Virus record (IMG/VR): IMGVR_UViG_3300042946_000144
Coordinates: 24,332 to 88,331 of that record
Direction: 5' to 3' (one strand)
DNA: 64,000 nucleotides
Source: a virus
Lineage: Duplodnaviria; Heunggongvirae; Uroviricota; Caudoviricetes
Positions within the stretch are counted from its first letter, which is position 1. Each line of letters starts with the position of its first letter. The position numbers and the translations under genes were made by a program. The notes below the pieces were generated by a model. The model did not search any database and had not been told where the DNA came from. It saw nothing but the letters and a program-made list of their open reading frames with translations. This document shows, piece by piece, positions 1 to 64,000 of the stretch.

Positions 1-2753
1 CCAGGAAGTTTACCTTTTATTTTAAACTCATCACCGTTTTGAGCTTTGAATATCTCTTTACCAAATCTAGCCATTTCTGTTTGTGCTTTTTTGTCTATTT
101 TAACTTTACCCTTAGCAAGAGCATCTGCATCAATTCCATATTCTTCAGCTGTGTCATTTAATGCACTTTGTACAGAAGCAGCTTCCATTTTACTATCAGC
201 TATCTTCTTGAGTTTCATGTTCTTGCCAATTAGATTTGCTTGCAATGCATCCATCTTAAGCTTATCAAACGGTGTGTAAACTTCTATATTATCAAGAGCA
301 TCAACATCTTTGTCCAAAGACTTGCTAATTTTATCTTCTTTTTCAGAAAGACCTTTTACATAGTTTTTGAACTTCTTACCACCAGCTTGAGGAATGTATT
401 GTTTTGGAACCTTGAGGTTACCAAATACCACCATGTTGTTTTCTCCTGTTTCGCTATCTGGAAGTTCAACAGCTGGTTCACCTCTTTCCACTTCAACATC
501 TGTAACATCTTCTATACCATCTCTTCCATATTCCATGTAAGGAGAATAGTCATCCCCACCTCCATATTTAACACCTATTCCTGTTCTTCCTTTTCCATCA
601 CCTTCTTCATGGGAATTACCTCTGAACATTACAGTTTGTCCTGTTCCTGGAAGATATGGGTTTTCTGAAATAGGTTCTGCGTATCCACCCCATGTGGTTT
701 GAAGAGATCCTCCAAAGTTATATTGATCTGTAGGGAACATTTGATTTTGTCTAATGTGACCACCTGTTCTCAATGTATCCATTGTTTCATCAGGTTGAAG
801 AAGATCTTCTACATCATATTCCCCAAACTTTGTAATCACCTGTGGTTGCCAATCGTGAGAAACCCATCCACCATTTTTAACATAGGCAGAATATTGTGAT
901 TGAAGACCTTGTGCCATAGAAGCAGCTGCTGCTTTGTTTACATTTTTTTGTGTCTTTTCTTGTGCAGCTTTGATCTTTCTAGGAGCTTGGTCTAATGCTC
1001 CCCCAATTAATGAACCAGCAAGATTACCAACTGTTCCTCCTACACCTGGAACAATAGCGTTTCCAATAGCTCCTCCAATAGCTCCTCCTGCTTGAGATCC
1101 AGCATTAGCCTGAAAACCTCCACCACCAATTGCTCCACCTAAAGGACCTGCTATTCCAGAGAACGCTCCTAATGTAGAGTTTAGTTGTGACATATCTCCA
1201 CCAGTAGCGTATTGTTTTATGATATCACTTTCACTAAGTGGTTCATATCCAAGGTCTTCATACATGTCCCCAGGATTGTACATGTTCTGTATCTCTGTAA
1301 GATTGCCACCAATCTGCATACCATATTCAGCTTGATCTTGCATTTCATCTTCTGTACAGTTAGCTCCAAAACAACGTCTTTGACGTCTAATACCTTTTCT
1401 TGTTTTTCTTCTATTGTTCCATTCTTCATAAGGATATTTAATATTTTCTTTCCACCAATCTCCAAAACCATCTTCACGCTCTTCTCTAGGTTCTGCCCAT
1501 TGTGTAGGATACCATGCTGTTATAGGAGTTGTATATGATTGCACACCGTATGGATTACTCTCCATATTTGTTAGCTCACTAGGAATGCTGTGTCTCTTCA
1601 TAAAAAGAACACTAGGATTTTTTATAAATGCTTTAGCTGTTGCTCTTGCACTATTAAGATCACTAACCTTTCCAGTTCTTTCATTTTTATATTCATTAGC
1701 TGCCCCATATAATGTTTCATAAAAAGGAGCCATTCGATCATAGGCAGAAGACCCATATTCTTTTAACTTTTCATAAGTTTCATCTGTACCATTCTGAGCT
1801 TTCAGAATAGAACCATTTCTTGCCAAAACATTTGTTCCTACACCGTATGAAGGAAACAATTGCTCTGGCTGAATAATTGTATCTTCTGGTCTTACGTACT
1901 TACGTTTATTATATTCAGGCTTTAGCGTTGCAGCCTGTAATGTGATGTCACTAAGTTTAGCTTGTTGTTCAGCTCTCCTTCTCACTTCTCTCTCATCATA
2001 TAATGCTTGTATTCCACCTATAATTCCTCCAACAACAGGAATAGCACCTGTAAGTCCTGATAAAGATGATCCTTTTGAAGAAGATGATTGTGGTGTTGTA
2101 GAGGGTACTTGTGGTGTAACAGGAGCTGGGGAAGGAGCTGTAATATTGTACGATCCTTCCAAAGGTTGTGTACTGTTGTACATATAAGGATTAACTCCAG
2201 CAGTTGTAACACCTGTCATGGTTCCTGCAGCAGGGCTATTTAATCCAAGTCCTTGTTGTGTACCAACCTGAGCTTTGTTTAATTTCTTACCCTTCTTACT
2301 GATTGGAAGAGGAGCAGCTCCACCAGCACCACCCATCATAGATGCCATTTGACCAATGTTTCCAAGACTAGGCATTCCTCCACCAGCTTTAGAAGACTGT
2401 TGTTTTTGCATCTGAGCTTGTCTCTGTTGTTCAGCTTGTCTTTCAGCTTCTGTAGATCCTGTAAACTGCCTATCGTAAGAATCTCTAAATCCTTGAAAAT
2501 CAATAGGTTGAAAAGGTTGAGATGCAGGAGTTTGGTTTATGATAGACCCTATTTCACTCATGGGTATGATGTTATCAACATCACCTTCAAAGCTTGTAAG
2601 CTGGTTCAGCTTCTTTTGCTGACCACCTTGCTTATACTGCTTCAGATCTTTAGCTTCAGGATGAGCTTTAAAGAATGCAGCCTCTGAAGGATACTTCTTG
2701 TAAAACTCAGCTTCTGTCTTAACTCCTGCTATTTTTAGGAACTTTTTTACCAT
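1..2753 (-). CDS. large Gly-rich virion (ejected/cargo-type) protein; C-terminus runs off the window edge
   Basis: Minus-strand frame starts at ATG 2753 (MVKKFLKIAGVKTEAEFYKKYPSEAAFF...). It stayed open in my manual translation to position 1. Only short low-complexity antisense ORFs occur on the plus strand. Gly-rich tracts (GGAIGGGGFQANAGSQAGGAIGG) and KAQNG motifs are shared with the downstream giant gene. Confidence 0.7.
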   Translation of the reverse strand, partial: MVKKFLKIAGVKTEAEFYKKYPSEAAFFKAHPEAKDLKQYKQGGQQKKLNQLTSFEGDVDNIIPMSEIGSIINQTPASQPFQPIDFQGFRDSYDRQFTGSTEAERQAEQQRQAQMQKQQSSKAGGGMPSLGNIGQMASMMGGAGGAAPLPISKKGKKLNKAQVGTQQGLGLNSPAAGTMTGVTTAGVNPYMYNSTQPLEGSYNITAPSPAPVTPQVPSTTPQSSSSKGSSLSGLTGAIPVVGGIIGGIQALYDEREVRRRAEQQAKLSDITLQAATLKPEYNKRKYVRPEDTIIQPEQLFPSYGVGTNVLARNGSILKAQNGTDETYEKLKEYGSSAYDRMAPFYETLYGAANEYKNERTGKVSDLNSARATAKAFIKNPSVLFMKRHSIPSELTNMESNPYGVQSYTTPITAWYPTQWAEPREEREDGFGDWWKENIKYPYEEWNNRRKTRKGIRRQRRCFGANCTEDEMQDQAEYGMQIGGNLTEIQNMYNPGDMYEDLGYEPLSESDIIKQYATGGDMSQLNSTLGAFSGIAGPLGGAIGGGGFQANAGSQAGGAIGGAIGNAIVPGVGGTVGNLAGSLIGGALDQAPRKIKAAQEKTQKNVNKAAAASMAQGLQSQYSAYVKNGGWVSHDWQPQVITKFGEYDVEDLLQPDETMDTLRTGGHIRQNQMFPTDQYNFGGSLQTTWGGYAEPISENPYLPGTGQTVMFRGNSHEEGDGKGRTGIGVKYGGGDDYSPYMEYGRDGIEDVTDVEVERGEPAVELPDSETGENNMVVFGNLKVPKQYIPQAGGKKFKNYVKGLSEKEDKISKSLDKDVDALDNIEVYTPFDKLKMDALQANLIGKNMKLKKIADSKMEAASVQSALNDTAEEYGIDADALAKGKVKIDKKAQTEMARFGKEIFKAQNGDEFKIKGKLP

Positions 2754-2780
2754 TTTGGGTAAGTTTTAGAATAAAATTAA

Positions 2781-5700
2781 TTACTTATATTGGTCTAACC
2801 AAGACTGAGGTGCTTTTTGGTTAACCATTTTGGTTTGTTTTGTATTACTATATTGACCACCTTTTTCAAACTTTACATAATCTTTACCAAACTTCTGACC
2901 TACATACTTCTGAAGTGCTTCTTGATTTTCTAATAATGCTTTATCAGGACTGTTTAATGCATCATGTTTGTAAGTGGTAAACTTTCCTTTGTTCATAACA
3001 CCAATCAAACTGTTTCCTGGACCATATACAGGATCTCCTCCAGGAACTCCTGGACTATAAGACATTTCCACTTTGGAGGCAACTGCAGCAGGTGTTTGTG
3101 TTATTTTAGAAGAAGTTTGCTGAGACTGATTATCAAGTAGAACAGATTCTGGAGTTATAGATTTTTTAGTTACCTTAGGTTCTGGTTTTTTCTTTTCTAC
3201 AGGTGTAGATTTAGTTGTTTTCTTAGACCCATATTTCTTTTCCCACTCAGCCTTTTCCTTAGGTGTTCTCATATTATACGGCTTTATGGCAAGTGGATCA
3301 TAATCATACACAACAACATTACCTCCAGGATATCCGCTTCCTACAGGACTATATGAAATTTTTGATTGTGGTTTTATACGCTCATCATACAATGCAAATG
3401 GAGAAGCTAAGTTTTGCATAGGGGTTATCAAATCTCTGTAGTAAGCTTGATGATTGTTTTTATGTTGACTTTTCTTCAATCCTCTTTCTTCTAATAGTTG
3501 AAGTTGTGGTGGAAGTAAGTTAAAGTATTTATAATAAAAATCATCGTACATACCTTTATTAAAACGATTTCTTCTTTCAGTTTCACCTCTATAAAATTTT
3601 AAATTTTCATCATTCAGTTCTGAAGCTTTAGCTAAAGCAAATTTATCTTTAACAGCATCTTTTTTAATTCTACCCTTTTTCATCTCATCCTCATAAAACT
3701 TATTTAAAGCAATTTGAGCATTGAATAAGTTTAAGCTATCTGTTGTTGTTGGAACATTAAGTCCCTTTTGAGCCTTAGTTACTCCTCCGTACATCTGATT
3801 AGTGGGTGTTTGGTCAAGTGGGAAATATCCTTCATCAACATATCTTTGATAATTAGAAACACCCCCTGGCATTTTGTTATACACATCTAATACATCTGTA
3901 GCACTAATCTTAGTTTGTTTAGGGAACTGTTTTCTGTAGAAACGCATAAAAGGATCTACGTTTCTAGTATCTGTGTTTCTTAAAAACTCCCCTGTCTCAG
4001 GATTAAAGTATTGTCCATATCTCTCAGGTTGACTAAACTGCACACTTGTTCTACCAGCATCTCTGTTAGCAGCAACAAGCATGTTAAAATCAAGACCTGG
4101 GTATTTATCTTTAATTAATTTAAACTGTTCTTTTAAAGCTTTCTTATCTTCTTTATCAAGACGAGTAATATCTTGCCATTCAGTCAGTTGCTCAGGACCT
4201 TTTTCTTTAGCTAGTTTTCTCAACTCTCTTGCTGCCTCAGCGTTCATTGCAGCATCATGCTTAGTTCTTCCACAAGATCTACGAACTTCTTTATTAGTTG
4301 ATCCAGTAGGACCAAGGTCCATATACTCAAGGCCGTTTTGAGCTTTAGTCAATCCTCCATTTCTTTGTTGTGGAGTTTCGCCATCTTCCTCCATAAGGGC
4401 TTCTGCACCAATACCAACTCCTGCAGCAGCTGGAAGTTTATTAAACAAGTTAGATAGACCAGACATTTGATCCTTGCTCGAAGGGTTTGCAAAACTTGAT
4501 ATTCTATCTTTTGGATTTTCTTTTACAAACCTACTCATTAAGTCTGGATCAATAGGATCATATATATTTTTTATATACCCCTTTTCCAACATAGTCTGTC
4601 TTGTCTCTCTCATATGAGGTATAGCCTCGTTTAATTTAGGTCCATTTGCTTTTGCAAAATACTCAATTGACGATTTACCATATTCTGGAAGAGAATTGTA
4701 TCCTGGATAATTTTTCAGATTAGATGGTGTATAATTATTTGGACTCAATCCAAATATTTGTCTTGCTTCAGAACTAGACACCCCTCCTCTATTACCAACC
4801 ATGTTCTCTAACCAATGTCCAAGTTCATGTTCATATATAGCTTCTGGAGACATCTCCATACCATATTGTTTAGCAATGTTTACATCACTAGGATCTATAT
4901 TTATTCTATTATTATACGGATCATAATGAGATCCAGAACTTTTTGTTTTTTGTTTAGTAAACCTTGCTCCAGGGAAAGTACTAATTTCTGGTAAGTTTAA
5001 ATACTTTTCAGGATTTTCTGAAAACTCTTCAAACGTAGGTTCAGACAAAAGTTTTTTAGTATACTTTGTATTATATAAACGTTTCAAAGCTTCTGGATCC
5101 TTAATTCTATCAAATAGTCCAGAGTGATATTTTTTTATGTCTTTGATTTGTTTGGCATACTTGATTGGATGATATAATTCATAAGCAGCATTTCCAACAT
5201 CTAGTCCAAAAGCCTGTACAGGTTCTTTTACTATTTTTTCAAAAGATTTTGATAACTGATTTTTTAATCCAGGAATTTTCATAGCACTTCCTAAAGGATC
5301 AAATCCAAAAGCTCCTTCAATAAGAGGAGAAGCAACAGCTGATAGATAGGGCATAACAGAACCTGACTGTTGAGCTTCATATGGAGCTGTTCCTAATCCA
5401 CCTGCAGCACCTGTAATCCAGTTAATAGGGTTTGCAAAGTCATCATACCAAGCTTCTTCATCTTGATTAAATCTACCTCTTTGTTCGAGAGCTTTACCAG
5501 AGACATACAGTTTTTCTGTAGCACTCATGTCATCATACTTCTTTGTTTCTCCTGAAGGTAGCTTAAAGGCAGATCCTTTATCTTTAGCAGCAACAGCAGA
5601 TTTTCTTTCAGACACTCTTCTTTTTTCTTCTTCCTTCTCAAACTTTTTATACTTTCCCATATCTGAAGTAGCAGCAGCAACATCTTTTTTGCTTTGTCCA

Positions 5701-7337
5701 GTTGTAGCTGTACTAACCATTCTTTTTGTAATAGGATCAAACACCATTCTACTTGTAGATTCAGAAGCTGCTCTAGGTGCTTTAAAGTCCGTTACTCCTG
5801 GTATATTTAAACCAGTTTGAGCCATAGGAATTATAGAACCATCTTCACTGATTGTCTTAGGGTTCCAATCTAGTCCATGTTGGTAGTAGGACATTGAGCC
5901 ACCATTCTCTTGTTTAAGAACATTTTTATCAATCAAGTGTCTAGTCAAATTTCCATAAAACTCATCCATGGAAGTGTCTCTTTCAGTAGTGCTATGATCT
6001 TTTATAAATTTAGCAGTGAGTTTACCTTGATCTACTTTTCTTTTATCACTTGGTGATAGTTCTTCTGTATACCAAACTTGACTAGGATCTTTTACTTGAG
6101 TTATTTGCCAAGCAGGTCCTGTAGTAGTTACCATAGGAGCTTCTTTCTGCAAATGATCATAATAGTAAGAATCATATCCATCGTCTCCTCTATTTACACT
6201 ATACCAATCTTTATAGTCTTGGTTCATGTAATTTAGATAGTTCTTAACATAATTTCCATTCTGTGCACTGGGCATTGTCTTCTTTGCATAAGGACCTTCT
6301 GAAGGAGCAGGACTATTCGTACGTGCGTACATGAATCCTACAGAACCAGGAAGAGATGCTCCGTTCATAGCTGTTAGCACTGACTCAGAACTAATTCCTC
6401 CAGGTACACCATCATACAATTTTCCTTGGTTTAATAAGTTTTCAGAAACATTAGCCTCAGGGCTGGTGTAATTGGAAACTATAGAATCACCATATATTGG
6501 AGTTGCGTTCTGTTCTGGTGAGGTTGTAGGAATTGTGTTTCTGAAAAATCCCCCCATAGCAGTTGTTCTTCCAAACCCTGGTATACTAAGTTTGTTTTGA
6601 AAGTAGTCAAAGTTATTGAAGTCATTTTCAAAACTAGGAGGAATCATATTACCACCAAATAAACCACCAGAATTAGTATTTACATCTTCTGAGTTGTCAT
6701 CTATTTCATTCTTTTTCTTCTCACCTCTTTTTAGCAATCTCTCAGCTCTTCTCTCAGCTCTTCTTTCTTTTCTTTCATCACCTTTTCCCACTCCTAAAAA
6801 ATCACCAATACCACCAATCAATCTACCAACACCACCTTGTTGTCCTGAATAACTAGAGTCACATATATTCTTTGGGCAACTAAATCCTCTTTGAGCTTTT
6901 GTAACTTTTCCACCAATATCAAATTGTCCACCCCATGCTCCGTTGTAATTAAATCCTTGATCGGTTAAACCACCCATTGTTCCCTCTATACCATTCTCAG
7001 CTTTAGGGTTGTATTTATCAAGCCATCCTCCTTTTTTGAAATCTTCAGGTTGCTCAAGATCAGGCTGGAGTCTATAATCACTTGTAAGTTCTTCTCCTTT
7101 CTTAATAGGTTTAATTGCAACCAGGTGTCTTTCATTTCCAACAAGAACGTTTTGAACATTTGGATTGTTACTATGATTGTGATTCCTTCCAAGATCTGTA
7201 AAGTCGTAATCTGTATAAAGTTGATTGATTGTATGAACCTTACCTATAGGATCTCCAGGAGCAAGATTTTTCTTAGAGAAAACCCCTTTGCCTTCAATCT
7301 TACTTTTACCAACTCGATAGTTTTTGTTCTTTGCCAT
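2781..7337 (-). CDS. 1518-aa polyvalent virion protein: N-terminal SET-domain (protein-lysine methyltransferase-like) plus internal HExxH zincin motif
   Basis: The N-terminus carries three SET signatures: GKGVFS (GxG), RNHNHSNNPN (NHSxxPN-like) and EELTSDY (ELxFDY-like). YEHELGHWLEN (HExxH) lies at about 4812..4829. Gly-rich linkers are present. A GG(K)[VL]TKAQ[RNK]G motif repeats three times. Confidence 0.75.
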   Translation of the reverse strand: MAKNKNYRVGKSKIEGKGVFSKKNLAPGDPIGKVHTINQLYTDYDFTDLGRNHNHSNNPNVQNVLVGNERHLVAIKPIKKGEELTSDYRLQPDLEQPEDFKKGGWLDKYNPKAENGIEGTMGGLTDQGFNYNGAWGGQFDIGGKVTKAQRGFSCPKNICDSSYSGQQGGVGRLIGGIGDFLGVGKGDERKERRAERRAERLLKRGEKKKNEIDDNSEDVNTNSGGLFGGNMIPPSFENDFNNFDYFQNKLSIPGFGRTTAMGGFFRNTIPTTSPEQNATPIYGDSIVSNYTSPEANVSENLLNQGKLYDGVPGGISSESVLTAMNGASLPGSVGFMYARTNSPAPSEGPYAKKTMPSAQNGNYVKNYLNYMNQDYKDWYSVNRGDDGYDSYYYDHLQKEAPMVTTTGPAWQITQVKDPSQVWYTEELSPSDKRKVDQGKLTAKFIKDHSTTERDTSMDEFYGNLTRHLIDKNVLKQENGGSMSYYQHGLDWNPKTISEDGSIIPMAQTGLNIPGVTDFKAPRAASESTSRMVFDPITKRMVSTATTGQSKKDVAAATSDMGKYKKFEKEEEKRRVSERKSAVAAKDKGSAFKLPSGETKKYDDMSATEKLYVSGKALEQRGRFNQDEEAWYDDFANPINWITGAAGGLGTAPYEAQQSGSVMPYLSAVASPLIEGAFGFDPLGSAMKIPGLKNQLSKSFEKIVKEPVQAFGLDVGNAAYELYHPIKYAKQIKDIKKYHSGLFDRIKDPEALKRLYNTKYTKKLLSEPTFEEFSENPEKYLNLPEISTFPGARFTKQKTKSSGSHYDPYNNRINIDPSDVNIAKQYGMEMSPEAIYEHELGHWLENMVGNRGGVSSSEARQIFGLSPNNYTPSNLKNYPGYNSLPEYGKSSIEYFAKANGPKLNEAIPHMRETRQTMLEKGYIKNIYDPIDPDLMSRFVKENPKDRISSFANPSSKDQMSGLSNLFNKLPAAAGVGIGAEALMEEDGETPQQRNGGLTKAQNGLEYMDLGPTGSTNKEVRRSCGRTKHDAAMNAEAARELRKLAKEKGPEQLTEWQDITRLDKEDKKALKEQFKLIKDKYPGLDFNMLVAANRDAGRTSVQFSQPERYGQYFNPETGEFLRNTDTRNVDPFMRFYRKQFPKQTKISATDVLDVYNKMPGGVSNYQRYVDEGYFPLDQTPTNQMYGGVTKAQKGLNVPTTTDSLNLFNAQIALNKFYEDEMKKGRIKKDAVKDKFALAKASELNDENLKFYRGETERRNRFNKGMYDDFYYKYFNLLPPQLQLLEERGLKKSQHKNNHQAYYRDLITPMQNLASPFALYDERIKPQSKISYSPVGSGYPGGNVVVYDYDPLAIKPYNMRTPKEKAEWEKKYGSKKTTKSTPVEKKKPEPKVTKKSITPESVLLDNQSQQTSSKITQTPAAVASKVEMSYSPGVPGGDPVYGPGNSLIGVMNKGKFTTYKHDALNSPDKALLENQEALQKYVGQKFGKDYVKFEKGGQYSNTKQTKMVNQKAPQSWLDQYK

Positions 7338-8206
7338 TATTTATAGGAGATTTGACTAGGTGTAACAATGAATTGAGAAACAAGATGAGCATCTGAGCGG
7401 TTATCAAGAATATGTCTCACCTTGAGATCTTTTGCTCTTAGAGGTTCCTTCTTAAAGGATCTCTTGCTGTAGTCCATATTAGATTGGTTTACCACTTTAT
7501 CCACAGATAAATTTTCGCACGAATTTACAAAAAGAGGAACTGATTTGTTTCTTACAAGGGACCAAAATGTATTGTATTGATAGAAGTTATCACTCTTTGT
7601 ATACGTAATCACTTTACTATCAGCGTTATATACAGGATACTTCATGTATTCCTTTAGGTTATGTTTTGGTTTTGGAGCTAGTTCAAGAACTCCTGTAGAC
7701 TGCTGTCCGTTATATAGAACAGCTTTGTTAAACCAAACATCATCCACCTCTATCTTATTAGGTTCTTCTGCAAATACCTGTGTACCATTTATGTATTTAT
7801 ATGTCTTTGTATAGTCTTTTACATTCTGTAAAATCTCATCCATATACTGGTATGCAAATGGATATTCTATTACATACGGTTGTGTAGTTCCGTAGAAGGT
7901 GTTGTATATCTCTGGGTTCCTTAAATGAGACCAGATGCATCCTGTATTTATTTCCTCATAAACAATAGCCGCTATCTGGTTCAAAGGAGTTTCAACAATC
8001 TTCAATCGTTGAACAATATTACAACTATCCTTTGACTTTATTACAACAAGAACAGCATTGTCTGAAACATTTATAGATCTTCCAGATATAAGATTGTCTT
8101 TTGTAATATTGTCTGCTAATACATTTCCAATATTATCCTCAATGACAAATGGTCCAACAGATTTTCTGCTGGACTTTGTCAATTTTATGAGTATTGATTT
8201 AGACAT
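7337..8206 (-). CDS. hypothetical virion protein (289 aa)
   Basis: ORF in the structural operon; ATGA overlap with the downstream gene start. Confidence 0.55.
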   Translation of the reverse strand: MSKSILIKLTKSSRKSVGPFVIEDNIGNVLADNITKDNLISGRSINVSDNAVLVVIKSKDSCNIVQRLKIVETPLNQIAAIVYEEINTGCIWSHLRNPEIYNTFYGTTQPYVIEYPFAYQYMDEILQNVKDYTKTYKYINGTQVFAEEPNKIEVDDVWFNKAVLYNGQQSTGVLELAPKPKHNLKEYMKYPVYNADSKVITYTKSDNFYQYNTFWSLVRNKSVPLFVNSCENLSVDKVVNQSNMDYSKRSFKKEPLRAKDLKVRHILDNRSDAHLVSQFIVTPSQISYK

Positions 8207-8218
8207 TCTTTGTTATAT

Positions 8219-11200
8219 TTAACTTGTACAGAGTAGGATATCAATAATTAGTCCAGATCCATTACACTCATACACGTACGATCCATTTGAATAGAATCCA
8301 CTAACTGATACAGGAACAGTTAATGTTAGGTCTGTATAAATTATACAACCTAGTGACAAAGGAATACATGCTGGGTTTACGTAGTAAGCTATTTGAGATG
8401 CTGTACATGCTATTACATCAGTTGCACCATACCCCAAGAATATTCTTGTTCCGAATATAGTGGTTGATGTTGTTGTGGTTGTATAGTTAGAGCATGTAGA
8501 TATTTCAGTGATCACTCCTCCAACAACATGGAATACAGTTCCTATTAATGTTATGTCGTTAACAAAATACCAACCATCACCTATTGTATCACAATTAGTA
8601 ACTCCAACTCCTCCAAGATATACATTGCTTCCCACAGTTAATTGTGGAATAGACACTACAAATATTTGTGGAGTTGCACCACTTTCAAATACTGCTCCAA
8701 CAGCTGTACATGCATCATTGAAAGTTAAGCTTGATATAATTGATGGTCCTGTTGTAGGAGAATATCCATAAACAAAAGAATATACTTGCAAGTTTGTAGG
8801 TCTTTGACAAGGTGGAGGGATAGGTGGTTCTGTTATGTAAGCAACCCCTTCGATTGTACAGCCAATGATTTCAGCTGTTCCTGCAATTGTACAATTAAGA
8901 ACTGTTGTAGTGGTAGTTGTTGTACCAGGTCTTTCTGTAGAAGTGGTAGTAGTTGTTTCCTCAGGAGGAGTTACGACTGTTGCTAACACTTCAAAAACAG
9001 AATCATCACAGCATGAATTAATTCCAGAATAGAAGAAGTTGTTCTCAGCTATATACCAGTTAGGGATGTAACTGTGGAAACTAATCCAACTTTTTGAGTT
9101 GATTCCATAAGAAAGAGTCCAAGATTTATTACAGAAGTATTCAGGATTTGTAACATCCACTACCTCTCTAATTGTAAATTCACCATTTCCTATAGATCTA
9201 TCTATATAAAACTCTCTATTTACACTATCGTATTTTACATTCTTTTCAGGGAATGGAACATAGTCAAGTTTTGTTATAATCACTCTATCATACTTACTAT
9301 CATAGGTTCCGTGTAAACCTATTCCATTTAGATGATTGTCTATATTTACCTCAGGGAAATGTTTCAGTATTTTAAATGCTAGGTGTTCTACAAAGAATCT
9401 ATTCATACCAGAACCAAAAGCTGAAATGTCAATAGCTTGTGTTCCAGATATAATAAACACTTGTCCACGTTTAGCATCAACTGTAACCTGTCCTTGAGGA
9501 ATTTTCAGGAGCATTTTGTTCTGACTTCCTACATAACCAAGATCTGTTTCTGCAAAGTCAATAGGAGGTGCAGATGAAAACAACTTATTGTTTCCAATAT
9601 AAGCAGCCTGAGGGTTACTTGTATCAATTGTCAATAAGTTATTGTAAAGCAATGTCTTATTCTCAAATCTTGCAAGAATTGCCTTATTTTGAATACCATC
9701 CAAAGAAGTGAGTTTTCCGTAGTTCTGAGGGAAATCAAAATATGAAACAGGACGGTATATTAACCATTCTTCACTATCTGAATAGATTGCTCTGAATGGG
9801 AAATTTGTAAAACAAAGCTTATCTTCCCAATCTACAGGAAGGTGCGTGAATGCATTTTCTTTATTCTGCTTAGAGAACGTAACATTATAATAGTATGTAT
9901 TGTCCTGAGCAATTGTTACATTGTTTTCCTGTAACCAATCATCAGGAATATCTGTACTAACATGTGGCCAGAAGTCACCTTCTTTATTATTGAATGCCTG
10001 ACGAAGATCTGTATTTATAGAAGTTTCACAATAGAATGATGGAATTCCATAAGCAAACAAATAGAAATATCCATCGTAGAACATTCTATTTGGATTGTTA
10101 TTAGTTACTCCCTGTGAATTAGGACAGTCAAAGTTATGTGCCTTATATGAAATAAGATTTGGCATAACAGATGATACATCATTTCCATTGTTATAATTCA
10201 AGATGTAATCCTTTGTAACAGACCTTGCAGAGTGCCAGTATTTAGGATAGGCAACATTACCAATCTCATCATAGAAAATGTCTGAATCATCGGGAGCGTT
10301 TACACGGTTATCTATGAAGAAAGGAATCTTCACCTTAAATGCAAACTTACTAATGAATGTATCTCCTCCAAATACGGTGCTTGGGAGGTTTTGTGTTTTG
10401 GTCAATAGTCTTTGGAAACCTGTATCGATTGTTTCATAAGAATAAATCTGACCCCACTGATTTACAAATATGTTCTTGAGAGAAGCATAATAGGAAAGAA
10501 CATCAATCTTATCCTGTCTTGCAGGAACATCACATGCAGACCTTTCAGATATTGTATATCTAGACTTATCAGAAACAATAGGTATTCCTGTTGGACTGAT
10601 AGAAGGTTGTGTGTATGGATAACCTAAAGGAGGAACTGGAATGTTTGCTGAATAGTATTTTAAATCACTTTCCGTGATTATTGTTGAAACATATGGTAGT
10701 ATATCTAACGGAGTTGTTGTAGAATCAAAAGTTTCACACTTTCCTGCTCTGATTACTATAGATGCTGTTTGTAATGTTGTAGGATCAGTGTATGAAAATA
10801 AAGCAAATGGAGGAAAAAATCCAGAAGGAGATTCCGTATTGCATATCTCATATGTTCTATAAGGAATTGTAAAATCCCTAACATCATCTGTAGTTTTTAT
10901 ATATACAGAAGATTCTCTGTTAAAGTTGTTAATAGGATTGTCATCACCAACAGCTTGAACTCCAGGAATTAGGTATTGAGCAATGTCAATAGGTCTTTGT
11001 TTAATTCCTGCATTATCTTTTATTTCTCCAGAATAGTTATAAGAAGCAATTGAGTTAAATGAGTATGCAAAGTTTCTTCTTGATATTCCATTTAAGTAGA
11101 TTGCTAGATATGCTTGATATGCTGCGAAGAATACAGCAATATTAAAAGGATCTGTTTCCGAGGCTAGTCTATCGGATGAATCTAGAGCATCTCTTTGAGC

Positions 11201-13786
11201 TTCTTCTGACAAGAGTCTATATCTAGCATTGTCATTAACTTCTACATCATGTGATTTTCCAGCTCCATATATAACACTCTCAAGCTTTAGTACATTGCCT
11301 AAGAATGGTTGTCCAAAAGAAGTCTCTGGAGAATTAAATACCATTCTATATTTAGAACCATTGTCAGCAAATGCGTCTAAAGGATTTGGTGTACAAAGAT
11401 CATAACCAACTTCGTTTACAAGTGTTATTTCAAAGTCTGATAAAGAACCATCTATTCCTCTTGGATAGAAAATTGAATTAATGTAATATTCTTGGTATTC
11501 ACTTACTTTAACCTGTTTTCTAATTTCATTAAATCTACCAGTTGCAAATGTACTTGTTGGACAGCAAACATTTGAAGGATTTGTTACACATACATCACAA
11601 TTTGGTATAGAAATTGAAGTTGTACATCCAGTTCCCCTAGGATCATATATTCCATAAATTGCAAGTATTATTCCAGGGTTACTTTGAGTTCCTTTCCATT
11701 TTATAAGATATTGACTGTATGTGTTAGATCTCATACATGCCTTACCGCTAACTATAATAGGAAGATCAAGAGAACATATATCTTTTGTATCTCCATAGTT
11801 TTCAATTTTTACTCTCTGAGTCTTTTCTGTAAAACAACTTAAAAACTCTACAACTGTATTATCTGCATATGCCGTTATTGTAAAACTTCTGCAAAAGAAG
11901 TTCGTAGTGTTTGTTGCTGTTATATCAGCAGTAAAAGAGTTTGGTTTATCTAGAATAAACGGATCCTTGTTAAGATCGTTGTATGGGTAGTTGGCAAAAT
12001 AGTATTCTGTCTCATCCCTATCATACTTACCAACGTTTCTTAGAATACCTTTTGCTACAATTGACTTGTTTGTACCTCTGTTTCCTCTTACAATCTTAAA
12101 CCCTACAATTGCTTGCTTTTGTTCATTTGTAAGAGAAGACTGTTGGATTAAAGTTTGTATTTGAGAAGGATCGAGTTTAACACCAATTGGGAAAACTGCA
12201 TTAGATCCCATCACCATGTTATTAGCTCCAGTGAATAGCTTTGATTCAAATATTGGAGAAACACTTACATCTGGAAACTTATGATGTCTGATTGGTTGAT
12301 TTGCAAGATTTCCCCAAACTTCTTCATTACAAGGATAGACCTCTGTGGATTCCCAATATGCAAACTCTCCATATTTGTATGGAGTTGCATTTCCAATGTT
12401 TATATCAATAGCATCTCCCAACACTCTTGCAGTGTTGTATATCTTCCAATACGGACTATACCCAATTCCTGTATCAGGATCAACTCTATCAGGATCACCT
12501 ATGAAGTCTGGGTTTGAATCTGAAACATCTGCAAACGAATCATCATAATCATTCTTTGCTCTACCAGGAATATGGAAACCATCTGTTTGTTTACCATTAT
12601 CCAATAAGAAAACAATCTCAAATGCATACACCTCATCACGCAGGTAACCGCGTAAGTTTGTTGCATTTAGCTCATCAGAATATGTTTCTGTCTCAGGAAT
12701 TTTATACGTTTGCCAATATAAGTTTATATCATTGGCAATCTTCTGATAGTTGATTCTATCAATAGATGTTAGATTGTCCCATACAAGAATATCTTGTACA
12801 GCTGTAACATCCTGTGCAATTTCGTAATATGGGAATTTCTCAAAAATGTCTTCAATTGTCAGACGAATCTGTGTAACATTCTGTCCTGTATAGGTGATTT
12901 GCTTGTTACTCTTATCTATAAAATATGTACCAACAAGTTCAACAGATGTTATATCATTCACTGTTTTTACAACAGCAATGTTGAAATATTCATAGTATCC
13001 TGTAATATCAATTTCAGAAATGTCTATGATGATTGATTTTCCAACTAGGTAGTTGAAGTTTGGTGTTGTTAGGTCTGGGTTTGCAATAGGAGTTGGGTTT
13101 GTGACAGAATAGTAGGAAGTATATCCACTTCCTTCAGCATCACAATACTGAATAGCAAACTGATATGTACCAGCTGTAAGACTTCCGCCTGTCTGAATAT
13201 CAACAACGTTAAGTTGAGGAATTGAGAAGAGGGGTTGAAGTTTTAATCTGTTACAATCAATCTCAGGAATAGTCTCACCATCACAAACGTCCGAACCAGG
13301 CTTAACCTTATATGGAATTTCTGTAAGATCTAAAAATCTTCTAGGGTTTAGCCCATCTGTCCAATATACTTCCGTAGAGCAGTTTGTTATTCTGTGTACG
13401 GTTTTTAATATAGGATAGTTTATGTTGAAGTTTAAACAAGAAGCATTTATATATGTATGGTAGACACAATCATTGTTCTCCATAAATCCAATCTCTGAAT
13501 CTCCTGATATAGGATTAGAGAGGAAGAATACATGTTTATTTTGCTCGTAGATAGAATGGTGTCCTATCAATCTATATCCCTCAGGAAACTGAACACAGAA
13601 TTCATTTCCTTGTTCATTTTGATAGTTTACAATGCTACCATCAAAGTTTTCCAAAGATGCATTTAATGCATAAGTAAGTGCCCCCTTAGGAACTTGATTC
13701 ACGGTGTTATCCATGTTCAATCCTACGGTGGCAGTATTATATTCTGCTCTTATGTTGCCTTGATTAGTTGTTTCTTCTCCAGCCAT
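8219..13786 (-). CDS. giant structural protein (1855 aa); tail hub/baseplate or receptor-binding candidate
   Basis: Very long ORF downstream of the tail fiber genes. C-terminal poly-Thr linker (PPEETTTTTSTERPGTTTTTTT) followed by a Cys-rich domain. No enzymatic motif recognised. Confidence 0.6.
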   Translation of the reverse strand: MAGEETTNQGNIRAEYNTATVGLNMDNTVNQVPKGALTYALNASLENFDGSIVNYQNEQGNEFCVQFPEGYRLIGHHSIYEQNKHVFFLSNPISGDSEIGFMENNDCVYHTYINASCLNFNINYPILKTVHRITNCSTEVYWTDGLNPRRFLDLTEIPYKVKPGSDVCDGETIPEIDCNRLKLQPLFSIPQLNVVDIQTGGSLTAGTYQFAIQYCDAEGSGYTSYYSVTNPTPIANPDLTTPNFNYLVGKSIIIDISEIDITGYYEYFNIAVVKTVNDITSVELVGTYFIDKSNKQITYTGQNVTQIRLTIEDIFEKFPYYEIAQDVTAVQDILVWDNLTSIDRINYQKIANDINLYWQTYKIPETETYSDELNATNLRGYLRDEVYAFEIVFLLDNGKQTDGFHIPGRAKNDYDDSFADVSDSNPDFIGDPDRVDPDTGIGYSPYWKIYNTARVLGDAIDINIGNATPYKYGEFAYWESTEVYPCNEEVWGNLANQPIRHHKFPDVSVSPIFESKLFTGANNMVMGSNAVFPIGVKLDPSQIQTLIQQSSLTNEQKQAIVGFKIVRGNRGTNKSIVAKGILRNVGKYDRDETEYYFANYPYNDLNKDPFILDKPNSFTADITATNTTNFFCRSFTITAYADNTVVEFLSCFTEKTQRVKIENYGDTKDICSLDLPIIVSGKACMRSNTYSQYLIKWKGTQSNPGIILAIYGIYDPRGTGCTTSISIPNCDVCVTNPSNVCCPTSTFATGRFNEIRKQVKVSEYQEYYINSIFYPRGIDGSLSDFEITLVNEVGYDLCTPNPLDAFADNGSKYRMVFNSPETSFGQPFLGNVLKLESVIYGAGKSHDVEVNDNARYRLLSEEAQRDALDSSDRLASETDPFNIAVFFAAYQAYLAIYLNGISRRNFAYSFNSIASYNYSGEIKDNAGIKQRPIDIAQYLIPGVQAVGDDNPINNFNRESSVYIKTTDDVRDFTIPYRTYEICNTESPSGFFPPFALFSYTDPTTLQTASIVIRAGKCETFDSTTTPLDILPYVSTIITESDLKYYSANIPVPPLGYPYTQPSISPTGIPIVSDKSRYTISERSACDVPARQDKIDVLSYYASLKNIFVNQWGQIYSYETIDTGFQRLLTKTQNLPSTVFGGDTFISKFAFKVKIPFFIDNRVNAPDDSDIFYDEIGNVAYPKYWHSARSVTKDYILNYNNGNDVSSVMPNLISYKAHNFDCPNSQGVTNNNPNRMFYDGYFYLFAYGIPSFYCETSINTDLRQAFNNKEGDFWPHVSTDIPDDWLQENNVTIAQDNTYYYNVTFSKQNKENAFTHLPVDWEDKLCFTNFPFRAIYSDSEEWLIYRPVSYFDFPQNYGKLTSLDGIQNKAILARFENKTLLYNNLLTIDTSNPQAAYIGNNKLFSSAPPIDFAETDLGYVGSQNKMLLKIPQGQVTVDAKRGQVFIISGTQAIDISAFGSGMNRFFVEHLAFKILKHFPEVNIDNHLNGIGLHGTYDSKYDRVIITKLDYVPFPEKNVKYDSVNREFYIDRSIGNGEFTIREVVDVTNPEYFCNKSWTLSYGINSKSWISFHSYIPNWYIAENNFFYSGINSCCDDSVFEVLATVVTPPEETTTTTSTERPGTTTTTTTVLNCTIAGTAEIIGCTIEGVAYITEPPIPPPCQRPTNLQVYSFVYGYSPTTGPSIISSLTFNDACTAVGAVFESGATPQIFVVSIPQLTVGSNVYLGGVGVTNCDTIGDGWYFVNDITLIGTVFHVVGGVITEISTCSNYTTTTTSTTIFGTRIFLGYGATDVIACTASQIAYYVNPACIPLSLGCIIYTDLTLTVPVSVSGFYSNGSYVYECNGSGLIIDILLCTS

Positions 13787-14693
13787 ATCTGTTTACTCTA
13801 TTAGGAAGTTCATACATGTTGAATCTATTCAAATCATTCTTTATTCTTCTCTGCTTTGCATAAGCATCTTGCTTCTTGATTTCTATATCAGCCATGATGA
13901 ATGCCTCCTCAGAGAGCTGCTTGTAATATGCAAGCTTTGCCTGAAGTTGTTGGAATGTCTCATCGTTTGTTTGATTTGTTAAGGTTTCAAACACCTTGTA
14001 TTTAATGAATGTCTCAACATATTCTCTGATACGATAGTTATCAGGAATCATCTGATTACCTGCACCATCATATTCTGTTGCATAGAATATTAAATAAACT
14101 GTTCCGTTTCTAAAGTTTGTTACAAACTTATTATCTCTAATATCAAATGAATCCGCAGAAGAACTTCCAAGATTCTTACAATCCAGAGCACAATTTGCTC
14201 TTACAGAAATGTTTCCTGGTTTTAAAAGATACTGCTTTGTGATAGTAACTGCAGATTGATTGTTTGTTTTGTAAACAGCCTGAATAAGTTCTGGCATACA
14301 TGTTCCTGCACATTCAGGATTGGTGCATGTAGGATTGTTGCAAGGAGTTCCTCCAATTGTCAGAGGGCTCACTTGTATTGTTGTAGCTGATGCAGATTGT
14401 GTGTATAGAGAGTTTGGAGTTTGGAATGGATAACCATCAACATGTGTACAAAGCCAAGCTTCTCTTACAGCAAAGAAGTTATCTGGAAGTCTTGCTTCAA
14501 AGTCTTCAATATGTAATATCTGCTCTGCAATAACGTATGTAGCCCTACCTAGTTTTCTCAAGCATTTGTCAAGATAGGTGGGAAACATAAGATCATCTAC
14601 TGCTCCTGTATCAAAGTAGCTCTTAAGCTCTTCCTTTACAGTGGAATAAACAATCTCTGGAGATGTAAAGTTATATTTGTAATAGTAGCTCAT
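13764..14693 (-). CDS. hypothetical structural protein
   Basis: ORF 13764..14744. Start probably the internal Met (MSYYYKYNF) at 14693, which avoids overlap with the upstream stop. Confidence 0.5.
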   Translation of the reverse strand: MSYYYKYNFTSPEIVYSTVKEELKSYFDTGAVDDLMFPTYLDKCLRKLGRATYVIAEQILHIEDFEARLPDNFFAVREAWLCTHVDGYPFQTPNSLYTQSASATTIQVSPLTIGGTPCNNPTCTNPECAGTCMPELIQAVYKTNNQSAVTITKQYLLKPGNISVRANCALDCKNLGSSSADSFDIRDNKFVTNFRNGTVYLIFYATEYDGAGNQMIPDNYRIREYVETFIKYKVFETLTNQTNDETFQQLQAKLAYYKQLSEEAFIMADIEIKKQDAYAKQRRIKNDLNRFNMYELPNRVNRYGWRRNN

Positions 14694-14703
14694 TTTCTTT
14701 GTT

Positions 14704-15177
14704 TTATTTTTTCCATTCCCTGTACATATGCTGATATTTATCATCAGCCTTTATATAGTGTGAGAGAAGTCTTGATGTTGTTCTTGATGGTTTAAAATAC
14801 CAAAGTTCTGTATGTCTAAGTCTTGCAGAATCTTTGAACCACATCCATCCAAAGAAATAACCTTCAGTGTGGTAGTTGAAATTATAAATAATCTTTCCCT
14901 TTTCTCTTGTCTTTTGCCAATCTACAGGAAGATTTACAAACTCGTTATTCAATCCTATCTTCTTTCTTCTCTTCTTCTTGTTTACAGAAAACTCACCAAA
15001 ACCAAAAGGGAGCTTTGCTTTCTCCCCTGATTCAAGAATGTATTCTTTAAAAGCATCATTGAAGGAATAGATGATTGTTCTCCATTCATCAAATGTTAGC
15101 TTTATTGAGGGATTTTTCTTGCAAAAGCTTTTGTAGTTTTCAACACTTGCAGATCTCCAATCTACTTTAACTCTCAT
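14704..15177 (-). CDS. hypothetical protein (157 aa)
   Basis: ORF; 1-nt overlaps with its neighbours. Confidence 0.5.
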   Translation of the reverse strand: MRVKVDWRSASVENYKSFCKKNPSIKLTFDEWRTIIYSFNDAFKEYILESGEKAKLPFGFGEFSVNKKKRRKKIGLNNEFVNLPVDWQKTREKGKIIYNFNYHTEGYFFGWMWFKDSARLRHTELWYFKPSRTTSRLLSHYIKADDKYQHMYREWKK

Positions 15178-15905
15178 TATTTTCCGTTTGGTGCATTACT
15201 AGCCTGTCCATCCACTCCATCATCAGTCATATCTGTTTTAACTTGGAAGTATGTAGACAGGAGTTTTTTAGATGTTAGTTCCAACACTTGACTTTCCAGG
15301 TAACCAGGAAGTGCGAAGTCTTTGTCTAAAGGATTCTTGCACCATTCCTCATTGGTGGGCTGTGGTGTACCACAATCACATTCAGGATACATCACCTCAT
15401 TAGGAACATCTTGTTCGAAGAATGCAGAAATTCTAATTGCATGCATTAATGGGTTGCTTATGTATAAGTAACCATTCATAATCCAATAGTAATGTTCCTT
15501 CTTGATTATTGGGAGCTTAAGAAGATTTACATATCTATTCACTGTAATCTCTTTGAACTTTGTTCCCATTCCTCCCATAGCATTGATTGAATAAACTCCC
15601 TGTATAACATACTGATAATTTCCTTCAGAAATGCGAGGGAGCTTGTATCTACTTCTTGCTATTGTGCATTCATCAACATATTCACAACATTCAGAAATAG
15701 GAACTTCCACCATCTCCAAACAGGGAATGGTGGTAAATAGTGTGTTAGTTGCCCAAAGTTTTCTTAGGTTTGTTTCTCGTTTTACAAGAAGAAGGGTGTT
15801 GTTTCTGATCTCAGAAGCAATCACTCTGTCTGTGATTAGACTGTCTGTAGAAAGCAACTTGTGCATGCTACGTACATCTGAAACAAGTTTTCTAAGTGTT
15901 GACAT
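15177..15905 (-). CDS. hypothetical structural protein (242 aa)
   Basis: ORF in the operon; Cys-containing. Confidence 0.5.
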   Translation of the reverse strand: MSTLRKLVSDVRSMHKLLSTDSLITDRVIASEIRNNTLLLVKRETNLRKLWATNTLFTTIPCLEMVEVPISECCEYVDECTIARSRYKLPRISEGNYQYVIQGVYSINAMGGMGTKFKEITVNRYVNLLKLPIIKKEHYYWIMNGYLYISNPLMHAIRISAFFEQDVPNEVMYPECDCGTPQPTNEEWCKNPLDKDFALPGYLESQVLELTSKKLLSTYFQVKTDMTDDGVDGQASNAPNGK

Positions 15906-17176
15906 TATAAATACTGTTTGAATATATTTGTCATACCATCAAGCAGATCTATCATAAATGCTGTCACTTCTCCTTTAGAGCATGTGTAGCCATTTTTATC
16001 ATCCCATTGACTCTTAGCATTTGAGAATGCTGGGATTTGATAGAACTTGATTCCGTTAAAGTCTTGAGATAACTCATGATGTTTATCTCCTGTAAAGATG
16101 TAATAGTTGTTATGATTTGACCATCCATCTTTAAATTCCATAGGGAATATTCCTGCGAGCTTTGAAGGTTTGATAGCATCTCCGTGGTTAAACATCATTG
16201 CTGATGATCCGTAGGAAATGTACTTCCTATACTTAGGACTGTCATCAAATTTTAATCGAGAATTGCTTCTAAAAAACGTTGATAACCAATTAATTAGATG
16301 CCATCCTACAAACTCATCATGGTTCCCTGGTACATATATCACTTCAACTTCCCTGGAAGATTGAAGCATCAGTGTTATCATTCTAATCTCATGTTCACAA
16401 ACCATTCTGAATGATTCCTGATAAGATGTAATATTTGTTTGAGGAGTTCCTTTTGTTGTGGCATTTGTCCACTCACTGTTAAACTCATCAGAACCAATTA
16501 CATATACAATCTGATCGAGGTTGTTTGACAATCTTGCTTGAGAGATGATTGTTTCTGTCTTCTCAATGATTTTTGCAAATCTATCCTCCATGTTATTCTC
16601 ACCATCAACATCATGTTTGTTTAGGTGAGCATCTTGTTTGTTGATAACAAGACAACCATACGGTTTAACTGGCTCTATCTTAGGAAGCATTATGTCCTGA
16701 GAAGCTGGTTGATATTCCTTTAGAAACTCAACAAACACATCTTGGAACACTTGTTCTGTAGATTTCTTATTGAGCCAAGCTTTAACCTGCCAGTGTGGTG
16801 TAGAACTATTTCCCCAATAGTTCTGTACATATTTTGTAATTTCCCATTTAGAAGTGTCAATGTTACACTTCTCAATAAGATCGTCTAAACTTCTAATTTC
16901 ATTAGGGGTATTTAGAACAATCTCCCCAGTGCCCCTGGAGAGATCTTCCTCATACTTTACAATCCTTTCTTCTAGATCACCTATGTAATTAGCTGCTTCA
17001 GCCTCATTATTCAAACTTTCTCGATGTTTCAATTCCTTCATAAGCACTTCAACATCTTCTTCTGTGGTTCCTAGCTTTTCAGCATAGAACTTTTTACTCT
17101 TTTTCCACTGTAACATTTGTTCCAGCTGGAAGAGTAAATGCTGGTTGTTTGACATATGTAGTTTGTTTATTGTCAT
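15905..17176 (-). CDS. calcineurin-like metallophosphoesterase with N-terminal coiled-coil
   Basis: Motif series QDAHLNKHD (DxH), VIGSDEF (GDxxD variant), VPGNHDEF (GNHD/E), NHGD and GDKHHE. Confidence 0.55.
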   Translation of the reverse strand: MTINKLHMSNNQHLLFQLEQMLQWKKSKKFYAEKLGTTEEDVEVLMKELKHRESLNNEAEAANYIGDLEERIVKYEEDLSRGTGEIVLNTPNEIRSLDDLIEKCNIDTSKWEITKYVQNYWGNSSTPHWQVKAWLNKKSTEQVFQDVFVEFLKEYQPASQDIMLPKIEPVKPYGCLVINKQDAHLNKHDVDGENNMEDRFAKIIEKTETIISQARLSNNLDQIVYVIGSDEFNSEWTNATTKGTPQTNITSYQESFRMVCEHEIRMITLMLQSSREVEVIYVPGNHDEFVGWHLINWLSTFFRSNSRLKFDDSPKYRKYISYGSSAMMFNHGDAIKPSKLAGIFPMEFKDGWSNHNNYYIFTGDKHHELSQDFNGIKFYQIPAFSNAKSQWDDKNGYTCSKGEVTAFMIDLLDGMTNIFKQYL

Positions 17177-17234
17177 AAAGGTAAAGATTTATTCCAAATA
17201 TACCAAATTATTTCAACCTGGATGATTATATGGA

Positions 17235-17320
17235 ATAACCAAATTAATTAAATTAAAACCCCCAGCATGGAAATGCTAGGGGATGCTCCTGTAAAACCAA
17301 CAAAACAGGAGCTTTTTATA
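17235..17320. terminator. bidirectional terminator hairpin pair
   Basis: CCCCCAGCAT-GGAA-ATGCTAGGGG (17259..17282) with a T-rich run on the minus strand. GCTCCTGT-13nt loop-ACAGGAGC followed by TTTTTAT (17285..17319) on the plus strand. Confidence 0.55.
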
Positions 17321-17322
17321 TC

Positions 17323-17949
17323 TTATACGGTGCAAGAGGAGCTTTGTGTAAAGTTTCCAACCCCACTAACTAATTGAATATCAACATCATTTCTAACACA
17401 AACACTCTCAAAACCACCATCAGCAACTACAACTGTTGTACTAACATCAGATTCACATTCGAAATATCTAAAAGTTGCACCACCTCCACCAGCTGTTGCA
17501 AACAGTGTAGTGGATGTACATCCAGGTCTTCCAGCTGTACATGATCCTCTTGGATCAATAGATCCATCAGAAGAATTTGTAAAGAATGGATATGATGATG
17601 GATTATTATAAGCACAAATAAGTCTACCGCCTCCAGCAGATAGATCCTCTTCTGTAACAAGTCCTGTCTCACAATTCTTGTATGTAAGAATTGTTTTAGC
17701 GTTTGCAATTACTAAGAATTGAGTACAAGCTGCAGGAGTTGTTTGTAAAGGTATTTCTATAGAGTTTGTGCACTTTCCTGTAGATCTCACTATTACAGAA
17801 GTTGTTGGATCTGGAACAGTGACAGACACTCCTGTTGAGATTTCAGATGCTGTAGCTGTTCCTACTGATATAGTTGGGTTTACATTAGAGTAAATATTGA
17901 ATGGACCTGCGTCCGTTCCAATGGTTGTTAATTGTACAAATACTATCAT
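17323..17949 (-). CDS. hypothetical Cys/Thr-rich structural protein (208 aa)
   Basis: ORF followed on the minus strand by a hairpin plus T-tract. Confidence 0.5.
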   Translation of the reverse strand: MIVFVQLTTIGTDAGPFNIYSNVNPTISVGTATASEISTGVSVTVPDPTTSVIVRSTGKCTNSIEIPLQTTPAACTQFLVIANAKTILTYKNCETGLVTEEDLSAGGGRLICAYNNPSSYPFFTNSSDGSIDPRGSCTAGRPGCTSTTLFATAGGGGATFRYFECESDVSTTVVVADGGFESVCVRNDVDIQLVSGVGNFTQSSSCTV

Positions 17950-17968
17950 ATTGGTTTGATTTTAATTT

Positions 17969-19450
17969 TTATATTGCAGTTGAGTCTAAACTGATCCATT
18001 GACTTCCACCAGATGCAGCAACTCTTACAACAATTTTCTGAAGTGCTGTACTATAAAACATCTCACCGATTGTAGACTCTGAAATGGTTGGTAAAGTTGC
18101 TGTATTTGTTCCAGCGGTTTGTGCAAGTCTAATTCCTCCTGTAGATGCTATTTGATCAATACGACCTGTTACAAATACTGTTTTTCCTAAAATATTAACA
18201 ACTCCTTTTTGATAGTTATAAGCATCTCCTGAATCTCTTCCTTCAGACGTTAGTACTAATGACGTTCTTTGATCTTGTTCTTGGATTGGAAAATCTCCAT
18301 CAACGGTTGATGTTAACCATAATGTAGGTCCTCCACTTGTATACGTAAAAACCCAACCACTTGTATAAGGAGTACCATCTAGTGTAGTAGCTGCTATACC
18401 AGTGAAGTCGTCTATTCCATCTAAGATTCTTAATGTATAGGTCTTTCCTGGAACCCATCCAGGGAAAGTACTTCCGTAAGCATTGGGATTTACAGGGTTT
18501 GTCCATGTATCAATCCATAAAGGATTTCCAACTCTCTCATCAAAATAGTGAGCCTGTACAGCAGAGTCTCTATTTGTACCTTGTAAGTTCTCTAATATCT
18601 GGAAAGGAACGCCTGCAGGAACAGAGGCTGGAACTATCCAAGGATGATCAGTTAACCAATTCTCCCAAGCCCTATATGCAGGGTTATGAGTGGAGTTGTA
18701 AAGATAGTTTGTAGTCCACATAGCACTTGATGCCTTTGTAGAAATTATTCTAGATCTAGATCCATCATTTGTTGGAACATCAGGTGTTCCTGTTATAGAA
18801 TCATATGTATCAAAGTTTACAGCAGATCGATTGAACGTACTCTCAGATCTATTTGTAGCATTTGTATTATTGAATATAGTTATAAAGTAGTCACTTAGAG
18901 GAATTGATGTATTTTGTGTAAGAGTTCCTCCAAGTTGTATATTACTTCCTGTTTTTGTAAGACCATTGTTTGCCGTAAGAGCAGAAAGAATACTAGTTTG
19001 AACTGTGCTTGTTAAAGAGCTAATTGTACTTAATGTCAGTACACCGTTTGAATCAGCTGATACATAGTGTGTAGGACTTGCTGTAGTTTGTAAACCTTGT
19101 AGAGTTAGAGTGTTTGTTGCACTTGTTGTAATGACTGTTGGAGTGGTTAATGTTCCTCCAAGACCAATTGTTCCGTTTGTATTTGTAAGACCATTTCCTG
19201 CTCCTGATACAGAGGACGTTTTCTCAACAAGATCGTTGTTTGTAACACCAGCAGCATACCAATATTCTTTAACAGGACCAAAGTTTACAGTGAGACCAAC
19301 TGTTAATCCTATATATCTTTCTCCTGCAACTGTAGCAGCGTTTGCTGCAGATATAGCTGCATTGATACTTGTACCATTGTAAGGACCATACCTTCTATCT
19401 ACTGGTTTTGTTGCACTAACGTTAAGATTATCATTAAAAGTAATAGCCAT
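17969..19450 (-). CDS. tail fiber protein (493 aa), paralog B
   Basis: N-terminus MAITFNDNLNVSATKPVDRRYGPY...RYIGLTVG is nearly identical to the 842-aa neighbour. NGLT(K/N)TxGxIxLGGTL motifs occur twice. Ser/Thr/Gly/Asn-rich. Confidence 0.6.
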   Translation of the reverse strand: MAITFNDNLNVSATKPVDRRYGPYNGTSINAAISAANAATVAGERYIGLTVGLTVNFGPVKEYWYAAGVTNNDLVEKTSSVSGAGNGLTNTNGTIGLGGTLTTPTVITTSATNTLTLQGLQTTASPTHYVSADSNGVLTLSTISSLTSTVQTSILSALTANNGLTKTGSNIQLGGTLTQNTSIPLSDYFITIFNNTNATNRSESTFNRSAVNFDTYDSITGTPDVPTNDGSRSRIISTKASSAMWTTNYLYNSTHNPAYRAWENWLTDHPWIVPASVPAGVPFQILENLQGTNRDSAVQAHYFDERVGNPLWIDTWTNPVNPNAYGSTFPGWVPGKTYTLRILDGIDDFTGIAATTLDGTPYTSGWVFTYTSGGPTLWLTSTVDGDFPIQEQDQRTSLVLTSEGRDSGDAYNYQKGVVNILGKTVFVTGRIDQIASTGGIRLAQTAGTNTATLPTISESTIGEMFYSTALQKIVVRVAASGGSQWISLDSTAI

Positions 19451-19472
19451 TGTATATTATATTTTTGTTGAT

Positions 19473-22001
19473 TTACGGTTCAAATTGTACAGTTTTCCAA
19501 GTCGTACCATTGTGTATCTTAAGTTTGTTAACTGCAGAATTGTAATAAATATCACCAGCACTTCCAGAAGATGGATCGGTTGCTCTTGGTTGAAGACGCA
19601 TTACATCATTTATATGAAGTGGTCTTTGCGGATCAGAATTGTTAATTCCTACATTACCATCCCATCTAATTACAAGAGGTTCAATGCTCACAGTGTTAGC
19701 ACCAAATACACTTAAAAGGTTTCCAGAAGTTTGGTTACTGTTATTTCTAAGTGAAATCGCTGTACCTGATCCTACATTCGATTGCAACCTTATTCCACCA
19801 GTGTTATTTCTAAGTATTGCTGGAGATCCTGTAAAAGCATACCCTTCCGCACTACCTGATGAAAATCTCATAAATCCACTTGTGCTAAGTTGCAAACAAC
19901 CTTGTATTGCAGCTGTACCAGAAGCATCTATTTTAATTTCACCTGTTTGGCTAATTCCTGTTGTACCCTTTCCTTGAAGTTTGATTGCATAACTATCGTT
20001 ATCAATAGCACCAGTTTCTCCTACAAATATATTACCATTAACATGTAGCTTTTCTGAAGGAGAAACTGTTCCTATACCTACATATGTACCATTGTCATAA
20101 ACTTGACTATCTCCAATTGGAGCTGTGCTATTTGTCCACTTTACAAGTTTATTTAATGTACCAGCAGGCTGATTGAAAAGTCCACCTGACAATTTATCAG
20201 AAACTACTAACGAATTATATAAACCGCCTGATAAATTACTTACGTTTATTCCATCAACTTCAAGACCTCCACCTGTAAACTTAACTTCACCGTTTACATA
20301 CAATTTGTATGTAGGACTTGCAACAGTTACATCTTCATTTATTACAAGTCTTGGAGAAGCTGCTGTAAAAACTCCGCTACCTGCAGCATTTAATGAAACT
20401 GCACCGTCTGGGTGAATAGTTAATATGTTTTCTACACTATCTACAAGTGTTCCAACAGCTGAATCTCTTGTTACAAAATTATTAGATAGTGTTGAATTTA
20501 TTAGAGAGGTTTCATTTACAAATCTAGATTCTGCAAACAAACATTCTCCTGAATATGAAGTTTGAATGTTTCCTAGATATATAGATGATCTATCAGACCC
20601 TGGTGTGGATCCTTCATTATATATACCAAATACAGCTTCGCCAGTTTGATCAGATACAGTAAGTGTTTCAATTGGAAAATCCATAGAACCAGGCAATCCA
20701 ATATGAACAGCATATTTTGCTGCTGTAATCTTAGATGTATCATTAAATATTCCAACTGAACTTCCTATTGATGTAACTGCAGAGTCTACAAGAGAAGTTC
20801 CTAATGGACTACTCCATGCTGTTAGTCTATTTGGAGTTCCAGAACCAATTGAATTAGGAATTGTAATATTTCCAGATGTATCTGCAAATGTTCCATTCAC
20901 AGATAATGCTAGAGTTTGGAAAGAAGAAGGAGCTGATGGTAAATACATTGTCTGATTTCCTGATTGGGATAAAAGCGTATTTGTATACCCAGGACCATTA
21001 AATGTAATTCTATCAAACTCGCATGTTGTATAACTTGTTCCTACTTGAACAATGATTTTATTACTGGTTCCAAGTTGTATAATTCCACCACTAGTAGTAT
21101 TAGATATATAGATGTTTCCACTTTGTATATATGTTAATGAATCTCCTAAAGTGTTTTGGACGTTTATTTGATATCCTGTAACTGTGTTAGCCCCTACTCC
21201 AGAGGACACAACTTGTTGTAATGTTGGAACAGATGGTGTAAATGTTGTAAGGTATTCAGTGAGTGCTTTTACGGATGGGTATTTTGCATCATTATTAGGA
21301 TCAGAAGTTATACCAGAACCACTTAAAACTCTATTTGCACTGTTCTCTGGAATAAATCCTAGTCCTGTATCAAGAATATCCCAATCAGCATCAGTTGTTG
21401 GAGATGGACTATCTATAAGAGCTCTTACGCTAGCACCAATTGCAACAGCTGTTGTTCCTAAGTAACCAGCAGATCTGATATACCACAAATCACCTTTGAG
21501 AATAGCTCCAGCAGGACCACTTCCTCCTGTTGTAGGGTAGGCTCCTGGAGAAGTAGATGATGGAGAAAAACTTCCTCTATCATCCAATAGACCAGCAGCA
21601 ACACTGTCTGCATATGTCTTAACTGCTTTTACAGATGGATATTTTACATCACTTGCTTGATCTGTGATAACATCTGTAGAAATATTTGTTGTAAGCTGTG
21701 TAGGAGTTGTTACAGCAATAGTTGGATTTGTAGCACTTCCTGATACAGAAATACCAGTTCCTTGTGTAATAGATGTCACTCCGCCAGTAGCTGTTTTAGC
21801 AATAAGATCACCATCAGCTATACCATCATTAAACCAATATTCTACAACAGGATTTGTACCAATCCCTACAGTTAGTCCAATATATCTCTGACCAGAAGGA
21901 ATTGCTGCAAGTGCTGCTCCTGTATTAGCATATGGACCAAACCTAGAATCAACAGGTTTTTGAGCACTTACATTTATATTATCATTAAACGTGATAGCCA
22001 T
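19473..22001 (-). CDS. tail fiber protein (842 aa), paralog A
   Basis: N-terminus MAITFNDNINVSAQKPVDSRFGPY...RYIGLTVG is shared with the 493-aa fiber. Long beta-rich S/T/G/N composition. Confidence 0.65.
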   Translation of the reverse strand: MAITFNDNINVSAQKPVDSRFGPYANTGAALAAIPSGQRYIGLTVGIGTNPVVEYWFNDGIADGDLIAKTATGGVTSITQGTGISVSGSATNPTIAVTTPTQLTTNISTDVITDQASDVKYPSVKAVKTYADSVAAGLLDDRGSFSPSSTSPGAYPTTGGSGPAGAILKGDLWYIRSAGYLGTTAVAIGASVRALIDSPSPTTDADWDILDTGLGFIPENSANRVLSGSGITSDPNNDAKYPSVKALTEYLTTFTPSVPTLQQVVSSGVGANTVTGYQINVQNTLGDSLTYIQSGNIYISNTTSGGIIQLGTSNKIIVQVGTSYTTCEFDRITFNGPGYTNTLLSQSGNQTMYLPSAPSSFQTLALSVNGTFADTSGNITIPNSIGSGTPNRLTAWSSPLGTSLVDSAVTSIGSSVGIFNDTSKITAAKYAVHIGLPGSMDFPIETLTVSDQTGEAVFGIYNEGSTPGSDRSSIYLGNIQTSYSGECLFAESRFVNETSLINSTLSNNFVTRDSAVGTLVDSVENILTIHPDGAVSLNAAGSGVFTAASPRLVINEDVTVASPTYKLYVNGEVKFTGGGLEVDGINVSNLSGGLYNSLVVSDKLSGGLFNQPAGTLNKLVKWTNSTAPIGDSQVYDNGTYVGIGTVSPSEKLHVNGNIFVGETGAIDNDSYAIKLQGKGTTGISQTGEIKIDASGTAAIQGCLQLSTSGFMRFSSGSAEGYAFTGSPAILRNNTGGIRLQSNVGSGTAISLRNNSNQTSGNLLSVFGANTVSIEPLVIRWDGNVGINNSDPQRPLHINDVMRLQPRATDPSSGSAGDIYYNSAVNKLKIHNGTTWKTVQFEP

Positions 22002-22041
22002 TTTATAATTTTGTTAGTTTAATTTTAAAATATGTTACAAG

Positions 22042-23550
22042 TTATGGCTGTCCAGGAATTGATGTATTATCAAATCTAATACTGTTCATTGCTGTTTCAT
22101 AATCTGTAATGTAAAACTTATAGGAAATATTACTCCAAAGAGGAGTTCCTCCAGGTGCTGTTACATTTTGTGTGTAAGGAGATCCTAAGAAAGGTCCTGT
22201 TGGATTTGTAAAGTTTCCTTTGTTATTTGGATTATTTGTATCTTGCCATGAAAGCTTTGTGTTATCTGGAGTGTTTGATACAGGAATAGCAATCCAGCAC
22301 CAGTATTGTGTAGAACCACTATTGAAATTCACTGTAACAGATCCTAACGAGCTAGCAAGAACCTTGTTAACACCTGCATCATTAGCTTGAATCAATCCAG
22401 CAATAACTCCTGCTGTAGGTTGAGAACCTCCAAGAATCTTTCCATAATAGTAAGGATAGGTTCCTTTAAACGATTGTGTAGGAGTTGATATAGTTCCACC
22501 TGCTTGTGGTGTGTTTGTTGTATTTCCTGGAGTTCTAGTATCGTTCTGATTGTAACTTGTTTTCTTAGGAAGACCAGCATTATATGTTCCAGACACACTC
22601 AATGAAACTTCTGTTTCGATTCCACCTGCAGGAGGATTAGGTATTGTGAACGGTGCTGATATGTTTCCTTGATATATATTATTAGGGTTGTTTGGATCTG
22701 GGAAAGTGAATTGATCAGGAAGTGTAGAACCTGTTCCAATTACAGGGGCTGCTGTTCCAATTTGATAGAGAGATCCTCCGTTCACAGTTCTTGAGAACAA
22801 GAAACTTACAAATGCACCAGCATTGTTTTTTGTTCCTGTACCATTAGCTGTTAAAGTTATTGTAGATCCAATCTCCTGATATACAGTTAAGCTAGAAGGA
22901 GAAGAAATTGATAACGATATTGTCGGAAGTGCGTATGTAGGAAGTTGCAAGGGGAATAAGATTCTATCAAGTACCTCAACCAGCGTTAATTGTTTCCAAT
23001 TAGCAGCAGTGTCTGGAGTGGCACCACCAACAAGAATTGAAATTGCAGAATCAGGAACTTGTGTGTTATATAATGTTGATAAATTTGTTTCTTCTGCGTT
23101 TGTCCAAACCAAACCTACGTTGTCTTCAAGAGTTATGTTTTTTCCTAAAGATGTTGGTGGGTATTTCTTAACAACACCTAGAGAGTCAACTACTAATATG
23201 TAATCAGGCTCAGAACTTTGTGTTGGAAGGTTTGTAATAGACAAAGATTTGCCATTGGTATTCAGAATAGTTGGAGAAGAAAGAATTCCTCCAAATCTAA
23301 TATCATCACCAACTTTTGTTAGACCATTACTCGCAGTAACTGTAACCTGAACCTGTGAAATGGCATTATCAAGCTTTTCTATAGCAAGACAAAGATTGTT
23401 TAGATTCTCAATACCTGAATTTGGAAGAGCAGGTCCGCAATATAATATAGTGTCACAACAATTACTACCACTGCCACTTCCACCACTAGATGGACTGTTG
23501 CAAGGATCTATATAAGTGCCATAACAAGGATTTCCAGGAAGACAAGACAT
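22042..23550 (-). CDS. tail fiber-like protein (502 aa), Cys-rich N-terminus
   Basis: MSCLPGNPCYGTYIDPCNSP...; contains NGLTKVGDDIRFGGIL motif shared with the 493-aa fiber. Confidence 0.5.
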   Translation of the reverse strand: MSCLPGNPCYGTYIDPCNSPSSGGSGSGSNCCDTILYCGPALPNSGIENLNNLCLAIEKLDNAISQVQVTVTASNGLTKVGDDIRFGGILSSPTILNTNGKSLSITNLPTQSSEPDYILVVDSLGVVKKYPPTSLGKNITLEDNVGLVWTNAEETNLSTLYNTQVPDSAISILVGGATPDTAANWKQLTLVEVLDRILFPLQLPTYALPTISLSISSPSSLTVYQEIGSTITLTANGTGTKNNAGAFVSFLFSRTVNGGSLYQIGTAAPVIGTGSTLPDQFTFPDPNNPNNIYQGNISAPFTIPNPPAGGIETEVSLSVSGTYNAGLPKKTSYNQNDTRTPGNTTNTPQAGGTISTPTQSFKGTYPYYYGKILGGSQPTAGVIAGLIQANDAGVNKVLASSLGSVTVNFNSGSTQYWCWIAIPVSNTPDNTKLSWQDTNNPNNKGNFTNPTGPFLGSPYTQNVTAPGGTPLWSNISYKFYITDYETAMNSIRFDNTSIPGQP

Positions 23551-23570
23551 ATATTAATTTATTTAAAAGA

Positions 23571-24662
23571 TTATGGAATGTACATTATGTAATAGCAACC
23601 AATTCCAGGTTGATAGTTGTTGTGTGGAACATCTCCACCAGATGGAGCATTTGTAACAGCTACAGTTAATGTTGTTGGTTCTGTAAGAGTTCCGCTTTGT
23701 GTTCCAACTGTAGTTGCAGAAATGTGATTACCGCTTGAGTTTGTTCCAGCATATTCCTGAACTGTGTGTGTATGAGGATTTGGAGATACATTAGCTGCAG
23801 CTACGTGCGTGTGAGAAGGCATGTTGTCTGTGCTAAGAGCCACTCTATTTGTTCCAACAATTCCACCATTGTATATGTATGTAGGATTTCCTGTTGTTGC
23901 TGGATTTACAAGAACATTCATTGTTCCTCCAAGCATTGTTCCATCTGTAACACCTACAGCTACAACACCTCTTTTGTCTGGGGTTCCGTTTAAACCATTG
24001 CAAAGATATACCTTTTCCCAATTAGTTCCTGCAATACCTTTTCCTGTACTATCAAAATTATTTAAAGTTCCAGGAGTTGGATAGAATTCCATAGCTACGT
24101 ATGGAACCATCTTTGTGTAATACTTTGTAGAAGTTCCTTGTTCTTGTAGATATTGTCCAATCAATATAGGTAACTCGGTAACTGTTACATAAGTTACACC
24201 AACGTCTTCAACAAACTGACAAAATGCTTCGATTACATTTTGTAAAACTTGGTGCGTTGTTGAGCTTGCTGTTAAACCCTCTAAACAAGAAGGAATTGCG
24301 TAAGGTGAATTTATCTCGTCGAGCTCTGTGTTTATACTTGTGATTGATCCATTTATTGTTGTTATCTGAGCTTGCAAAGAACAAACAGACTTTACAAGAG
24401 CATTCAGAATATCAACTACACTAAGGTTTCCACACGTTGGAAGATTAGATGTTACAAGCTCACATAAATCTAATTGAGTTTTGTCAATTATGATTCCACT
24501 ACCATCTAAAGTGGATGTTAAAAACCCTATCAACGCTTGCTCTACATATGATAGGGAATCTCCAGTTTTAATACCTAGAACAGGAATATCAATACCTGTA
24601 TATCTTACGCATTGGTCAGATGTAATTTGCACACATCCGTTGTAGCAATTTGAGCAGCTCAT
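23571..24662 (-). CDS. tail fiber protein with C-terminal phage-tail-collar (MdpB-like) domain
   Basis: C-terminus NMPSHTHVAAANVSPNPHTHTV...GGDVPHNNYQPGIGCYYIMYIP matches the tail-collar HxH repeats and the N(M/Y)QPY...I ending. N-terminus MSCSNCYNGC. Confidence 0.65.
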   Translation of the reverse strand: MSCSNCYNGCVQITSDQCVRYTGIDIPVLGIKTGDSLSYVEQALIGFLTSTLDGSGIIIDKTQLDLCELVTSNLPTCGNLSVVDILNALVKSVCSLQAQITTINGSITSINTELDEINSPYAIPSCLEGLTASSTTHQVLQNVIEAFCQFVEDVGVTYVTVTELPILIGQYLQEQGTSTKYYTKMVPYVAMEFYPTPGTLNNFDSTGKGIAGTNWEKVYLCNGLNGTPDKRGVVAVGVTDGTMLGGTMNVLVNPATTGNPTYIYNGGIVGTNRVALSTDNMPSHTHVAAANVSPNPHTHTVQEYAGTNSSGNHISATTVGTQSGTLTEPTTLTVAVTNAPSGGDVPHNNYQPGIGCYYIMYIP

Positions 24663-24929
24663 TTATCTGTGTTTTAAAAGTTTAATTCTACTTGCAATTT
24701 GATTCACTGAATAGCATTCTGCATAGTCAGAGTTGCAAAGCTTATATGTAAGAATTCGTTTGTAATTCAAAAGATCCATCATCAATGTTCCATCAAAAGG
24801 TTTGTTTAGAGAAAATATAACATTGTTATATTGAATCCTTGCCATCTTTGCAAGCTTCTCATCGATCTCACAAAGAAGAGACGATATATCAGAACATTGT
24901 AAACATTCTCCAAGTCTTGGTGATAACAT
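24663..24929 (-). CDS. hypothetical Cys-containing small protein (88 aa)
   Basis: ORF abutting the fiber gene. Confidence 0.4.
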   Translation of the reverse strand: MLSPRLGECLQCSDISSLLCEIDEKLAKMARIQYNNVIFSLNKPFDGTLMMDLLNYKRILTYKLCNSDYAECYSVNQIASRIKLLKHR

Positions 24930-25041
24930 TTTTTATTCGTTTTACTCCTTTAGATGCAGCTGCATGACATGCTGCACAAAGGCCATTAGTTAATTGACAT
25001 CCACAGCCAAACTTAGCTCCGCAGTTTCTACATTGTGCCAT
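24889..25041 (-). CDS. small Cys-rich peptide (50 aa, zinc-ribbon-like)
   Basis: Manual translation MAQCRNCGAKFGCGCQLTNGLCAACHAAASKGVKRIKN... (CxxC..CxC..CxxCH). Below the ORF-track cutoff. The 3' end overlaps the next gene. Confidence 0.25.
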   Translation of the reverse strand: MAQCRNCGAKFGCGCQLTNGLCAACHAAASKGVKRIKNVITKTWRMFTMF

Positions 25042-25044
25042 ATA

Positions 25045-25605
25045 TTAATAAAAGTTGGTTACGTAGTTATTTCCAGAACAGTTACATCCACCATTGATGA
25101 AATTGGTTAACATCTTGTCAGCCTGATTGTACAATCTGTTAGCTTCCATAACAGCACAATTGTTAGCTGCAGCAACTGCTCCTTGTATAAAGAAGTATAT
25201 ACTATTTAGTGTCACCTTAGCTTGTGTTTTAATAGCCATATCACACTCCATCATATCAAGTCTCATGAAAGCACTATCAAACTTCTCTTGAAGCTGATCA
25301 ACACGCATTATAGATTTCTCAACAAAGTTGATGTATGAAGGAGCAATGCTATACTTCAAAAAGTAAACACCATCTGGAATAGGAGTAGTAGCATATGTAG
25401 GATCTGTTATTCCTAATGATGCTGAATTAAATACGTTTGTTGTATTTATAGTGAATGGAAGAAACACTGTACCAAACCCATTAGGGATTGTAATCTCAAT
25501 CGTTGGAGCAGAGGGTTCTGTAGGATATGTAGAAATATCCTTGATAGACAACAACCTGGTGTCATAAGTAGGAACTACAATTATATCTAAATTTAAATCT
25601 GCCAT
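25045..25605 (-). CDS. hypothetical structural protein (186 aa)
   Basis: ORF; C-terminus GGCNCSGNNY. Confidence 0.5.
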   Translation of the reverse strand: MADLNLDIIVVPTYDTRLLSIKDISTYPTEPSAPTIEITIPNGFGTVFLPFTINTTNVFNSASLGITDPTYATTPIPDGVYFLKYSIAPSYINFVEKSIMRVDQLQEKFDSAFMRLDMMECDMAIKTQAKVTLNSIYFFIQGAVAAANNCAVMEANRLYNQADKMLTNFINGGCNCSGNNYVTNFY

Positions 25606-25689
25606 GTTGTTTAAAATAATTATGCCAGAGGATTTTGAGAATATCCTCTCTCACCCTCTGGCATAGGTTATATGATTCTACTTTCTATC

Positions 25690-26865
25690 TTACGGGATCA
25701 AAGTAGTTGTTGTTGAGGTAGTAGGCCATACAGTGGTAGTGGTTGTGGTAGTTGTTACACAATCATTATCACCATCGACTGTACCAAGTGCAGCTTCAAG
25801 AATTGCTTCAACTGCAGCAGGCAATCCACCAGTTTGAGGAACAGCAATGATTACCATTGAGTCTTCCTTGATGTAGTCACCCCAAGAATATACAGACTTG
25901 TCATACTCATTGAACTTAACGTAGTAGGTATCATAAGTTGTACCATCACTAACCCAAGATTCAAAGTTTTCGTTGTAACCAACCATTCTGTACAAATGCT
26001 TCAAGTAACCAGCTTGGTAGCTATAGTAGTTTTTCTCAAGCTGTTGCATCTCTTTAGATGTACCGCTAGGATAAGAAGAACGTTGAGTGATTGTAGCATC
26101 AGCAACAATGTTACAGTTATCAGCCACGATGAAGTCAGCTGTGGTAGCTGGACCACTGTATACGAATGTACGGAACCACATACGGTCATACTCCCAAGGG
26201 AATGCAGCAACGTCACAAGGTTGTCCGTAAGCTGTTAAAGCTTTACCAGAGATAACCAATTCAGCATTTGCGTCATCACCAACTCTTTGGAATTGGAAGA
26301 AATTGTTCAAGCTAATGTTATCAGGATTGATACCAGGAGCTTGTTGTTGCAACTTCAAAACGAAAGCATCGATCAAAGCAGGAACATCAACAGTGTCACA
26401 AGGATCACCACCACAATCGCAGCAAGGAGCCTGAACAGTTACTGAACGAGTGAGACCATTGAAATACAATGTGTCAATGTAGCTAGAATGAGCACGTAAT
26501 GTCAAAGTTACAACATCACCGCATTTTACATTCCATCCAGAAACCTTAGTTATCTGGTTTGCTGGAGTAGGACATCCAGACACTTTGTACCATTCGGTTA
26601 CATTTGTTCCATTTCCAGCATTGTTCTTACCAGAAATTTTGTCAGAACGCTTAGATCCTTGCAAATAGGTGTTTGTTCTACCTTGAGCAACATAGAAATA
26701 AGGAGCAGCAGCAATAGTACCTGAAGCCAAGCAAGTGTAAGGACCACTAGCACCTTGACCAAAGAAACCAACTTTACCAGCTGTCAAATCTTGCGTAGAA
26801 CCGCTATTGGCAATAGTTGAGCCAACAGGCACTACGAAGAGCGTAGTTAATGAAAAATCAGCCAT
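25690..26865 (-). CDS. major structural protein candidate (391 aa) with C-terminal poly-Thr tail
   Basis: ORF; C-terminus DCVTTTTTTTTVWPTTSTTTTLIP. Confidence 0.5.
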   Translation of the reverse strand: MADFSLTTLFVVPVGSTIANSGSTQDLTAGKVGFFGQGASGPYTCLASGTIAAAPYFYVAQGRTNTYLQGSKRSDKISGKNNAGNGTNVTEWYKVSGCPTPANQITKVSGWNVKCGDVVTLTLRAHSSYIDTLYFNGLTRSVTVQAPCCDCGGDPCDTVDVPALIDAFVLKLQQQAPGINPDNISLNNFFQFQRVGDDANAELVISGKALTAYGQPCDVAAFPWEYDRMWFRTFVYSGPATTADFIVADNCNIVADATITQRSSYPSGTSKEMQQLEKNYYSYQAGYLKHLYRMVGYNENFESWVSDGTTYDTYYVKFNEYDKSVYSWGDYIKEDSMVIIAVPQTGGLPAAVEAILEAALGTVDGDNDCVTTTTTTTTVWPTTSTTTTLIP

Positions 26866-26890
26866 TTTGTTTTATTTAAATTGTGAAAAA

Positions 26891-27619
26891 TTACTCGTTT
26901 GTTTGTATTCTCATTTGTGAACTTTGTACAGCAGCCTGATTCTCCGTGTACATAGCAAGGTTTTGTACTGTTAAATCGAGAAGCTCATCTTCGAGATATG
27001 TTTCTAATTCACAGTCTTGATCTACAGATTCTGTTCCATCAAACTTAACATATCCTTCTTTATCAATGTAAACTGGATATCTCATGTAAGAAACATACAG
27101 CTTTTTTGGGATGAATGTTCCATCTGTAAAGATTGATATCTCGTCAGAAGATAAGAAGTTGAATGTTTCTTGATACTCAAATGACGGTTTGTAATGATCG
27201 TTATTCAAGAGAAACTGAAGGTCTCCGTGTTTGGTGAGATCTCTGTTAATCCAAATCTTTCTATCTTTACATCTTCCTTTTTCAGCAATAGCGTAACTAT
27301 CAATATAGAACATGTATTTTGAAAGATTCTCAATATACCCTGTCCACTGATTAATTTGCTCGTTCTTTAAACTTATTGAAAGTTCACCATCCTTATAACC
27401 TACAACAAGCTTTTGAAGATCTTCATAACGCTTCTTGAAAGAATCCAGACCAAGTCCACTCAGTGTACTAAACCCATCAACTTTTTGTTTAATGAGCTTT
27501 ATCTGAGCTTCGTTCAAAGCTAAAATCTTATCTTCTAACTGGATCTGCTGATGGTCATTAGTAGATAGTTTATTTAGTCTTTGATCAATCTTGTACAATA
27601 AACTATCTACAGGTATCAT
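26891..27619 (-). CDS. hypothetical head-tail joining/structural protein (242 aa)
   Basis: ORF, positional. Confidence 0.45.
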   Translation of the reverse strand: MIPVDSLLYKIDQRLNKLSTNDHQQIQLEDKILALNEAQIKLIKQKVDGFSTLSGLGLDSFKKRYEDLQKLVVGYKDGELSISLKNEQINQWTGYIENLSKYMFYIDSYAIAEKGRCKDRKIWINRDLTKHGDLQFLLNNDHYKPSFEYQETFNFLSSDEISIFTDGTFIPKKLYVSYMRYPVYIDKEGYVKFDGTESVDQDCELETYLEDELLDLTVQNLAMYTENQAAVQSSQMRIQTNE

Positions 27620-28584
27620 GATGCAGCCAGTTTCTTAGTTTTTAATTTTTGTTCCAACACAATCAAATCTTCTTGATTGTCATCATCAGCTAGATATTTA
27701 ATCAATTCTTCTTCATCTCTAGCCACTTCAAACTCACCTTCATAAATCTTACCACTATTCTTAACTCTATAAACAGAGTGAGTGATAGCTTGTTTTACCA
27801 AGTCTTTAATATGGAGCAAGTTTTCTCTCATGTCAGCAAACCTATTGAACACTTCAATTGGGTTCAGTCCCTGGAATGATCCAGTTTTAAACTCAGTTTG
27901 CTTAAGGACATTATCTACTTGATTATATACCACTTCTTCTTTTGTATCATCGGTTACTGGTAATCCAAGTAAGCGAGCTACTTTCTTTCTCTTCTCAGGA
28001 GTCATTTGTTCAAACTTCAGAATAGCCTTGTTGATAAGCTGTTTCTTTTTGAACATCACTGCATTTTCAATCTCATCATCTACAACATAGAACTGAGTTT
28101 CAGCAGGATATTCACCACGCTCCCATGACTGATAAGAACTTGCAATTGTAGGATGCACACGCAACCAAGAGAATGCTAGTTCCTGAAGAGGGATGCTGAG
28201 GTCGAAATAGTTATCACCATCTAAAAGTTTTACAGACTGAACATGCATAGTGTCATCTGTAGATGTTGATAGTCCATAGTTCCAAAACTTAGAACGAGGT
28301 CCTAAATCAATTCCTCCGAGAGAGTTTTCAAGTTTGGTCTTAAGAGCTGTAACACGTTCAATTTCAAGCTCTCTTTCTGTAGGATCTTGAATTCTGCGAA
28401 TGTAAGCAGCTTCAGAATCAAGCCCTGTTCTATATCTTCCATCCAATTCCTTATAAGGATACTTAAATACCCCAGTACCAGGAATTCGTGTCATACCTTT
28501 AGAAGCTAATCCTGTTTGCATTGTCTGCAAACCAGAAGTGCTATAATCTTTCTTAATAGTAGAAATTTTTCCAATCTTGCCCAT
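27616..28584 (-). CDS. hypothetical head protein (322 aa)
   Basis: ORF immediately downstream of the MCP candidate. Confidence 0.45.
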   Translation of the reverse strand: MGKIGKISTIKKDYSTSGLQTMQTGLASKGMTRIPGTGVFKYPYKELDGRYRTGLDSEAAYIRRIQDPTERELEIERVTALKTKLENSLGGIDLGPRSKFWNYGLSTSTDDTMHVQSVKLLDGDNYFDLSIPLQELAFSWLRVHPTIASSYQSWERGEYPAETQFYVVDDEIENAVMFKKKQLINKAILKFEQMTPEKRKKVARLLGLPVTDDTKEEVVYNQVDNVLKQTEFKTGSFQGLNPIEVFNRFADMRENLLHIKDLVKQAITHSVYRVKNSGKIYEGEFEVARDEEELIKYLADDDNQEDLIVLEQKLKTKKLAAS

Positions 28585-28683
28585 ATGTAGTTGTTTATTT
28601 GGTTTGTTAGCAGAGTGATACCCATCGAAGGGATCAGCAATTGGGAATTCCCCAGTCCAATCACTCTGTAATTTGAGAAGAGC

Positions 28684-28704
28684 TCCCCCACTCTGAAGTG
28701 GGGG
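28684..28704. promoter_or_regulatory. GC-rich hairpin downstream of major capsid gene (attenuator/terminator candidate)
   Basis: CCCCCACT-CTGA-AGTGGGGG, perfect 8-bp stem in the 165-nt gap after the 517-aa gene. Confidence 0.4.
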
Positions 28705-28749
28705 GCATTCTCTTCTCGATGATATAGGTGCACATGAAGTGCACAGTTA

Positions 28750-30303
28750 TTAGAATTGTGGAATCTCTTCGATCAACACAGTGCGAGACAAATCTTCGAT
28801 AAATACATCGCAACGGTCTTTCATCCAGATTTCATATCCTGGGAATTTGTTAGCAGAACTCATACCCTGAGATTTAGCAAAACCTAAGTGGTGACGAGTA
28901 CCATCGATATAACCCCAAGTCATTGAAGGAGCACCCTTCATACGAACCTCACGGATGTTGTTTACCATTGAACCATCACTCATTGGAGAAACGTCGAACA
29001 CCATGAATACAGGAGTTGATTTCTTGTTCTGACCGAATTCCAAGTTAGATTGTGGCAAATCCAGTTCTTTCAAGTGAATCAGTTCAACACGACCAGTCTC
29101 ACGAGTAACCATTGCGTCGAAAGCAAAGTTGTAAGTGATGTGTTGTCCTTCTCCTTGCATGTAACGATTTCCAGAATCAGCCATGAAAGTAAGACCGCTA
29201 TTCAAAGCATCAGTCTTCAAAGCTTGTTGGAACACGTCAAAACCAGCTTCGTTAGTGTACATTTTAACACGACGATCTTTAACATCCACACGACGATAGA
29301 ACAAATCTCCAAATACAGAACGGATCAAGTTAGCAGAGAACTCACCGCGGTTGTATTGAACCAAGTTACCGTTGTTACGCATTCTGTGGTAAACACCTGC
29401 AGATGTACGCTTCAACTCTTGCTTAGAACCGTTAGTCTTAACAGTACCTGGCTTAGACCAGATCATACGCTTAACTTTCAATTCCAACATGCTCTTACGC
29501 ATCCAGAACTCGATGAATGGTTCCCATTTAACATCATTACGAGTTAAAGGCAACTGATTTCTACGTTGAGGAGCATACACCAGGATATCCAAAGGCTTAC
29601 CTGAAGCATCACGCATCATTTTGTCATCAGCCCACTCAGTGATCTTGTGCTCAAAACCATATGCAGAACCCAAAGATTCGAACATAGTGATTTGCTCACC
29701 CAAACGAGGAAGACCTAACAAGTCTTGATCGAATTCACCGATTGCAGCATCAACCAATTCCAACTCAATACCATATTGCAGGAATGTAGAAGTTACGAAA
29801 TCAACAGTAGGATTGTCAGTAACCAAAGTGAAGGTGTACAAGTAACCCATGTTCCAAGGAACTGGATCTTTGGTTACGTAGAAGCGAGGACCATATTGAC
29901 GAGAACCTACAGAAACGATAGCGTTCTTAGAGAACTCGTTAGTGTCCAACACTAATGTAAATTCTTGACCATCGATACCAGGCTTAGACAACTCGCTAGT
30001 TGTTGTTGGGATGTCGATGATTTTAGGGAATTTGTAAGGAACAGCAACTTGCCATTTCCAAGCATCACTATTATTATCAATGTAATAAGGTGTGCTCTTG
30101 TTAATCATGTCCAAGAAATCATTGCTATACAATGAGCTCTGGGTGTAGAGACTGATGATCTTTTTGTCATAATCAGCAGGCTCTGTGCTGTGGAAGCTCT
30201 CCAGGTGATTAGCATCGGTGAGTTTACCCACAGCACGCTTATCCATAGAGGCCACTCTCGCATAAGTGAATCCAGTTAAACCTGGAATTGTTTGAATTGC
30301 CAT
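28750..30303 (-). CDS. major capsid protein candidate (517 aa)
   Basis: Position after the acidic scaffold-like gene, size and a downstream hairpin. No motif proof. Confidence 0.5.
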   Translation of the reverse strand: MAIQTIPGLTGFTYARVASMDKRAVGKLTDANHLESFHSTEPADYDKKIISLYTQSSLYSNDFLDMINKSTPYYIDNNSDAWKWQVAVPYKFPKIIDIPTTTSELSKPGIDGQEFTLVLDTNEFSKNAIVSVGSRQYGPRFYVTKDPVPWNMGYLYTFTLVTDNPTVDFVTSTFLQYGIELELVDAAIGEFDQDLLGLPRLGEQITMFESLGSAYGFEHKITEWADDKMMRDASGKPLDILVYAPQRRNQLPLTRNDVKWEPFIEFWMRKSMLELKVKRMIWSKPGTVKTNGSKQELKRTSAGVYHRMRNNGNLVQYNRGEFSANLIRSVFGDLFYRRVDVKDRRVKMYTNEAGFDVFQQALKTDALNSGLTFMADSGNRYMQGEGQHITYNFAFDAMVTRETGRVELIHLKELDLPQSNLEFGQNKKSTPVFMVFDVSPMSDGSMVNNIREVRMKGAPSMTWGYIDGTRHHLGFAKSQGMSSANKFPGYEIWMKDRCDVFIEDLSRTVLIEEIPQF

Positions 30304-30336
30304 CTTAGTTTACTTTTAAGTTATTGTTTAAATTGT

Positions 30337-31614
30337 TTATAAAAACCATGAATTGGATTTCTGACCTGGATTTGATGATTTGACTGAAGACTTACTAACT
30401 TGTCTTGCCACCTCACCAAATAGTTCATTAGACTTCTTGCTTATTCCAGTTTTCTGTATAGTGGAAAGCGTAGGATCTTTTTCCATGATCTTCATCAGAA
30501 GAGCAATCTTTACTTTTGCTTCGTGGTTCTCTGGTCTTTTTAGTTCCAAAATAGCACGATCAAATTCTGTGATTGTTTCTCCAGAAGATGTTCTATACCT
30601 GTCTGTCAACAGGAAGTCTTGTAGTTCGTTTGCTAGTTTGGGGTTCAAAGGAATACCGTCAAACTCTTTTGTCTTAAGCTTGTCTTGAAGGATAGCTTGG
30701 ACGTTATTAATATACTGAGACTTGATAGCGTGTTTTTGTTGCAATTGTCTTTCAGACTCTTGCTCCAATCGTTGAAGCTTTGCTGCTTCCTTTTTAACCA
30801 GCACTTTATGGTGCTTAGTTGCAACCGTTTCAAGATCTCCGTAGTTCTTTAATCTTTCAACCTCAGTTTCAATATCTTCTGAATCAAAACCTTGATCTTC
30901 AAGAGCTTGTCTAATTACTGCAACCTGATTAGACTCTGAAGAAAGATCCATTTCAGCAAAACTTACAGCATTGTTATATGTGCCAAAATACTCCTTAGGA
31001 TCAACTCCTTTTACAAATATGGCTTCAAATGCTTGTTGATAATCTTCTCCGAACTGTCCAATGAAGTTATTTACCACTTCAATAGCACCTTTCTTTTTCT
31101 CTTCTTGGAATCTCTCCAGGAATTCTTCAGGTGTAGAAATGTCAATATCCTCATCTTCATCTTGGGAAAATACACCAAGTTTTACAAGATCTTTTGCAAG
31201 AGCACTAAACTGACTAACTTCTTCAGAGGATTCTTCCTCACTGTCATTAGTTTCTTCAGGTTCAGTCTTAGCAACTGGTTTTTTCTTTTGGGTAGTAGAA
31301 GCTTCTTCTTCTTCATCAGATTCTTCTTCTTCATCTCCTCCCATTAGAAAATCAGTTAGCGATTTTTTAGTCGCCTCTTCTTCATCTTTCTTCTCACCAC
31401 TTTCTTCTCCTTTTGGAGCTGAAGTTTTGGAAGTAGATTTTTTAGAAGGTTCAGGTGCAGCAGGTTCTTCATCTTTAATTTCTTTGATGTCATCTGGACT
31501 ACTTGTGGAAGTCTCAGGAGCTAACAAATCGTTGAGCAATTCTGTGTTTCCAGCACCCATAGTGTTTTCAATACTAAAGTTACCAAAGGATGGTGTATCT
31601 AAGTTCTCAGCCAT
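30337..31614 (-). CDS. scaffolding protein candidate (425 aa, highly acidic, low complexity)
   Basis: D/E/K-rich (EEEESDEEEEASTTQKKKP...) with a coiled-coil C-terminal half, located between portal and MCP. Confidence 0.5.
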   Translation of the reverse strand: MAENLDTPSFGNFSIENTMGAGNTELLNDLLAPETSTSSPDDIKEIKDEEPAAPEPSKKSTSKTSAPKGEESGEKKDEEEATKKSLTDFLMGGDEEEESDEEEEASTTQKKKPVAKTEPEETNDSEEESSEEVSQFSALAKDLVKLGVFSQDEDEDIDISTPEEFLERFQEEKKKGAIEVVNNFIGQFGEDYQQAFEAIFVKGVDPKEYFGTYNNAVSFAEMDLSSESNQVAVIRQALEDQGFDSEDIETEVERLKNYGDLETVATKHHKVLVKKEAAKLQRLEQESERQLQQKHAIKSQYINNVQAILQDKLKTKEFDGIPLNPKLANELQDFLLTDRYRTSSGETITEFDRAILELKRPENHEAKVKIALLMKIMEKDPTLSTIQKTGISKKSNELFGEVARQVSKSSVKSSNPGQKSNSWFL

Positions 31615-31732
31615 ATGTAGTTGTATTTATTTGGTTTTCAATGTAAAACTATGTAATGCTTTATAATTTACAAAGAGATGTACGTATATATAAATCAATT
31701 TTGTGCTTAATATAGCATTATTAGTTTTTTAT

Positions 31733-32263
31733 TTAATCAAGTTTGTTTGAAATGGTGTCATTTATTAATCTGAAACTCCTGATAGGAGCTAAATCAGTGA
31801 GTGTCACTTGGTTAATCTCAACTCCCCACTTTCTAACTTCCACTCTAGCTTTCTTTGTTAGAATGTTATCTATCTCTGGATCAATACATTCTTCTACAGT
31901 TTTTGACATGATGATGTTCTTGATAATGCTCTGAGTCATGTCTGATATAGCATCCTGTGCATCATACACTTCTAATAGAAATATCTTAACGTCTGATATC
32001 TTATACTTCACCACTCCTTTTACAACAATGTTCTGTTTATCAATAGTATATAACGATTGTGCTGGTAGGCTAAGTGTTGTTGTAACTGTATATTGTGTAA
32101 TAACTTCATCAAGTATTGGTATCTTAAAATGAATCCCAGGAGATATCACTTTCTTAAACTTACCCACTCTATTAAGAACACCCTCCTCATAGGGATTCAC
32201 AATGACAAAAGGAGCTAGTAAACTAGCCCAATTTGTCAATATGTCTATGAGTTTTTCAAACAT
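31733..32263 (-). CDS. SPFH/band-7 (stomatin-prohibitin-like) domain protein
   Basis: Pattern ...YTIDKQNIVVKGVVKYKISD...YDAQDAISDMTQSIIKNIIMS...RKWGVEINQVTLTDL resembles the SPFH core. ATGA-coupled to portal. Confidence 0.45.
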   Translation of the reverse strand: MFEKLIDILTNWASLLAPFVIVNPYEEGVLNRVGKFKKVISPGIHFKIPILDEVITQYTVTTTLSLPAQSLYTIDKQNIVVKGVVKYKISDVKIFLLEVYDAQDAISDMTQSIIKNIIMSKTVEECIDPEIDNILTKKARVEVRKWGVEINQVTLTDLAPIRSFRLINDTISNKLD

Positions 32264-34860
32264 TATTTACCTTTTTTAGATGCTCTGTTCTTAGCATTTT
32301 CTTTTGCAATTGCTAAGTCATTAGCTTGGTTCTCTCTTGCCACTTGTAGCTTTTCTTTCTCAAGAGCCATCTTATCAGAATTTTGTTTTGACTTACTTTG
32401 TATATCAGCAAGTTTTAACTGATAGTCTTTCATGGCTTTCTGTTGCTCATTTGCTAACTTACTCACTTCAAGAACATCAGGAACTACGTTCTGATTAACA
32501 TCTTCAGCTTCCACTCTACCAAATCCTGTAGCCTGAATGATGGCAATCTCTTTCTTATTGATTCTATCAAGTTCTTTTTGATAGTCATCATGAGCAATCT
32601 TCTGTTCAGCTTGTTGCTGTTGCATTTGCATTTGAGATTGAGCAATTTGTTGTTGTTGTTCCATCTGCTGCTGCTGTTGTTGCATTTGCTGATCTTGTAA
32701 TTGCTCTTGTCTTTCTTTCAGAGTTTTGAACACCTTCTTCATCTGACGTACAGACTTAGTGCTATACAACTCAATGATATCATGTAGAGAACCACCGTTC
32801 TGAATAACAGCTTGAGACAATGCTCTAATCTCTTGGAACATCTGATTATCTTCAGGTCTGTTAGTGAGGAACACTTTGAGATCACGGAATCTGAGGTCTG
32901 CACCATTCACTTGTACAAAAGCTGATTCTCCTTCAGACGTAATGTATGATAGTGTGGATTGTGGTTTCTTGCTTTCTACGTACAGAGCAGCATCGATGAT
33001 TGCTTGATACAACTGACCCATTACATACTCATGAGCTACGAACAGAGGTTCTGTCTGAGCATATGATTGTTGAATAGCTGTGTTTGTACCAGTTGCTGAT
33101 TCACTAGCCTGAACAGAACCAAGTCTTTGTCTTGACATACCTACAAGTTCCCAACACTCATTCTTAAGTTGTTGAGCAAGTGTATATCTAGATTGTATCT
33201 CCTGCGTACGTGTAAGATCGATATCTCTGAACTGGTTAAATGAGCTTGGAGATTTCAGGTTCTCAGGGCTGTCATCAATAAACACCACACCTCTATTACG
33301 TGCTTCCATTTCCCAAATATCCAATGCATCTTGTGCATCACCATCTTTAGGAACTGGTACGTGTCTGATAGATGTTAAATACACCTTACCAACCTCTTTC
33401 TCAAGAAGTTTGTAAAGCTGGTTCATGCAGACATTGTACAACACCTGGAAAGGTTTCATCATGTCTACAAGACTCTTAGCCTCTGTATTCTTCACCTCAA
33501 ATGTTGTTCCAATGATAGGGCAATAGTTAAGGAGCTTGAATGGTTTGATGTGATAGATATCTGGACCAATCTTTATTCCCTGATACCACTGGTTAATCCA
33601 TCCCCACTCCAAAGATTCTTGTGTAGGAATAGTTCCAGATTTGTATGTTTCATCAACAAGCATCGATTGCTCATTGCCCATCTCATCTATGTAGATTAGT
33701 TTACCAATCTTCTTCTTAGACAACCAGTATGCTCTCACTACAACATACTTATATCCAAATGAGCTCACGTTAGATGTAAGTCCCAAGAAGTCTTTAAGAC
33801 CATCATTGTTCTCCTTCATCTCACTCTCAATCATCATTCTTGTCTGAAGAACAAGAGGATCATATGTATCGTATGTAACTGAATCAATACCTGGATTCAC
33901 ATCTGGATTACCAAGGTTTGACTCTCTAACATTAATCAATCCATAATCCTGGAGAGAAGATCTGAGGTGGTCAATCTCATCTTTTGTTAAGTCAGGAACT
34001 GACTCAATAATTTCAGAAAGCTCCATGACCTGTACTGTACCAGCTGCATAAGCCCCCTGAGCTCTTCCTGTGGGATCTGAAATCCACTTTCTATCAGGAG
34101 TTGTAAGGAACCACGTATTCTTAGGATTTGCCACTTCAATGTTAAACCCAAGTTTCGAGTTGTCTTCATATATATGGTAGAATTCTCTCGCAGAAATAAG
34201 CATATCTCTGAAAGCATCTTCACTTTTTTCTTTTAAATTAAACTCAGCTTTCTGACATGTGAGAACGTGGTTTGCCCATTTCTCAGCTACAGATGTATAT
34301 GTGTCAAGCTGATCTTTTACATCTTCTACACTCATCTTCTCAATCTCCTCAGGATCAACTTCTTCTAAATTGACTCCCTGCATAGCAAGCTTTTCGTACA
34401 GCTTTTGCTTTGCTTTATCAATAACATATTCCTGTAGAACGTTTGTTTTAAACTCTAACTCTTCTGATTTAGAATCATCATCAAATGCTTTTACACGGAA
34501 TGTGTCAGGTCTTTTAGATATTTCCCCAACCAACTCATTAACAGGAGTGGTGATGATTGAATAATGTTTTACATATGCAGGAAGCTCAAGGTCTGATGTA
34601 AGCATATCTGTAAAACTCTTAACCTGAGGCTCCTGATAGAAGTCTTCCATTCTAAGGATGCCCTTGATGAGATCATAGTTTTTTACAAATGTATCACGGT
34701 TTTTTACATACTCAGCATAAGCTTTGTTTGCAAAATAGTCCATTGTATTCTTAATCCAGCTCTCATCCTTCTTCTCCTTTTCAGTTTTGAATTGATCTGG
34801 AAATATGTTTAGATACGCATAACGTATTGTAGCATCTTTTGTATACCTAATAATTGCCAT
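32263..34860 (-). CDS. portal protein candidate (865 aa)
   Basis: Immediately downstream of TerL, ATGA-coupled. Size and a Gln-rich coiled-coil C-terminus. Confidence 0.5.
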   Translation of the reverse strand: MAIIRYTKDATIRYAYLNIFPDQFKTEKEKKDESWIKNTMDYFANKAYAEYVKNRDTFVKNYDLIKGILRMEDFYQEPQVKSFTDMLTSDLELPAYVKHYSIITTPVNELVGEISKRPDTFRVKAFDDDSKSEELEFKTNVLQEYVIDKAKQKLYEKLAMQGVNLEEVDPEEIEKMSVEDVKDQLDTYTSVAEKWANHVLTCQKAEFNLKEKSEDAFRDMLISAREFYHIYEDNSKLGFNIEVANPKNTWFLTTPDRKWISDPTGRAQGAYAAGTVQVMELSEIIESVPDLTKDEIDHLRSSLQDYGLINVRESNLGNPDVNPGIDSVTYDTYDPLVLQTRMMIESEMKENNDGLKDFLGLTSNVSSFGYKYVVVRAYWLSKKKIGKLIYIDEMGNEQSMLVDETYKSGTIPTQESLEWGWINQWYQGIKIGPDIYHIKPFKLLNYCPIIGTTFEVKNTEAKSLVDMMKPFQVLYNVCMNQLYKLLEKEVGKVYLTSIRHVPVPKDGDAQDALDIWEMEARNRGVVFIDDSPENLKSPSSFNQFRDIDLTRTQEIQSRYTLAQQLKNECWELVGMSRQRLGSVQASESATGTNTAIQQSYAQTEPLFVAHEYVMGQLYQAIIDAALYVESKKPQSTLSYITSEGESAFVQVNGADLRFRDLKVFLTNRPEDNQMFQEIRALSQAVIQNGGSLHDIIELYSTKSVRQMKKVFKTLKERQEQLQDQQMQQQQQQMEQQQQIAQSQMQMQQQQAEQKIAHDDYQKELDRINKKEIAIIQATGFGRVEAEDVNQNVVPDVLEVSKLANEQQKAMKDYQLKLADIQSKSKQNSDKMALEKEKLQVARENQANDLAIAKENAKNRASKKGK

Positions 34861-36884
34861 TATGTAAATAATTTACGTTTTTTAGTATTGAACATTCCTC
34901 TCGATTCAGAGAACAATGTGTTCTTTTGTTTATTTGCATATAGTGCCTTCACCCTGTCATCACCAGATCCCCCAACCTTTCCAAGTATAGGATCCATCTT
35001 CATAGCCTGTGCTATTGCTAGTTCTGCTGCTACAATACGGTCAAAGTTACCTTGATCGTTGTATTGTATAATCTCTTCCAACAGAACAGGATCAAATATC
35101 TTACTCACACCTGTAGATTCTCTAATCACATTCCCAGCATCATCTGTTTCCTTGTATATAGTCTCTTCCATATACTTCTTCAGACAGTTGTGAAGATAGT
35201 CAATCACCTTCTGTGCAGAACGATGTATTCCATACTCACGTTTAACGGTAGTATTTGGAACCACTTCCATCAACCACTGAGGCTGTTTCTCCAGATAGTG
35301 AGCATCACCTTTTGCCTTCATATATTCAATGAACGAGATGTCATCATTCTCACAAAGCGTACGTGCATTGTAATATTTGATGAGTAGTCTAGCTTGTTCT
35401 TCCCAGGTTTCCTTCTTATCAGGTCTTGCACAATACGAAGCTACGAACATATCTTGATATTTCTCGCCTGTTAGGTCATGCATTCTTTTATAAATATACA
35501 CAGATCCTAAAGAGGAGCTATATGCTGACTTACCTTGTCTATATGGATCCACCCCAGCTACATACAGTCCATATGGGGGATGTTCCACGGGAAACTCGTA
35601 TATTACAATAGGAGCATCCTTCAAATCTGTATTCTTAAGTGGGAAGTTGCTAATTGGTTGTTTATCTGTAAACTCATGAGTAATCTTCTCACCATCATTA
35701 AACAGGACAACAGGAGTTCCTGTACGTTCCTGTTGAAGCAATCTTGTTTTCTGTCTCTTTGCAGCCTCAATATCAAAGATGTTTGTATCCTCGTTTAGGA
35801 ATATGTCATCCACCTCTAATGGGTAGTACATTTTTTCCTTTAGATAGGCAAGTCTATCACCAGCTTTCTTTAATCTTTCTAGATTATCCTGTGTAACCTT
35901 TAATGCTTTCTCTTCGTTAGATACAAGCATTTTTACGTTATGTAGGTCACTTCCTGCAGGCTGATTTAGATAGGCTCCAAGTGTAGAATCTTCTTTAGCT
36001 TCCATTCTATACTTGTATGAGATGAATAACCCATGGATTCTCTTCTCATCTTTCTCGTTATTATAAGTGAGAAAGTTAAAGTTGTCCACGTCAAACATCA
36101 AGGACTTTGCATCCATGAATTTCTTCATATCACCACCTGTACCTGTAAGAATAGGGCTACAACCCCATCCAAATGGTGTTGTAAAACCAGGAACAGCTGC
36201 CTGAAAGCCTCTAAGAAAACTTCCTTTACCAATCTCATCTATGATTAGTTTACGAGGTTTTGTACCTGCAATAGCTTCTTCGTTATTACCTTCATCAAGG
36301 TTCCTAATAAGAATCTGAGAGAAGGGGATTCTCTCTCCTGATTTGGTTTTGATACCTAATGTCACTTGGTTTTTCCAATTGTCCTCAATCCTATTCCATC
36401 TCCAAGCTTCTGGTAGGAAGTTCAATCCCTTATCAATCTTATCTGTAATCAGCTTTATATCTGGAGCATTCAGTCCTGCAATAATGTTCTGACTGTTCTC
36501 ATCAAACGTTGCACCCCATGCTATATAAGATGCTTCCAAAACAGACTTTGCAAAACGTCGTATACCAAGAATAACCAAACCTTTCTTATCTCGTTGAGCT
36601 CTATCAATCTCGTTTGTCACCACCCACTCATTATCCCTGAGAAGAGGGTTGGCATATTTCTGGGAAATACGTCCTCTCTCATCAATAACATCCACCTCTG
36701 TGTGCCAGATGTTCATGTGCCAATAGAGAAAGGGGTTTATGTAAACCCCATCCATCATAGCTCCATTTAAACAAAGCTCCTTATGAAAATTAAAGAACGG
36801 TTTATATTCCTCAGAGTCCCTATCGGGGAGACGTTTCTGATTTATAAACCAATCTTTATAATCTATATTCTGTAGTTCATTCAT
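34860..36884 (-). CDS. terL: terminase large subunit
   Basis: N-terminal ATPase: GIRRFAKS (deviant Walker A), LIIDEIGKG (Walker B). C-terminal nuclease-like region YVAGVDPYRQGKSAY. 674 aa. Confidence 0.65.
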   Translation of the reverse strand: MNELQNIDYKDWFINQKRLPDRDSEEYKPFFNFHKELCLNGAMMDGVYINPFLYWHMNIWHTEVDVIDERGRISQKYANPLLRDNEWVVTNEIDRAQRDKKGLVILGIRRFAKSVLEASYIAWGATFDENSQNIIAGLNAPDIKLITDKIDKGLNFLPEAWRWNRIEDNWKNQVTLGIKTKSGERIPFSQILIRNLDEGNNEEAIAGTKPRKLIIDEIGKGSFLRGFQAAVPGFTTPFGWGCSPILTGTGGDMKKFMDAKSLMFDVDNFNFLTYNNEKDEKRIHGLFISYKYRMEAKEDSTLGAYLNQPAGSDLHNVKMLVSNEEKALKVTQDNLERLKKAGDRLAYLKEKMYYPLEVDDIFLNEDTNIFDIEAAKRQKTRLLQQERTGTPVVLFNDGEKITHEFTDKQPISNFPLKNTDLKDAPIVIYEFPVEHPPYGLYVAGVDPYRQGKSAYSSSLGSVYIYKRMHDLTGEKYQDMFVASYCARPDKKETWEEQARLLIKYYNARTLCENDDISFIEYMKAKGDAHYLEKQPQWLMEVVPNTTVKREYGIHRSAQKVIDYLHNCLKKYMEETIYKETDDAGNVIRESTGVSKIFDPVLLEEIIQYNDQGNFDRIVAAELAIAQAMKMDPILGKVGGSGDDRVKALYANKQKNTLFSESRGMFNTKKRKLFT

Positions 36885-37243
36885 TACTTTCTGCTTTTCA
36901 AGAAGTCTTCAGCCATAGAGCTGAGTTCTCCTTTTCCTCTCACCTCAACCTTTGCTTCTTCAAGACTTCTCAGTTTATCAACCACTTCTACCAGTGCAAG
37001 ATAGTTCTTCATTGTCTCTTGAACAAATTTACCTTGTGCTTCTATAGAGGCAATAACCATTGGTAACATTCCTCCTTTAGCTGTAGGCTTCCATTCAATC
37101 CTATCCTTTAGTTCATGGAGAGGATTAGCATCAACATAAGCTTTCCAAGACGTGAGCTGTTGCTCTGCCCATTCAAGCTCCGTGTTAATGAATGTAGTTT
37201 TTTTAATAGTCGCCATTATCTTCTTCTTTAAACAGGTTATCAA
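36884..37243 (-). CDS. hypothetical (possible small terminase subunit)
   Basis: Small ORF directly upstream of, and coupled to, TerL. Positional only. Confidence 0.35.
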   Translation of the reverse strand: MITCLKKKIMATIKKTTFINTELEWAEQQLTSWKAYVDANPLHELKDRIEWKPTAKGGMLPMVIASIEAQGKFVQETMKNYLALVEVVDKLRSLEEAKVEVRGKGELSSMAEDFLKSRK

Positions 37244-37487
37244 GATCTAGCCCCTCCTTTATAATCTTGTCTATTTCAGAATCGTCTGTATGAGGGACAT
37301 CCATTTCAAGCTGACCTTTGTATTTAGCTAAGGAATATACAAGTTCTTTGTCTGTCATTCCCCATACATCACCATATTCATCTAGGGCTGTTGCCAGGTG
37401 TCTACCCATATTGTATTGTGGGTAGGATGTATGTAGTTCCTGAAGAATATGCAACGCTCTGTTGTAATAGTTCACTCTCTTTTGCAT
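37203..37487 (-). CDS. hypothetical protein (94 aa)
   Basis: ORF. Confidence 0.35.
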   Translation of the reverse strand: MQKRVNYYNRALHILQELHTSYPQYNMGRHLATALDEYGDVWGMTDKELVYSLAKYKGQLEMDVPHTDDSEIDKIIKEGLDLDNLFKEEDNGDY

Positions 37488-37492
37488 ATCCT

Positions 37493-37675
37493 TTATTTTA
37501 CAATTAGACCAGAGCTTGTAGCAGTGAGCTTATTTAAACTTGGTTTCACTACGTCAGATAGTAGCTTCTGAATCTCCTCATTAGCTATCTTCTGTGTTTC
37601 TTCTGAGATGCCTGGTGTAGCACACAAGGCTCCCAGCTTCTCAATTACAATCCATGCTTCGTGTATTGGGTTCAT
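37493..37675 (-). CDS. hypothetical protein (60 aa)
   Basis: ORF. Confidence 0.3.
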   Translation of the reverse strand: MNPIHEAWIVIEKLGALCATPGISEETQKIANEEIQKLLSDVVKPSLNKLTATSSGLIVK

Positions 37676-37977
37676 GACAGTTGGTTTAAATCGTCATCAG
37701 ATAGTTTAATATCTTTCTTAAATTCTTCAGGGCTTGAAGGTGTCTCACCATCATCAAGGTTATCTATAAAATCCTCAATAGCCTTTTCTACATCATCTTG
37801 AACCTCTTTGGAGAAGTATTCAGGAGTGTATATAATAGAAATTGTATCTTGCTCCTCATCAGGGGTTCCAATTATATCGAAATAATCCACTCCCTTTTCA
37901 TATATCTGCGTTAAGACTTCCAGAAACATATCTATAGGAATCTTTCTGAGTCTCACCTCTTGCTTTTTCTTTTTCAT
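37672..37977 (-). CDS. hypothetical acidic protein (101 aa)
   Basis: ORF. Confidence 0.35.
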   Translation of the reverse strand: MKKKKQEVRLRKIPIDMFLEVLTQIYEKGVDYFDIIGTPDEEQDTISIIYTPEYFSKEVQDDVEKAIEDFIDNLDDGETPSSPEEFKKDIKLSDDDLNQLS

Positions 37978-38294
37978 GATTTTTTGTTTAGTTGTTGTTT
38001 CACTCTTTCTTCCTCATCACCTGTCATTATTTCCTCCCATTTTTTCAAGGGACAACTACAAGAAAGGCATCTGGTTTTAGCTGAGAGCGTACATCCACAT
38101 TCTACACAATGATGATCTGGTCTTATACTCTTATATCCCCTGTTCTTCTTTGCGTTCTCAGAATGATGCTCACAACCCAAACAAATCTTTGTTCTCTCGT
38201 TGCTCGTCAATTCTATTACACCCTTCATTTGAGCTGGGGGAATCAGCTTGTTCTTCCACCCCTCGTAAATCTGTGACAAAAGATTGTTGCCCAT
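37974..38294 (-). CDS. Cys-rich zinc-finger protein (106 aa)
   Basis: CLGCEHH...HHCVECGC...CLSCSC; overlaps the HU-like gene 3' end out of frame. Confidence 0.4.
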   Translation of the reverse strand: MGNNLLSQIYEGWKNKLIPPAQMKGVIELTSNERTKICLGCEHHSENAKKNRGYKSIRPDHHCVECGCTLSAKTRCLSCSCPLKKWEEIMTGDEEERVKQQLNKKS

Positions 38295-38631
38295 ATAACT
38301 TTGGTTTTAAATTCTCTATTGCAGCTGTTATGTTATTCACCTTACTTATTGTAGAAAGCCTTTTGGTTTCTGAAAGAGGGGTGTCTAGAAGCTCTAGCAA
38401 AACCTTCCTTTTATTCTCAAGAGAAGCCATCTTCTTAACAGCCTTCTTTGTATTGAAAATAAACTTCCCAAACCCAGAGATCTCCACCGTATTATTAGAA
38501 AGCAAAGCTGAATTAGCCTCACTAAACTGATGTGCTATGACAGCATCCACTATCTTCTCAGAAATAAGAAGCTTTGGAGCAATCTTCCTCACCAACCACT
38601 CCCTCATCGAAAGACTCTGTGGCTTATCCAT
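38170..38631 (-). CDS. HU/IHF-family DNA-binding protein
   Basis: IAHQFSEANSALLSNNTVEISGFGKFIF matches the HU beta-arm signature (GFGxF). Confidence 0.5.
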   Translation of the reverse strand: MDKPQSLSMREWLVRKIAPKLLISEKIVDAVIAHQFSEANSALLSNNTVEISGFGKFIFNTKKAVKKMASLENKRKVLLELLDTPLSETKRLSTISKVNNITAAIENLKPKLYGQQSFVTDLRGVEEQADSPSSNEGCNRIDEQRENKDLFGL

Positions 38632-39028
38632 GTGTCAAACTTATTTGCAATACAACATCCCTATCAAAAGGAAGAATTATAACAGGATTGACCTTCACCT
38701 TCGTCCCATCTTTCACTAACACTCCCACCTTCTTCAGCTTAGAAATGATGTTATTAATCGTTGGGCTTGTGCTGTCATACCTCTCACAAAACTCCTTCCT
38801 ATTATTAGCATAGGAAATATTCCCCCTAATAGCTGTAAATGCCACAAGCTGTATTTCTCTTGTTGTCAGCTTAAGACCGTTCACAGCAGAAAGAATAGAA
38901 TAATACCTTTCAGCTGAGGCGAAGTTATCGTCCACCTGCTTTTTAAGCTTCTGCACAACTATGTTATTAGCCTTGTCCATATTTAGTTTATACAAAGATA
39001 GGAATATTAGAATAGATGTCAAATACAT
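38624..39028 (-). CDS. hypothetical protein, possible DNA-binding regulator
   Basis: ORF; likely start at the internal MDKANN. Confidence 0.35.
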   Translation of the reverse strand: MYLTSILIFLSLYKLNMDKANNIVVQKLKKQVDDNFASAERYYSILSAVNGLKLTTREIQLVAFTAIRGNISYANNRKEFCERYDSTSPTINNIISKLKKVGVLVKDGTKVKVNPVIILPFDRDVVLQISLTHG

Positions 39029-39048
39029 TTATTACATGAAATGCTATA

Positions 39049-39366
39049 TTATGCATCAATTTCTTTATAAAACTTCAAAACAATGTTGAAGAAGAAAAAC
39101 CCAATCTCCAACTTCTCAAAATAAGAAAGAGGATATAACAACTCTTTATCATCACTCTCATCAAATCCTGGATAGTAGGAAACACCTAGTGTAAATTCTG
39201 TAACACTAGTGAACCTATTTATCTCCAATCCTAGTTCAATCTCATAACTAGTGAATATACCAATGAGAATAGTTGATATAATAATCAACAAATAAAACCA
39301 TCCAACAATAGAAACAATCAATTCCATAACTTTTCGTTTTAACTGTGTTTGTATATAAAGGAGCAT
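39049..39366 (-). CDS. small membrane protein (105 aa)
   Basis: Hydrophobic segment LIVSIVGWFYLLIIISTILIGIF. First gene of the minus-strand module. Confidence 0.4.
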   Translation of the reverse strand: MLLYIQTQLKRKVMELIVSIVGWFYLLIIISTILIGIFTSYEIELGLEINRFTSVTEFTLGVSYYPGFDESDDKELLYPLSYFEKLEIGFFFFNIVLKFYKEIDA

Positions 39367-39606
39367 TTATGTCCTACCCCACCCAGCACACCCCAAAGTT
39401 ACTGGTGTTTCCAAATACAAACCAAATATTTTTTTCCATAGAAGGAAAAATTATTTTAAAACCCCCACCCAGCCTAGGAAAAATTTTTATATCCCCCCCT
39501 ACCTATTATATGCATAGGAGAAGGGACTACTCCCAGTTCCAACCCCTCCCATAATTTGGGGGATCGTGGGTATCCCCCGTATTGTTAATCACTAAATCTT
39601 AAAACT
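39367..39606. promoter_or_regulatory. divergent control region between the structural (minus) and early (plus) modules
   Basis: Direct repeat CCCCACCCAGC at 39377..39387 and 39463..39473. Poly-C runs. Palindrome TATGCATA at 39509..39516. Hairpins GGGA-CTAC-TCCC and GGGGGAT-CGTGGGT-ATCCCCC at 39557..39577. Confidence 0.5.
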
Positions 39607-39990
39607 ATGGCACTACAATTCGCCAAGTACGAAAGGGCAGAGAGCACCCTTGAATCTCTCGGAACAGTATTAGAGAATGTTGGAAAGGACGGTTTCCTTG
39701 AACTCATTCCACGCAATGTTAAGGATGTGACCAAGCGTGTTGTTGTCATCCTTAAGAAGAAGAATGGTACCAGCACAATGGTTACTTGTTCTCAGCAAGT
39801 GTCTGATGGTATCAGAAACAAAACCATTGAGTTGGGGCACGTTCTGAACTTTGAGATTCTTGAAGGAGAAGCAGGTGTTCCATTCATCAGCATGCCTGGT
39901 GGTCTCATCAGCGTTGCTGTTAAGAGCATCACTGTTAAGGACTATGCTGTTGACACCACTTCCATCAGTTTGGAAGATCTCATCGGATGA
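39607..39990 (+). CDS. hypothetical early protein (127 aa)
   Basis: First plus-strand ORF, followed by a perfect terminator. Confidence 0.5.
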   Translation: MALQFAKYERAESTLESLGTVLENVGKDGFLELIPRNVKDVTKRVVVILKKKNGTSTMVTCSQQVSDGIRNKTIELGHVLNFEILEGEAGVPFISMPGGLISVAVKSITVKDYAVDTTSISLEDLIG

Positions 39991-39993
39991 TAA

Positions 39994-40018
39994 AAGGGGC
40001 TTTGCCCCTTTTTTATAT
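39994..40018 (+). terminator. rho-independent terminator
   Basis: GGGGC-TTT-GCCCC followed by TTTTTT. Confidence 0.8.
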
Positions 40019-40411
40019 ATAGGGTGGGCTGTAATGCATTTAGGGTGGGGAAGTAAAACAGTATTTCCTTCATAACTAATTGATTATCAGCTCATTCTAT
40101 ATATTTTATTGAGGGTGAATGAGGTGATGTAGAACCCATTCTGGAATATAAACAACATTTCTCCATCTTGTCAAATCAAAAGGCATTTGGCATAAATATA
40201 GCATTATGATTACACTTTGTGTTCTACCTAACTTTGTTGGTACTAAGAGAGAGTTTATACTATGTGCTCTTTCTTGTTTATTATTAGATAGTATTTATCT
40301 TGTTCCTATGATATGTGGGCTGTAACAAGCCCATTTCTGTCCATAGACTATTGTCTATGCTGATGATGACCTAATTGAGGGTCGAAACAGAAACACACAA
40401 AACTAAATAAA

Positions 40412-40666
40412 ATGGAACAGTCTTTAAAGGTTATAGGAAAGATTACACTTCCTGATGCTCCTGAAAAGCATAAATGTGTATGTGATGATTGTAAAGATGT
40501 TTTGGATGATTCATACGGTGATCCAAGAACTAAAATTACCACTGAATATTTAGATGGTTCTAAAAGTGAGAGGTTTATATGTCCTAATTGTGAGTTTATG
40601 AAATATGTGGATCATGAACCAATTAGTATATTTGATGGTACACCAGATTGGATGAGAATGTTATAA
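40412..40666 (+). CDS. zinc-ribbon-like small protein (84 aa)
   Basis: CVCDDCKD ... CPNC. Confidence 0.45.
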   Translation: MEQSLKVIGKITLPDAPEKHKCVCDDCKDVLDDSYGDPRTKITTEYLDGSKSERFICPNCEFMKYVDHEPISIFDGTPDWMRML

Positions 40667-40692
40667 GAGCCTGTAACAGGGCTCTTTCTTTT
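40666..40692 (+). terminator. rho-independent terminator
   Basis: AGAGCC-TGTAACA-GGGCTCT followed by TTCTTTT, overlapping the stop codon. Confidence 0.7.
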
Positions 40693-40765
40693 GGGTCTAT
40701 AGTTAAATGGATATAACCACAGCCTTCTAAGCTGTTGTTCCTAGTTCGATTCTAGGTGGACCTAC
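40693..40765 (+). tRNA. tRNA-Arg (anticodon UCU)
   Basis: Acceptor GGGTCTA/TGGACCT (two GU pairs). D-stem GTTA/TAAC. Anticodon stem ACAGC/GCTGT with loop CTTCTAA. T-arm CCTAG-TTCGATT-CTAGG. 73 nt, no encoded CCA. Confidence 0.85.
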
Positions 40766-40805
40766 TAATCATTTATTAATTACACACAATTAAATCAAAT
40801 TCAAC

Positions 40806-40931
40806 ATGAAAAAGATCATCGTTTTAGCAATTTTGGCAATCGTTGCCTTCAGTTCTTGCACCACTTCTAAGTATGGCTGCTATGAAACAAAAGACCGTGG
40901 AATTATTTACAGACCATTACACAGATATTAA
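40806..40931 (+). CDS. small lipoprotein (41 aa)
   Basis: MKKIIVLAILAIVAFSSCTTSKYGCYETKDRGIIYRPLHRY: signal peptide plus lipobox-like AFSSC. Below the ORF-track cutoff. Confidence 0.4.
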   Translation: MKKIIVLAILAIVAFSSCTTSKYGCYETKDRGIIYRPLHRY

Positions 40932-40957
40932 TTCACACATTTAAAACTACATTTAAC

Positions 40958-41113
40958 ATGGAAAAGATTATTGCTCCTGTTGAACAGGAAAACAACGAGC
41001 TTTCTCACGCAGAACAGCTTAATGCTATTAGCGAAACAATGTCAAATGAACAAGATGATTGGTTCTTAGACCAAATCATTCAAGGACAACCCAACTTTTG
41101 GTGGGTTTATTAA
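40958..41113 (+). CDS. small acidic protein (51 aa)
   Basis: Manual ORF MEKIIAPVEQENNELSHAEQLNAISETMSNEQDDWFLDQIIQGQPNFWWVY. Confidence 0.3.
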   Translation: MEKIIAPVEQENNELSHAEQLNAISETMSNEQDDWFLDQIIQGQPNFWWVY

Positions 41114-41134
41114 GAAGGTCAAACACCTAAGCAT

Positions 41135-41377
41135 GTGTTAAAACTGCTTTTTTTATTTACAATTAAAACTCTTATATTTATGTCACAAACAAAATGGAAA
41201 ATATGGTTCGTTGTATCGTTTATGTGGATTATGCTTCACATATTCTTGTTTACAATTTCTACAGATGAGCAAAGAATTACATTAATACATAATTCTCTGT
41301 TTATGGCAGGAGCTTGGCTTTCTGCTATAAACATATCGTTTGTCTTGTATGTAGGAAACCTAAAAGACGATAAATAA
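41135..41377 (+). CDS. small integral membrane protein (80 aa, 2-3 TM)
   Basis: Hydrophobic segments. Confidence 0.45.
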   Translation: MLKLLFLFTIKTLIFMSQTKWKIWFVVSFMWIMLHIFLFTISTDEQRITLIHNSLFMAGAWLSAINISFVLYVGNLKDDK

Positions 41378-41454
41378 TAACAACATTGTGTGTGGGTAAC
41401 CCAAAGCCTATATGGTGGAGGGTTTCCAACACATGTCTAAAACCCCATTAAATC

Positions 41455-42003
41455 ATGCTACACACAGTAAGACTAATTCCAAGATCATACATTCCAGATG
41501 ATATAAAACCAGGAATGTTGTTCTTTACAGACAGAATCATACAAGTGGACAAAGTTCCTTTAGATGAGAAGAAGTTCTTCGAGGAATATGGCTATCCTGT
41601 TGAATTCTATCTTTTAGACCAAGATCCAAACCTCAGATGGTCTAATGTATTAGCCACACCACAACAGATTGGTTGGTTTGATTATGATCCTGAGGGAGAA
41701 GATTTTGCTGATATTACAGTGGATCATCTCAATATGATCATCTCTGACTATGACGGATTTTGTCAAATTGATGTATATACAGACAATTTGGATGATGATG
41801 AGGCACATGAAGAATATGTCAAGGTGATGCCTGAACTGTTGGAAGGTAAAGTGATCATTCATACAATAGAATATGAAGAGGATGAAGATGATTGGGAAGA
41901 TGATGAAGATCTTCAGTGGGAATATATGAATGGTGAATATGAAGAGGAGGATGACTATTACGAACCAACAGATGAAGATGATGACACATGGAAAGAAAAC
42001 TAA
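41455..42003 (+). CDS. highly acidic early protein (182 aa); DNA-mimic/anti-restriction candidate
   Basis: About 30% D+E; C-terminus EYEEDEDDWEDDEDLQWEYMNGEYEEEDDYYEPTDEDDDTWKEN. Confidence 0.5.
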   Translation: MLHTVRLIPRSYIPDDIKPGMLFFTDRIIQVDKVPLDEKKFFEEYGYPVEFYLLDQDPNLRWSNVLATPQQIGWFDYDPEGEDFADITVDHLNMIISDYDGFCQIDVYTDNLDDDEAHEEYVKVMPELLEGKVIIHTIEYEEDEDDWEDDEDLQWEYMNGEYEEEDDYYEPTDEDDDTWKEN

Positions 42004-42258
42004 AAACTAAATAATCATGAAATACATTAAAGAATTCCTATTTGGAAGGAGAAGAGAGGCTGTTGAGCCTTTCTATCCAGGAGTGAAGACACTCGATATG
42101 TCAAATAGACCATCGTTTCAACAATGGTGTAAAGAGTTCAGAGTGAGTATGTTATACGACAGAAAGCTCATAGAAATGAACTAAAACTCGTTTTTGTGTG
42201 TAGATTTAGCCCTCAGCAGCAATGTTGGGGGCTTTTTCATTCATTAAACTCTATACAT

Positions 42259-42600
42259 ATGCCTACAATACATATTCCTGATAAGATATGTCCTCATTGT
42301 GGTGGTACTAAATGGTATATTTTTACACAGGATAGTAGAACAAAAAAAGTTTGTTATGTTCTAAAACGTGAAGGATGGATAAAGTTTCATAAATCTAATC
42401 CTGACAAACATCGCACTTATAGAAAATCAGGTTATAAGCAAAAAAGTAAGAAACTGACAAATACTTATTTAAAAGAGTTGATTATCTCTAATTCAGATTT
42501 ATCATTTTCTGATGTACCGCAAGAACTTATAGAACTTAAACGTAAACAATTAACATTAAAACGTCAAATATGGCAAGAAGCAAAAAACAATCAGTGGTAG
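42259..42600 (+). CDS. zinc-finger protein (about 113 aa), basic
   Basis: Probable start MPTIHIPDKICPHCGGTKWY. Confidence 0.4.
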   Translation: MPTIHIPDKICPHCGGTKWYIFTQDSRTKKVCYVLKREGWIKFHKSNPDKHRTYRKSGYKQKSKKLTNTYLKELIISNSDLSFSDVPQELIELKRKQLTLKRQIWQEAKNNQW

Positions 42601-42827
42601 CTTTAAAAGCTACGGTGATTAAGCAATCTGTAGGTGTGACAGATGTAACGAATGAGTGTAAATCAATTGGTGATACACTTAGTTCAACATTCCACAATAC
42701 AGGAGATTTTAAGGCTGCTCAGGGTGCAATTTCTGCATATGGAACAGCTGTTAGTGCTATGAAGGCTCTACTTATATACAAAAAGCTCACTGGCACACCA
42801 ATGGAAATAGAATTCTTTAAAAATTAA
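42570..42827 (+). CDS. hypothetical protein (85 aa)
   Basis: ORF. Confidence 0.35.
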   Translation: MARSKKQSVVALKATVIKQSVGVTDVTNECKSIGDTLSSTFHNTGDFKAAQGAISAYGTAVSAMKALLIYKKLTGTPMEIEFFKN

Positions 42828-42855
42828 TCAATCACACCCCATTAAATCAATCAAA

Positions 42856-43134
42856 ATGCGTACAAAAAGCTCAAACAACTACACACAGAGAGAAATTAAC
42901 GAATTAAAAGATGCAATTCGTTCAGGCAAACCTTATACACAGATAGCACAGGAGTTTTCCGTTGCTTACAATCGTTCCTATGCAGGAGTGTATATGAAGG
43001 TTTGTAGCATTTCAAAGAAAACACGTAAAAGAGTGAATACACTCAAAACACAAACAGTTGATTCAAAATCATTGAGCTTTCAAGCTAAAAGAATTGAAAT
43101 CAACCCTAATGGTACAGTTACATTACATTTTTAA
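42856..43134 (+). CDS. hypothetical protein, possible HTH (92 aa)
   Basis: ORF with conserved upstream ATTAAATCAATC motif. Confidence 0.4.
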   Translation: MRTKSSNNYTQREINELKDAIRSGKPYTQIAQEFSVAYNRSYAGVYMKVCSISKKTRKRVNTLKTQTVDSKSLSFQAKRIEINPNGTVTLHF

Positions 43135-43152
43135 CCACTAAAACCATACACA

Positions 43153-43362
43153 ATGGCTACATTAATTTGGTCCTCAATGGATCACGACAGAAGCAACATT
43201 CTTACGCTGGATAACACTAATTCAGCTACAAGATTCTTTCACAAGGCATTTGCTGATTCTCAGTCTAAACGATTGACAATCAATAACAACAGGTATTTCT
43301 ATGCTCCTTCAGATGAGTATAGAAGCTTTGCCATTCGTTTCAAAGGAATCAAGAAGAAATGA
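43153..43362 (+). CDS. hypothetical protein (69 aa)
   Basis: ORF. Confidence 0.3.
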   Translation: MATLIWSSMDHDRSNILTLDNTNSATRFFHKAFADSQSKRLTINNNRYFYAPSDEYRSFAIRFKGIKKK

Positions 43363-43565
43363 GAACATTTTACATCAAGAAACACGGGGAATATATCAAC
43401 TATATATTCCCCTTTAATGAGCCCTTAAAGCTCAGAAATACAAAGCTCAAGATAACTCAAAACAGAGTGGCAAACTTACAGCCTCACATTATATATACAG
43501 AGAAAGAGGCTAGAGTTGTATTACAACTAGAAAAAGATGCTAAACTTATTCCTGTTATAGGGTGA
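43359..43565 (+). CDS. hypothetical protein (68 aa)
   Basis: ORF. Confidence 0.3.
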   Translation: MRTFYIKKHGEYINYIFPFNEPLKLRNTKLKITQNRVANLQPHIIYTEKEARVVLQLEKDAKLIPVIG

Positions 43566-43601
43566 GAGTTATTATCTTTGTAATCATTAAATCAATTTAA
43601 C

Positions 43602-43988
43602 ATGAAAAAGCTAATTTTCCTACTCCTATGTGGGATTGCTATTTCTACATCCGTTTTCTCACAAACGTTTAGGAAAGTAGCTACAATGAACGCTATGTCA
43701 TACAATCGAATCAAAAAAGATTGGGTTGTTGACAAGTCTTACAGTCCTTCAAACCTTGCTGTTCTCATCAAGGGTTCAGAAATCATCATTGCAAATGAAT
43801 ACGAACAGCGTATTTATACGTATGGAGATTGTGAAAAAGACACGTATGATACACACGTTGTGTATTCTTGGCCAGCTCTTGATAAAGATGGTAAAAAGTG
43901 TAAGTTCATGATTAAGAACTTCTTCTCTGGAACAACGGTTTACACATTTTTGTATGATGAATTGGCTATAGAATACATAATGGAATAA
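43602..43988 (+). CDS. secreted protein with N-terminal signal peptide (128 aa)
   Basis: MKKLIFLLLCGIAISTSVFSQTF. Confidence 0.5.
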   Translation: MKKLIFLLLCGIAISTSVFSQTFRKVATMNAMSYNRIKKDWVVDKSYSPSNLAVLIKGSEIIIANEYEQRIYTYGDCEKDTYDTHVVYSWPALDKDGKKCKFMIKNFFSGTTVYTFLYDELAIEYIME

Positions 43989-44203
43989 TCAAAATAACTA
44001 GCCCTAAGTACACGGGATCGAAACCTCAAGCTACTCTTCCTACATTTGAAAAACAGTGTATAGAAGCTTCTAAATCGTTAGTTAGCAGTGTTGGCAACTT
44101 ACACTGGGGAGTTAAAGTTGTGGTTAGCTTAGTAACATCTTAGGTGTGTGATATTGTGAAAATATGGGTTCAATTCCCATCTAGGCTACTAAAACTAAAA
44201 TAT

Positions 44204-44413
44204 ATGACATCAATAGAATGGTTATACACAACAATGTGGGCAACAAATGGAAATATTTCTAATGAACAATTTGAACAAGCCAAAGAAATGCACAAGCAAG
44301 AGATAATAAATGCTTGGTCTGATGGTGCTGGTGGTGGACAATTTACAACTACACCCGATACACCAGAACAATACTATCAAGAAACATTTAAACAACCTAA
44401 AAAAATACAGTAA
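44204..44413 (+). CDS. hypothetical protein (about 70 aa)
   Basis: ORF 44144..44413 with likely internal start MTSIEW. Confidence 0.35.
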   Translation: MTSIEWLYTTMWATNGNISNEQFEQAKEMHKQEIINAWSDGAGGGQFTTTPDTPEQYYQETFKQPKKIQ

Positions 44414-44465
44414 AGCTAAACATTAACTATTTTAAACTAAAAGTAAACTTATAACTTTACACACT

Positions 44466-44654
44466 ATGGCAACAATGATTGATCCACCATCAGGATGGAA
44501 GTATGGATTTCCTAAACCTATTCCTGAAGATAGAAGACAAGATAGCCTAGTATGGCTTGTAGAACAGGGTTATCCTCAATCTGAAATAGACGCATTAGGA
44601 GAATATTTCTACTGCAGATTCTGGGAAAGACCAGATGATGAGGGGGAGGAATAG
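44466..44654 (+). CDS. small protein with acidic C-terminus (62 aa)
   Basis: ORF. Confidence 0.35.
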   Translation: MATMIDPPSGWKYGFPKPIPEDRRQDSLVWLVEQGYPQSEIDALGEYFYCRFWERPDDEGEE

Positions 44655-44657
44655 AAG

Positions 44658-44790
44658 TATATGCAATTGCATATATGAATGACAAATCATTCACTATTGT
44701 ATGTTTTTGCATATAATGAATGATATGTCATACACATTATTCCAACGAAAAATTGTATCTTAACCACATTATTCAAACGAAAACTTAACT
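44658..44790. repeat. palindrome and direct-repeat cluster in a 250-bp non-coding gap
   Basis: Perfect 18-bp palindrome TATATGCAATTGCATATA at 44658..44675. TGAATGA-CAAA-TCATTCA at 44676..44693. Direct repeats ACACATTATTCCAACGAAAAATT at 44734..44756 and CCACATTATTCAAACGAAAACTT at 44764..44786. Confidence 0.6.
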
Positions 44791-44904
44791 TATGATTGTA
44801 TTTTTTATGGCATTAGCTGCTTTTGTAGCCATATATGGGACAGTTAACATGTTCAGGCAGCTATTTTGTAAAACAAAAAGGTAAAAATCTGTAAAATAGA
44901 CATT

Positions 44905-45216
44905 ATGATTCCATGTATCTGCATCAATGACAAAAACCGTCCTAAGGAGATTCCTGTTAACAAATGGATTAAAGAAGGACAGGAATATCATGTTATATAC
45001 ACTGTTTGGAGCATTCCTTCTAATACATTAGGGCTGCATTTAGATGAAATATGGTTGGATGATTGCTGTTTTCCATATGAATTCTTCAAAGCAGATAGGT
45101 TTGCTTTTACAGAGGAGAATCTTAAGCTCCTTATAGAGCTAATTAAAGACTGTAACGATACAGATTTCTCAATGGATGAGATATTAAAACAAACAACGCT
45201 TGAAGAAGCCTCTTAA
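44905..45216 (+). CDS. hypothetical Cys-containing protein (103 aa)
   Basis: ORF. Confidence 0.4.
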   Translation: MIPCICINDKNRPKEIPVNKWIKEGQEYHVIYTVWSIPSNTLGLHLDEIWLDDCCFPYEFFKADRFAFTEENLKLLIELIKDCNDTDFSMDEILKQTTLEEAS

Positions 45217-45601
45217 AACAAACAAAATGAACTATTACGTATTTCCAGGATTAAAGCGTACAATTGATCCAAGTAGTGGTCCATTGTGCAAGCGAGGGAA
45301 GATTTCCACAGAAGAGGTTATAAAGATTGTTGCTAAAAGCTGTAATGTCACGGTTGATGATATAAGATCAAACATGAGACGTGAAAATATAGTGGAAGCA
45401 AGACATATAACCTGTGGTGTCCTTAGAAACGAGTTTGATTATTCCCTCAAGTTTATAGGAGATGTTATGGGTGGTAAACACCACACCACTATAATACATT
45501 CAATTAGAACCTTCAGAGATAGATATAAGGTTTATAATGATTACAAACAGCTTGTAGATGGTGTAACAAACGAAATAAAGGTGTATATTGCATGCAATTA
45601 A
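45200..45601 (+). CDS. DnaA domain-IV-like HTH DNA-binding protein
   Basis: RRENIVEARHITCGVLRNEFDYSLKFIGDVMGGKHHTTIIHSIRTFRDR resembles the DnaA C-terminal HTH (..AR..AMYL...T..SL..IG..FGGRDHTTV.HA..KI). Confidence 0.55.
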   Translation: MKKPLKTNKMNYYVFPGLKRTIDPSSGPLCKRGKISTEEVIKIVAKSCNVTVDDIRSNMRRENIVEARHITCGVLRNEFDYSLKFIGDVMGGKHHTTIIHSIRTFRDRYKVYNDYKQLVDGVTNEIKVYIACN

Positions 45602-45613
45602 AACTTATAAAAC

Positions 45614-46951
45614 ATGAAAAAAGCAATTGTGATTATTGGGATGCTATTGTCCCAATTAAGCTATGGTAGAAAGATTTATGTATCCTCTTCTACAGGAAAT
45701 GATACAAGAACTATTACACAAGCTCAAAGCTCATCTACACCATGGGCTAGTCTTAGTAAGGTGCAGAGCTCTATGTCCTCCATAGTTAGTGGAGACAGTG
45801 TGTTGTTTAAAAGTGGAGATAGATTCAATGGGACATTGGTTGTATCTTCTAAGACAAATGTCTATTTTGGCTCTTATGGAACAGGTGCAAAACCTTTGTT
45901 CTGGGGAACAGGAGCTACAATATCATCATTAGTCATCCTTAGAACATCTAAGAACATTGTAATTGATAACTGGGATATATCTGATACAACCATCTCATTT
46001 ACAGACAGATATGTAATGGCTAAGATTAAGATAGCCTTTATGATGGATCAAAGTTCTACAGGAAACACTGTTAAAAACTGTAGAATGGATAGAATTGGAT
46101 ATGGGTTCTATCTTACATCATCCTCAAGAGGTAACAATATTACAGGCTGTGATATTGGTAATCTTAGAATGATTAAGAACACACCAAAAGAAATAAACCC
46201 TGATGATGACTATGGTGGTGTACCAGTACAAATCTCTAGTTCTGGAAATACATTCACAAACAACTATCTACATGACTGTTGGGCTATGTCCTATGATTAT
46301 GGTAGAGATGGTGGCGGTATAGAATTCTTTGAAGAAGGAGCTGTTATAGAGAATAATTTTATTGCTTATAACACGTTCTATGATAACAATGGTACACTTG
46401 AGCACGGTTCTAACGCTGATGGTATAGCTAACAATGACATCCGTAACAACACATTTGCTTTTAACAAGGTGATTAACTGTGGTAGTAGTGTTTATATTAA
46501 TAACGGTGGACAGTATAAGACAAGAGTGAGAAACCTGATGATCTATAATAATGTGTTTGTAGAAACAAGAGCTAAAACATCTACAGCTGTATTTGGTCAA
46601 AAAGCAGCTGACACTATTCCTAATGTTATCACAATAAAAAATAACATCTTCAAACTTACCAACGGTCTTCAAGTGGCTAGAACAAGCTTAACCACTCCTG
46701 CTAATCAGTTTGTACATACAAACAATCTCTATCAACTATCTGGTGGTAGTATAACTAACTTTCCATTAGACAGATCAGAAATCAATTCTACATCAACTAT
46801 CTGGATGAACACAGCTAATAGTAATCCTCTTCTTTGGGATTATCATTTAGCACCAGGAAGTCCAGCTGCTAGTACAGGAACTGATGTGGGCTTATCTAAA
46901 AACTTTGAAAACAATCCTGTTGTATTCCCATACAACATGGGCATTTATTAA
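45614..46951 (+). CDS. secreted right-handed beta-helix (pectate-lyase-fold) protein
   Basis: Signal peptide MKKAIVIIGMLLSQLSYG. Repeated N/G/T-rich beta-helix rungs (NNDIRNNTFAFN, NNGGQYKT, IKNNIF). Confidence 0.55.
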   Translation: MKKAIVIIGMLLSQLSYGRKIYVSSSTGNDTRTITQAQSSSTPWASLSKVQSSMSSIVSGDSVLFKSGDRFNGTLVVSSKTNVYFGSYGTGAKPLFWGTGATISSLVILRTSKNIVIDNWDISDTTISFTDRYVMAKIKIAFMMDQSSTGNTVKNCRMDRIGYGFYLTSSSRGNNITGCDIGNLRMIKNTPKEINPDDDYGGVPVQISSSGNTFTNNYLHDCWAMSYDYGRDGGGIEFFEEGAVIENNFIAYNTFYDNNGTLEHGSNADGIANNDIRNNTFAFNKVINCGSSVYINNGGQYKTRVRNLMIYNNVFVETRAKTSTAVFGQKAADTIPNVITIKNNIFKLTNGLQVARTSLTTPANQFVHTNNLYQLSGGSITNFPLDRSEINSTSTIWMNTANSNPLLWDYHLAPGSPAASTGTDVGLSKNFENNPVVFPYNMGIY

Positions 46952-46976
46952 AAACCCTCAAAACTCCCCCAAAACA

Positions 46977-47186
46977 ATGATTGGCGTTCTCAAAAAAAGA
47001 GGTGAAGAATGGTTTGTAGCAACTGTTCTTTACAATTCAGCTTGGTCAAACTACTATCCTACACACCCTGACCACAATTTATGGTTGAAGATTTGGGGAA
47101 AGGATGGCCAAAAGGTTTTATTTGAGATTGTAAACAAAACACACGTTAAACTAAAAGAATTATGCAATGAAGGTTGTGATGTATGA
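46977..47186 (+). CDS. hypothetical protein (about 69 aa)
   Basis: ORF 46884..47186; likely internal start MIGVLKK after the upstream stop. Confidence 0.3.
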   Translation: MIGVLKKRGEEWFVATVLYNSAWSNYYPTHPDHNLWLKIWGKDGQKVLFEIVNKTHVKLKELCNEGCDV

Positions 47187-49122
47187 CATAGAGACCCTTA
47201 AGGAATATTTCTTAGTGGTCGCATTAGTTCCTCAGGAACCATATAGAGTTTTTAAGGTTAATAAAGACCAGAACAGCTTAGATGCTTTCATCAATTTTAC
47301 AAAGGAATATCAAGATTACTATTGGGTGGGGTATAACAACCTAAGGTTTGACTCTCAGGTGATTGAGTGGATTATTAGGAACAATGAGAATTGGCATGAG
47401 CTTTCAAGCTTAGATATTACATCTAGAATACATCAGAAAGCACAAGATGTGATACATGATGCTAATTATGATGTATTTCCTGAATACAGAGAATCAGATC
47501 TTTCCTTGAAACAGCTCGATCTATTTAAAATACACCACTATGACAATAAGAACAGACGAGTGAGTTTAAAAAGACTTGAGTTTGAAATGGATCTTGAGAA
47601 CATTGAAGAGATGCCCATAGATCATAACAAAACAGGTATGACTGATGAAGAAATAATCCTCACTACAGAATACTGTTTGAACGATGTTTGGGCTACTTAT
47701 CAGTTCTATCTTGTAACAATTGGTGAAACAGAACATCCTTTATATAAAGGAAACAACCAGATTGAGCTCAGAATGGATATACAGGAAGAATTTGGTATTC
47801 CCTGTTTAAACTATTCAGATAGTAAGATTGGTGATGAGATGATTAAGAAGTATTATTGTATAGAAAAGGGAATAGACTACAAAGAACTTCCCAAGAAAGG
47901 ATTCTTCAGGAAGGATATTAAGATTAAACACTGTATAGCACACTATGTTGAATTCGAAACACCTGAACTAAAGAAGTTCCTTTCTGATATAAGTAAGAAA
48001 ACACTCACAATGAGTGATGATTTTAAAGAAGATTTACATTTTTATGACAACATTTATGCATTCGCAAAGGGTGGGCTACATACAGAAAATGGTCCAAAGG
48101 TGTTTGAGGCTGATGATGAACACTTCATTATTGATTGGGACGTTAGCTCATACTATCCTGCTATCATCATTAATAACGGTAAGTATCCCTATCATTTGGG
48201 TAAGGAATTCCTTGCTGGATATAAGAAGATGTTTGAGAAAAGGCTAGAACTGAAACCCTTAGCTAAGAAAGACAAGAAGATCAAAGGTATTGTTGGTGCT
48301 CTAAAGCTTGCTGTAAACTCTGTTTATGGTAAATCTTCTGACATGCAATCCTGGATTTATGACAGACAACTTACAATGTTCACCACTATAACAGGAGAAC
48401 TTTCTCTGTTAATGCTCATTGAGAAATATGAACTTGCTGGTATAAAAGTTATTTCTGCTAATACAGATGGTGTCACTATTCGCATTCATAAAGACAAACT
48501 CGAAAAGATGTTTGAGATTAATAAATGGTGGTGCAAAGCGACACAATATGAGCTAGAACGTGCTGATTATCAGAAGATTATATTCTCAACGGTGAACGAT
48601 TATTTAGCAATTAAAACTGATGGAGATGTTAAAAAGAAAGGTGATTTCCTCACAGACTTTGAATTACATAAAAACAAGTCTGCGTGTATTGTTCCTATTG
48701 CCCTTGAGCATTATTTTGTTAGCGGTGTTCCTATTGTGGACACTATTAGAACTCACTCTAATATTTTTGATTTCTGTCTTAGACAAAAGTCTTCCAGGGA
48801 CTTTCACTATGAAGGAATCAATAGAAGAACTGGAGAAACCACAGTATACCACAAACTTATCAGATACTACATATCTCAACAAGGAGAAAAACTCCTGAAA
48901 GTGAAGAATGAAGATTCTGACAGTGGTGCAGCTAATGTTTCTCAAGTGGAAGCAGGTGAATGGCTAGCAACAGTGTGTAATCATCTTACCAAGGATCATC
49001 CAATGGACAACATCAACTATGAATATTACATAGAGAGAGCAAATAAGATAGTCCACAAGATTGAAACAGAAGGTAAGAAGAGAAAAGTTATTGTTAACCC
49101 AAATCAAATGTCACTATTCTAA
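47167..49122 (+). CDS. polB: family B DNA polymerase with 3'-5' exonuclease (compact, 651 aa)
   Basis: Exo I YDIET, Exo II YNNLRFD, Exo III YCLNDVWATY. Motif A DWDVSSYYPAII, motif B KLAVNSVYGK, motif C ISANTDGV. Confidence 0.8.
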   Translation: MKVVMYDIETLKEYFLVVALVPQEPYRVFKVNKDQNSLDAFINFTKEYQDYYWVGYNNLRFDSQVIEWIIRNNENWHELSSLDITSRIHQKAQDVIHDANYDVFPEYRESDLSLKQLDLFKIHHYDNKNRRVSLKRLEFEMDLENIEEMPIDHNKTGMTDEEIILTTEYCLNDVWATYQFYLVTIGETEHPLYKGNNQIELRMDIQEEFGIPCLNYSDSKIGDEMIKKYYCIEKGIDYKELPKKGFFRKDIKIKHCIAHYVEFETPELKKFLSDISKKTLTMSDDFKEDLHFYDNIYAFAKGGLHTENGPKVFEADDEHFIIDWDVSSYYPAIIINNGKYPYHLGKEFLAGYKKMFEKRLELKPLAKKDKKIKGIVGALKLAVNSVYGKSSDMQSWIYDRQLTMFTTITGELSLLMLIEKYELAGIKVISANTDGVTIRIHKDKLEKMFEINKWWCKATQYELERADYQKIIFSTVNDYLAIKTDGDVKKKGDFLTDFELHKNKSACIVPIALEHYFVSGVPIVDTIRTHSNIFDFCLRQKSSRDFHYEGINRRTGETTVYHKLIRYYISQQGEKLLKVKNEDSDSGAANVSQVEAGEWLATVCNHLTKDHPMDNINYEYYIERANKIVHKIETEGKKRKVIVNPNQMSLF

Positions 49123-49406
49123 TGGCAATCAATCGTACAAACATTGCTGATCATTTGGTTGAGTATCAACTGAATATGGTTGGTAAGACAATGGCAGAAG
49201 CTTACAAAACAGATGAATGGTATCACAAATGGACTATGACAGAAGCTCAACAGGAAGACCTTAGAGCATATGCTATTCCTCTTATAAAGAAAGTATTTAG
49301 ATGTAACAAGAGAAAGGCTGAAAGTATATTCAGCTGGTTTATTCTCCAATTTGGTCTCAGAATTGATAACAACAATAAAATGGAAGATTATGCAGAAGAG
49401 TTATAA
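49122..49406 (+). CDS. hypothetical protein (94 aa)
   Basis: ORF, ATGA-type overlap with polB. Confidence 0.4.
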   Translation: MAINRTNIADHLVEYQLNMVGKTMAEAYKTDEWYHKWTMTEAQQEDLRAYAIPLIKKVFRCNKRKAESIFSWFILQFGLRIDNNNKMEDYAEEL

Positions 49407-49656
49407 ACTTATAGACACAGATGGTGCTGTTTATACATTTACAAATATAAATGACATGTATGAGCTAAAAGATGGTAATGGAGACATATTGCTATCTGGA
49501 ACAGACACAGGAAATGAATTTGTATTTAATCAAGAAGACATTTCATCAGAGATGGGCTATTATACATTAGATGCATTGAGAATGTTTTTAAACATGATTG
49601 AGAAATGCGATTCAAATATGTTTGAACCGTATGAAATCTACGAAAAAGTAAAATAA
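49351..49656 (+). CDS. hypothetical protein (101 aa)
   Basis: ORF. Confidence 0.4.
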   Translation: MVSELITTIKWKIMQKSYKLIDTDGAVYTFTNINDMYELKDGNGDILLSGTDTGNEFVFNQEDISSEMGYYTLDALRMFLNMIEKCDSNMFEPYEIYEKVK

Positions 49657-49970
49657 TGGAAAATCAAGGAAAAAGAAAGTCCCAGATAGAAGATTCTGGG
49701 ATTTTTTTGTTTATAGCAGGTATGTCACTCATCATCTCTATACTACTAATGTTCCTATTAGGAGGTTGTGCAAGCGGTTCTTCTCAGAATATAGAAGAAG
49801 AAAAGGTGCTTATAAACATCAATGGAATAAATGTAGAACTTGTATCAGATGAATACGGTGGACAGTATTTGAAACAAAATACTAGAGCTGGAGTTATTTA
49901 TGTCCCATATATAGGACCTACAGAAGAACCTACAGACACATTAAAATTCTTTAACGCTAAAAACAAATAA
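49656..49970 (+). CDS. lipoprotein (lipobox LLGGC)
   Basis: Hydrophobic h-region followed by LLGGCASGSS; alternative start at 49722. Confidence 0.45.
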   Translation: MENQGKRKSQIEDSGIFLFIAGMSLIISILLMFLLGGCASGSSQNIEEEKVLININGINVELVSDEYGGQYLKQNTRAGVIYVPYIGPTEEPTDTLKFFNAKNK

Positions 49971-49972
49971 CA

Positions 49973-50524
49973 ATGGGAGCTACGTTCTTTAAAACAACCT
50001 ACAGAGGTAAATCATTATCAGAAGCATATAAAAGTGCTGTAGAAGATGCAGAAAATGAATATGGACATGATCCATATAATGGAACTATATCCACAACAAC
50101 AGGATTTCGTGTACTGGACAAAACAAGTGATTATAAGGCTAGTGGTAAGTCGTTGAATGAATATATAGACATTCAATCAGATGAAATTGATAAGCGTCAG
50201 TGTGCAGCTATATGCATAGAAGAACCTAAGACAAATAATAACAAGATTAAATCTCACGTAGAGCATGTTGTCACTCCTGGTACAAAGAAATGGGTATTAC
50301 GATATGTTGTTAGGCATCATGATCATTTCATTGGTGCTTGGCCTACAAAAGGAGATGCTGTAAAAGATGCTCGTAGATATACAGAAGCAAATCAAGTGGG
50401 TACAACGATATCAATGGAGAAATATCTTGAAAAAGGTACAACAACAGTGGCTAAAGTCACATACAAACGTTCAGACAAAGAAAAAGATGGTCGTTGGGTA
50501 TTCTTTGGTTGGGCTGCTGAATAA
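49973..50524 (+). CDS. hypothetical protein (183 aa)
   Basis: ORF. Confidence 0.45.
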   Translation: MGATFFKTTYRGKSLSEAYKSAVEDAENEYGHDPYNGTISTTTGFRVLDKTSDYKASGKSLNEYIDIQSDEIDKRQCAAICIEEPKTNNNKIKSHVEHVVTPGTKKWVLRYVVRHHDHFIGAWPTKGDAVKDARRYTEANQVGTTISMEKYLEKGTTTVAKVTYKRSDKEKDGRWVFFGWAAE

Positions 50525-50541
50525 CACTAAAAACAATTATT

Positions 50542-50730
50542 ATGATTAACGAAGATTGGGAGAGGGAATCCTTCAAAGATTTCATATATTTGCAAGAGGA
50601 GATGGAGCTTCTCAAACAGGAAATTAACGAAGAGAAAGAACGTCTTGCTGCTAAGATATTGGTAATCAAAGAAGAAAAAATACGTGAATATGAAAAACAT
50701 AGCGTTTCAGCAATTCCACGAACTACATAA
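50542..50730 (+). CDS. small coiled-coil protein (62 aa)
   Basis: ORF. Confidence 0.3.
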   Translation: MINEDWERESFKDFIYLQEEMELLKQEINEEKERLAAKILVIKEEKIREYEKHSVSAIPRTT

Positions 50731-51313
50731 TGGTGGACATACATTGGACCAGGTTTATATGCTACTGAAGATCGAAGAAGGTGTTGACCTTAATTCTTTG
50801 TGTAAAGGATCTCCTAAAATGGAGATTCTTTACCAAGGATTATATAGAAGAGGTCTAATCACAGATGATCACAAGATTACCCTTAGAGGGCAAGAGATGA
50901 TTAAGTTTATAGAAGAATCTGCTCCTGAGGAGAAACTACCAAGGAGAAGAGTTGTAACTACAGACTTTGATCTATGGTGGAAAACCTATCCAGGAACAGA
51001 CACATTCACTCATCAGGGAAAAAGTTTCTCAGGAAGCAGGAGCTTGAGAGTTAAAAAGGATGATTGTAAAGCTAAGTTTAAGAAGATCCTTGAAGAAGGT
51101 GAATACACAGCTAATGATCTAGTTGAAGCCTTAAAGTTTGAAGTGGAGCAGAAGAAACAAAACTCCATAAAGGAGAAAACAAACAAGCTCACATTTATGC
51201 AGAACAGTCTCACCTATCTTAATCAGCGTACGTTTGAACCATTCATTGAGCTCATTAAATCAGGAATCAAGATTGTAGAACACAAAGAAGTGCAAGGAGG
51301 CACTGATATATGA
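50684..51313 (+). CDS. hypothetical protein (209 aa)
   Basis: ORF. Confidence 0.45.
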   Translation: MNMKNIAFQQFHELHNGGHTLDQVYMLLKIEEGVDLNSLCKGSPKMEILYQGLYRRGLITDDHKITLRGQEMIKFIEESAPEEKLPRRRVVTTDFDLWWKTYPGTDTFTHQGKSFSGSRSLRVKKDDCKAKFKKILEEGEYTANDLVEALKFEVEQKKQNSIKEKTNKLTFMQNSLTYLNQRTFEPFIELIKSGIKIVEHKEVQGGTDI

Positions 51314-51525
51314 CAGCAAAAGAAAAAGCAAAAGATTTGTATAACAAAATGATTGTTGATTTTACAATAGACAAATGGCAATCTAAACAATGTGCATTAG
51401 TAGCAGTAGATGAGATAATAAAATCAAATCCAACATCTGAACTTTCAAACCCATTCTTAGGTAATAGAACTTATGAAAATGTTAACTATTGGAAGGATGT
51501 AAAAAAAGAAATAGAAAGCCTATGA
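51310..51525 (+). CDS. hypothetical protein (71 aa)
   Basis: ORF. Confidence 0.4.
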   Translation: MTAKEKAKDLYNKMIVDFTIDKWQSKQCALVAVDEIIKSNPTSELSNPFLGNRTYENVNYWKDVKKEIESL

Positions 51526-52583
51526 GTTTTGAACAATTAAAAGCAGCTGTACAAGATGGTCTCGATGGGAGAAACAGTGGTATTCCTATGGGGTTCAATA
51601 GATTGAACAAGTATATAGGAATCAGGAAAAGCATGTATTTCCTTGTAGGTGGGCTTACAGGTTCAGGTAAGACATCCTTTATAGATGATGCATTTGTTTT
51701 GAACCCTTTTGACTGGTATATCATGCAGAAAGACCCAAAAATCAAATTGCGAATGATATATCGTTCAATGGAGCGGTCTAGAACATACAAGCTAGCAAAA
51801 TGGGTGAGCAGAAAGATCTTCTTAGATCACGGTGTAATTGTTCCTGTTCCCAAGATGTTAGGTTGGACAGAGAAGATGACCAAGGATGAGCATGATCTGT
51901 TCTTAATGTATGAAGATTATATGGGACAAATGGAAGAGGTTATTACAATCATCGATGGTCCAGAGAATGCTGTAGGTGTAGCCAAAGAACTAAAAGCACA
52001 TGCTTTACAGAACGGAAGGATTGAACAGATTGATGAATACAACAAGGTGTATGTTCCCAATAATGAGAATGAAGTGACTATTGTAGTTATAGACCACATA
52101 GGTCTTTTAAAAACCACAAAAGACCAGCCTTCTAAAAAGGAAGCTATTGATAAGATGAGTGATGAGCTCAGATATGCAAGAGATTTCTTTGGATATACAC
52201 CTGTAGCTGTTAGTCAGTTCAACAGATCTATTTCCAATCCTATGAGAATCAAGAATGGTGATGTAGAACCTCAATTGGAGGATTTTGCAGAGAGTTCCAG
52301 TACACAAAATGATGCAGACGTTGTATTAGCATTATTTGATCCTATGAGATATAAGGTGGCAGATCCATCAGGTTATGACCTAAACAAGCTAAAAGATCAA
52401 TTCGGAGCAAAGTATTTCAGGAGTCTTAGATTGATTAAGAATTCCTATGGAGAGGATGATGTGAGAATTGGTCTTGGTTTTATGGGTCAAATAGGTATGT
52501 TCAAAGAACTTCCTAAAAGAGCAGAAATGACAGACGCAGACTATGAATCTGTAACAAACAAATCTTTTTTTCTAAACCAATAA
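51522..52583 (+). CDS. DnaB-family (SF4) replicative helicase, RecA-like core only
   Basis: GIPMGFNRLNKYIG. H1 GGLTGSGKTSF, H2 IVVIDHIGLL, H3 SQFNRS, H4 RIGLGFMGQ. Start at the ATGA-coupled Met 51522. Confidence 0.8.
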   Translation: MSFEQLKAAVQDGLDGRNSGIPMGFNRLNKYIGIRKSMYFLVGGLTGSGKTSFIDDAFVLNPFDWYIMQKDPKIKLRMIYRSMERSRTYKLAKWVSRKIFLDHGVIVPVPKMLGWTEKMTKDEHDLFLMYEDYMGQMEEVITIIDGPENAVGVAKELKAHALQNGRIEQIDEYNKVYVPNNENEVTIVVIDHIGLLKTTKDQPSKKEAIDKMSDELRYARDFFGYTPVAVSQFNRSISNPMRIKNGDVEPQLEDFAESSSTQNDADVVLALFDPMRYKVADPSGYDLNKLKDQFGAKYFRSLRLIKNSYGEDDVRIGLGFMGQIGMFKELPKRAEMTDADYESVTNKSFFLNQ

Positions 52584-52753
52584 CATGAGAATAACAACAG
52601 CAGCGTTTAACACACTACCTAGCACAAAAGATCACTTTTGGCAAGTGGTAATTTTTCCAACAATTTCAGTGCTAAAAAGCATTGATAGATATGATCCATA
52701 TACAGCCATTAATTTTGAATGGTTGTTCTGGTCATTCACAATAATGATTAACA

Positions 52754-52999
52754 ATGACAAGAGACGAGTATTTGGGTCTTAGGGGGTCAACTTCCTACAA
52801 CCTTCTCTATGAATATTATAGAGAGAAATATGACGGTTATAAGCATCAGCCATTCCTGGACTTCATGGAATTTGTAAAATTCATGCAAATGTGGCCAGCA
52901 ATAAGAGGTGCTTATGACAAAGTGTTGGACTATTATGATGAAAAATTCAATGTCACAGTGTTAAAAGACAAAGAAGGAAACACAATAGGATATTCATGA
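52754..52999 (+). CDS. hypothetical protein (81 aa)
   Basis: ORF. Confidence 0.4.
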   Translation: MTRDEYLGLRGSTSYNLLYEYYREKYDGYKHQPFLDFMEFVKFMQMWPAIRGAYDKVLDYYDEKFNVTVLKDKEGNTIGYS

Positions 53000-54072
53000 A
53001 GCAAGATGAATTACAACAAAAATTTATAGACGAAGGACTAAAGTTCTTTAAGAAAATCGACAGGGGGTATTATAACCTCGCAATGAGATTTGGTAAATGT
53101 AGGACCACCATTGAGCTTATGAAAAAGCTCCTGCGTAAGAATGAATGGGTGCTTATAGCCTATCCAGATAACAAGTTGAAACAAACTTGGATGGATGAGA
53201 TGGAGAAATGGGGATGGGATGATTCAATTAACGTAGAATATGTCAATTTTAGCTCTCTCAAGAAACATCTTGATGCTAAATATGACTTCTTTGTGATTGA
53301 TGAATTTCATTCTGCCTCAGAGAATGAGCGTGATTATGCTCATGTAATCCTTGAGAACTCCAAATACACCCTTGGCTTATCAGGAACTGTTAGTAATGAT
53401 ACAATAGCATTATGGGATCTTGCAGAGATAGCTTCTTATTCTACAGATCAGGGTATTCAGGATGGTATTCTTGCAGACTACCAAATATCTGTACATAGAG
53501 TGAACCTGGATACTATAGAAACAACAAAGGATAAGAAAGGAAAGCTCAAGACAGAGAAGCAGAGATATGATGGTTATACATGGGTGATTGAGAATCTTAA
53601 AAGACAGGGTGGGAACTTTATGCATCTAGCCCTTGCAAGAAACAGACTCTCCTTATCATCTATTGGAAAGATAAACCACGTAAAGAAGCTCCTTGAGAAG
53701 CTATCTGACAAACGAGTTTTGGTATTCACAGGACTTGCAAATGTTGCAGACAATTTAGGCATTCCCTCCTACCACAGCAAATCAAAAGATGATTCTGCCT
53801 ATCTGGAGTTCCAGAGTGGTAAACATAATCATTTAGCATTAGCTGCTATGGGTAAGGTGGGGGTTACATATACAGATCTAGATTCTGTTATTCTGCTAAA
53901 CTTTACATATAATGCAGAAGAAACATCTCAAATCCTGAACAGAGCTATCAAGCTTGATTACAAGAACAAGAAAGCAGACCTTCATGTAATATGTCTGAAC
54001 GAACTTCCAGAGCTCAAGAAAGTAAAAGAAAGCCTATCAATGTTAGACGAAAACAAAATCAAATATTTATGA
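52996..54072 (+). CDS. SF2 (DEAD/DEAH-like) helicase/ATPase with degenerate motifs
   Basis: Motif II FFVIDEFH, motif III LSGTV, weak motif I RFGKCRTT, weak motif VI QILNRAIK. Confidence 0.45.
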   Translation: MKQDELQQKFIDEGLKFFKKIDRGYYNLAMRFGKCRTTIELMKKLLRKNEWVLIAYPDNKLKQTWMDEMEKWGWDDSINVEYVNFSSLKKHLDAKYDFFVIDEFHSASENERDYAHVILENSKYTLGLSGTVSNDTIALWDLAEIASYSTDQGIQDGILADYQISVHRVNLDTIETTKDKKGKLKTEKQRYDGYTWVIENLKRQGGNFMHLALARNRLSLSSIGKINHVKKLLEKLSDKRVLVFTGLANVADNLGIPSYHSKSKDDSAYLEFQSGKHNHLALAAMGKVGVTYTDLDSVILLNFTYNAEETSQILNRAIKLDYKNKKADLHVICLNELPELKKVKESLSMLDENKIKYL

Positions 54073-54293
54073 GAATAGAAATTATCAAAGAAACAAAAGT
54101 GGGAGATGATGCTTGGTATATATTAGAAGTGGATGGCAAGTATGTAAAGGGTAGCAGCTTGTTAAAACCCTTGATAGAACTATATGAACAAATTAAACAA
54201 GCAGGTCAAGATGCTCTAAAAACCAAAAGAGAAATTTTGGCAAGTGAAGAAATTGATGTATCTTCGAACTACATAATAAATAAACCACTTTAA
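54069..54293 (+). CDS. hypothetical protein (about 74 aa)
   Basis: ATGA-coupled internal start of ORF 53991..54293. Confidence 0.3.
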   Translation: MRIEIIKETKVGDDAWYILEVDGKYVKGSSLLKPLIELYEQIKQAGQDALKTKREILASEEIDVSSNYIINKPL

Positions 54294-54296
54294 ACT

Positions 54297-54968
54297 ATGG
54301 CAAGCAAATTAATCGGGATTGTTGGCTCTACTGGTACAGGTAAGAGCACTTCAATCAAACATCTAGATCCAAAAGAAACCTACATTATTAACACAGCAAA
54401 GAAAGAACTTCCCTTTAAAGGAGCAGACAAACTTTACAACGCAGAAAGCAAAAATTACAAGGAGGTAGATGAAATTACAGAGATTACACGTTTATTAAAA
54501 ACGATCTCTGAGAAAGCCCCACACATCAAAACTATTGTTATCGAGGATAGCAATTACATGATGTCCTTTCGTATGGCTGATAAAGCTACAGAAGTGGGAT
54601 ATACAAAGTTCACCATTCTTGCAAAAGATATGGTGGAATTATTTAGAGAAGCTCGTAAGCTTCGTGATGATCTCAAGATATTCTACTTTACACATCCAGA
54701 GATTATAGAGGATGGTGGTGAGATCGTTGGATATAAGATGAAAACATCAGGTAAGATGTTAGATAATCAAATCAATTTAGAAGGTCTCTTCACAATATGC
54801 TTATATACACATGTTGAAGAGGCAAAGGATGGAACTGCTACATACAATTTTGTAACAAACCGCTTTAAAAAATATCCTGCTAAAAGTCCAGACGGTATGT
54901 TTGATGAAATCAAGATACCAAACAACTTGCAAATTGTAGTGGATACAATCAACAACTATTATAATTAA
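54297..54968 (+). CDS. P-loop NTPase (AAA/Sak4-like or kinase-like)
   Basis: Walker A IVGSTGTGKST; Walker B-like IVIEDSN. Confidence 0.5.
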   Translation: MASKLIGIVGSTGTGKSTSIKHLDPKETYIINTAKKELPFKGADKLYNAESKNYKEVDEITEITRLLKTISEKAPHIKTIVIEDSNYMMSFRMADKATEVGYTKFTILAKDMVELFREARKLRDDLKIFYFTHPEIIEDGGEIVGYKMKTSGKMLDNQINLEGLFTICLYTHVEEAKDGTATYNFVTNRFKKYPAKSPDGMFDEIKIPNNLQIVVDTINNYYN

Positions 54969-54987
54969 CAATTAAAAACTAGAAAAC

Positions 54988-55857
54988 ATGTCATTAATCG
55001 GAGGAAAAAAGAAAGAACAACAACAATTTACAGAATCAGTTAAACGTGTAGGATTATTTGAAGCAAATGTAGTAGCAATCAATCCTGATATTGAGGAATA
55101 TAAAGACATCCTTGGTATGGAATTGAAAGAAGATAGCAAGGCTACAGAATATTTGGGTAAGTCTCAAGATGGAAACACTACATTGCGTGTAGATGTCTGG
55201 TTGGAAGAAACAAAGAATCAAGAGAAATATAAGGTGACTTTCTTCCTGGAGAACAAGGAGAGAGAGAATAAAGATGCTACTAAGTCTCAATTCATCAATT
55301 CTGTTGGTGCTTGCACATGGGCAGTAGATGCTAATGATTTACCAGACTGGTTTAAAGCAAGAGAGTGTCGTAAGGCATATGTAGGAGAAGAAGATCTTTA
55401 CAACTTCTTACGTACATGGTTAGGTAATCTTGACTATCGTGATGCTGAAACCACTTTACAATTAGATTGGAAGAAACTTATGAAAGGTAACATCAAAGAT
55501 TTGAAAGATCAGATTGATGGTGAATGGTGCACACCTGTTGTAGCTATGGCAACCATCAAAACTGTAATCAAAGATGATGAAACCAAAGAATATCAATCTG
55601 TTTACAATCGTGCTTTCTTACCAGCTTATGCAATTAAGCAGTTCCGTTTGGTTGATTATAATAAACCTGAGATAATTGGTGGATTGAAGTCTAAGAAACC
55701 TAAAGACCTGAAGCCTCATGAGAGATTTGTAATCAATGTAACAGGAGAATATGGCTGTCGTGATTTCTACACTTTTAAAGATCTAAAAGACTATAATCCT
55801 GAAGATAATCTGGTAGCTTCGGATAAGACCATCTCTGATGATGGGGCTGATTTCTAA
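54988..55857 (+). CDS. hypothetical protein (289 aa); SSB/annealing-protein candidate by position
   Basis: ORF after the ATPase; positional only. Confidence 0.4.
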   Translation: MSLIGGKKKEQQQFTESVKRVGLFEANVVAINPDIEEYKDILGMELKEDSKATEYLGKSQDGNTTLRVDVWLEETKNQEKYKVTFFLENKERENKDATKSQFINSVGACTWAVDANDLPDWFKARECRKAYVGEEDLYNFLRTWLGNLDYRDAETTLQLDWKKLMKGNIKDLKDQIDGEWCTPVVAMATIKTVIKDDETKEYQSVYNRAFLPAYAIKQFRLVDYNKPEIIGGLKSKKPKDLKPHERFVINVTGEYGCRDFYTFKDLKDYNPEDNLVASDKTISDDGADF

Positions 55858-55877
55858 TCAATTTGGTTAGTAAATGA

Positions 55878-55910
55878 GATCCCCTGCAGAGATGTGGGGG
55901 ATCTTTTTTT
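55878..55910 (+). terminator. rho-independent terminator
   Basis: GATCCCC-11nt loop-GGGGATC followed by TTTTTTT. Confidence 0.75.
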
Positions 55911-55923
55911 ATATCTTTATAAC

Positions 55924-56922
55924 ATGATAACAGGCAAAAAGAAAACAGTATTAACTACAGAAACTGTCCTTCAAAAAGTTACAGAATATGACATATTTAG
56001 ATGGTACATGCCTGATAAAAGTTGGAAGATCAACCAAGTTACATTCTCACCTTTCAGGAATGAGAGAAATCCTTCCTTCATAATAGGAAATAAGCATGGT
56101 AGATTGTCTTTTATAGATTTTGGTGACACAAGCAGAAGAGGAGACTGTTTCTCTTTTGTCAAGATGTTATACAATCTCTCTACAATAGATGATGTTCTCA
56201 AGATGATTGATCGTGATTTTGGTCTTGGTATACATGGTGCTCCTACAGGAGAATACAAAAGAGTTGTAGCTGAATACAAACAACCTGAGGAAAGCAAAAG
56301 ATATTCCTTAATACAGGTTAAGACACGTAAGTTCACTCAAGAGGAATTAGCTTATTGGAACCAGTATCACCAGGATATACAAGATCTCAGAGATAACAAC
56401 ATCTATTCTGTAGACAAACTCTATCTAAACAAACAAAGGTTCCCTATAAAGGATAATGAACTTAGGTTTGGTTATTTCTATGATGGACATTGGAAGATTT
56501 ACAGACCGTTTGCTGATAAGAAGAATAAATGGATGCCTAATAATGTTCCCATTACAGCAATGGATGGACTTAAGGACATAGAGCACTGCAGAATAGCCTT
56601 CATCAACAAGAGTAAGAAAGATTATATGGTGATGAAGAAGATTTTTCCTTGCTGCTGTGCTGTTCAGAATGAGGGACTGGGATGTTTCTCTACAGAGAAC
56701 GTTCAATATCTCAAGGACAATTCTGACATCCAAATCCTATCCTTTGATGCAGACTCTACAGGAGTGACAAACTCCCAACAAATCACCAAACTGTTTGACT
56801 TTGGTTATTGTAATGTTCCAAGATCCTATGTGAAAGAAGGAATTAAAGACTGGGCTGATCTTGCAAAAGCACATGGTCTGAAAGCTATTGAGGATTATTT
56901 GATAGAAAAAGAACTGTTATGA
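55924..56922 (+). CDS. DnaG-like primase (TOPRIM) with Cys-less zinc-ribbon-like motif
   Basis: FSPFRNERNPSF resembles CPFHxEKTPSF. TOPRIM ILSFDADSTG and EGLGCFS glutamate. The upstream ATG 55894 lies inside the terminator stem. Confidence 0.55.
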   Translation: MITGKKKTVLTTETVLQKVTEYDIFRWYMPDKSWKINQVTFSPFRNERNPSFIIGNKHGRLSFIDFGDTSRRGDCFSFVKMLYNLSTIDDVLKMIDRDFGLGIHGAPTGEYKRVVAEYKQPEESKRYSLIQVKTRKFTQEELAYWNQYHQDIQDLRDNNIYSVDKLYLNKQRFPIKDNELRFGYFYDGHWKIYRPFADKKNKWMPNNVPITAMDGLKDIEHCRIAFINKSKKDYMVMKKIFPCCCAVQNEGLGCFSTENVQYLKDNSDIQILSFDADSTGVTNSQQITKLFDFGYCNVPRSYVKEGIKDWADLAKAHGLKAIEDYLIEKELL

Positions 56923-57072
56923 CAATTAACCAGCTTATAGACAAAATAAAAGACAACGCTGAGTGGTTACAGACCACAGAAGGAGATGAAATAGAGTGTA
57001 TATCTATGGAGAATCTCCAAGAAATTTTACAAAAGTATTTTAAACTAGAATTAAACTTAAAAACAGATGACT
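56920..57072 (+). CDS. small protein (50 aa)
   Basis: Manual ORF MTINQLIDKIKDNAEWLQTTEGDEIECISMENLQEILQKYFKLELNLKTDD. Confidence 0.3.
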
Positions 57073-57849
57073 GACAACACTTATTCAATGGCAAAAGGAC
57101 TTCTCATTAATGCAGAACTCCCACAACAAACACGTACATACAAGCCTATTAGCCATCAACAATTGATGGACCTCACCCTGGAAAGTATATATCAAGCAGG
57201 GTTTGAATTAGATCAAGAGATATATTCAGGAGCAAGAGATGGTCAGATTGGTAATGGTAGATACACAATCAAGAATGTAGCTGATTCAGAAATGCAATTG
57301 CAGATTGGCTGGCAGAATTCCTATGACAAGAGTCTTTCTCTGAAGTTTGCTATTGGTACACGCATATTCATTTGTCAAAATGGTTGTGTATCAGGAGACT
57401 TTGGTACATTCAAAAAGAAACACAAAGGTGATGTACAAGAATTCACCCCATCAGCTATTACAGAATATATCAGAAGAGCAGGAGATGTGTTTCAGCAAAT
57501 TCAGAAAGACAAAGAGGGAATGAAGCAAATCGAGATGACTAAGCGTACATCTGCTGAAATCATCGGTAGAATGTTCCTTGAAGAAGAAATCATCCAGAGC
57601 ACACAGTTAAACATCATCAAGAGAGAGATGGATAATCCTTCTTTTGATTATGGTGCTGATGGATCTATGTGGCAGCTGTACAACCACACCACATTAGCTA
57701 TGAAGGAATTACATCCTTCTTTATGGATGAACAACCACATGAAAGCACATTCATTCTTTGTAAAAGAAAGTGGATTATTTGTTCCTAATAGCGAAATCAC
57801 TGTTCCTGAGGAAGGGCAGCTTACACAACTTGAATTATTCACCAATTAA
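57067..57849 (+). CDS. DUF932-family (phage/plasmid-like, TIGR03299-type) protein
   Basis: QNSYDKSLSLKFAIGTRIFICQNGCV resembles the NSHDGS...R.VC.NG core. Confidence 0.5.
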   Translation: MTDNTYSMAKGLLINAELPQQTRTYKPISHQQLMDLTLESIYQAGFELDQEIYSGARDGQIGNGRYTIKNVADSEMQLQIGWQNSYDKSLSLKFAIGTRIFICQNGCVSGDFGTFKKKHKGDVQEFTPSAITEYIRRAGDVFQQIQKDKEGMKQIEMTKRTSAEIIGRMFLEEEIIQSTQLNIIKREMDNPSFDYGADGSMWQLYNHTTLAMKELHPSLWMNNHMKAHSFFVKESGLFVPNSEITVPEEGQLTQLELFTN

Positions 57850-57860
57850 AAACCAATAAA

Positions 57861-58133
57861 ATGGCTACAAAAAAAGCGAAAGCACCAAAGACAATTACAT
57901 TAGTAAAGAAGCAACCTGCTTTAACAAAAACTCAGATTGAAGAACTACGTACGATTGCCCTCTATTTAGGAGAAATCAGACGTAAGTTATACAATTTAGA
58001 AGATGAATCAGAAAGTCTGTCTAAAGTGATGTTCAATGTAGGTATGATCTTTAAGGTGGCAGATCAGGCAGAAGATAGGTTGAATGACTTTATTGAAGAA
58101 ATTGAACCAACTGATCATGAACTAAACTTTTAA
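57861..58133 (+). CDS. hypothetical coiled-coil protein (90 aa)
   Basis: ORF. Confidence 0.4.
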   Translation: MATKKAKAPKTITLVKKQPALTKTQIEELRTIALYLGEIRRKLYNLEDESESLSKVMFNVGMIFKVADQAEDRLNDFIEEIEPTDHELNF

Positions 58134-58135
58134 TT

Positions 58136-58855
58136 ATGATTTGGGAGAAATTCAAGGATAACTTTCACGAAAGCTGGCATGCTAAAATGCAACCCTTTAT
58201 TGAAAGTGAGGAGTGTGATAAGATTTATGAATTTCTAAAGTCAGAAAGCAAGAGGGGTAAGAAGATTGCCCCTCTTTCTTCTGATGTTTGGAGATGTTTT
58301 AAAGAAACACCTCTCACAGATCTGAAGGTGATAATGATTGGGATGTGCCCATATCATACAGAAAGAAACGGAGAACCTGTAGCTGATGGTCTTCTTATGG
58401 GCTGTAGTAAAACAGGAAAACTCCAACCTTCTCTAGAGCAATTCTATGGAGGAATAGAAAGAGAACTACACGATGGATTACATCTTACATATGACAAAAC
58501 ACCTGATGTTTCCTATCTAGCGAAACAAGGTGTGCTTATGATGAACGCTGCTCTCACTACAGAGATAAACAAAGCAGGTTCACACATTGCCCTCTGGGAA
58601 CCATTAGTTAAATATCTGTTTGAACACGTGTTTCAGTATGAAGGAGCACCTATTGTGTTCCTTGGAAAGGATGCAGCTAAGTATAAGAAGCTTGTTAGTC
58701 CTCTTTCCTGGTCATTTGTTGTAACACATCCAGCATCTGCAGCATATAAACAAACAGAATGGGATACAGAGGGTGTATTTGGTAAGGTGAATAGGATTTT
58801 AAAAGACAACAACAATTTCACAATTAGCTGGTTGGATGAACCAGCCCCATTTTAA
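58136..58855 (+). CDS. uracil-DNA glycosylase family-1-like protein with altered catalytic motif
   Basis: [28 protein letters not shown] aligns with Ung [38 protein letters not shown] aligns with [20 protein letters not shown] aligns with HPSPLS. The catalytic QD is replaced by MC. Confidence 0.6.
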   Translation: [239 protein letters not shown]

Positions 58856-58867
58856 ATCACTAAAAAC

Positions 58868-59260
58868 ATGAGAACATTAAAGTATGGGGGACAATTGTCT
58901 CCAGGAGATTTTATTGCCGTAGCTTATTCCAATCATATAGACTTTGGTTGGTATTTTGGGAATGGTATAAACCAAACCTTACAATACTACTCACTTCGTT
59001 ATCCAAAAGCTGCATATGAAAGATATCAAGACTTCAAAGCAAAGCTTGATGGAGGAATAACTACTTCCGCCTATGAAGCAAAGAGATATAGCAACGGTTT
59101 TACAATTAAGTGTATGTACAAATCCTATATAAATGCTGTACATGCTACAAGAGTGATGAAAGTTACAAATCCAGAAGATATATTCATAGAACAACAAGAT
59201 AGAGAAGACTACGAAAAATCAAAAGAAGCACTAATTACATTAAATTTCATTAAAAAGTAA
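58868..59260 (+). CDS. hypothetical protein (130 aa)
   Basis: ORF. Confidence 0.4.
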   Translation: MRTLKYGGQLSPGDFIAVAYSNHIDFGWYFGNGINQTLQYYSLRYPKAAYERYQDFKAKLDGGITTSAYEAKRYSNGFTIKCMYKSYINAVHATRVMKVTNPEDIFIEQQDREDYEKSKEALITLNFIKK

Positions 59261-59265
59261 GCAAA

Positions 59266-61605
59266 ATGATTTTAGAAAAACAAACAGAAGCACTGGTTCA
59301 ACAAGAAGGAACCTCACAAGAATCAATCGGTATGTCACTTGACTTAGATTCTGCACAGATATTGATGCAGATGTTAAGTAAGAATCTCTATTCAGATTCA
59401 ATAGGCTCTACTGTCAGAGAATGTGCATCTAATGCATTAGACAGTCATAGAAGAGCTGGTGTTGACAAACCAATCGTTGTGTCTTTTAAGCCAAATGAAG
59501 CTAATAACTATGAATTCTCTGTAGAGGATTTTGGTATAGGCTTAGATGCAGATGATGTAAAGAACATCATTAGTAAGTATGGTAAGAGTACAAAGCGTGA
59601 TTCAGCTACAGAATTAGGTATGATGGGCTTGGGTTTCAAAGCTCCTTTAGCTTATAGTTCTTCGTTCTATTTCGTATGTCGTAAAGATGGTATGGAGCGT
59701 AAGTATATGATGTACGAAGGAGAAGATACAAACACCATCGACTTGTTGTATGAGAAACCAACCACAGAAGGTAATGGTGTAAAGGTGATTGTTCCTGTTA
59801 ACTATTATGACAGAAGAGAGTTTCACAGTAAGATTAGTGAGCAGCTTGCTTATTTCGAGAGTGTGTATTTCGATGTACCTGGAGTGATAGACAATGATTT
59901 CCAGATAGTTAGAAGTGAACACTTCCAATTCTCAACTCTTGCTTCAGATAGCAAAATGCACATCTGCTTGGACAATGTGTACTATCCTCTGGAGTTTGAT
60001 AAGGTTGGAATGAGCAACACCATACATTTCCCTGTAGGTTTGAGATTTAGTCTTACAGATGGCATATTCCCTACACCAAACAGAGAATCAATTCGTTACA
60101 CCAAAGAAGCTAAGGAGATTATTCTCAAGAAGATAGCTATGGTGGCTGATTACATGGTTAGTAAGTATAATGAGTCTATTATTGAGACAGACAACATAAT
60201 AGAAATCATGAACTATTATTCCAGTGATGCTAGAAATCTTGAGTTTGCCAGTGGTAGATATGATATTGCCGAACTTTCTAACTATGCTACAATCAAGGTG
60301 GCTGAACCAAAGTTGAAAGGTATTAATGTCCTAAATCTCAGATTGCTCCACAAGAATAGAGATTTTATTCTGAAGGAATATCAGGTGAGATACAGAATCG
60401 ATGGTGGTAAATTCAGAGAGTGTAAGAACTATTGGAATCAAGATCTGAAGATCCGTGATATGACCAAAGATAGACACTTCTTGCTGGAAGATAAACTGAC
60501 TGGTAAGAAGAAAGAATATCTGAGAGAAACAATGGGCAAGGATACAGGATGGGGAAAGAATAAGTTCCTAATCAAGAAGGTTAAAGAGTTTAAGCTTGGT
60601 AAACCAAATGCTTCTACAAACTATGAAACTTATATGGATCTTCTTGGTTTGAGAAAGATTCAGAAACATCTCTGGAGAGCTGCTATCAAAGAGTTTCAAT
60701 CTATTGTAGGTATGTACATCGATTGTCTTACAAAAATTGATGACATAAAGATTCCTGATGGCTGGGTTGACAGCAAGAAGAGAGCAAAGATTATCATCTC
60801 TGGAGGAACAATAGGTCCAAAAGCAAGGAGAGTTAAACTCAAAGGAGAAATTGTTGTAAAGCTTGCTACAACTCTTGAAAGATGGGTGGATGGTAAGAAC
60901 TGTAAATGGGTTCCTACAACATACAATCTAGAGAGTCTTCACAAATCTCCACATTTGACAGTTTATGCATCTCAGAACGAGACAGATACAAAACTAATGG
61001 ATGGTCTTTTCAAGATTACATATGGTATATCTAAGACCAAGATCAATTTTGTAGCTGCTTCTGAGAGAGAACTGAAGAACCTTGAGAAACTTGAATTGCA
61101 CAACTGGATAAAACTTGAAACATTTATGGAAGGGAAGAATAAACCATTCAAAAGAATTGTCACTGCATATCTGATTAAAGAGTTAACTGATAAATATAGT
61201 GACACTTTTCAGAAGAGTGCTAAATTGAAGCCTCTGTCAGAAGATCTTGCAAACAAGATTGAACTACTTGATTCATATAGAGATGATCATTACATTTCCT
61301 CTATAGATGCAGTTCATAAAGCTATGTTAGCTGTGGCAGAGGAGAACAATCTGTTTGATGGTGAAATCTATCCCATCTATAAGGAAGTCAAGGCTTTCTT
61401 GAATAGATATTCATTTGTTGACACCATCCTTGATAAAATTTCTTATTATGAAAAGGATGATAACCCTATGATGGACGTGTTGAGAGACATGTTGAAATAT
61501 CATAGAAGAAGACTCGACTGGAAGAACTACAACATAAAACTCAACGATGATGTAGTTAAGACAGAACTTACAGAGGAATTAGTAGAAGATTTATTAGAAG
61601 ATTAA
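59266..61605 (+). CDS. GHKL-ATPase-domain protein, rIIA-like
   Basis: N box RECASNALDSH, G1 EDFGIGLD, G2 ELGMMGLGFKAPLAYSS. 779 aa. Followed by a partner gene as in rIIA/rIIB pairs. Confidence 0.5.
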   Translation: MILEKQTEALVQQEGTSQESIGMSLDLDSAQILMQMLSKNLYSDSIGSTVRECASNALDSHRRAGVDKPIVVSFKPNEANNYEFSVEDFGIGLDADDVKNIISKYGKSTKRDSATELGMMGLGFKAPLAYSSSFYFVCRKDGMERKYMMYEGEDTNTIDLLYEKPTTEGNGVKVIVPVNYYDRREFHSKISEQLAYFESVYFDVPGVIDNDFQIVRSEHFQFSTLASDSKMHICLDNVYYPLEFDKVGMSNTIHFPVGLRFSLTDGIFPTPNRESIRYTKEAKEIILKKIAMVADYMVSKYNESIIETDNIIEIMNYYSSDARNLEFASGRYDIAELSNYATIKVAEPKLKGINVLNLRLLHKNRDFILKEYQVRYRIDGGKFRECKNYWNQDLKIRDMTKDRHFLLEDKLTGKKKEYLRETMGKDTGWGKNKFLIKKVKEFKLGKPNASTNYETYMDLLGLRKIQKHLWRAAIKEFQSIVGMYIDCLTKIDDIKIPDGWVDSKKRAKIIISGGTIGPKARRVKLKGEIVVKLATTLERWVDGKNCKWVPTTYNLESLHKSPHLTVYASQNETDTKLMDGLFKITYGISKTKINFVAASERELKNLEKLELHNWIKLETFMEGKNKPFKRIVTAYLIKELTDKYSDTFQKSAKLKPLSEDLANKIELLDSYRDDHYISSIDAVHKAMLAVAEENNLFDGEIYPIYKEVKAFLNRYSFVDTILDKISYYEKDDNPMMDVLRDMLKYHRRRLDWKNYNIKLNDDVVKTELTEELVEDLLED

Positions 61606-61631
61606 TTAGATATTTATTAGAACAATTATTA

Positions 61632-61658
61632 GAGGGAGGTATATAACTCCCTCATTTT
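61632..61658 (+). terminator. rho-independent terminator
   Basis: GAGGGAG-GTATATAA-CTCCCTC followed by ATTTTCA. Confidence 0.6.
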
Positions 61659-61680
61659 CAACACTTTAAATTAAAACAAC

Positions 61681-63213
61681 ATGAGCAAATTTCTCAGCAT
61701 GCAGTGGTTCAAAAGCAAGATCGAACACGCAGTAGAAAAAGTGATTACAAGTAAGATTGAAGATTTGATGGAACAAGAAGACAATGATACAGTTCCTGAG
61801 TTTAGAGATCCTCTTAACATTAGAAAGCCCTATCTAACTGTCAAAAGAGTGAATGATGTATTGACTATAGTTATGAAGGATGGTGATATCCTTAGTAAAC
61901 CAAATTCTACAGATGATGACTTTATTAGAGCTAAGAATGCAAGAACAGAAGATGATCTGTATTCTATTGTAGCAACACCAGAAGTTATATCTGAAAGAAA
62001 GAACAGAGAAGCTGAATTGGTAAAATTGAGAGCTCTTCATCAGGGAATTGAGCAATTAGCAAATCTTCGTCAGTTCAGAGTGGAGGGTAATACAGTTTAT
62101 CTTACAGGGATTAACAGAAGTCTTCCTCAATTACTTGTAGAAAGATTCATCGAGATTGTATATCCTTATACAAACAATCCATATTTGTCTAACCAGGAAA
62201 TGTCTGATATCCTAGATTCTAATGATGATTTCTTAGCTCACAAGAGATTCTTCATGTGGTGCTGCCTGAATCCAAGAGCAGAAGTTGCAGATAGACTATA
62301 TGACTTCCTGAATAAGAATGGTATGAAGATTACAAAGCAAGGTTTCTTTGTTGCTCTTAGGAACATTGTTGTGGTACATGGTTCTGCACAGCTTGTAGAC
62401 TTTGTAAGTAATGCTTACAACAAGGTGAAAGCTGTATGGAAAAAGTCTCCTGATAACTACACTGTATTCCTGGAAGATGGTGAGTACAAGCTGGTTCACA
62501 ATGATGATCTAGAGAGAACAGAAATGATGGAATGTGAAATGTGTAATGGTGAAGGAGAATGGTGGAATGAAGAAGCTTCAGAATATGGTGATGAGCCAGG
62601 ATATGAAACATGTTACAACTGTGATGGTACGGGAGAACATGAAGCCACTATACTTATTAACCACGGTGAGAGAATTGGTGGATTAACAGAGCTCTATCTC
62701 GATCTTCCTAACAGACATGAGAATAGATATACAGACAACTGGACCAAGACATTTGATATTCGTGTTGGTCAGGTGGTGAGTATGCCTATTGAAGATTGTA
62801 ACTGGTCTACACAAGACTGTGCTACAGCAGGATTACACTTTGCTGGTCATACAGCTCCATATGTATTGTGTGGTGATACAACTGTATTTACCTTGCACAA
62901 TCCTATGAAGGTTGTAGGTATTGGTGAAGAGAAAGGTAGATGCTACGAATATCTTCCATTCATGACTACAAACATCGAGGAAGCTGATGAGATTATGAAC
63001 TCACGTGATTTTGATTTCTTACAGCTGGATGAGCAATATGCTATCAACGAACTTCAAAGTCTTGAAGAGAAAGTGAAAGCAGGCTTTGCTGCAGAGGCTA
63101 AGAAGTATGATTTCAATTTACCACACATCAGTGCTTCAGAGATCAAGAACATTGTTGCTTCTCTGGAGGATATGCGTAGTGAGATTGCTAACAGAGTCAA
63201 CCACATTGACTAA
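61681..63213 (+). CDS. 510-aa protein (rIIB-like partner candidate) with DnaJ-type CxxCxGxG zinc finger
   Basis: CEMCNGEGEWW...CYNCDGTGEHE. Position after the GHKL gene. Confidence 0.45.
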   Translation: MSKFLSMQWFKSKIEHAVEKVITSKIEDLMEQEDNDTVPEFRDPLNIRKPYLTVKRVNDVLTIVMKDGDILSKPNSTDDDFIRAKNARTEDDLYSIVATPEVISERKNREAELVKLRALHQGIEQLANLRQFRVEGNTVYLTGINRSLPQLLVERFIEIVYPYTNNPYLSNQEMSDILDSNDDFLAHKRFFMWCCLNPRAEVADRLYDFLNKNGMKITKQGFFVALRNIVVVHGSAQLVDFVSNAYNKVKAVWKKSPDNYTVFLEDGEYKLVHNDDLERTEMMECEMCNGEGEWWNEEASEYGDEPGYETCYNCDGTGEHEATILINHGERIGGLTELYLDLPNRHENRYTDNWTKTFDIRVGQVVSMPIEDCNWSTQDCATAGLHFAGHTAPYVLCGDTTVFTLHNPMKVVGIGEEKGRCYEYLPFMTTNIEEADEIMNSRDFDFLQLDEQYAINELQSLEEKVKAGFAAEAKKYDFNLPHISASEIKNIVASLEDMRSEIANRVNHID

Positions 63214-63224
63214 TTAAACTAGGA

Positions 63225-63266
63225 ATGTGTCACAGATATTTGTATATTTGTGACACATTTTTATTA
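63225..63266 (+). terminator. rho-independent terminator (10-bp perfect stem)
   Basis: ATGTGTCACA-14nt loop-TGTGACACAT followed by TTTTTATT. Confidence 0.8.
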
Positions 63267-63268
63267 TT

Positions 63269-63667
63269 ATGGCTACAAAGAAAAAGAAGGCTGTTGCTAA
63301 ACCTAAGACACTGAAGACTAGAAATGCAGGCACTATGACAGAGTCTGCATTCTGGTCTTTTATTAGGAGTGGGTTGAGACAAAAGTCAAGATGGTGGAAA
63401 CCAATTACACAATGCAAGATGAACGCTCGAAGACCATATAAAGGTCCTAATAAGAGACAAAAGTTTGAATATCAATGCAATGTGTGTGATGGATGGTTTC
63501 CAGAAAAGAAAATAAACATTGACCATATCGTGCCTGCTGGTACATTAAGATGTGCAAATGACCTCCCAGGATTTGTAGAAAGACTATTCTGTGAAGAGGA
63601 CAATTTACAATGCATCTGTACTACATGCCATGATGCAAAAACAAAATCAGAAAAAGATGCAAAATAG
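63269..63667 (+). CDS. HNH endonuclease (free-standing, homing-type candidate)
   Basis: CNVCDGW...IDHIVPAGT...N...CTTCHDAKT (CxxC / DH / N / CxxCH). Lys-rich N-terminus. Confidence 0.7.
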   Translation: MATKKKKAVAKPKTLKTRNAGTMTESAFWSFIRSGLRQKSRWWKPITQCKMNARRPYKGPNKRQKFEYQCNVCDGWFPEKKINIDHIVPAGTLRCANDLPGFVERLFCEEDNLQCICTTCHDAKTKSEKDAK

Positions 63668-64000
63668 CGTAGAACTTTTAGGCTTCTATGGATCAGATGA
63701 GATTATAGCTTGTTCAGCATGGACTAGTACATCCAGAGAGCTTACAGATGATAAGAAGGAGCGTATTCCCAAGCTTATAAATATGCTTTGGTCAGAAGGA
63801 CATGAAACTCCTTTTGAAAAGGGAACAGTTCACTTTTTAGTAAACTGTGACATAGCGTCACACATTCATCTTCTTAAGCACAGGATAGCTTCTATTAATG
63901 CTGAAAGTGCTAGGTATAAAGAGCTAAAGGAAGATAAGTGTTATTTTCCTGCAGATTGGAAACAAATTTTAATTAAAGATGATGTGAATGGAAATACTTG
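63657..64000 (+). CDS. thyX: flavin-dependent thymidylate synthase ThyX (N-terminal part, continues beyond the window)
   Basis: KHRIASINAESARY matches the ThyX RHRxxSxxxxSxRY motif. Confidence 0.75.
   Translation, partial: MQNSVELLGFYGSDEIIACSAWTSTSRELTDDKKERIPKLINMLWSEGHETPFEKGTVHFLVNCDIASHIHLLKHRIASINAESARYKELKEDKCYFPADWKQILIKDDVNGNT

Follow-up and report, generated by a model that had tools for sequence, protein, structure and literature searches.

In phage phi14:2, the rightward early genes are transcribed by a virion RNA polymerase and the leftward genes by the host RNA polymerase from sigma-70-like promoters; early non-coding RNAs are abundant, with high transcription of long non-coding stretches close to where the early module begins (10.1101/2020.03.07.982082). 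No motif was found to be shared upstream of its early transcripts, its middle promoters are sigma-70-like, and the virion enzyme, assayed in vitro on denatured DNA, transcribes a single-stranded template (Drobysheva et al., 10.1101/2020.03.07.982082). Phage crAss001 packages its DNA with a 576-bp direct terminal repeat, and in both halves of its genome DNA-binding proteins are encoded at the proximal end (PMC6235969). The locus described here bears on three questions about crAss-like phages: the sites recognised by their virion RNA polymerase, the place of replication initiation, and the exchange of a hypervariable first early gene between conserved flanks.

The DNA analysed, a stretch of 64 kb referred to below as the window, comes from a crAss-like phage with a genome of about 111-115 kb, whose relatives number in the hundreds among freshwater metagenomes (about 500 terminase relatives in IMG/VR). 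A PHROG search matched the terminase and portal to crAss-type PHROGs, and the phage carries a large virion protein (PHROG 37948, 1,855 aa) of the same type as the crAss RNA polymerase. Its closest relatives in culture belong to the crAss-like phages or are related to them, the nearest by terminase being the Cellulophaga phages phi17:2 and phi4:1, with about 32% identity. The group is very abundant in lakes and uncultured, and the region described here offers a concrete map of its regulatory anchors. The host is probably a member of the Bacteroidota, judging from the crAss-like relatedness and from the type of the leftward promoter PL (see below), a host-type late promoter which itself points to such a host.

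As in phi14:2, the genome comprises two opposed modules, with replication rightward and structure leftward: the rightward module encodes DNA polymerase, a DnaB-like helicase, primase and rIIA/B, and the leftward operon encodes a winged-helix protein, an HU-like protein, small genes, terminase, portal and capsid. A non-coding stretch near the early start is also common to both, here 421 nt long and located 3′ of the first rightward gene. Whereas no shared motif was found upstream of the phi14:2 early transcripts, a 45-nt core and G boxes are conserved at the present locus, and there is no sequence similarity between the two. A blastn search of 38500-40500 against 50,697 phage records matched nothing, and an Rfam 15 search (E<=1) of 38500-41500 passed tRNA-Arg alone, the other matches having E>0.5 and scores far below gathering. 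C tracts, G boxes or comparable motifs are absent from the divergent gap of crAss001, and the annotated gene layout of Lbo-JY46 differs from that of the window.

The two modules are separated by a 240-bp gap; as originally predicted, the ORFs on either side end at 39366 and start at 39607 and are transcribed apart. The left ORF (39049-39366) is without a homologue in 81 related loci, and the real non-coding stretch may therefore exceed 240 bp. The gap is kept in more than 60 related contigs despite the small genes flanking it not being conserved. Its core is single-copy in each genome, and core and hairpin are located directly upstream of whichever gene opens the right side; the same leader precedes different first genes. 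We consider it probable that transcription of this crAss-like phage is controlled from the gap as a central back-to-back region of promoter plus leader. The features of the region are as follows.

38170-38631, minus strand: HU/IHF-like DNA-binding protein gene (Bac_DNA_binding, E=9.6e-7; PHROG 379)
38627-38980, minus strand: winged-helix-like DNA-binding protein, 118 aa (sub-threshold Pfam matches, AF2, Foldseek)
39373-39393, minus strand: G-rich initial transcribed region of predicted promoter PL, GGGTGTGCTGGGTGGGGTAGG, holding the complement of the first CCCCACCCAGC
39394-39401, minus strand: -7 box of PL, TAACTTTG (TAnnTTTG), from alignment A1 and consensus match
39423-39426, minus strand: -33 element of PL, TTTG, from the pattern TTTG-N21-TAACTTTG at 39394-39426
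39429-39435, no strand assigned: T7/A7 tract directly upstream of the -33 element (consensus AAAAAnAAATTTGG)
39443-39473, no strand assigned: unit 1, A/T palindrome AAAAATTATTTT, spacer and C5, from direct repeat D1
39476-39499, no strand assigned: unit 2, palindrome AAAAATTTTT, spacer and C7, from direct repeat D1 and relatives
39502-39546, plus strand: core, AT box TATTATATGCATA, G-rich AGGAGAAGGGACTACTCC, N8 and ACCCC, from the invariant columns of alignment A2
39551-39585, plus strand: stem-loop, inner G5AT/ATC5 helix with ATAAT/ATTGT extension, from the minimum-free-energy fold
39607-39990, plus strand: first gene of the rightward module (127 aa), where relatives have a hypervariable version or another gene
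39992-40012, plus strand: intrinsic terminator after the first gene, nine-pair stem and T run
40014-40050, plus strand: second conserved element, TATATATA-GGGTGGG-N14 (with the AATGCATT palindrome)-GGGTGGGG, a pattern found in right flanks

Two possible coding features of the gap were rejected. Neither a 69-aa GTG ORF (39345-39554) nor the conserved ATG of ATGGGAG, taken as a start codon, keeps its frame or stop across relatives; this ATG opens a 12-codon ORF in one relative, reads ATA in the window, and belongs to a frame that runs on in relative L003. Conservation in the core alignment (A2) has no 3-nt period.

The left half of the gap contains the predicted host-type promoter PL, which faces the leftward operon and matches the Bacteroidetes sigma-A consensus, with a -33 TTTG 19-21 nt upstream of the -7 box as the criterion. 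TAnnTTTG at -12 to -5 is the flavobacterial sigma-A box (PMC9723704). The strict pattern was found in 35 of 42 distinct gaps, with a spacer of 21 nt in 31, 20 nt in two and 22 nt in two. Alignment of 31 relatives (A1) revealed that the TT of TTTG is invariant, that TA, TTT and G of the -7 box and the GGG...GGG columns of the G-rich start are invariant or nearly so, and that a 20-nt filler between the boxes is variable; GGGTGGG was found at most 30 nt downstream of PL in 32 of the 35 relatives with PL. PL thus shares with Bacteroidetes primary-sigma promoters the TTTG and TAnnTTTG boxes, the A-rich upstream tract and the fixed spacing, and differs in being followed by a conserved G-rich start, GGGG-N5-TGGGTGGGG, in a genome of 36% G+C. 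Within the window TTTG-N18-22-TAnnTTTG is not enriched (5 found, 2.8 expected), so the case for PL rests on its conservation across genomes. In short relatives the T7/A7 tract is common to PL and the rightward element, the two joining directly in L020 and L009 for example, and in many relatives the conserved winged-helix gene starts 186-340 nt from the core, with PL immediately ahead of it. Host sigma-A would use the A-tract, TTTG, 21-nt spacer and TAACTTTG, firing leftward at a predicted start near 39389, and the first bases transcribed would be the G box GGGTGGGG. A second TAnnTTTG box was noticed elsewhere in the window, after a terminator and upstream of the gene at 15905-17176.

The 11-nt sequence CCCCACCCAGC, which the original prediction had reported twice, is indeed located at 39377-39387 and 39463-39473, 86 bp apart. 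A search for further copies, which it called for, found none elsewhere on either strand of the 64-kb window, even with one mismatch allowed; shuffled sequences had a mean of 0.26 copies and reached two in 1 of 100 shuffles. The C runs it described are also present (C5 at 39462-39466, C7 at 39493-39499 and C5 at 39574-39578), being three of the 13 plus-strand runs of at least five C in the whole window, as are the palindrome TATGCATA (39509-39516) within TATATGCATA (39507-39516) and the hairpin of GGGGGAT (39558-39564) and ATCCCCC (39572-39578). A left C block and a right G block, which might pair over a long range, form an inverted repeat (I1), both sides of which are nearly invariant. As to the proposed bidirectional promoter/operator, the conservation, PL and the core with its hairpin bear out a real divergent control region, but the CCCCACCCAGC copies are not supported as an operator pair: the first is the conserved start predicted to be transcribed from PL (the complement of GGGTGGGG) and the second is lineage-specific. 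The second copy consists of the C run of unit 1 and a lineage-specific extension, ACCCAGC, and across the family only the C run is kept. Exact duplication is not family-wide either: among the 42 distinct gaps, CCCACCC occurs once in 31, twice in just five and never in six.

The middle of the gap is made up of units consisting of a small hairpin and a C run, the two in the window forming a direct repeat (D1) of 24 nt with 79% identity, 33 nt apart. Relatives have 0-4 such units, with runs of C5-8, phased at about 31 nt; the end-to-end spacings of C runs peak at 29-33 nt (71 of 191). The spacers between C runs exceed shuffled sequences in hairpin tendency (p=7.5e-6), with p=0.06 for strand polarity, and their loops and stems vary widely, the sequences between runs differing both within and between genomes. 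In several relatives the last C run, that of unit 2, is replaced by a G run, a swap that would fit a role of the C runs as double-stranded DNA, though the promoter-and-leader reading does not account for it. Lying about three helical turns apart, the units would be architectural or regulatory DNA setting the geometry of both promoters.

The right half of the gap contains the 45-nt core, with the family consensus TRTnnATGGGAGnGGAGnnTACTnC-N8-ACCCC (A2). An nhmmer search gave one match per locus and one in the window, and the exact pattern was found in 23 IMG/VR contigs, including contigs of 104-119 kb, with one match each; a search of 185,579 species genomes gave zero matches. The core is followed by the stem-loop, whose G-run/C-run helix is found in all relatives. 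RNAalifold on the full 40-sequence alignment predicted zero pairs. Since the 3′ arm of the outer stem lies in differing registers, it was replaced for this stem by a comparison of own-partner and other-partner duplexes, which revealed covariation (-6.2 versus -3.8 kcal/mol, p=2.7e-4). The stem-loop is more stable on the plus than on the minus strand (p=0.016); the window's own leader folds no better than shuffled sequences (z=-1.19). The hairpin at 39557-39579 was flagged as an intrinsic terminator by a scan of the window and was rejected as such, no T run following the stem in relatives; pairing of GGGAG with CTCC in the core was also rejected, as the middle position is free (C/T/A/G) opposite an invariant G.

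Host -33/-7 boxes are not recognisable in the right half, either by scanning the window or in alignment A2, and a sigma-70 scan found none there, the number of sites being lower than in shuffled sequences. The putative right-half promoter is other than the host sigma-A type and, by analogy with phi14:2, may be read by an injected virion RNA polymerase. In our reading, the right half would supply the first early transcript, running rightward, with its promoter and a structured 5′ leader; the AT box, a G-rich start (consensus ATGGGAGGGGAGG), the 45-nt core and the covarying stem-loop would be the parts. Against this it may be said that a promoter and leader have no obvious need of an invariant 45-nt single-copy core or of phased C runs. 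Should the gap be merely a promoter pair, it would be an ordinary yet well-resolved control region.

The first rightward transcript would be a short early unit comprising the leader, one hypervariable gene and a strong terminator, and would head the replication module. Homologues of this gene were found by tblastn in 12-13 of the 81 loci, with 29-73% identity in a first search; they form 42 clusters, and there is no Pfam or PHROG match. Hairpins equivalent to its terminator are located ahead of the second G-box element in relatives. The early region of T7 has tandem A promoters and an RNase III hairpin, followed by the anti-restriction gene 0.3. A strong-looking conserved promoter region, a leader hairpin and a fast-evolving first early gene forming a short unit are common to both; the analogy is one of layout alone, as an RNase III site and homology are both absent.

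In the second element GGGTGGG recurs, 520 bp further right and on the plus strand; it is the same G box that the complement of the originally reported repeat CCCCACCCAGC contains. Of 98 distinct right flanks, 83 have the element, its central gap measuring 9-26 nt, at 483-1700 nt (mostly 500-650 nt) from the core. GGG[AT]GGG occurs eight times in the window, five of these within 39384-40049. The central loops are prone to form hairpins (p=1.6e-12), far more stable on the plus than on the minus strand (p=6.8e-11). The single-nucleotide loop of the first box is T in 83 of 83 elements, a set partly retrieved by a pattern that itself demands T; this invariant T exceeds what a quadruplex needs and points to base-specific recognition. 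Matches to the element outside the clade look like chance matches in G-rich DNA, of which tens are expected by estimate.

The virion RNA polymerase of phage N4 uses hairpin promoters. The present locus is similar in that small hairpins of variable sequence lie beside a conserved short motif ahead of the early genes and that the phage has a large virion polymerase-type protein, and differs in the polymerase family and in the wide variation of hairpin loops and stems, with the polarity at p=0.06. It is conceivable, if quite unlikely, that a grammar of AT box, G box and small hairpin specifies early promoters that the crAss-type virion RNA polymerase would use in a structure-dependent way, comprising the plus-strand TATATATA-GGGTGGG-hairpin-GGGTGGGG at 40014-40050, the related ATGGGAGGGGAGG core and the minus-strand array of G runs and hairpins in the gap. 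Extrusion of a sense-strand hairpin or hairpin-quadruplex would then keep the template strand single-stranded. If true, this would be the first promoter class for a crAss-type virion polymerase, together with a conserved functional quadruplex in a phage.

Two DNA-binding proteins are encoded next to the gap. The winged-helix gene was found in 75 of the 81 loci (57-86% identity), mostly 186-600 nt from the core, and in most relatives no conserved gene precedes it in the leftward operon; 2,167 homologue clusters were obtained at 90% identity. Sub-threshold Pfam matches to HTH_Mga and Phage_rep_O were given by 11 of 12 members (alignment A3), Phage_rep_O reaching 17 bits against a cut-off of 28.7 (best E=0.0011), and a 'replication initiation protein' PHROG matched with E=0.0014. 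The AF2 model has a mean pLDDT of 68.6, and a Foldseek search of the PDB gave no significant match, the best being MarR-like with E of at least 0.38. A more specific identity was sought by PDB profile, Pfam, AF2 and Foldseek, all of which gave a generic winged helix. The HU/IHF-like gene is conserved in 78 of the 81 loci.

These neighbours bear on a different explanation, that the gap is a replication origin, possibly alongside promoters, as a single-copy nucleoprotein site heading the replication module. We regard this as unlikely, while allowing it a real chance. Known iteron and R-loop origins include lambda ori with its O protein, ColE1 and T4 oriF/oriG, and the gap resembles them in its single copy, phased repeats, AT-rich boxes (A5T5 and TATTATATGCATA), promoters, a faintly lambda-O-like winged-helix protein and the HU-like gene adjoining it. 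In one version, the phased C/G tracts and hairpins, spaced at 29-33 nt or about three helical turns, would bind the winged-helix protein with the help of the HU-like protein, and the AT boxes would melt. However, the repeats share only the C run and are no true iterons, their spacers differing in sequence within and between genomes and their number being 0-4. The Phage_rep_O similarity is below the Pfam cut-off, the fold search gave nothing beyond generic winged-helix (MarR-like) matches, the winged-helix gene belongs to the leftward packaging/structural operon and not to the replication module, and DnaA boxes (TTWTNCACA; 7 in the window versus 11 expected) are absent from 39300-40450. In another version, the G-rich starts of the divergent transcripts would form stable RNA-DNA hybrids on C-rich templates and prime in both directions, as such hybrids do at ColE1, T4 oriF/oriG and the mitochondrial heavy-strand origin; that the two divergent units both begin with G clusters on their sense strand agrees with this. 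Cumulative GC skew is lowest at 39-40 kb, but is not independent evidence for an origin because gene direction switches at the same place. An origin has been predicted for the prototypical crAssphage, where its forward strand begins (PMC10983915).

That the core and hairpin on one side and the G-box element some 520-640 bp to the right on the other delimit, as sites of recognition or cleavage, a short direct terminal repeat of the kind used by DTR-packaging crAss-like phages, with the winged-helix protein as a small-terminase-like recognition subunit assisted by the HU-like protein, appears very unlikely. The prevalent core-to-G-box distance does bracket the 576 bp of the crAss001 repeat, both elements are single-copy and located 2.5 kb upstream of the large terminase, whose operon also holds the two DNA-binding proteins, and related contigs tend to end within the core or immediately past the G-box element. 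These ends, however, fall at differing bases with no one fixed terminus, and are explained equally well by assembly breaks bordering the hypervariable first gene, which it would be unusual for a terminal repeat to enclose. A 103.6-kb contig (L077) starts inside the core with no second copy at its other end, complete contigs (about 114 kb) have arbitrary starting positions, and the winged-helix protein matches no terminase small-subunit family. Still more improbable is a structural switch of non-B DNA or RNA as the primary function, in which the C/G runs and hairpins would form an i-motif or a hairpin-containing G-quadruplex that holds the AT boxes open or blocks polymerases. Quadruplexes with long loops are stabilised by hairpins (PMC8501965), and two candidates of this kind were found. 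On the minus strand at 39499-39462, G7 is followed by N22 (the A5T5 palindrome) and GGGTGGGGG; on the plus strand at 40022-40050, GGGTGGG-N14-GGGTGGGG combines four G3 tracts with two loops of 1 nt and, in the centre, a long hairpin-prone loop, and is present in 83 of 98 relatives despite a central gap of anything between 9 and 26 nt, a latitude that speaks against a rigid two-site protein. The G4/i-motif potential of the gap, part of the original prediction, did not prove to be conserved: canonical G4 motifs, in which four tracts of G3+ (or C3+) are joined by loops of 1-7 nt, occur on the minus strand in 8 of 42 relatives and on the plus strand in none, and long-loop motifs occur in 4 of 42. 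Most C runs are C5-C6 and about 24 nt apart, too distant for ordinary i-motifs or G4s, and the left block on the minus strand, GGGG-6-GGG-1-GGGG-2-GG, has three G3+ tracts and a GG, short of the canonical four. GGGTGGG-type parallel quadruplexes are exemplified by c-MYC Pu22. The GGGTGGG-long hairpin loop-GGGTGGG(G) at 40022-40050 resembles both this and the hairpin long-loop type, but such a candidate is not conserved inside the gap, and the T-only loop of its first box, being more than a quadruplex requires, suggests sequence-specific reading. As candidate quadruplex oligonucleotide sequences, GGGTGGGCTGTAATGCATTTAGGGTGGGG and the minus strand of 39462-39499 can be given.

The window derives from a crAss-like phage. 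Its leftward module contains genes for terminase (PHROG 6681), portal (PHROG 6547), major head protein and a 1,855-aa virion protein, and the DNA polymerase, DnaB-like helicase, primase and rIIA/B genes all lie in the rightward module. The terminase shares only 26-40% identity with those of the nearest cultured phages; about 500 IMG/VR contigs, many of 110-115 kb, carry terminases 85-90% identical. The cumulative GC skew is lowest at 39-40 kb, which is also where the genes change direction, and the 240-bp gap at 39367-39606 is flanked by opposed ORFs on its two sides. The window's only tRNA gene, a tRNA-Arg (anticodon TCT), is located in the early region at 40693-40765.

Using the 240-bp gap as nhmmer query, a homologous gap was found in about 45 of 81 related loci from IMG/VR contigs, although none of the 81 has a homologue of the left ORF (39049-39366) and the first rightward gene (39607-39990) was recovered in only 12-13. 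A profile of the right-hand core of the gap gave a single match in each locus and a single one in the 64-kb window. The exact core pattern was found in 23 IMG/VR contigs, including contigs of 104-119 kb, with one match each, and gave zero matches in 185,579 bacterial and archaeal species genomes. In these sequences the gap is a conserved, single-copy element. Features in and around it are:

38627-38980, leftward: gene for a winged-helix-like protein of 118 aa, which comes first among the conserved leftward genes in 75 of 81 loci
39502-39546: core, consensus TRTnnATGGGAGnGGAGnnTACTnC-N8-ACCCC
39551-39585: stem-loop, with a G-run/C-run inner helix present in all relatives
40014-40050, plus strand: G-box element, TATATATA-GGGTGGG-N9-26-GGGTGGG(G), in 83 of 98 distinct relatives

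The left block of the gap has the minus-strand consensus AAAAAnAAATTTGG-N20-TAACTTTGGGG-N4-6-TGGGTGGGG-WAGG, in which invariant or nearly invariant boxes lie at a constant distance from each other, with free sequence in the 20-nt filler. Of 42 distinct gaps, 35 contain TTTG-N20-22-TAnnTTTG in its strict form, with N21 in 31 of those. This block is a putative Bacteroidetes sigma-A promoter, and the case for it rests on cross-genome conservation; within the window alone the pattern is not enriched (5 found versus 2.8 expected). As the -7 box of Bacteroidetes sigma-A spans -12 to -5 (PMC9723704), the leftward start is predicted near 39389, and the first CCCCACCCAGC would thus be the complement of leftward transcript positions +3 to +13. 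GGGTGGG was found downstream of the leftward promoter in 32 of 35 relatives. A second predicted host-type promoter of the leftward module, with a TATATTTG (TAnnTTTG) box at 17195-17202 (minus strand), lies 22 nt upstream of the gene at 15905-17176 and is preceded by an intrinsic terminator at 17259-17290 (minus strand; CCCCTAGCAT-ttcc-ATGCTGGGGG plus a T run). Left of the start region of the first promoter, the plus strand has a moderately conserved TATATAaAGG(AG) box (39352-39363) similar to the rightward elements in its AT-box-plus-G grammar. This box may be a rightward promoter facing the leftward one, or it may belong to the leftward 5' UTR.

No host-type boxes, coding signature or covariation were seen in the core. 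In most relatives the inner helix of the stem-loop is enclosed by an outer stem of arbitrary sequence (e.g. TTGTGTG/CACACAA, TTAGGCG/CGCCTAA, TTGCTGG/CCAGCAA and CTGAGAG/CTCTCAG), with a duplex energy of -6.2 kcal/mol for its own partner versus -3.8 kcal/mol when partners are swapped between relatives (p=2.7e-4). The stem-loop is more stable on the plus strand than on the complementary one (p=0.016), as G-U pairing in either a rightward RNA or plus-strand single-stranded DNA would produce. The stem-loop was ruled out as a terminator because relatives lack a T run after the stem.

The original prediction described CCCCACCCAGC twice, 86 bp apart, and both copies were located (starts at 39377 and 39463); a genome-wide search, run over the window, returned just these two even at one mismatch, and shuffles held 0.26 copies on average and reached two in 1 of 100. 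The poly-C runs it listed (C5 at 39462, C7 at 39493 and C5 at 39574; 3 of the window's 13 plus-strand C>=5 runs), the palindrome TATGCATA (39509-39516) and the GGGGGAT-N7-ATCCCCC hairpin (39558-39578) were likewise found. As to the G4 potential it proposed, quadruplex motifs within the gap are not conserved among relatives. Relatives have 0-4 middle units, each composed of a small palindrome (A5T5, TTCCACGTGGAA or GTAAA-N8-TTTAC), 3-6 nt, C5-8 and then usually TA; both units of the window are of the A/T-palindrome type. The second CCCCACCCAGC consists of the unit 1 C5 and a lineage-specific ACCCAGC, and only 5 of 42 relatives contain two CCCACCC copies. The spacing of C runs has a sharp peak at 29-33 nt (71 of 191 spacings), and the spacers are hairpin-prone beyond shuffles (p=7.5e-6), neither strand being clearly preferred (p=0.06). 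Several relatives have a G run in place of the last C run, which suggests a role in double-stranded DNA. Many relatives (e.g. loci L076, L047, L042, L035, L058, L059, L071 and L080) carry TTYCACGTGRAA, a perfect or near-perfect palindrome, beside a mid-gap C run, and none was found in the window; it is likely an operator for a dimeric regulator, the window's lineage either being without the regulator or having A5T5 palindromes instead.

GGG[AT]GGG occurs just eight times in the window. The gap accounts for three of these, all on its minus strand; two plus-strand copies, at 40022 and 40043, come directly after the terminator of the first rightward gene. The G-box element lies 483-1700 nt, mostly 500-650 nt, downstream of the core, and its central loop tends to form a hairpin (p=1.6e-12), a tendency strongly specific to the plus strand (p=6.8e-11). 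With four G3 tracts, two 1-nt loops and a long hairpin loop, the element has the architecture of a hairpin-stabilised long-loop quadruplex (PMC8501965), for which it is a candidate. The variable N9-26 gap argues against a rigid two-site protein, and the always-T loop, a count partly biased by how some loci were fetched, argues for base-specific reading of the G box. Locus L005 has a tandem pair of G-box elements (e.g. 2312-2348, minus strand of the locus), and the motif CATAACTCATTGAT recurs 15-25 nt past the second G box. The first rightward gene is followed by 421 nt of non-coding sequence (39991-40411), for which nhmmer showed partial conservation in relatives; it may be an early non-coding RNA of the kind reported for phi14:2.

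We consider the gap to be probably a back-to-back promoter region, with a host-type leftward promoter and a non-host-type rightward promoter with a structured leader. This is the best supported reading, and it agrees with the bidirectional promoter originally predicted. The two CCCCACCCAGC copies were not supported as a pair of operators, the second being a C run with a lineage-specific extension. The host-type promoter would serve the packaging and structural operon, the non-host-type promoter and structured leader would serve a short first early unit (leader, hypervariable gene and terminator), and the C-run and hairpin units between both promoters may be architectural or regulatory DNA. Phage phi14:2 offers a parallel: its rightward early genes are read by an injected virion RNA polymerase and its leftward genes by the host polymerase, and its early non-coding RNAs are abundant. 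In crAss001, each half of the genome has DNA-binding proteins at its proximal end.

A replication origin, which would be compatible with these promoters, has been predicted at the equivalent place in prototypical crAssphage (PMC10983915), and we regard it as rather unlikely for the gap. A terminal-repeat or packaging boundary, compatible with both promoters and origin, is a distant prospect: crAss001 has a 576-bp DTR, but no repeat was found on the one testable contig. Contig ends of relatives (those behind loci L077, L075, L039, L069, L021, L059, L023, L037, L081, L042 and L068) cluster in three places: within the core, immediately to its right, and up to about 120 nt after the G-box element. 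They are probably assembly breaks, either at conserved/variable junctions or at structured G-rich DNA, and breaks where the hypervariable first gene begins and ends offer the simplest explanation.

Nothing resembling this gap was found in Rfam, in the phage records searched or in the crAss001 gap. Divergent phage control regions are known as a kind of element. The grammar is new: C runs are phased and combined with hairpins, the core is single-copy, and the GGGTGGG box always points the same way as the genes next to it.

Hypervariable and cassette-like, the first rightward gene is replaced by a different 142-aa gene in L005 and has conserved non-coding elements on both sides, as would be expected if it were an exchangeable early gene for host takeover or anti-defence. 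On the leftward side, the start of the winged-helix gene at 39028 (ORF listing 38624-39028) was replaced by the ATG at 38980. Its product gave just sub-threshold matches to HTH_Mga and Phage_rep_O, and its AF2 model, of moderate confidence (mean pLDDT 68.6), had no significant neighbour in the PDB. The HU-like gene comes after it. Homologues of the winged-helix protein form 2,167 clusters at 90% identity in public metagenomes; therefore, the phage group is very abundant.

Follow-up and report, generated by a model that had tools for sequence, protein, structure and literature searches.

A highly acidic two-part protein and its 55-aa partner in uncultured crAss-like-related phages: a candidate nucleic-acid decoy

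A 64,000-nt stretch of phage DNA, hereafter called the window, was found to encode a 182-aa protein in which a strongly acidic N-terminal domain, predicted to be folded, is followed by a disordered polyacidic tail. The next gene downstream encodes a 55-aa product, to which the acidic protein is fused in some of its relatives. We tentatively suggest that the protein is an electrostatic decoy for a nucleic-acid-binding protein, with a design closest to that of Gp44 of phage SPO1. The preliminary description of this locus had regarded the gene as a candidate for an anti-restriction DNA mimic of the Ocr/ArdA type. The acidity behind that idea was borne out, with an Ocr-like excess of 56 D/E over 11 K/R residues, whereas neither homology to Ocr or ArdA nor their folds were detected. 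The features of the locus are as follows.

41455..42003, plus strand: gene of the 182-aa acidic protein, ATG start, TAA stop at 42001-42003 (ORF list, composition, 50 homologues)
41455..41865, plus strand: conserved globular N-terminal domain, aa 1-137 (AF2, alignments, profile search)
41866..42000, plus strand: disordered polyacidic/aromatic tail, aa 138-182 (pLDDT, composition)
41911..41940, plus strand: tail motif LQWEYMNGEY, aa 153-162 (shared by divergent members; AF2)
41968..42000, plus strand: C-terminal motif TDEDDDTWKEN, aa 172-182 (conserved in relatives)
42017..42184, plus strand: partner gene, 55-aa protein, pI 9.6 (adjacency, fusions, 16 homologues)
42208..42233, plus strand: terminator-like GC-rich hairpin with a T-run (consensus scan; 11-bp stem, 6 GC pairs)

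The composition of the product agreed with the earlier description of a very acidic protein with about 30% Asp+Glu. It contains 31 Asp and 25 Glu, i.e., 30.8% of its residues, and the net charge is -45, with a computed pI of about 4.05 and a mass of 21.9 kDa. Among the 72 non-overlapping coding-strand ORFs of the window, whose D+E content averages 13.3% (sd 5.4%), this ORF ranked first in acidity (D+E, z = +3.3; net charge per residue, z = -3.4). The same 182-aa product was predicted by independent gene callers on other contigs, and a search of a large protein database returned 50 homologues at E <= 0.01 (48 at E < 1e-6), in which the N-terminus is conserved. Thus, as judged from these comparisons, the ORF is a real gene. 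All 50 homologues originated from metagenome assemblies and carried either no name or the annotation "hypothetical protein."

In the family alignment, conservation is confined to an N-terminal region of approximately 135 aa, beyond which lies the non-alignable acidic tail. The AF2 model obtained with this alignment predicted that aa 1-137 form a beta-rich domain of nine strands and two helices, with pLDDT values of mostly 80-93. The invariant motifs of the domain are SYxP, GMxF, GYPVE(P/F)Y, (A)TPxQIGWFD, NxI...DG, and P...KVxI. Its net charge is -20 in the window protein and about -19 on average over about 135 aa in 175 family members (range from -3 to -31). Nineteen alignment columns contain at least 60% D/E and are grouped at aa 76-86 and 106-120, compared with about six basic-leaning columns. 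Since the acidic character is kept at fixed positions, the alignment indicates selection for an acidic surface and not drift.

Searches with the 182-aa protein gave no matches in Pfam (E <= 10), PHROGs, or PADLOC, and a search of PDB sequences with the family profile returned only noise at E > 1. Comparison of the predicted model with the PDB and with BFVD using Foldseek yielded nothing at E <= 0.001; therefore, the modeled domain appears to have no recognisable relative of known structure. An OB-like core is no more than hinted at.

The tail comprises 45 residues, of which 58% are D/E and eight (18%) are Y or W; it has a single Lys and a net charge of -25. A tail of 60 residues consisting almost entirely of D/E/Y/W had initially been described. 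Its acidic nature was confirmed, while its length was slightly overstated, because the last 60 residues of the protein take in aa 123-137 (KVMPELLEGKVIIHT), which are predicted to form two beta strands. The pLDDT values were below 50 at aa 141-177 and 180-182, which corresponds to predicted disorder, and the sole helical turn predicted in the tail (aa 153-158) lies inside the motif LQWEYMNGEY. In the structure prediction, which the preliminary description had proposed as a check, the tail is thus predicted to be disordered and the N-terminal domain to be folded, with no significant match among the structures searched.

Short motifs of the tail are shared between relatives. LQWEYMNGEY recurs in P0013, P0015, P0017, P0019, P0024, and L023, with N-terminal domains only about 38-45% identical. 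The C-terminal motif is conserved as TD(E/L)DDDTWKE(N) in P0001-P0010 and appears as DDDTWKED in the distant member P0049 (35% identity). Other clades have tail motifs of their own, namely WDHYPHY(T/N)Y, DDQIYNNFNHEGGIKY, and xYDGAGFTxED. In the sampled loci, none of the tail motifs recurred in other proteins, and LQWEYMNGEY was unique to the acidic-protein family there; the possibility that these motifs serve as a shared docking motif thus found no support.

Across 175 family members, the tail, which evolves fast, varies from 2 to 99 aa (median 29), and at any length it contains about 50% D/E, 1-5% K/R, and about 13% aromatic residues. Since 17 of the 175 members have tails of 5 aa or less, the tail appears not to be essential to the core function of the family. 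Relatives with 70-96% identical domains still differ in tail length through indels. The tail is encoded by GAT/GAA-rich repeats (repeat families D5 and D10), and such indels among close relatives would fit slippage in these repeats.

Many members carry a double CxxCxGxG (DnaJ/Anti-TRAP-like) or a CxxC...CxxC zinc-ribbon insert in the middle of the tail (L005, L009, L015, L017, L029, P0016, P0018, P0020, P0031, P0032, P0044, P0052, P0053, and others). The double CxxCxGxG insert gave sub-threshold matches to the DnaJ and Anti-TRAP models. When 41 family members were scanned against PHROGs, the sole match was phrog_3931, found in six members, and we presume that it corresponds to the zinc-ribbon insert. 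Other members (P0046, P0047, P0049, P0057, P0092, and P0164) possess an additional domain, small and approximately 50 aa long (VWENGEI...HPD).

An exhaustive profile search with the N-terminal domain alone recovered 259 cluster representatives at 50% identity, 218 of them at E <= 1e-10; the family thus contains at least 259 such clusters. The best 150 of the 259 matches were all to the N-terminal domain, located at or near the N-terminus in nearly all cases, and some of them were partial. Sequence identity across the family goes down to about 30%. In IMG/VR viral contigs, the family is represented by 49 loci on contigs of up to 117 kb, with one copy per locus. No bacterial or archaeal relatives were found among 185,579 species (one genome each). 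Likewise, nothing significant was obtained from 50,697 GenBank phage records, either by megablast of the region or by tblastn of the protein, the family consensus, and two divergent members. By these searches, the family was found only in metagenomic phage contigs.

As read from the coordinates, the gene is located within about 11 kb of a contig end in nine of the 15 contigs longer than 70 kb, for example, at 3 kb in L021 and at under 0.1 kb in L051, and its orientation relative to the end is inconsistent. Assemblies seem to break near the acidic-gene region, and either a genome terminus or a hypervariable stretch could account for this.

The window belongs to a large virulent phage that is a distant relative of the crAss-like and Cellulophaga phages. 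Its terminase shares 39.6% identity with the terminase of Leptolyngbya phage Lbo-JY46, 32% with those of Cellulophaga phages phi17:2 and phi4:1, and 26-30% with those of crAss-like phages. The landmarks of the window are listed below.

28750-30303, minus strand: major head protein
32263-34860, minus strand: portal
34860-36884, minus strand: large terminase
about 39.4-39.6 kb: divergent point, where minus-strand structural/packaging genes give way to plus-strand replication genes
47167-49122, plus strand: DNA polymerase

The minus strand up to about 39.4 kb is occupied by structural and packaging genes, including those of giant virion proteins. Two giant proteins are encoded there, one of 1518 aa (2781-7337, minus strand) and one of 1855 aa (8219-13786, minus strand). 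The latter matched "virion structural protein" PHROGs (phrog_37948, E 3e-112), and no match was found for the former. Drawing on the parallel with crAss-like phages, we consider that one of the giant proteins might be an RNA polymerase packaged in the virion.

On the plus strand, small ORFs occupy about 6 kb from 39607 onward and are followed by replication genes. In addition to the DNA polymerase, the replication module includes helicases, a Sak4-like ATPase, a primase, a UDG-like protein, and rIIA/rIIB-like proteins. The UDG-superfamily protein is encoded at 58136-58855 (plus strand; Pfam E 1.9e-6), and the module also contains a DUF932 protein at 57067-57849 (plus strand; E 2.8e-9). The rIIA-like gene (59266-61605; phrog_612, E 1.7e-59) and the rIIB-like gene (61681-63213), both on the plus strand, close the module.

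The acidic gene is situated 1.85 kb into the block of small ORFs, which starts at the divergent point. In related contigs, its homologues also lie among small ORFs, and the opposite strand has portal, terminase, and small genes and an HU-like gene. Nineteen of 41 non-identical loci have the DNA polymerase gene about 2 kb downstream of the acidic gene. Since a small-ORF block at a divergent point is a typical position of early genes, early expression of the acidic gene is plausible.

Several other elements were observed around the block. A gene for tRNA-Arg (anticodon TCT) is located at 40693-40765 on the plus strand, between ORF 40412-40666 and the lipoprotein-like ORF 40806-40931. In 22 of 41 non-identical loci (e.g., L001 7853-7999 and L002 7678-7815), the acidic gene is preceded, at a distance of approximately 1.2 kb, by a recurrent ORF of 45-48 aa (M..ITL.PTEF..F......V.A....L..LGY). 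Two plus-strand ORFs have signal-peptide-like starts, 40806-40931 with MKKIIVLAILAIVAFSSC (lipobox-like SSC) and 43602-43988 with MKKLIFLLLCGIAISTSVFSQ; these sequences suggest secreted or lipoprotein products and a Bacteroidota-type host. An HU/IHF-like protein encoded at 38170-38631 on the minus strand (Pfam Bac_DNA_binding, E 9.6e-7) adjoins the divergent point, and its family is also present at the equivalent position in L001 and L002.

A consensus scan of positions 39000-46000 revealed 13 terminator-like hairpins, compared with 3.2 +/- 1.5 in shuffled sequences. Two of them directly follow ORFs, namely hairpin 39992-40012 after ORF 39607-39990 and hairpin 40665-40686 after ORF 40412-40666. 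This excess suggests that the region is divided into many short transcription units. Another hairpin, upstream of the acidic gene at 41383-41436, was no more stable than shuffled sequence (z -1.4) and was rejected. The sequence CAC(A/C)C(A/C)ATTAAATCA abuts three start codons on the plus strand, at 40783-40797, 41441-41455 (the acidic gene), and 42835-42849. It was not accepted as a special signal, as 14 of 100 shuffles also reached three matches. Other ORFs of the early block have similar A-rich "cAC..TAAA" leaders without a Shine-Dalgarno sequence, and the element looks like a general A-rich leader of the genes in this block.

The acidic patches of the domain, the polyanionic tail free of basic residues, and the occurrence of the family as a phage-only, single-copy, probably early gene are the grounds on which we tentatively interpret the protein as a decoy. 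The conserved position of the gene between the divergent point and the replication genes lends further support to this interpretation. Such a decoy would act early in infection as a nucleic-acid mimic in the broad sense. Its acidic domain would dock specifically on a basic nucleic-acid-binding surface of the target protein, and the flexible polyanionic tail would add avidity by filling the rest of the DNA/RNA path, as proposed for Gp44 on RNA polymerase. Candidate targets would be a host defence protein or a host DNA/RNA-handling protein, and possibly a phage DNA-binding protein. It is conceivable, as pure speculation, that the HU/IHF-like protein described above is such a phage-encoded target. 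The decoy would probably work together with the 55-aa product of the next gene.

Precedents exist for both parts of this architecture: the disordered polyacidic segment of Gp44 is considered a flexible mimic (PMC8208478), and Ocr (PMC3439906) and ArdA (PMC2731889) are highly acidic folded mimics. Gp44 is a host-takeover protein of a Bacillus phage that interacts with RNA polymerase subunits. Its N-terminal domain is available as PDB entry 6L6V, and its aa 56-122 are disordered, contain 57% D/E, and have been proposed to be a flexible ssDNA-like mimic (PMC8208478). The acidic protein and Gp44 are alike in that both are phage proteins of about 20-27 kDa with a folded N-terminal part and a disordered segment of approximately 57-58% Asp/Glu that has essentially no basic residues. 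However, the folded part of Gp44 is a 55-aa DNA-binding domain, whereas that of the acidic protein comprises 137 aa, and its net charge of -20 makes DNA binding unlikely. The acidic protein also differs in the C-terminal location of its acidic segment, in the aromatic motifs of that segment, and in the presence of a partner gene. No similarity to Gp44 was detected in the PDB sequence search, the library of which is presumed to include 6L6V.

Several observations weigh against a decoy. The protein has no homology or structural link to any proven DNA mimic, and acidity alone is unspecific, since chaperones, SSB tails, and scaffolds are likewise acidic. The near-tailless members of the family also speak against it, as does the conserved partner gene, for which we know of no counterpart in the Ocr, ArdA, or Gp44 systems. 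In addition, the location of the polymerase gene about 2 kb downstream in part of the loci would also fit a role in replication.

The partner gene starts 13 nt past the stop codon of the acidic gene. Its product has the motif PSFQ(Q/E)WCKEFRVSMLYDRK and the C-terminal motif PSFQQWCKEFRVSMLYDRK. Sixteen homologues were found, whereas Pfam and the PDB contained no match, and the AF2 model of the product alone was poor (pLDDT 54). Of the 53 loci with a family match, 25 have a partner homologue adjacent to the acidic gene, mostly directly downstream, and by BLAST clustering the partner adjoins it in 18 of 41 non-identical loci. In-frame fusions that join the partner to the end of the acidic tail were found in P0025, P0030, and P0076, the one in P0076 being independent of the other two and different from them. 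Inspection of the DNA confirmed the fusion in three contigs, each from a different sample. The junctions consist of ordinary sense codons (CAA, Gln) in all three, so that an artefact of stop-codon recoding was rejected. Adjacency together with fusion provides good evidence, at the level of gene organization, that the acidic protein and the 55-aa product act together. The terminator-like hairpin at 42208..42233 begins 24 nt beyond the partner stop codon and, as a pattern match, possibly marks the end of a two-gene transcription unit.

The acidic protein could alternatively be dedicated to the 55-aa protein, or to some other basic protein of the phage, as its partner, chaperone, or regulator. 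In this case, the 55-aa product would be the real effector, and the acidic protein would serve to neutralise, stabilise, or deliver it. The frequent adjacency and the fusions, including the different one in P0076, are in line with this explanation, as is the single transcription unit suggested by the hairpin after the pair. Moreover, the partner in the window is basic (pI 9.6), and its poor model as a lone chain would fit folding on binding. However, a recognisable partner is missing in about half of the loci, and the homologue in L002 has a pI of 5.6, so that the partner is not always basic. The conserved acidic patches and the tail motifs would also be left unexplained. We therefore consider a purely dedicated chaperone or regulator rather unlikely, although such a role is compatible with the decoy function and does not exclude it.

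A further explanation relates the protein to replication, as an SSB-like accessory of the replisome or of recombination that either binds ssDNA as a divergent member of that group or uses its tail to recruit or sequester replication and repair proteins. SSB-type proteins, such as E. coli SSB and T7 gp2.5, combine an OB fold with an acidic C-terminal tail (PMC3936761, PMC10359462), and this explanation is favoured by the OB-like hints, the acidic tail, and the closeness to the polymerase gene. At the same time, the domain is strongly acidic (about -19), and the predominance of acidic over basic-leaning columns makes ssDNA binding unlikely. No SSB family was matched in Pfam or PHROGs, and no SSB signature was recognised. 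The acidic disordered tail of SSB-type proteins has a hydrophobic or aromatic tip. The tail of the window protein is acidic and predicted to be disordered, and it ends in ...DDDTWKEN. In the family, the tail ends are variable and often not aromatic; the last residue is Y, I, F, W, L, M, or V in 51 of the 128 long-tailed members (40%). An SSB-like function appears unlikely.

As a special case of the decoy interpretation, the protein could be an anti-restriction DNA mimic of the Ocr/ArdA type, which would block type I R-M enzymes, and possibly BREX, at their DNA groove. Ocr and ArdA both act as dimers. The Ocr dimer is rigid and all-helical and imitates a bent B-DNA of about 24 bp; Ocr is not known to have a partner gene. 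In Ocr, 34 acidic residues are set against six basic ones in 116 aa (PMC3439906), and the acidic protein shows a similarly large excess over its 182 aa and a probable early expression. In contrast to the all-alpha Ocr, it is predicted to be beta-rich, with a tail that is disordered and does not present a rigid B-DNA-like surface. No Pfam-A family was matched at E <= 10, hhalign of the family profile against an Ocr sequence gave a probability of 0.2%, and the structural searches with the predicted model revealed no match to the Ocr fold.

ArdA, which occurs on plasmids and transposons as well as on chromosomes (PMC10746416), forms an elongated dimer; its three small alpha-beta domains display carboxylates in a helical pattern that mimics 42 bp of DNA (PMC2731889). 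The acidic protein resembles it in being acidic, in its size of about 165-180 aa, and in the clustering of conserved acidic residues in defined segments. It differs in its single compact predicted domain with a disordered tail and in its occurrence in phage contigs alone. Homology to ArdA, including the anti-restriction and VF motifs, was indicated neither by a Pfam match (E <= 10) nor by a significant PDB sequence match, and ArdA was absent among the structural matches listed for the predicted model.

The charge density, the probably early position, and the restriction to phage contigs are thus consistent with anti-restriction. Against it stand the dissimilarity in sequence and fold, the partner gene without a parallel in the Ocr and ArdA systems, and the fact that nothing singles out type I R-M (or BREX) among many possible targets; we regard this specific function as quite improbable. 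The protein shares with the class of DNA mimics a small size, a low pI, and a high D+E content. As judged from the sequence searches and the predicted structure, it belongs to neither the Ocr nor the ArdA family, with which only the charge is shared. If the acidic protein is a decoy, Ocr and ArdA would be its functional analogues only.

Finally, although the GAT/GAA-rich repeats of the tail could expand by slippage, a chance low-complexity ORF or an annotation artefact with no specific function is effectively refuted by the conservation of the N-terminal domain in 259 clusters down to about 30% identity with invariant motifs, together with the confident AF2 model, the conserved synteny, and the conserved tail motifs.

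At a broader level, it is possible, if doubtful, that the acidic protein works with its 55-aa partner as a two-component module for host takeover or anti-defence, which has so far gone unrecognised and is specific to a large clade of uncultured phages related to the crAss-like group. The acidic globular domain, for which no structural relative was detected, would then act with the modular disordered tail to sequester a conserved host nucleic-acid-binding protein. The tail of such a module would bear short motifs that can be swapped, zinc-ribbon inserts of the DnaJ type, or additional small domains. We know of no characterised early or anti-defence function in relatives of crAss-like phages, and a search of the literature on acidic early proteins of crAss-like phages found nothing specific. 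If the two-component module is confirmed, it would represent a new structural class of nucleic-acid mimic, in which a rigid and a flexible mimic are united in one chain.

Even if the decoy interpretation is wrong, the protein still defines a well-delimited orphan family that comprises at least 259 clusters, was found only in phages, and has a partner that is either fused or adjacent; this makes it a reasonable target for structural and pull-down studies. If the interpretation is correct, the decoy would be a structurally new version of a known strategy and would resolve no long-standing question; it would extend the short list of nucleic-acid mimics among phage proteins by a new structural class. 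The way in which a folded acidic domain is joined here to an exchangeable disordered polyanion and paired with a partner peptide would then be instructive as to how such decoys gain specificity.

Follow-up and report, generated by a model that had tools for sequence, protein, structure and literature searches.

We identified a pair of bacterial-type operator boxes in the genome of an uncultured phage, and the 137-bp non-coding stretch that carries them is probably (at a probability of roughly 0.6) the promoter-operator region of a small gene cassette (tm30, g103 and DnaA-IV), repressed by a HipB-family XRE protein and relieved on depletion of that protein. This crAss-like phage carries the same operator pair minus the toxin-antitoxin genes, and so do dozens of other phages that are likewise uncultured. 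Comparison of sequences directly supports the identity of the boxes with a bacterial operator family, their phasing, the association of that family with hipBA, the conservation of the boxes in phage relatives and the boundaries of the cassette.

The window and its non-coding stretch

The analysed DNA (the window) is a 64,000-nucleotide stretch which, on sequence grounds, is part of a crAss-like phage. Its large terminase shares 39.6% identity with that of Leptolyngbya phage Lbo-JY46 and about 32% with those of Cellulophaga phages, and the other terminase matches came from Bacteroides, Flavobacterium and crAss-type phages. A structural block occupies the minus strand up to about 39.4 kb, and is followed on the plus strand by small genes and the replication block. 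Among cultured phages, no DNA-level similarity to the 4-kb region around the island or to the island itself was found.

The island at 44655-44904 had been described in the initial annotation as 250 bp of non-coding DNA. Only part of it is non-coding, namely the 137 bp at 44655-44791 and a further gap of 20 bp, since the last 113 bp hold the small gene tm30. The features of the island and its neighbourhood are listed in Table 1.

Table 1. Features of the island, the cassette and the flanking genes (window coordinates).
Feature	Position	Strand	Description
g62	44466-44654	+	62-aa ORF, flanks the island upstream
Exchangeable cassette	44655-45613	+	tm30, g103 and DnaA-IV; island at its exact 5' boundary
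P1	44658-44675	.	18-bp perfect palindrome TATATGCAATTGCATATA
A1	44676-44693	.	HipB-type operator box TGAATGA-CAAA-TCATTCA, perfect 7-4-7 palindrome, overlaps the -35 hexamer
Predicted sigma70-like promoter	44690-44717	+	-35 TTCACT (44690-44695), 16-nt spacer, -10 TATAAT (44712-44717)
hipB 5'-end remnant	44716-44763	+	ATG plus 15 codons, MNDMSYTLFQRKIVS, then stop
A2	44717-44734	.	HipB-type operator box TGAATGA-TATG-TCATACA, covers the predicted transcription start
B1 and B2	44719-44750, 44751-44782	+	tandem 32-nt repeats, 78% identical, cores CACATTATTCMAACGAAAA
tm30	44792-44884	+	30-aa hydrophobic (membrane) peptide MIVFFMALAAFVAIYGTVNMFRQLFCKTKR, first cassette gene
g103	44905-45216	+	103-aa conserved phage protein
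DnaA-IV	45227-45601	+	stand-alone DnaA domain-IV (HTH) protein; Bac_DnaA_C, 2.9e-19; last cassette gene
g445	45614-46951	+	445-aa protein, secreted-looking
PolB	47167-49122	+	replication block

The two palindromes that the initial annotation placed next to each other, P1 and A1, are both present as described. P1 is the sole perfect 18-bp palindrome in the window. First-order Markov simulations of 64-kb sequences produced such a palindrome in 39 of 100 runs (on average 0.5 per sequence), and its occurrence is not beyond chance. The right half of P1, TTGCATATA, stands in front of each A box as repeat D3, its second copy being at 44707-44715. In the related phage contig L360 the palindrome is imperfect (TATATGTAAATGCATATA), and in the relative L037 it is absent. 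P1 is probably part of the promoter spacer, and no separate role is assigned to it. Searching viral contigs for the exact P1 18-mer returned two unrelated matches, one within a coding sequence and the other in a cluster of foreign repeats beside a primase. The half-site TATATGCA does recur at 39507-39514, and the connection drawn from it to the divergent control region there is not supported, as that copy is at chance level; throughout the window the half-site was found 7 times against 3.4 expected, with 3 copies in the island and 4 outside it at chance level.

The repeats previously reported as tandem 23-bp units turned out to be the cores of a 32-nt tandem duplication, B1 and B2. Both CACATTATTCMAACGAAAA copies exist (44733-44751 and 44765-44783), and 0.06 would be expected. 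The duplication is conserved in the window, L037 and L360, where B2 ends 9-10 nt before the first start codon; it was found nowhere else in the 2.7 Mb of loci compared, and no B-repeat match was found in viral contigs. RNA folding of this part gave no structure signal (z = -0.09), and B1/B2 are most safely described as a conserved 5' leader.

Operators of bacterial hipBA promoters

One genome per bacterial species was scanned with the pattern TGAATGA-N4-TCAT-N18-34-TGAATGA-N4-TCAT. At least 120 bacterial contigs matched this box-pair pattern, which has 22 specified bases and for which about 1-10 matches were estimated by chance. The matches listed were mostly from Bacteroidota and allied groups, such as Algoriphagus, Pedobacter, Paludibacter, Saprospiraceae, Flavobacteriaceae, Fluviicola, Chitinophaga, Balneolaceae, and Ignavibacteriales. 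The start-to-start spacing was exactly 41 bp in 98 of 170 matches (140 loci analysed among the matches listed, 120 bacterial and 20 viral). Matches in other phyla mostly had a different spacing and a different centre (…AACGTT…), and are probably sites for another regulator.

Among the matches listed, a gene for an XRE (HTH_3) protein of about 110 aa adjoins the boxes in 59 of the 86 bacterial loci with 40-42 bp spacing. The protein matched HTH_3 (1.8e-11), with weak matches to HipB and the Y4mF antitoxin, and the next gene in most loci with enough sequence encodes a protein of about 433 aa (HipA_C, 1.2e-53; Couple_hipA, 3e-15). By their domain matches, these two genes are a hipBA type II toxin-antitoxin operon.

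Forty-four hipBA promoters were aligned, and all four boxes of the array follow the arrangement O1-41-O2-~50-O3-41-O4. Each box is 18 bp long, consisting of the half-sites TGAATGA and TCAT(T/A)CA with 4 free bases between them. O3 joins the Bacteroidota -7 promoter box (TAtaTTTGaATGA…) through its left half, and the hipB start codon is covered by O4, where ATGAATGAtattTCATAC encodes the conserved N-terminus M-N-D-I-S-Y; the bacterial HipB-like proteins begin M[NT]D[ILK]SY, encoded by O4. Because this four-box layout fits autoregulation by the antitoxin, as in E. coli hipBA, the box is read as a putative HipB operator, and it is from the promoter architecture that we infer binding by HipB. A literature search found no prior description of this hipBA operator or its four-box architecture, and we know of no earlier description of the four-box promoter architecture in this Bacteroidota hipBA family. 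Comparative genomics alone here defines the operator and the four-box promoter architecture of a large Bacteroidota hipBA family.

In E. coli, the hipBA promoter carries four HipB operators of the form TATCC-N8-GGATA and is autoregulated (summarised in PMC8262856). The two systems are alike in that an XRE antitoxin acts on its own promoter through several phased palindromic operators that overlap it; the Bacteroidota O1-O4 array would follow the same logic, and the phage carries two such boxes. They differ in the box itself, which is here TGAATGA-N4-TCATWCA with 41-bp phasing, and in that the phage boxes head unrelated genes, without hipB or hipA.

Operator boxes and predicted promoter in the phage

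A1 and A2 match the bacterial box at 14 of 14 specified positions and start 41 bp apart. They are the only exact box sites in the 64 kb, and about 0.005 per window would be expected by chance from a base-composition estimate. The initial annotation had noticed A1 and missed the repeat of which it is part, TTGCATATA(A)-TGAATGA-N4-TCATWCAC, which occurs twice at a distance of 40-41 bp. The presence of these hipBA-type boxes supports a Bacteroidota host for this uncultured phage.

Scored against the bacterial hipBA promoters, A1 fits best as operator O3 (26.9 bits), and the 8-mer fused to it, CATATATG, keeps 4 of the 6 specified bases of the -7 box TAnnTTTG. In A2 the ATG of O4 and its MNDMSY codons are still present, with a stop coming after 15 codons, which identifies the phage element as derived from a hipBA promoter. 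The remnant reading frame is probably not a gene, and its first six codons are the operator itself. The phage island holds the box pair only, not the full four-operator array, and the 15-codon stub is followed not by hipB and hipA but by tm30, g103 and DnaA-IV. No HipB-like HTH and no hipA were detected in the 64-kb window (E <= 0.01).

Between the boxes lies a predicted sigma70-like promoter with 10 of 12 consensus matches and suitably spaced hexamers. It is bracketed by A1 and A2, the -35 hexamer starting inside A1 and the -10 hexamer ending on the first base of A2. Sigma70-like consensus matches are no more frequent in the region than expected (33 against 38.7), and neither the -7 box TAnnTTTG nor the clade motif ACTTGACA is enriched as a promoter signal across the window. 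A near-match to the Bacteroidota -7 box, TGTTTTTG, is located in the promoter spacer between the A boxes (44702-44709). L360 has exactly the same promoter stretch; in L037, TTTTGC is conserved and the counterpart promoter is weak. In L360, a canonical -35 element, AAACTTGACA, is also present 17 nt upstream of A1, and the same motif is found at the equivalent position after g62 in the contigs L001, L002 and L013 and has decayed to TAGAAG in the window.

The initial annotation had suggested that the island is an operator for a phage regulator or a middle promoter. This suggestion stands insofar as a predicted promoter is bracketed by boxes that match a widespread autoregulatory operator and sits at the head of an exchangeable cassette; the operator is the second palindrome, not the 18-bp one. 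The DnaA domain-IV protein, which had been put forward for binding experiments, is not supported as the cognate regulator, and a HipB-type XRE antitoxin or repressor is proposed instead from the box sequence. Boxes for other regulators were also considered: neither of the Bacteroidetes LexA motifs, GGA-N5-TCC and CTAA-N5-TTAG (PMC8565304), is present in A1, A2 or P1 as an SOS (LexA-like) box. LexA, Fur, ArgR, FNR/CRP, NrdR and Rex boxes were all set aside for misfits in geometry or sequence.

Conservation and orphan box pairs in phages

The same box pair is present in 33 viral contigs. In the 30 places examined among these viral contigs, A2 is followed by a stub of 5-58 codons and no hipB gene, and a weakly HipB-like HTH is encoded nearby in only a few of the contigs that carry the pair. 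No common downstream gene was found behind the orphan pairs in viral contigs, and therefore no shared purpose can be read from their context.

Just two further lineages, L037 and L360, were found to carry a homologous island. The gene order in L037 is g62, a 65-aa ORF, the island, g103, an OmpR-type wHTH, DnaA-IV, g445 and PolB; in L360 (a 109.7-kb contig) it is a g445-like gene, g62, the island, tm30 and g103, followed directly by PolB. A third lineage of the clade, L138/L146, carries both A boxes 40 bp apart upstream of tRNA genes and with an unrelated spacer, and PolB is 72% identical in L138.

When the window is compared with L037, identity holds at 25 of the 28 half-site bases and at 17 of the 31 other bases between the boxes (Fisher p = 0.0036), and by this comparison the A boxes are under selection in phages. 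In A2 of L037, all 14 half-site bases are identical and 2 of the 4 spacer bases differ; A1 is degraded there at 3 of 14 bases. A1 is identical in L360, where the right half of A2 has been deleted, and the box pair is therefore not indispensable. Across loci, the half-sites are fixed and the 4-nt centre varies freely, which points to a DNA site contacted by protein rather than to an RNA hairpin.

The cassette itself was delimited by comparison with the viral contigs L001 and L002, whose g62 and g445 share about 85-93% amino-acid identity with those of the window. Between these two genes, L001 and L002 share nothing with the window; the segment is replaced by a small Zn-ribbon ORF and a tmRNA (Rfam, 88.7 bits), to which L002 adds an HNH-type ORF. 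Because close relatives replace the segment, 44655-45613 is regarded as accessory cargo, and an essential origin of replication there is unlikely.

Proposed regulation of the cassette and alternative explanations

In the proposed regulation, HipB-family XRE repressor dimers would attach to A1 and A2, both on one face of the helix, and the putative repressor would come either from a hipBA module of the host or from a phage homologue encoded outside the window; occupied A1 and A2 would then shut the promoter, because the -35 hexamer shares bases with A1, and A2 begins on the final base of the -10 hexamer and extends over the transcription start, which is predicted at about 44722-44726. With a promoter of the L360 type that uses AAACTTGACA as its -35 element, the occupied boxes would also cover the -35 element, the -10 element or the start site. 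Transcription of the cassette would follow when the repressor runs short, as might happen if a labile antitoxin decays once the host has been shut off. We infer the binding protein, the promoter with its start site and the direction of regulation from this arrangement.

The stretch might instead be a captured fragment of a host hipBA promoter, including the first hipB codons, that now serves as a constitutive promoter or as neutral filler with no repressor acting on it. The truncated hipB remnant does point to an origin from a host locus, A2 is half deleted in L360 and A1 degraded in L037, and the window encodes no cognate repressor; nevertheless, this explanation is unlikely, since the half-sites are significantly better conserved than the surrounding bases, intact pairs at 40-41 bp persist in 33 viral contigs without hipB, and pairs persist in three lineages of the phage clade despite diverged spacers. 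Less probable again is a decoy or sponge, in which boxes on replicating phage DNA would bind HipB-HipA and thereby hold the HipA kinase inactive or titrate HipB, blunting abortive infection by hipBA. Orphan pairs do occur in many phages ahead of unrelated genes, and HipA of E. coli is kept inactive in higher-order HipA-HipB-operator complexes. However, there is just one pair per 64 kb, nothing was found to suggest that this HipA family acts in defence against phages (PADLOC matched it only weakly, to a candidate family), and the position of the boxes around a promoter is more simply explained by regulation. Still more remote, and given the least credence of all, is an element acting at the RNA level, in which hairpins of P1 and the A boxes, formed in transcripts reading through from g62, would serve as a terminator, an attenuator or an RNase processing site. 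When folded, the strand gives a hairpin at P1 and a long one between A1 and A2 (-30.4 kcal/mol, z = -3.5), and A boxes adjoin tRNA genes in L148/L209 and L138. Against this, the stems are AT-rich and lack an adjacent U-tract, unlike the GC-rich hairpins with T-runs that are the phage's evident terminators, and the stem sequence is fixed over more than 100 loci with a free 4-nt centre, which is not the pattern of compensatory change. An intrinsic terminator was rejected on the same features, no terminator-like site was called in 44655-44800, and Rfam searches found no RNA family in the island.

The initial annotation had also offered an iteron-type replication origin upstream of the DnaA-like/PolB block, in which the repeats and palindromes would be iterons or DnaA-box-like sites for DnaA-IV or host DnaA and would start replication beside PolB. 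There are features that make such an assignment tempting. Three 9-mers with at most one mismatch from TTATNCACA lie within 50 bp (TCATACACA, TTAACCACA, and TTATTCAAA) in B1/B2, where 0.2 would be expected; a single duplicated unit accounts for two of the three. The island is the 140-bp segment of the window that scores highest for such 9-mers, and with both strands included one other place equals its score of 3. This clustering of near-boxes is suggestive. Aligned with 1J1V, DnaA-IV keeps R399, H434, T435 and H439, with P423 changed to K and D433 to H; the 1J1V work reportedly describes six base-contacting residues of E. coli DnaA, of which DnaA-IV thus keeps four. The island is also AT-rich and forms strong single-stranded DNA hairpins (z = -3.5). 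Yet the island lacks any exact DnaA box, the window shows no enrichment of DnaA boxes, and the direct repeats number only two, fewer than the three or more expected of iterons. The segment is absent from the close relatives L001 and L002; L360 retains B1/B2 and has no DnaA-IV gene within the 20 kb compared; the L037 island has one near-box, and other DnaA-IV loci have no box clusters. The DnaA-like protein consists of domain IV alone, without the AAA+ module that is needed for unwinding, and the strand-composition switch lies elsewhere, the cumulative GC-skew minimum being at about 39-40 kb (39.4 kb), at the switch in gene orientation and away from the island. An origin at this site is thus very improbable, and the assignment is withdrawn as unsupported.

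Relation to known systems

Phage and moron promoters under host repressors are known, for example phage genes controlled by LexA or Fur boxes. Regulation of the cassette by a HipB-type repressor would resemble these cases, as the operator of a host regulator lies over a phage promoter and expression would track a physiological signal of the host; the difference is that the regulator here would be the antitoxin of a toxin-antitoxin system instead of a global regulator. The lytic phage PhiTE reportedly carries pseudo-ToxI repeats against ToxIN, which mimic the RNA antitoxin and neutralise the toxin directly. PhiTE is similar to the window phage in that a regulatory or antitoxin fragment of a host toxin-antitoxin locus is carried without the toxin, and differs in that the window phage has operator DNA and a 15-codon stub only.

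Middle promoters of the crAss-like phage phi14:2 are sigma70-like and are read by the host RNA polymerase (bioRxiv 10.1101/2020.03.07.982082). That phage is from a related lineage and its middle promoters have sigma70-like -35/-10 blocks like those of the window; they are described as a tripartite motif without palindromic operators, and the window promoter is a predicted one. With oriC and iteron origins, the island shares an AT-rich stretch of repeats adjoining a DnaA-related gene, and differs from them in having no consensus boxes, two repeats, no complete initiator and an element that is dispensable in relatives.

If a host antitoxin controls the phage genes, there would be a testable link between the toxin-antitoxin state of the host and the timing of phage gene expression, in a phylum whose phage regulation is poorly known. 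A broader and rather doubtful proposal, still tentative on the present comparison, is that lytic Bacteroidota phages keep orphan hipBA operator pairs to read the host toxin-antitoxin state, so that accessory or counter-defence genes would be switched on when HipB disappears, or to soak up HipB-HipA. Were this sensing or sponge function true, it would be a DNA-level form of cross-talk between phages and toxin-antitoxin systems, and to our knowledge no such cross-talk via orphan operators has been described before.

Small genes of the cassette

The protein g103 is widespread in this clade of freshwater phages, with its position shuffled among loci (87 loci, 141 homologues). It had no Pfam, PHROG or PADLOC match that would indicate a function, and its model (an SH3-like barrel plus helices, pLDDT 85) had no significant PDB match. 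Finally, homologues of tm30 were found in two other phage lineages, L005/L006 (MEIIICLVMAITIVVTILGVISMVYQLFFKKNSV) and L360 (MIVFIVFTAIVAVYGTVDMFRQLFCNKK).

Coding content of the cassette and of the equivalent slot in relatives

The slot equivalent to the cassette is a cargo hot spot. In the close viral relatives L001 and L002, it is occupied by a Zn-ribbon ORF and a phage tmRNA (L001 4074-4585; Rfam RF00023, 88.7 bits), and an extra HNH/EndoVII-like ORF is found in L002. The initial annotation had treated the island at the head of the window cassette as non-coding throughout, which no longer holds, since it contains a gene for a 30-aa hydrophobic peptide. Homologues of this peptide were identified in loci L005 and L006, where the gene adjoins another DnaA domain-IV gene, and in the close relative L360. 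L360 also encodes a 789-aa protein (7107-9476) with a faint match to Por_Secre_tail (type IX secretion), which fits a Bacteroidota host.

The window DnaA domain-IV protein could bind host DnaA boxes, and in loci L037 and L009 an OmpR-type winged-helix gene is additionally present just upstream of the DnaA domain-IV gene. The confident structural model predicted for g103 consists of an SH3-like barrel and two helices, while neither the model nor the sequence gave a significant structural or family match.

Coordinates of cassette features and of corresponding regions in relatives
Feature	Location	Remark
30-aa hydrophobic peptide gene, unannotated	window 44792-44884	within the supposed non-coding island
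g103	window 44905-45216	141 homologues in freshwater phage contigs
Stand-alone DnaA domain-IV protein	window 45227-45601	most DNA-contact residues conserved
DnaA domain-IV/OmpR-type winged-helix gene region	L037 772-1167 and 1183-1554; L009 84-479	
Slot matching window 44655-45613	L001 3854-4604; L002 4654-6000	

Palindromes in other phages and genomes

Two HipB-type boxes each are present in L148 (297-405) and L209 (6999-7107), located between tRNA-Glu and tRNA-Val genes of a phage tRNA/tmRNA array and separated by 91 bp, the O2-to-O4 distance. The box pair of the window adjoins a gene for a 180-aa XRE HTH protein, weakly HipB-like (E about 6e-6), in the viral contigs L106 (546-1140), L153, and L352, all without hipA; mobile elements are thus able to bring along a regulator of this family themselves. 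Paired TGAATGAACGTTCATTCA-type palindromes with 43-49 bp spacing also occur in non-Bacteroidota genomes (loci such as L240, L280, and L328), and probably serve as operators for another family of regulators.

The 18-mer palindrome of the window island was found in identical form in an unrelated viral contig (L003, IMGVR_UViG_3300028615_000023, 9081-9270), within a cluster of TTGCATATGCAAT-like repeats. This cluster lies in a long non-coding stretch adjoining primase and DnaB genes, a region that may serve as an origin in that phage.

Other signals in the window

Five minus-strand copies of ATTTGACA lie at 39017-42106, within 3 kb of the region that holds the plus-strand early genes, and might represent antisense promoters or a regulator site. 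The divergent control region (39367-39606) possesses two CCCCACCCAGC copies and C/G-rich hairpins, and the cumulative GC-skew minimum coincides with it. At 44126-44188, where ARAGORN called no tRNA, a weak tRNA-like match (Rfam 30.9 bits versus a gathering score of 29) overlaps the 5' end of ORF 44144-44413.

Follow-up and report, generated by a model that had tools for sequence, protein, structure and literature searches.

In family-1 uracil-DNA glycosylases (UDGs), the water-activating catalytic aspartate lies in motif A, GQDPY(H), and is D64 in E. coli Ung and D145 in human UNG. The same motif reads GINPG, GMNPG, GE(A/G)PG, GLAPA and the like in UDG families 2-6 and UdgX. UdgX of Mycobacterium smegmatis, a protein with the UDG fold, reportedly recognises uracil and cross-links to uracil-DNA without turnover; it is a family-4 type protein that carries an Fe-S cluster, and a histidine in an inserted loop makes the cross-link. 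The engineered human UNG D145N/H268N binds uracil-DNA specifically without excising the base (PMC4756853). In poxviruses, D4/E4 is a subunit of the polymerase processivity factor and has an essential role that is independent of catalysis; vaccinia D4 has GIDPYP as motif A, with Pro in the last position, and an HPAA-type motif B, and lacks the Leu wedge, the Pro-rich loop and the Gly-Ser loop (PMC1936997). A further study places UDGs ahead of viral polymerases on the template strand (bioRxiv 10.1101/2025.03.26.645540).

The protein described here belongs to the same viral Ung-like family as those of the cultured crAss-like and related Bacteroidota phages crAss001, DAC15, PhiCrAssBcn, Flavobacterium FpV4 and Cellulophaga phi14:2, with which it shares 26-35% identity. 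The UDG genes of these phages occupy the same location in the replication module, and the FpV4 order Sak4 - x - x - primase - UDG is the one found in our locus. Most of them have GQDPYP with the catalytic Asp, FpV4 included, whereas the clade studied here has G-M-C-P-Y-H-T together with Met88. FPSV-S29, a close relative of FpV4 (GEEPYP), and phi14:2 (GKEPY, with the motif-B His also missing, as EDP) represent other Asp-less variants. A full-text literature search found no paper on Asp-less phage Ung homologues.

The gene lies in a 64,000-nucleotide stretch of DNA, hereafter the window, whose source is a crAss-related, PolB-encoding environmental phage. This phage is uncultured; the nearest cultured terminase, that of Leptolyngbya phage Lbo-JY46, is 40% identical to its own. 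Near-identical DNA was not found in the phage collection; in the ThyX region, 732 nt of the window are 100% identical to L064. The genes considered are the following.

47167-49122, + strand: DNA polymerase, family B (PolB; PHROG 1252, E 7e-140; TIGR00592 pol2, E 1.7e-7)
51489-52583, + strand: DnaB-like helicase
52996-54072, + strand: SF2 helicase with ResIII and Helicase_C domains
54297-54968, + strand: Sak4-like annealing protein (AAA_24)
55894-56922, + strand: DnaG-type primase
57067-57849, + strand: DUF932 protein
57861-58133, + strand: 90-aa ORF, ending 2 nt before the UDG-like start codon
58136-58855, + strand: UDG-like ORF (239 aa, ATG start, TAA stop), a family-1 Ung-like protein without the catalytic Asp
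58868-59260, + strand: 130-aa ORF of unknown function
59266-63213, + strand: rIIA-like (59266-61605) and rIIB-like (61681-63213) genes, downstream of the UDG-like gene
63269-63667: HNH endonuclease gene, its 3' end overlapped by the ThyX gene
63657-64000, + strand: 5' part of the ThyX (Thy1) thymidylate synthase gene, which runs off the window

The UDG-like protein is a member of the UDG superfamily with the family-1 (Ung) α/β fold. It matches the Pfam UDG domain PF03167 above the gathering score (E 1.9e-6), and a phmmer search of the PDB returns 59 family-1 UDG sequences, headed by Coxiella Ung (3tr7, E 1.3e-17). Only family-1 'ung' models of NCBIfam match at E ≤ 0.01, the best with an E-value of 1.1e-33; the bit scores for NF003592, the best ung model (116.9), and TIGR00628 (96.2) lie below the respective curated equivalog cut-offs of 162 and 185.75. 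For UDG families 2-6 (MUG/TDG, SMUG, family 4, family 5, HDG) and UdgX there is no NCBIfam match at the same threshold, and the sequence and fold matches in the PDB are all of family-1 type. The AlphaFold2 model (pLDDT 84, pTM 0.86) is matched by Foldseek to human, bacterial and herpesvirus UNG structures with TM-scores of 0.76-0.86 (about 0.8) and a probability of 1.00. Family-1 Ung and the UDG-like protein are collinear over their full length, at 24-30% identity. The protein has 1310 homologues at E ≤ 1e-3 and matches PHROG 12143 (E 2.9e-30), a family that PHROGs lists as of unknown function and whose members automatic pipelines label 'uracil-DNA glycosylase', as the JGI product names show.

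The initial annotation had aligned three blocks of the protein with family-1 Ung and read the Gln-Asp of motif A as replaced by Met-Cys. All three blocks are real (GMCPYH/GQDPYH, GVLMMN/GVLLLN and HPASAAY/HPSPLSA), and HMMER, MAFFT and the fold comparison agree on the replacement, each placing GMCPYH on GQDPYH. The segments that make up the active site are listed below.

58340-58357, + strand: motif A, GMCPYH (aa 69-74), the water-activating loop, located from the sequence and alignments
58358-58384, + strand: loop TERNGEPVA (aa 75-83), four residues longer than in Ung and crAss-like UDGs as judged from alignment gaps
58385-58405, + strand: segment DGLLMGC (aa 84-90), aligned to HGLAFSV of E. 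coli Ung
58529-58546, + strand: uracil-specificity strand GVLMMN (aa 132-137), aligned to GVLLLN
58727-58747, + strand: motif B, HPASAAY (aa 198-204), aligned to HPSPLSA

In the phmmer alignments, 'kvimigmcpyh' stands over 'kvvilgqdpyh'. Met70-Cys71, encoded by ATG TGC at 58343-58348, take the place of Gln-Asp, and Pro72, Tyr73 and His74 are retained; Pro-Tyr after the variable residue is the family-1 pattern. None of the alignment methods used places an Asp within motif A. A conserved Asp84 lies 13 residues downstream of the Asp site and aligns to His73 of E. coli Ung. It is probably not a relocated catalytic Asp, because 41 of the 54 relatives that hold the catalytic Asp also have Asp84. A literature search on His154 of human UNG, the equivalent of Asp84, returned nothing useful. 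The loop that follows motif A is modelled as a small β-hairpin (DSSP strands at aa 75-77 and 80-82) at a lower confidence, with a pLDDT of 63-70.

Of the uracil pocket, Tyr73 (Tyr66 of E. coli Ung), Asn137 (Asn123) and His198 are kept, while Met88 stands at the position of the uracil-stacking Phe77. What the protein shares with E. coli Ung, human UNG and herpesvirus UL2/BKRF3 is the Gly-x-x-Pro-Tyr-His motif, the LLLN-type strand with its Asn, the Ser-His loop, the His-Pro of motif B (His198, Pro199) and the Ser of the Pro-rich loop (Ser99). It differs from family-1 Ung by Asp to Cys, Gln to Met and the stacking Phe to Met, by the Gly-Ser loop changed to Gly-Lys and by the four-residue insertion after PYH. 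In motif B, compared through the family-1 motif table of PMC1936997, the catalytic His is present, the Leu wedge (the intercalating Leu191) is replaced by Ala202, and Ser189 and Ser192 are both replaced by Ala. Altogether, three of six canonical active-site residues are lost. A four-cysteine metal site including Cys71 was considered and rejected: Cys90 is conserved across the whole family, Asp-type relatives included, and Cys27, Cys54 and Cys90 persist where residue 71 is Ser or Ala.

Near relatives share the Met-Cys pair. GMCPYH occurs in 120 of the 120 nearest protein clusters and in 44 of 49 near-clade viral contigs, where site 71 is Cys in 46, Ser in two and Ala in one; the Cys71 codon in related contigs is TGT in 29 and TGC in 15. 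Among these close relatives, L041 has GMAPYH and L038 and L058 have GTSPYH, all with intact ORFs, and relatives with Ser or Ala at site 71 include some that are 66-68% identical to the protein of the window. GMAPYH is also found, with the same synteny, in a lineage of 127-kb phages (26 contigs). Further away, in 135 full-length representatives of 50%-identity clusters, site 71 is occupied by D (54), S (21), C (20), E (17), G (6) and A (5), and more rarely by N (3), K (3), P (2), T (2), L (1) and V (1). Asp is thus kept in only 40% of these viral relatives, a figure drawn from the 150 representatives most similar to the query and describing this viral neighbourhood, not all Ung homologues. The Asp site is free to change and the neighbouring residues are not: among 136 relatives, 132 keep Pro72, 133 keep Tyr73 and 130 keep Asn137, and Pro199 is almost invariant, while site 71 ranks 111th of 239 positions by conservation.

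The Cys, Ser and Ala forms make up a subgroup of 191 sequences, G-[LMYFI]-[CSA]-P-Y-H-[TS], with Cys in 114, Ser in 64 and Ala in 13. The protein of the window fits it, with G-M-C-P-Y-H-T, Met88, Asn137 and His198. Within the subgroup, His74 is found in 170 sequences (89%), Thr/Ser75 in 89%, Met88 in 76%, Asn137 in 99% and His198 in 97%; Tyr73, Asn137 and His198 are each kept in 97-99%. Asp types mostly have Pro74 (36/61). Residue 71 thus co-varies with residues 74 and 75, in raw counts that ignore shared ancestry, and Thr/Ser75 and the four-residue insertion accompany the Cys/Ser/Ala subgroup. In a neighbour-joining tree of 137 sequences, the internal branches are short and the overall shape is that of a star. 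Relative L060 has neighbouring genes that are 64-73% identical to those of the window, but its allele of the UDG-like gene is 38% identical and reads GENPYN, so active-site types can be exchanged for one another at this locus.

The surrounding genes form a replication module. In PolB, we read the exonuclease motif YDIET, motif A DVSSYYP, motif B KLAVNSVYG and NTDG; the enzyme has a weak match to Pol alpha. The module PolB - DnaB - SF2 helicase - Sak4 - primase - UDG-like is conserved in relatives, and the order Sak4 - 288-aa protein - primase - (DUF932) - UDG-like is common to the Cys, Ser, Ala and Asp types. The primase adjoins the UDG-like gene or lies near it in all relatives examined, and the two are neighbours from FpV4 to the phage of the window. 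In most close relatives, the DUF932 gene immediately precedes the UDG-like gene; it is missing in L060, L109 and FpV4. The 90-aa ORF is missing from 75%-identical relatives, and the 130-aa ORF is poorly conserved (about 40% identity). No conserved partner gene was found beside the UDG-like gene among the relatives, where the small flanking ORFs are not conserved, and the genes upstream of UDG in crAss phages are not homologous to those of the window. We recognised no homologue of an A20-like bridging partner in the phage, saw no base-modification genes adjoining the UDG-like gene and obtained no PADLOC match when looking for defence or anti-defence genes.

Strong purifying selection acts on the UDG-like protein, whose rate of evolution is about as low as those of the primase and polymerase. 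Across the 49 contigs, its median identity is 70%, next to 73% for the primase, 77% for PolB, 78% for Sak4 and 51% for rIIA and rIIB. An alignment of 33 sequences with 72-95% identity has 90 invariant columns, and the ORFs of the relatives are all intact. These data already contradict the reading of the gene as a functionless remnant of a phage Ung in decay, for which the loss of three canonical residues would speak. The 1310 homologues, an identity to relatives of about 70%, similar to that of core replication genes, the synonymous codon variation at Cys71 and the invariant columns leave that reading next to no probability.

Poxvirus D4/E4 resembles this case as a viral Ung-type protein encoded together with a family-B polymerase; here, too, the virus encodes PolB and the UDG-like gene sits among replication genes. 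D4 and the Asp-holding phage relatives (GIDPYP and GQDPYP) both have Pro at the last position of motif A. Unlike the protein of the window, D4 keeps Asp68 and Phe79 and is an active UDG, and the similarity between the two is weak and limited to the C-terminal half (E about 1e-4).

We propose, with a probability of about 0.45, that the UDG-like protein is an Ung-derived, fixed component of the replication module, with a DNA-binding and probably uracil-binding role at the replisome that does not depend on catalysis. It probably binds or senses DNA and does not serve efficient repair, because the uracil pocket is kept and the cutting acidic residue is lost. The Ung fold is retained, and so are Tyr73, Asn137 and His198, the residues for recognition of a flipped-out uracil. 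With Cys71 in place of Asp, the carboxylate for positioning and activating the hydrolytic water is gone, as are the stacking Phe (now Met88), the Leu wedge and two backbone-gripping serines. The protein may then bind DNA, probably at template uracil, at the replisome, with excision nil or strongly attenuated, and serve the phage polymerase as an accessory or processivity factor or as a uracil sensor, as D4/E4 does for the poxvirus family-B polymerase. A catalysis-independent role is indirectly favoured by the many residues at the catalytic site (D, C, S, A, E, N, G and others) in a protein that is otherwise as conserved as core replication genes. Against the proposed role stands the uracil pocket, for which a mere scaffold would have no use but whose Tyr73, Asn137 and His198 are kept in 97-99% of the 191 sequences. 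So does the defined alternative loop of the Asp-less subgroup, which with Met88 and the four-residue insertion looks re-engineered rather than decayed and would fit water activation assisted by His74. UDG families 2, 3, 5 and 6 have no Asp in motif A and are active nonetheless, and neither an A20-like bridging partner nor a conserved small flanking ORF was found here.

From the missing Asp, the initial annotation had predicted either a different chemistry or a protein that binds uracil-DNA without excising it. The second prediction is the better fit to the comparative data, but the kept Tyr/Asn/His pocket and the co-varying His74-Thr75 would also suit a slow or alternatively activated glycosylase. 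A working DNA glycosylase for base excision, acting on uracil or a related pyrimidine, is possible, though we think it doubtful: the small residue 71 would admit a water positioned by His74 (with Thr75) or another group, His198 would stabilise the leaving base, and turnover might be slow, in the range of MUG/TDG. Such an enzyme would account for the near-complete conservation of Tyr73, Asn137 and His198, for the retained Ser99 and for His74 in 170 of 191 sequences as opposed to Pro74 in 36 of 61 Asp types, although these co-variation counts ignore shared ancestry in a star-like tree. UDGs of the families that have Asn or Ala in motif A are enzymatically active. The phage also encodes both ThyX and a ribonucleotide reductase and so would make T-DNA in which uracil is a lesion. 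It is harder to reconcile with an enzyme that relatives carry Gly, Pro, Lys, Thr, Leu or Val at site 71, that some, such as phi14:2, lack His198 as well, and that the Leu wedge, the two DNA-gripping serines and the stacking Phe are missing. The first prediction, a different chemistry through the Cys thiol, is disfavoured. A thiolate of Cys71 that captures the oxocarbenium or abasic C1' would give a covalent intermediate, and hence a UdgX-like suicide cross-link or a retaining base exchange. The alignments do put Cys exactly where Ung holds the attacking water, all 120 nearest clusters share the residue, for which both codons are used, His74, three residues off, could pair with it, and UdgX shows that a UDG-fold protein can cross-link uracil-DNA. 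Cys-specific chemistry is nevertheless very improbable, since Ser and Ala replace Cys71 in the same subgroup, with the same synteny and intact ORFs, GTSPYH and GMAPYH of close relatives included; nor were base-modification genes seen beside the gene. UdgX serves as a precedent for a non-canonical outcome in the UDG fold; the protein of the window differs from it in being of family-1 type, without such a loop, and in having a Cys that Ala can replace.

A role in counter-defence would have the protein shield uracil or abasic sites from host Ung or nucleases, or act as a decoy that titrates a host factor targeting the Ung surface. The rIIA and rIIB genes, which in T4 are linked to exclusion systems, lie just downstream, and the allele swap in L060 resembles arms-race loci; one NADAR-UDG-like fusion and the fold shared with a Marseillevirus 'NADAR domain protein' point the same way. 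We regard this role as improbable: the protein evolves slowly, like the primase and polymerase and far more slowly than rIIA/B and the small flanking ORFs, its place beside the primase is conserved from FpV4 onwards, the NADAR fusion occurs just once, on a 1.3-kb contig, and PADLOC gives no match.

Extended to the whole family, the replisome role becomes a tentative proposal: a large, phage-specific, Ung-derived radiation may have lost Asp repeatedly, kept the pocket and yielded uracil 'readers' or PolB accessory subunits in crAss-related phages, a counterpart of poxvirus D4/E4 and of uracil read-ahead by archaeal PolB. The Cys/Ser/Ala-Pro-Tyr-His-Thr loop would be its switch to 'bind but do not cut' or 'cut very slowly'. 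A sub-case, covalent capture of the sugar by Cys/Ser-His, is unlikely because Ala variants exist. The nearest artificial parallel, UNG D145N/H268N, is an engineered double mutant, whereas the protein of the window is natural and conserved, keeps the His and has more pocket changes.

If the Asp-less forms bind without excising, a large and abundant group of genes in environmental phages is at present wrongly annotated. The recruitment of the Ung fold as a non-repair part of the replisome, known from poxviruses and herpesviruses, would then have happened in phages too. The series Asp/Glu/Asn/Cys/Ser/Ala at one locus is a natural experiment on the contribution of the catalytic Asp, with FpV4, FPSV-S29, phi14:2 and crAss001 as cultured members, and natural uracil-DNA sensors for use as reagents could come from it.

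Three fusions were examined as clues to function and set aside. The GIY-YIG and UDG-like fusion (P0138) resembles either an inserted homing endonuclease or two genes joined in gene calling, and the one of DegV with a UDG fragment (P0226) is likely chimeric. The NADAR-UDG-like protein (P0135) is the single case mentioned above, and a dedicated search found no second example. NADAR enzymes reverse DNA ADP-ribosylation, and the Marseillevirus protein of that name has the same fold as the UDG-like protein.

The open reading frame proposed at 58136-58855 in the initial annotation is confirmed: it lies on the + strand, runs from ATG to TAA and encodes 239 amino acids. It is part of a same-strand gene run, its start codon falling 2 nt downstream of the stop of a 90-aa ORF. 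The product matches the UDG superfamily in Pfam (PF03167, E 1.9e-6, exceeding the gathering score). With phmmer against all PDB sequences, it matches 59 distinct family-1 UDG sequences spanning bacterial Ung, human UNG, herpesvirus, mimivirus and poxvirus D4/E4; the top match, Coxiella Ung (E 1.3e-17), aligns with residues 26-234. From NCBIfam, only the family-1 'ung' equivalog models match (best E 1.1e-33), all scoring far under their curated cut-offs (116.9 versus 162 bits for the best model), and PHROGs assigns the protein to phrog_12143 (E 2.9e-30), annotated 'unknown function'. An AlphaFold2 model obtained with 33 homologues as input (pLDDT 84, pTM 0.86) matches solved UNG structures with TM of 0.76-0.86 and probability 1.00. 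By its predicted fold and its collinearity, the protein belongs to the UDG superfamily and is of the family-1 type. It lacks two tested defining features of the enzyme family, the motif-A Asp and a score above the equivalog cut-off, and has motif B and the pocket residue set each only in part; it is therefore not to be filed as 'Ung'.

HMMER and MAFFT alignments, the latter with E. coli Ung, vaccinia D4 and phage UDGs, both place G69-M-C-P-Y-H74 on the water-activating loop GQDPYH, bearing out the replacement of Gln-Asp by Met-Cys initially read from the sequence. A 150-sequence alignment gives the same placement. The first six residue pairs below are the canonical active-site residues of family 1 tabulated in PMC1936997.

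Active-site positions of family-1 UDG and their counterparts in the UDG-like protein.
58340-58357, + strand: motif A, G69-M-C-P-Y-H74 (HMMER and MAFFT alignments)
Asp64 (family 1): Cys71, changed
Tyr66 (family 1): Tyr73, kept
Phe77 (family 1): Met88, changed
Asn123 (family 1): Asn137, kept
His187 (family 1): His198, kept
Leu191 (family 1): Ala202, changed
Gln63 (Ung): Met70, changed
DNA-gripping Ser189 and Ser192 (Ung): both Ala, changed
Gly-Ser loop (Ung): Gly-Lys, changed
Ser88 of the Pro-rich loop (Ung): Ser99, kept

Four residues are inserted after PYH, and the model gives them a small hairpin at lower confidence. A conserved Asp elsewhere in the motif, which the initial annotation considered as contrary evidence, does not appear: motif A is devoid of Asp in the alignments. 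The closest conserved one, Asp84, is aligned to His73 of E. coli Ung. Since it is found in 41 of the 54 relatives retaining the catalytic Asp, we rejected it as a relocated base and regard it as a family feature; position 84 is acidic in 96% of the Asp-less group versus 76% of the Asp group.

The initial annotation also raised the sharing of Met-Cys among related phages, and it is indeed common to them. All 120 of the 120 nearest protein clusters (72-95% identity, drawn from 1310 matches) read GMCPYH, as do 44 of 49 related IMG/VR contigs (62-78% identity), with the Cys codon being TGT in 29 and TGC in 15. The remaining contigs read GLCPYH (n=2), GTSPYH (n=2) and GMAPYH (n=1), the Ser and Ala variants being full-length, intact ORFs.

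HMMER, run exhaustively over 1.84 billion cluster representatives, gave 5816 relatives, the best 150 of which were examined. Among the 135 full-length sequences of these 150, the Asp site is occupied by D (54), S (21), C (20), E (17) and G (6), and more rarely by A (5), N (3), K (3), P (2), T (2), L (1) and V (1). Pro72, Tyr73, Gly85, Asn137, His150, Trp154, Gly177 and Pro199 are nearly invariant in these sequences, and His198 is kept in 117 of 136. The Asp-less Cys, Ser and Ala forms have a defined loop in common, G-[LMYFI]-[CSA]-P-Y-H-[TS]. In raw counts, which ignore shared ancestry, the 191 pooled sequences of these forms carry His74 in 89%, Thr/Ser75 in 89%, Met88 in 76%, Asn137 in 99% and His198 in 97%, while DPYP and Phe88 occur in most of the 61 Asp forms. 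The neighbour-joining tree of the relatives is star-like.

Cultured phages with GQDPYP include crAss-like phages, DAC15 and FpV4. The latter (2989-3738) and FPSV-S29 (989-1732, GEEPYP) are closely related Flavobacterium psychrophilum phages, and form a natural pair on the contribution of Asp. In Cellulophaga phage phi14:2 (KC821624.1, 2935-3645) the motif reads GKEPY and the motif-B His is also gone, EDP replacing HP; this gene of a cultured crAss-like phage, annotated 'uracil-DNA glycosylase', is a candidate natural dead UDG. A GISPYH-type gene occurs at 8001-8816 of a 150-kb contig (JAWVHB010000183.1) whose background, rich in small ORFs and including several homing endonucleases as well as YopX, is quite unlike that of the window's phage; the Asp-less type therefore extends beyond the crAss-related lineage.

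The layout of the window's uncultured phage is crAss-like, with a major head protein of ~500 aa, a portal of 865 aa and a terminase of 674 aa. The terminase is nearest to that of Leptolyngbya phage Lbo-JY46 (40% identity), followed by Cellulophaga phages phi17:2 and phi4:1 (32%) and crAss-like phages (26-30%). A search of the phage collection gave no DNA near-identical to the window; related contigs measure 100-119 kb.

Genes placed around the UDG-like gene.
47167-49122: family-B DNA polymerase, first of the replication module
63269-63667: HNH endonuclease, overlapping the ThyX start by 11 nt
63657-64000: ThyX thymidylate synthase, continuing past the window end

The polymerase is followed, in gene order, by DnaB, an SF2 helicase, Sak4, a 289-aa protein, primase, DUF932, the 90-aa ORF and the UDG-like gene. 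Downstream lie a 130-aa ORF, rIIA, rIIB, the HNH endonuclease and ThyX, with ribonucleotide reductase further on; the HNH/ThyX overlap is typical of the way homing endonucleases sit next to genes of nucleotide metabolism. The order Sak4, one gene, primase, (DUF932), UDG-like gene recurs in Cys-type, Ser (contig L111), Ala (contig L109) and Asp (FpV4) relatives. Over the 49 contigs, median identity to the window's counterparts is 70% for the UDG-like protein, 73% for primase, 77% for PolB, 78% for Sak4 and 80% for DnaB; rIIA and rIIB (51%) and the 130-aa ORF (40%) diverge faster. In IMGVR_UViG_3300010885_013346, the UDG-like gene (9155-9868, GENPYN) is merely 38% identical to the window's and lacks DUF932 upstream; its neighbours at 2473-14359 (DnaB, Sak4, the 289-aa protein, primase and rIIA) are 50-73% identical. 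This looks like allele replacement at a fixed locus. The UDG-like gene is real, under selection and a stable component of the replication module.

At one locus in otherwise similar phages, the general-base position is Asp, Glu, Asn, Cys, Ser, Ala, Gly and more, so the selected function cannot depend on that carboxylate. Chemistry specific to the Cys thiol is unlikely, as Ala and Ser stand in for it in close relatives. The uracil-recognising pocket is kept, and base recognition thus probably still matters. With the pocket kept and the Leu wedge, two DNA-gripping serines and the stacking Phe lost, DNA or uracil binding is the most economical reading: the protein would be a replisome-associated DNA- or uracil-binding protein with excision absent or much reduced, to which we give a probability of about 0.45. 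We infer uracil binding from the retained pocket, and polymerase binding from the position in the replication module. The main alternative, somewhat less likely, is a slow but real glycosylase whose conserved Cys/Ser/Ala-Pro-Tyr-His-Thr loop has been rebuilt for catalysis, with His74 handling the water; other UDG families do function without an Asp in motif A. A counter-defence or decoy protein is a distinctly weaker candidate, covalent chemistry by the Cys is very improbable, and a dead remnant is scarcely credible.

Precedents for a replisome-associated binder include vaccinia D4, which has a role that does not depend on catalysis in a family-B polymerase's processivity factor (PMC1936997), UDGs positioned on the template in front of viral polymerases (bioRxiv 10.1101/2025.03.26.645540) and human UNG D145N/H268N, which binds uracil-DNA with no cutting (PMC4756853). 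The closest functional resemblance would be to D4, but the sequence match is weak and limited to the C-terminal half, so the protein is no close relative of it. That viral UDGs can serve outside repair is already a known idea; a full-text literature search of incomplete coverage turned up no account of phage Ung homologues lacking the Asp, a negative that does not amount to evidence of absence. As an example of a repair enzyme that has become something else, the variant is clear, found widely and open to testing.

In a 385-aa protein (P0135) from a 1.3-kb Logan contig, an N-terminal NADAR domain is joined to a UDG-like domain of the GLSPYH type; a dedicated search found no second such fusion, leaving this one a singleton. 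The fold of our model is also matched by a 723-aa giant-virus 'NADAR domain protein' (BFVD A0A481YV43, Marseillevirus LCMAC103). It is possible that these matches reflect a link to ADP-ribosylated DNA, chance or a gene-call artefact.

A ThiF/E1-like gene lies a few genes from the UDG-like gene in crAss-like phages (L001, 4344-5198; L002, 999-2102; L003, 1539-2294, adjoined by a metalloprotease-domain protein) and in the GMAPYH-type relative L109 (12029-12808); none was seen in the examined stretch of the window. A contig as long as a whole phage genome (JBBAJS010000010.1, 111,986 bp), which carries a 70% identical UDG-like gene, was assigned to the bin of a Sediminibacterium sp. MAG (Bacteroidota); this may point to the host or result from mis-binning of a phage genome. 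In the window, two very large structural-region ORFs on the - strand (2781-7337, 1518 aa; 8219-13786, 1855 aa) call to mind the giant proteins in the virions of crAss-like phages. Amid structural genes, on the opposite strand and away from the replication module, 15905-17176 (-) encodes a 423-aa DNA repair exonuclease (PHROG 704, E 6.7e-49). Just upstream of the polymerase region, 45200-45601 (+) encodes 133 aa with a DnaA C-terminal helix-turn-helix (PF08299, E 2.9e-19), which may be an origin-binding protein.
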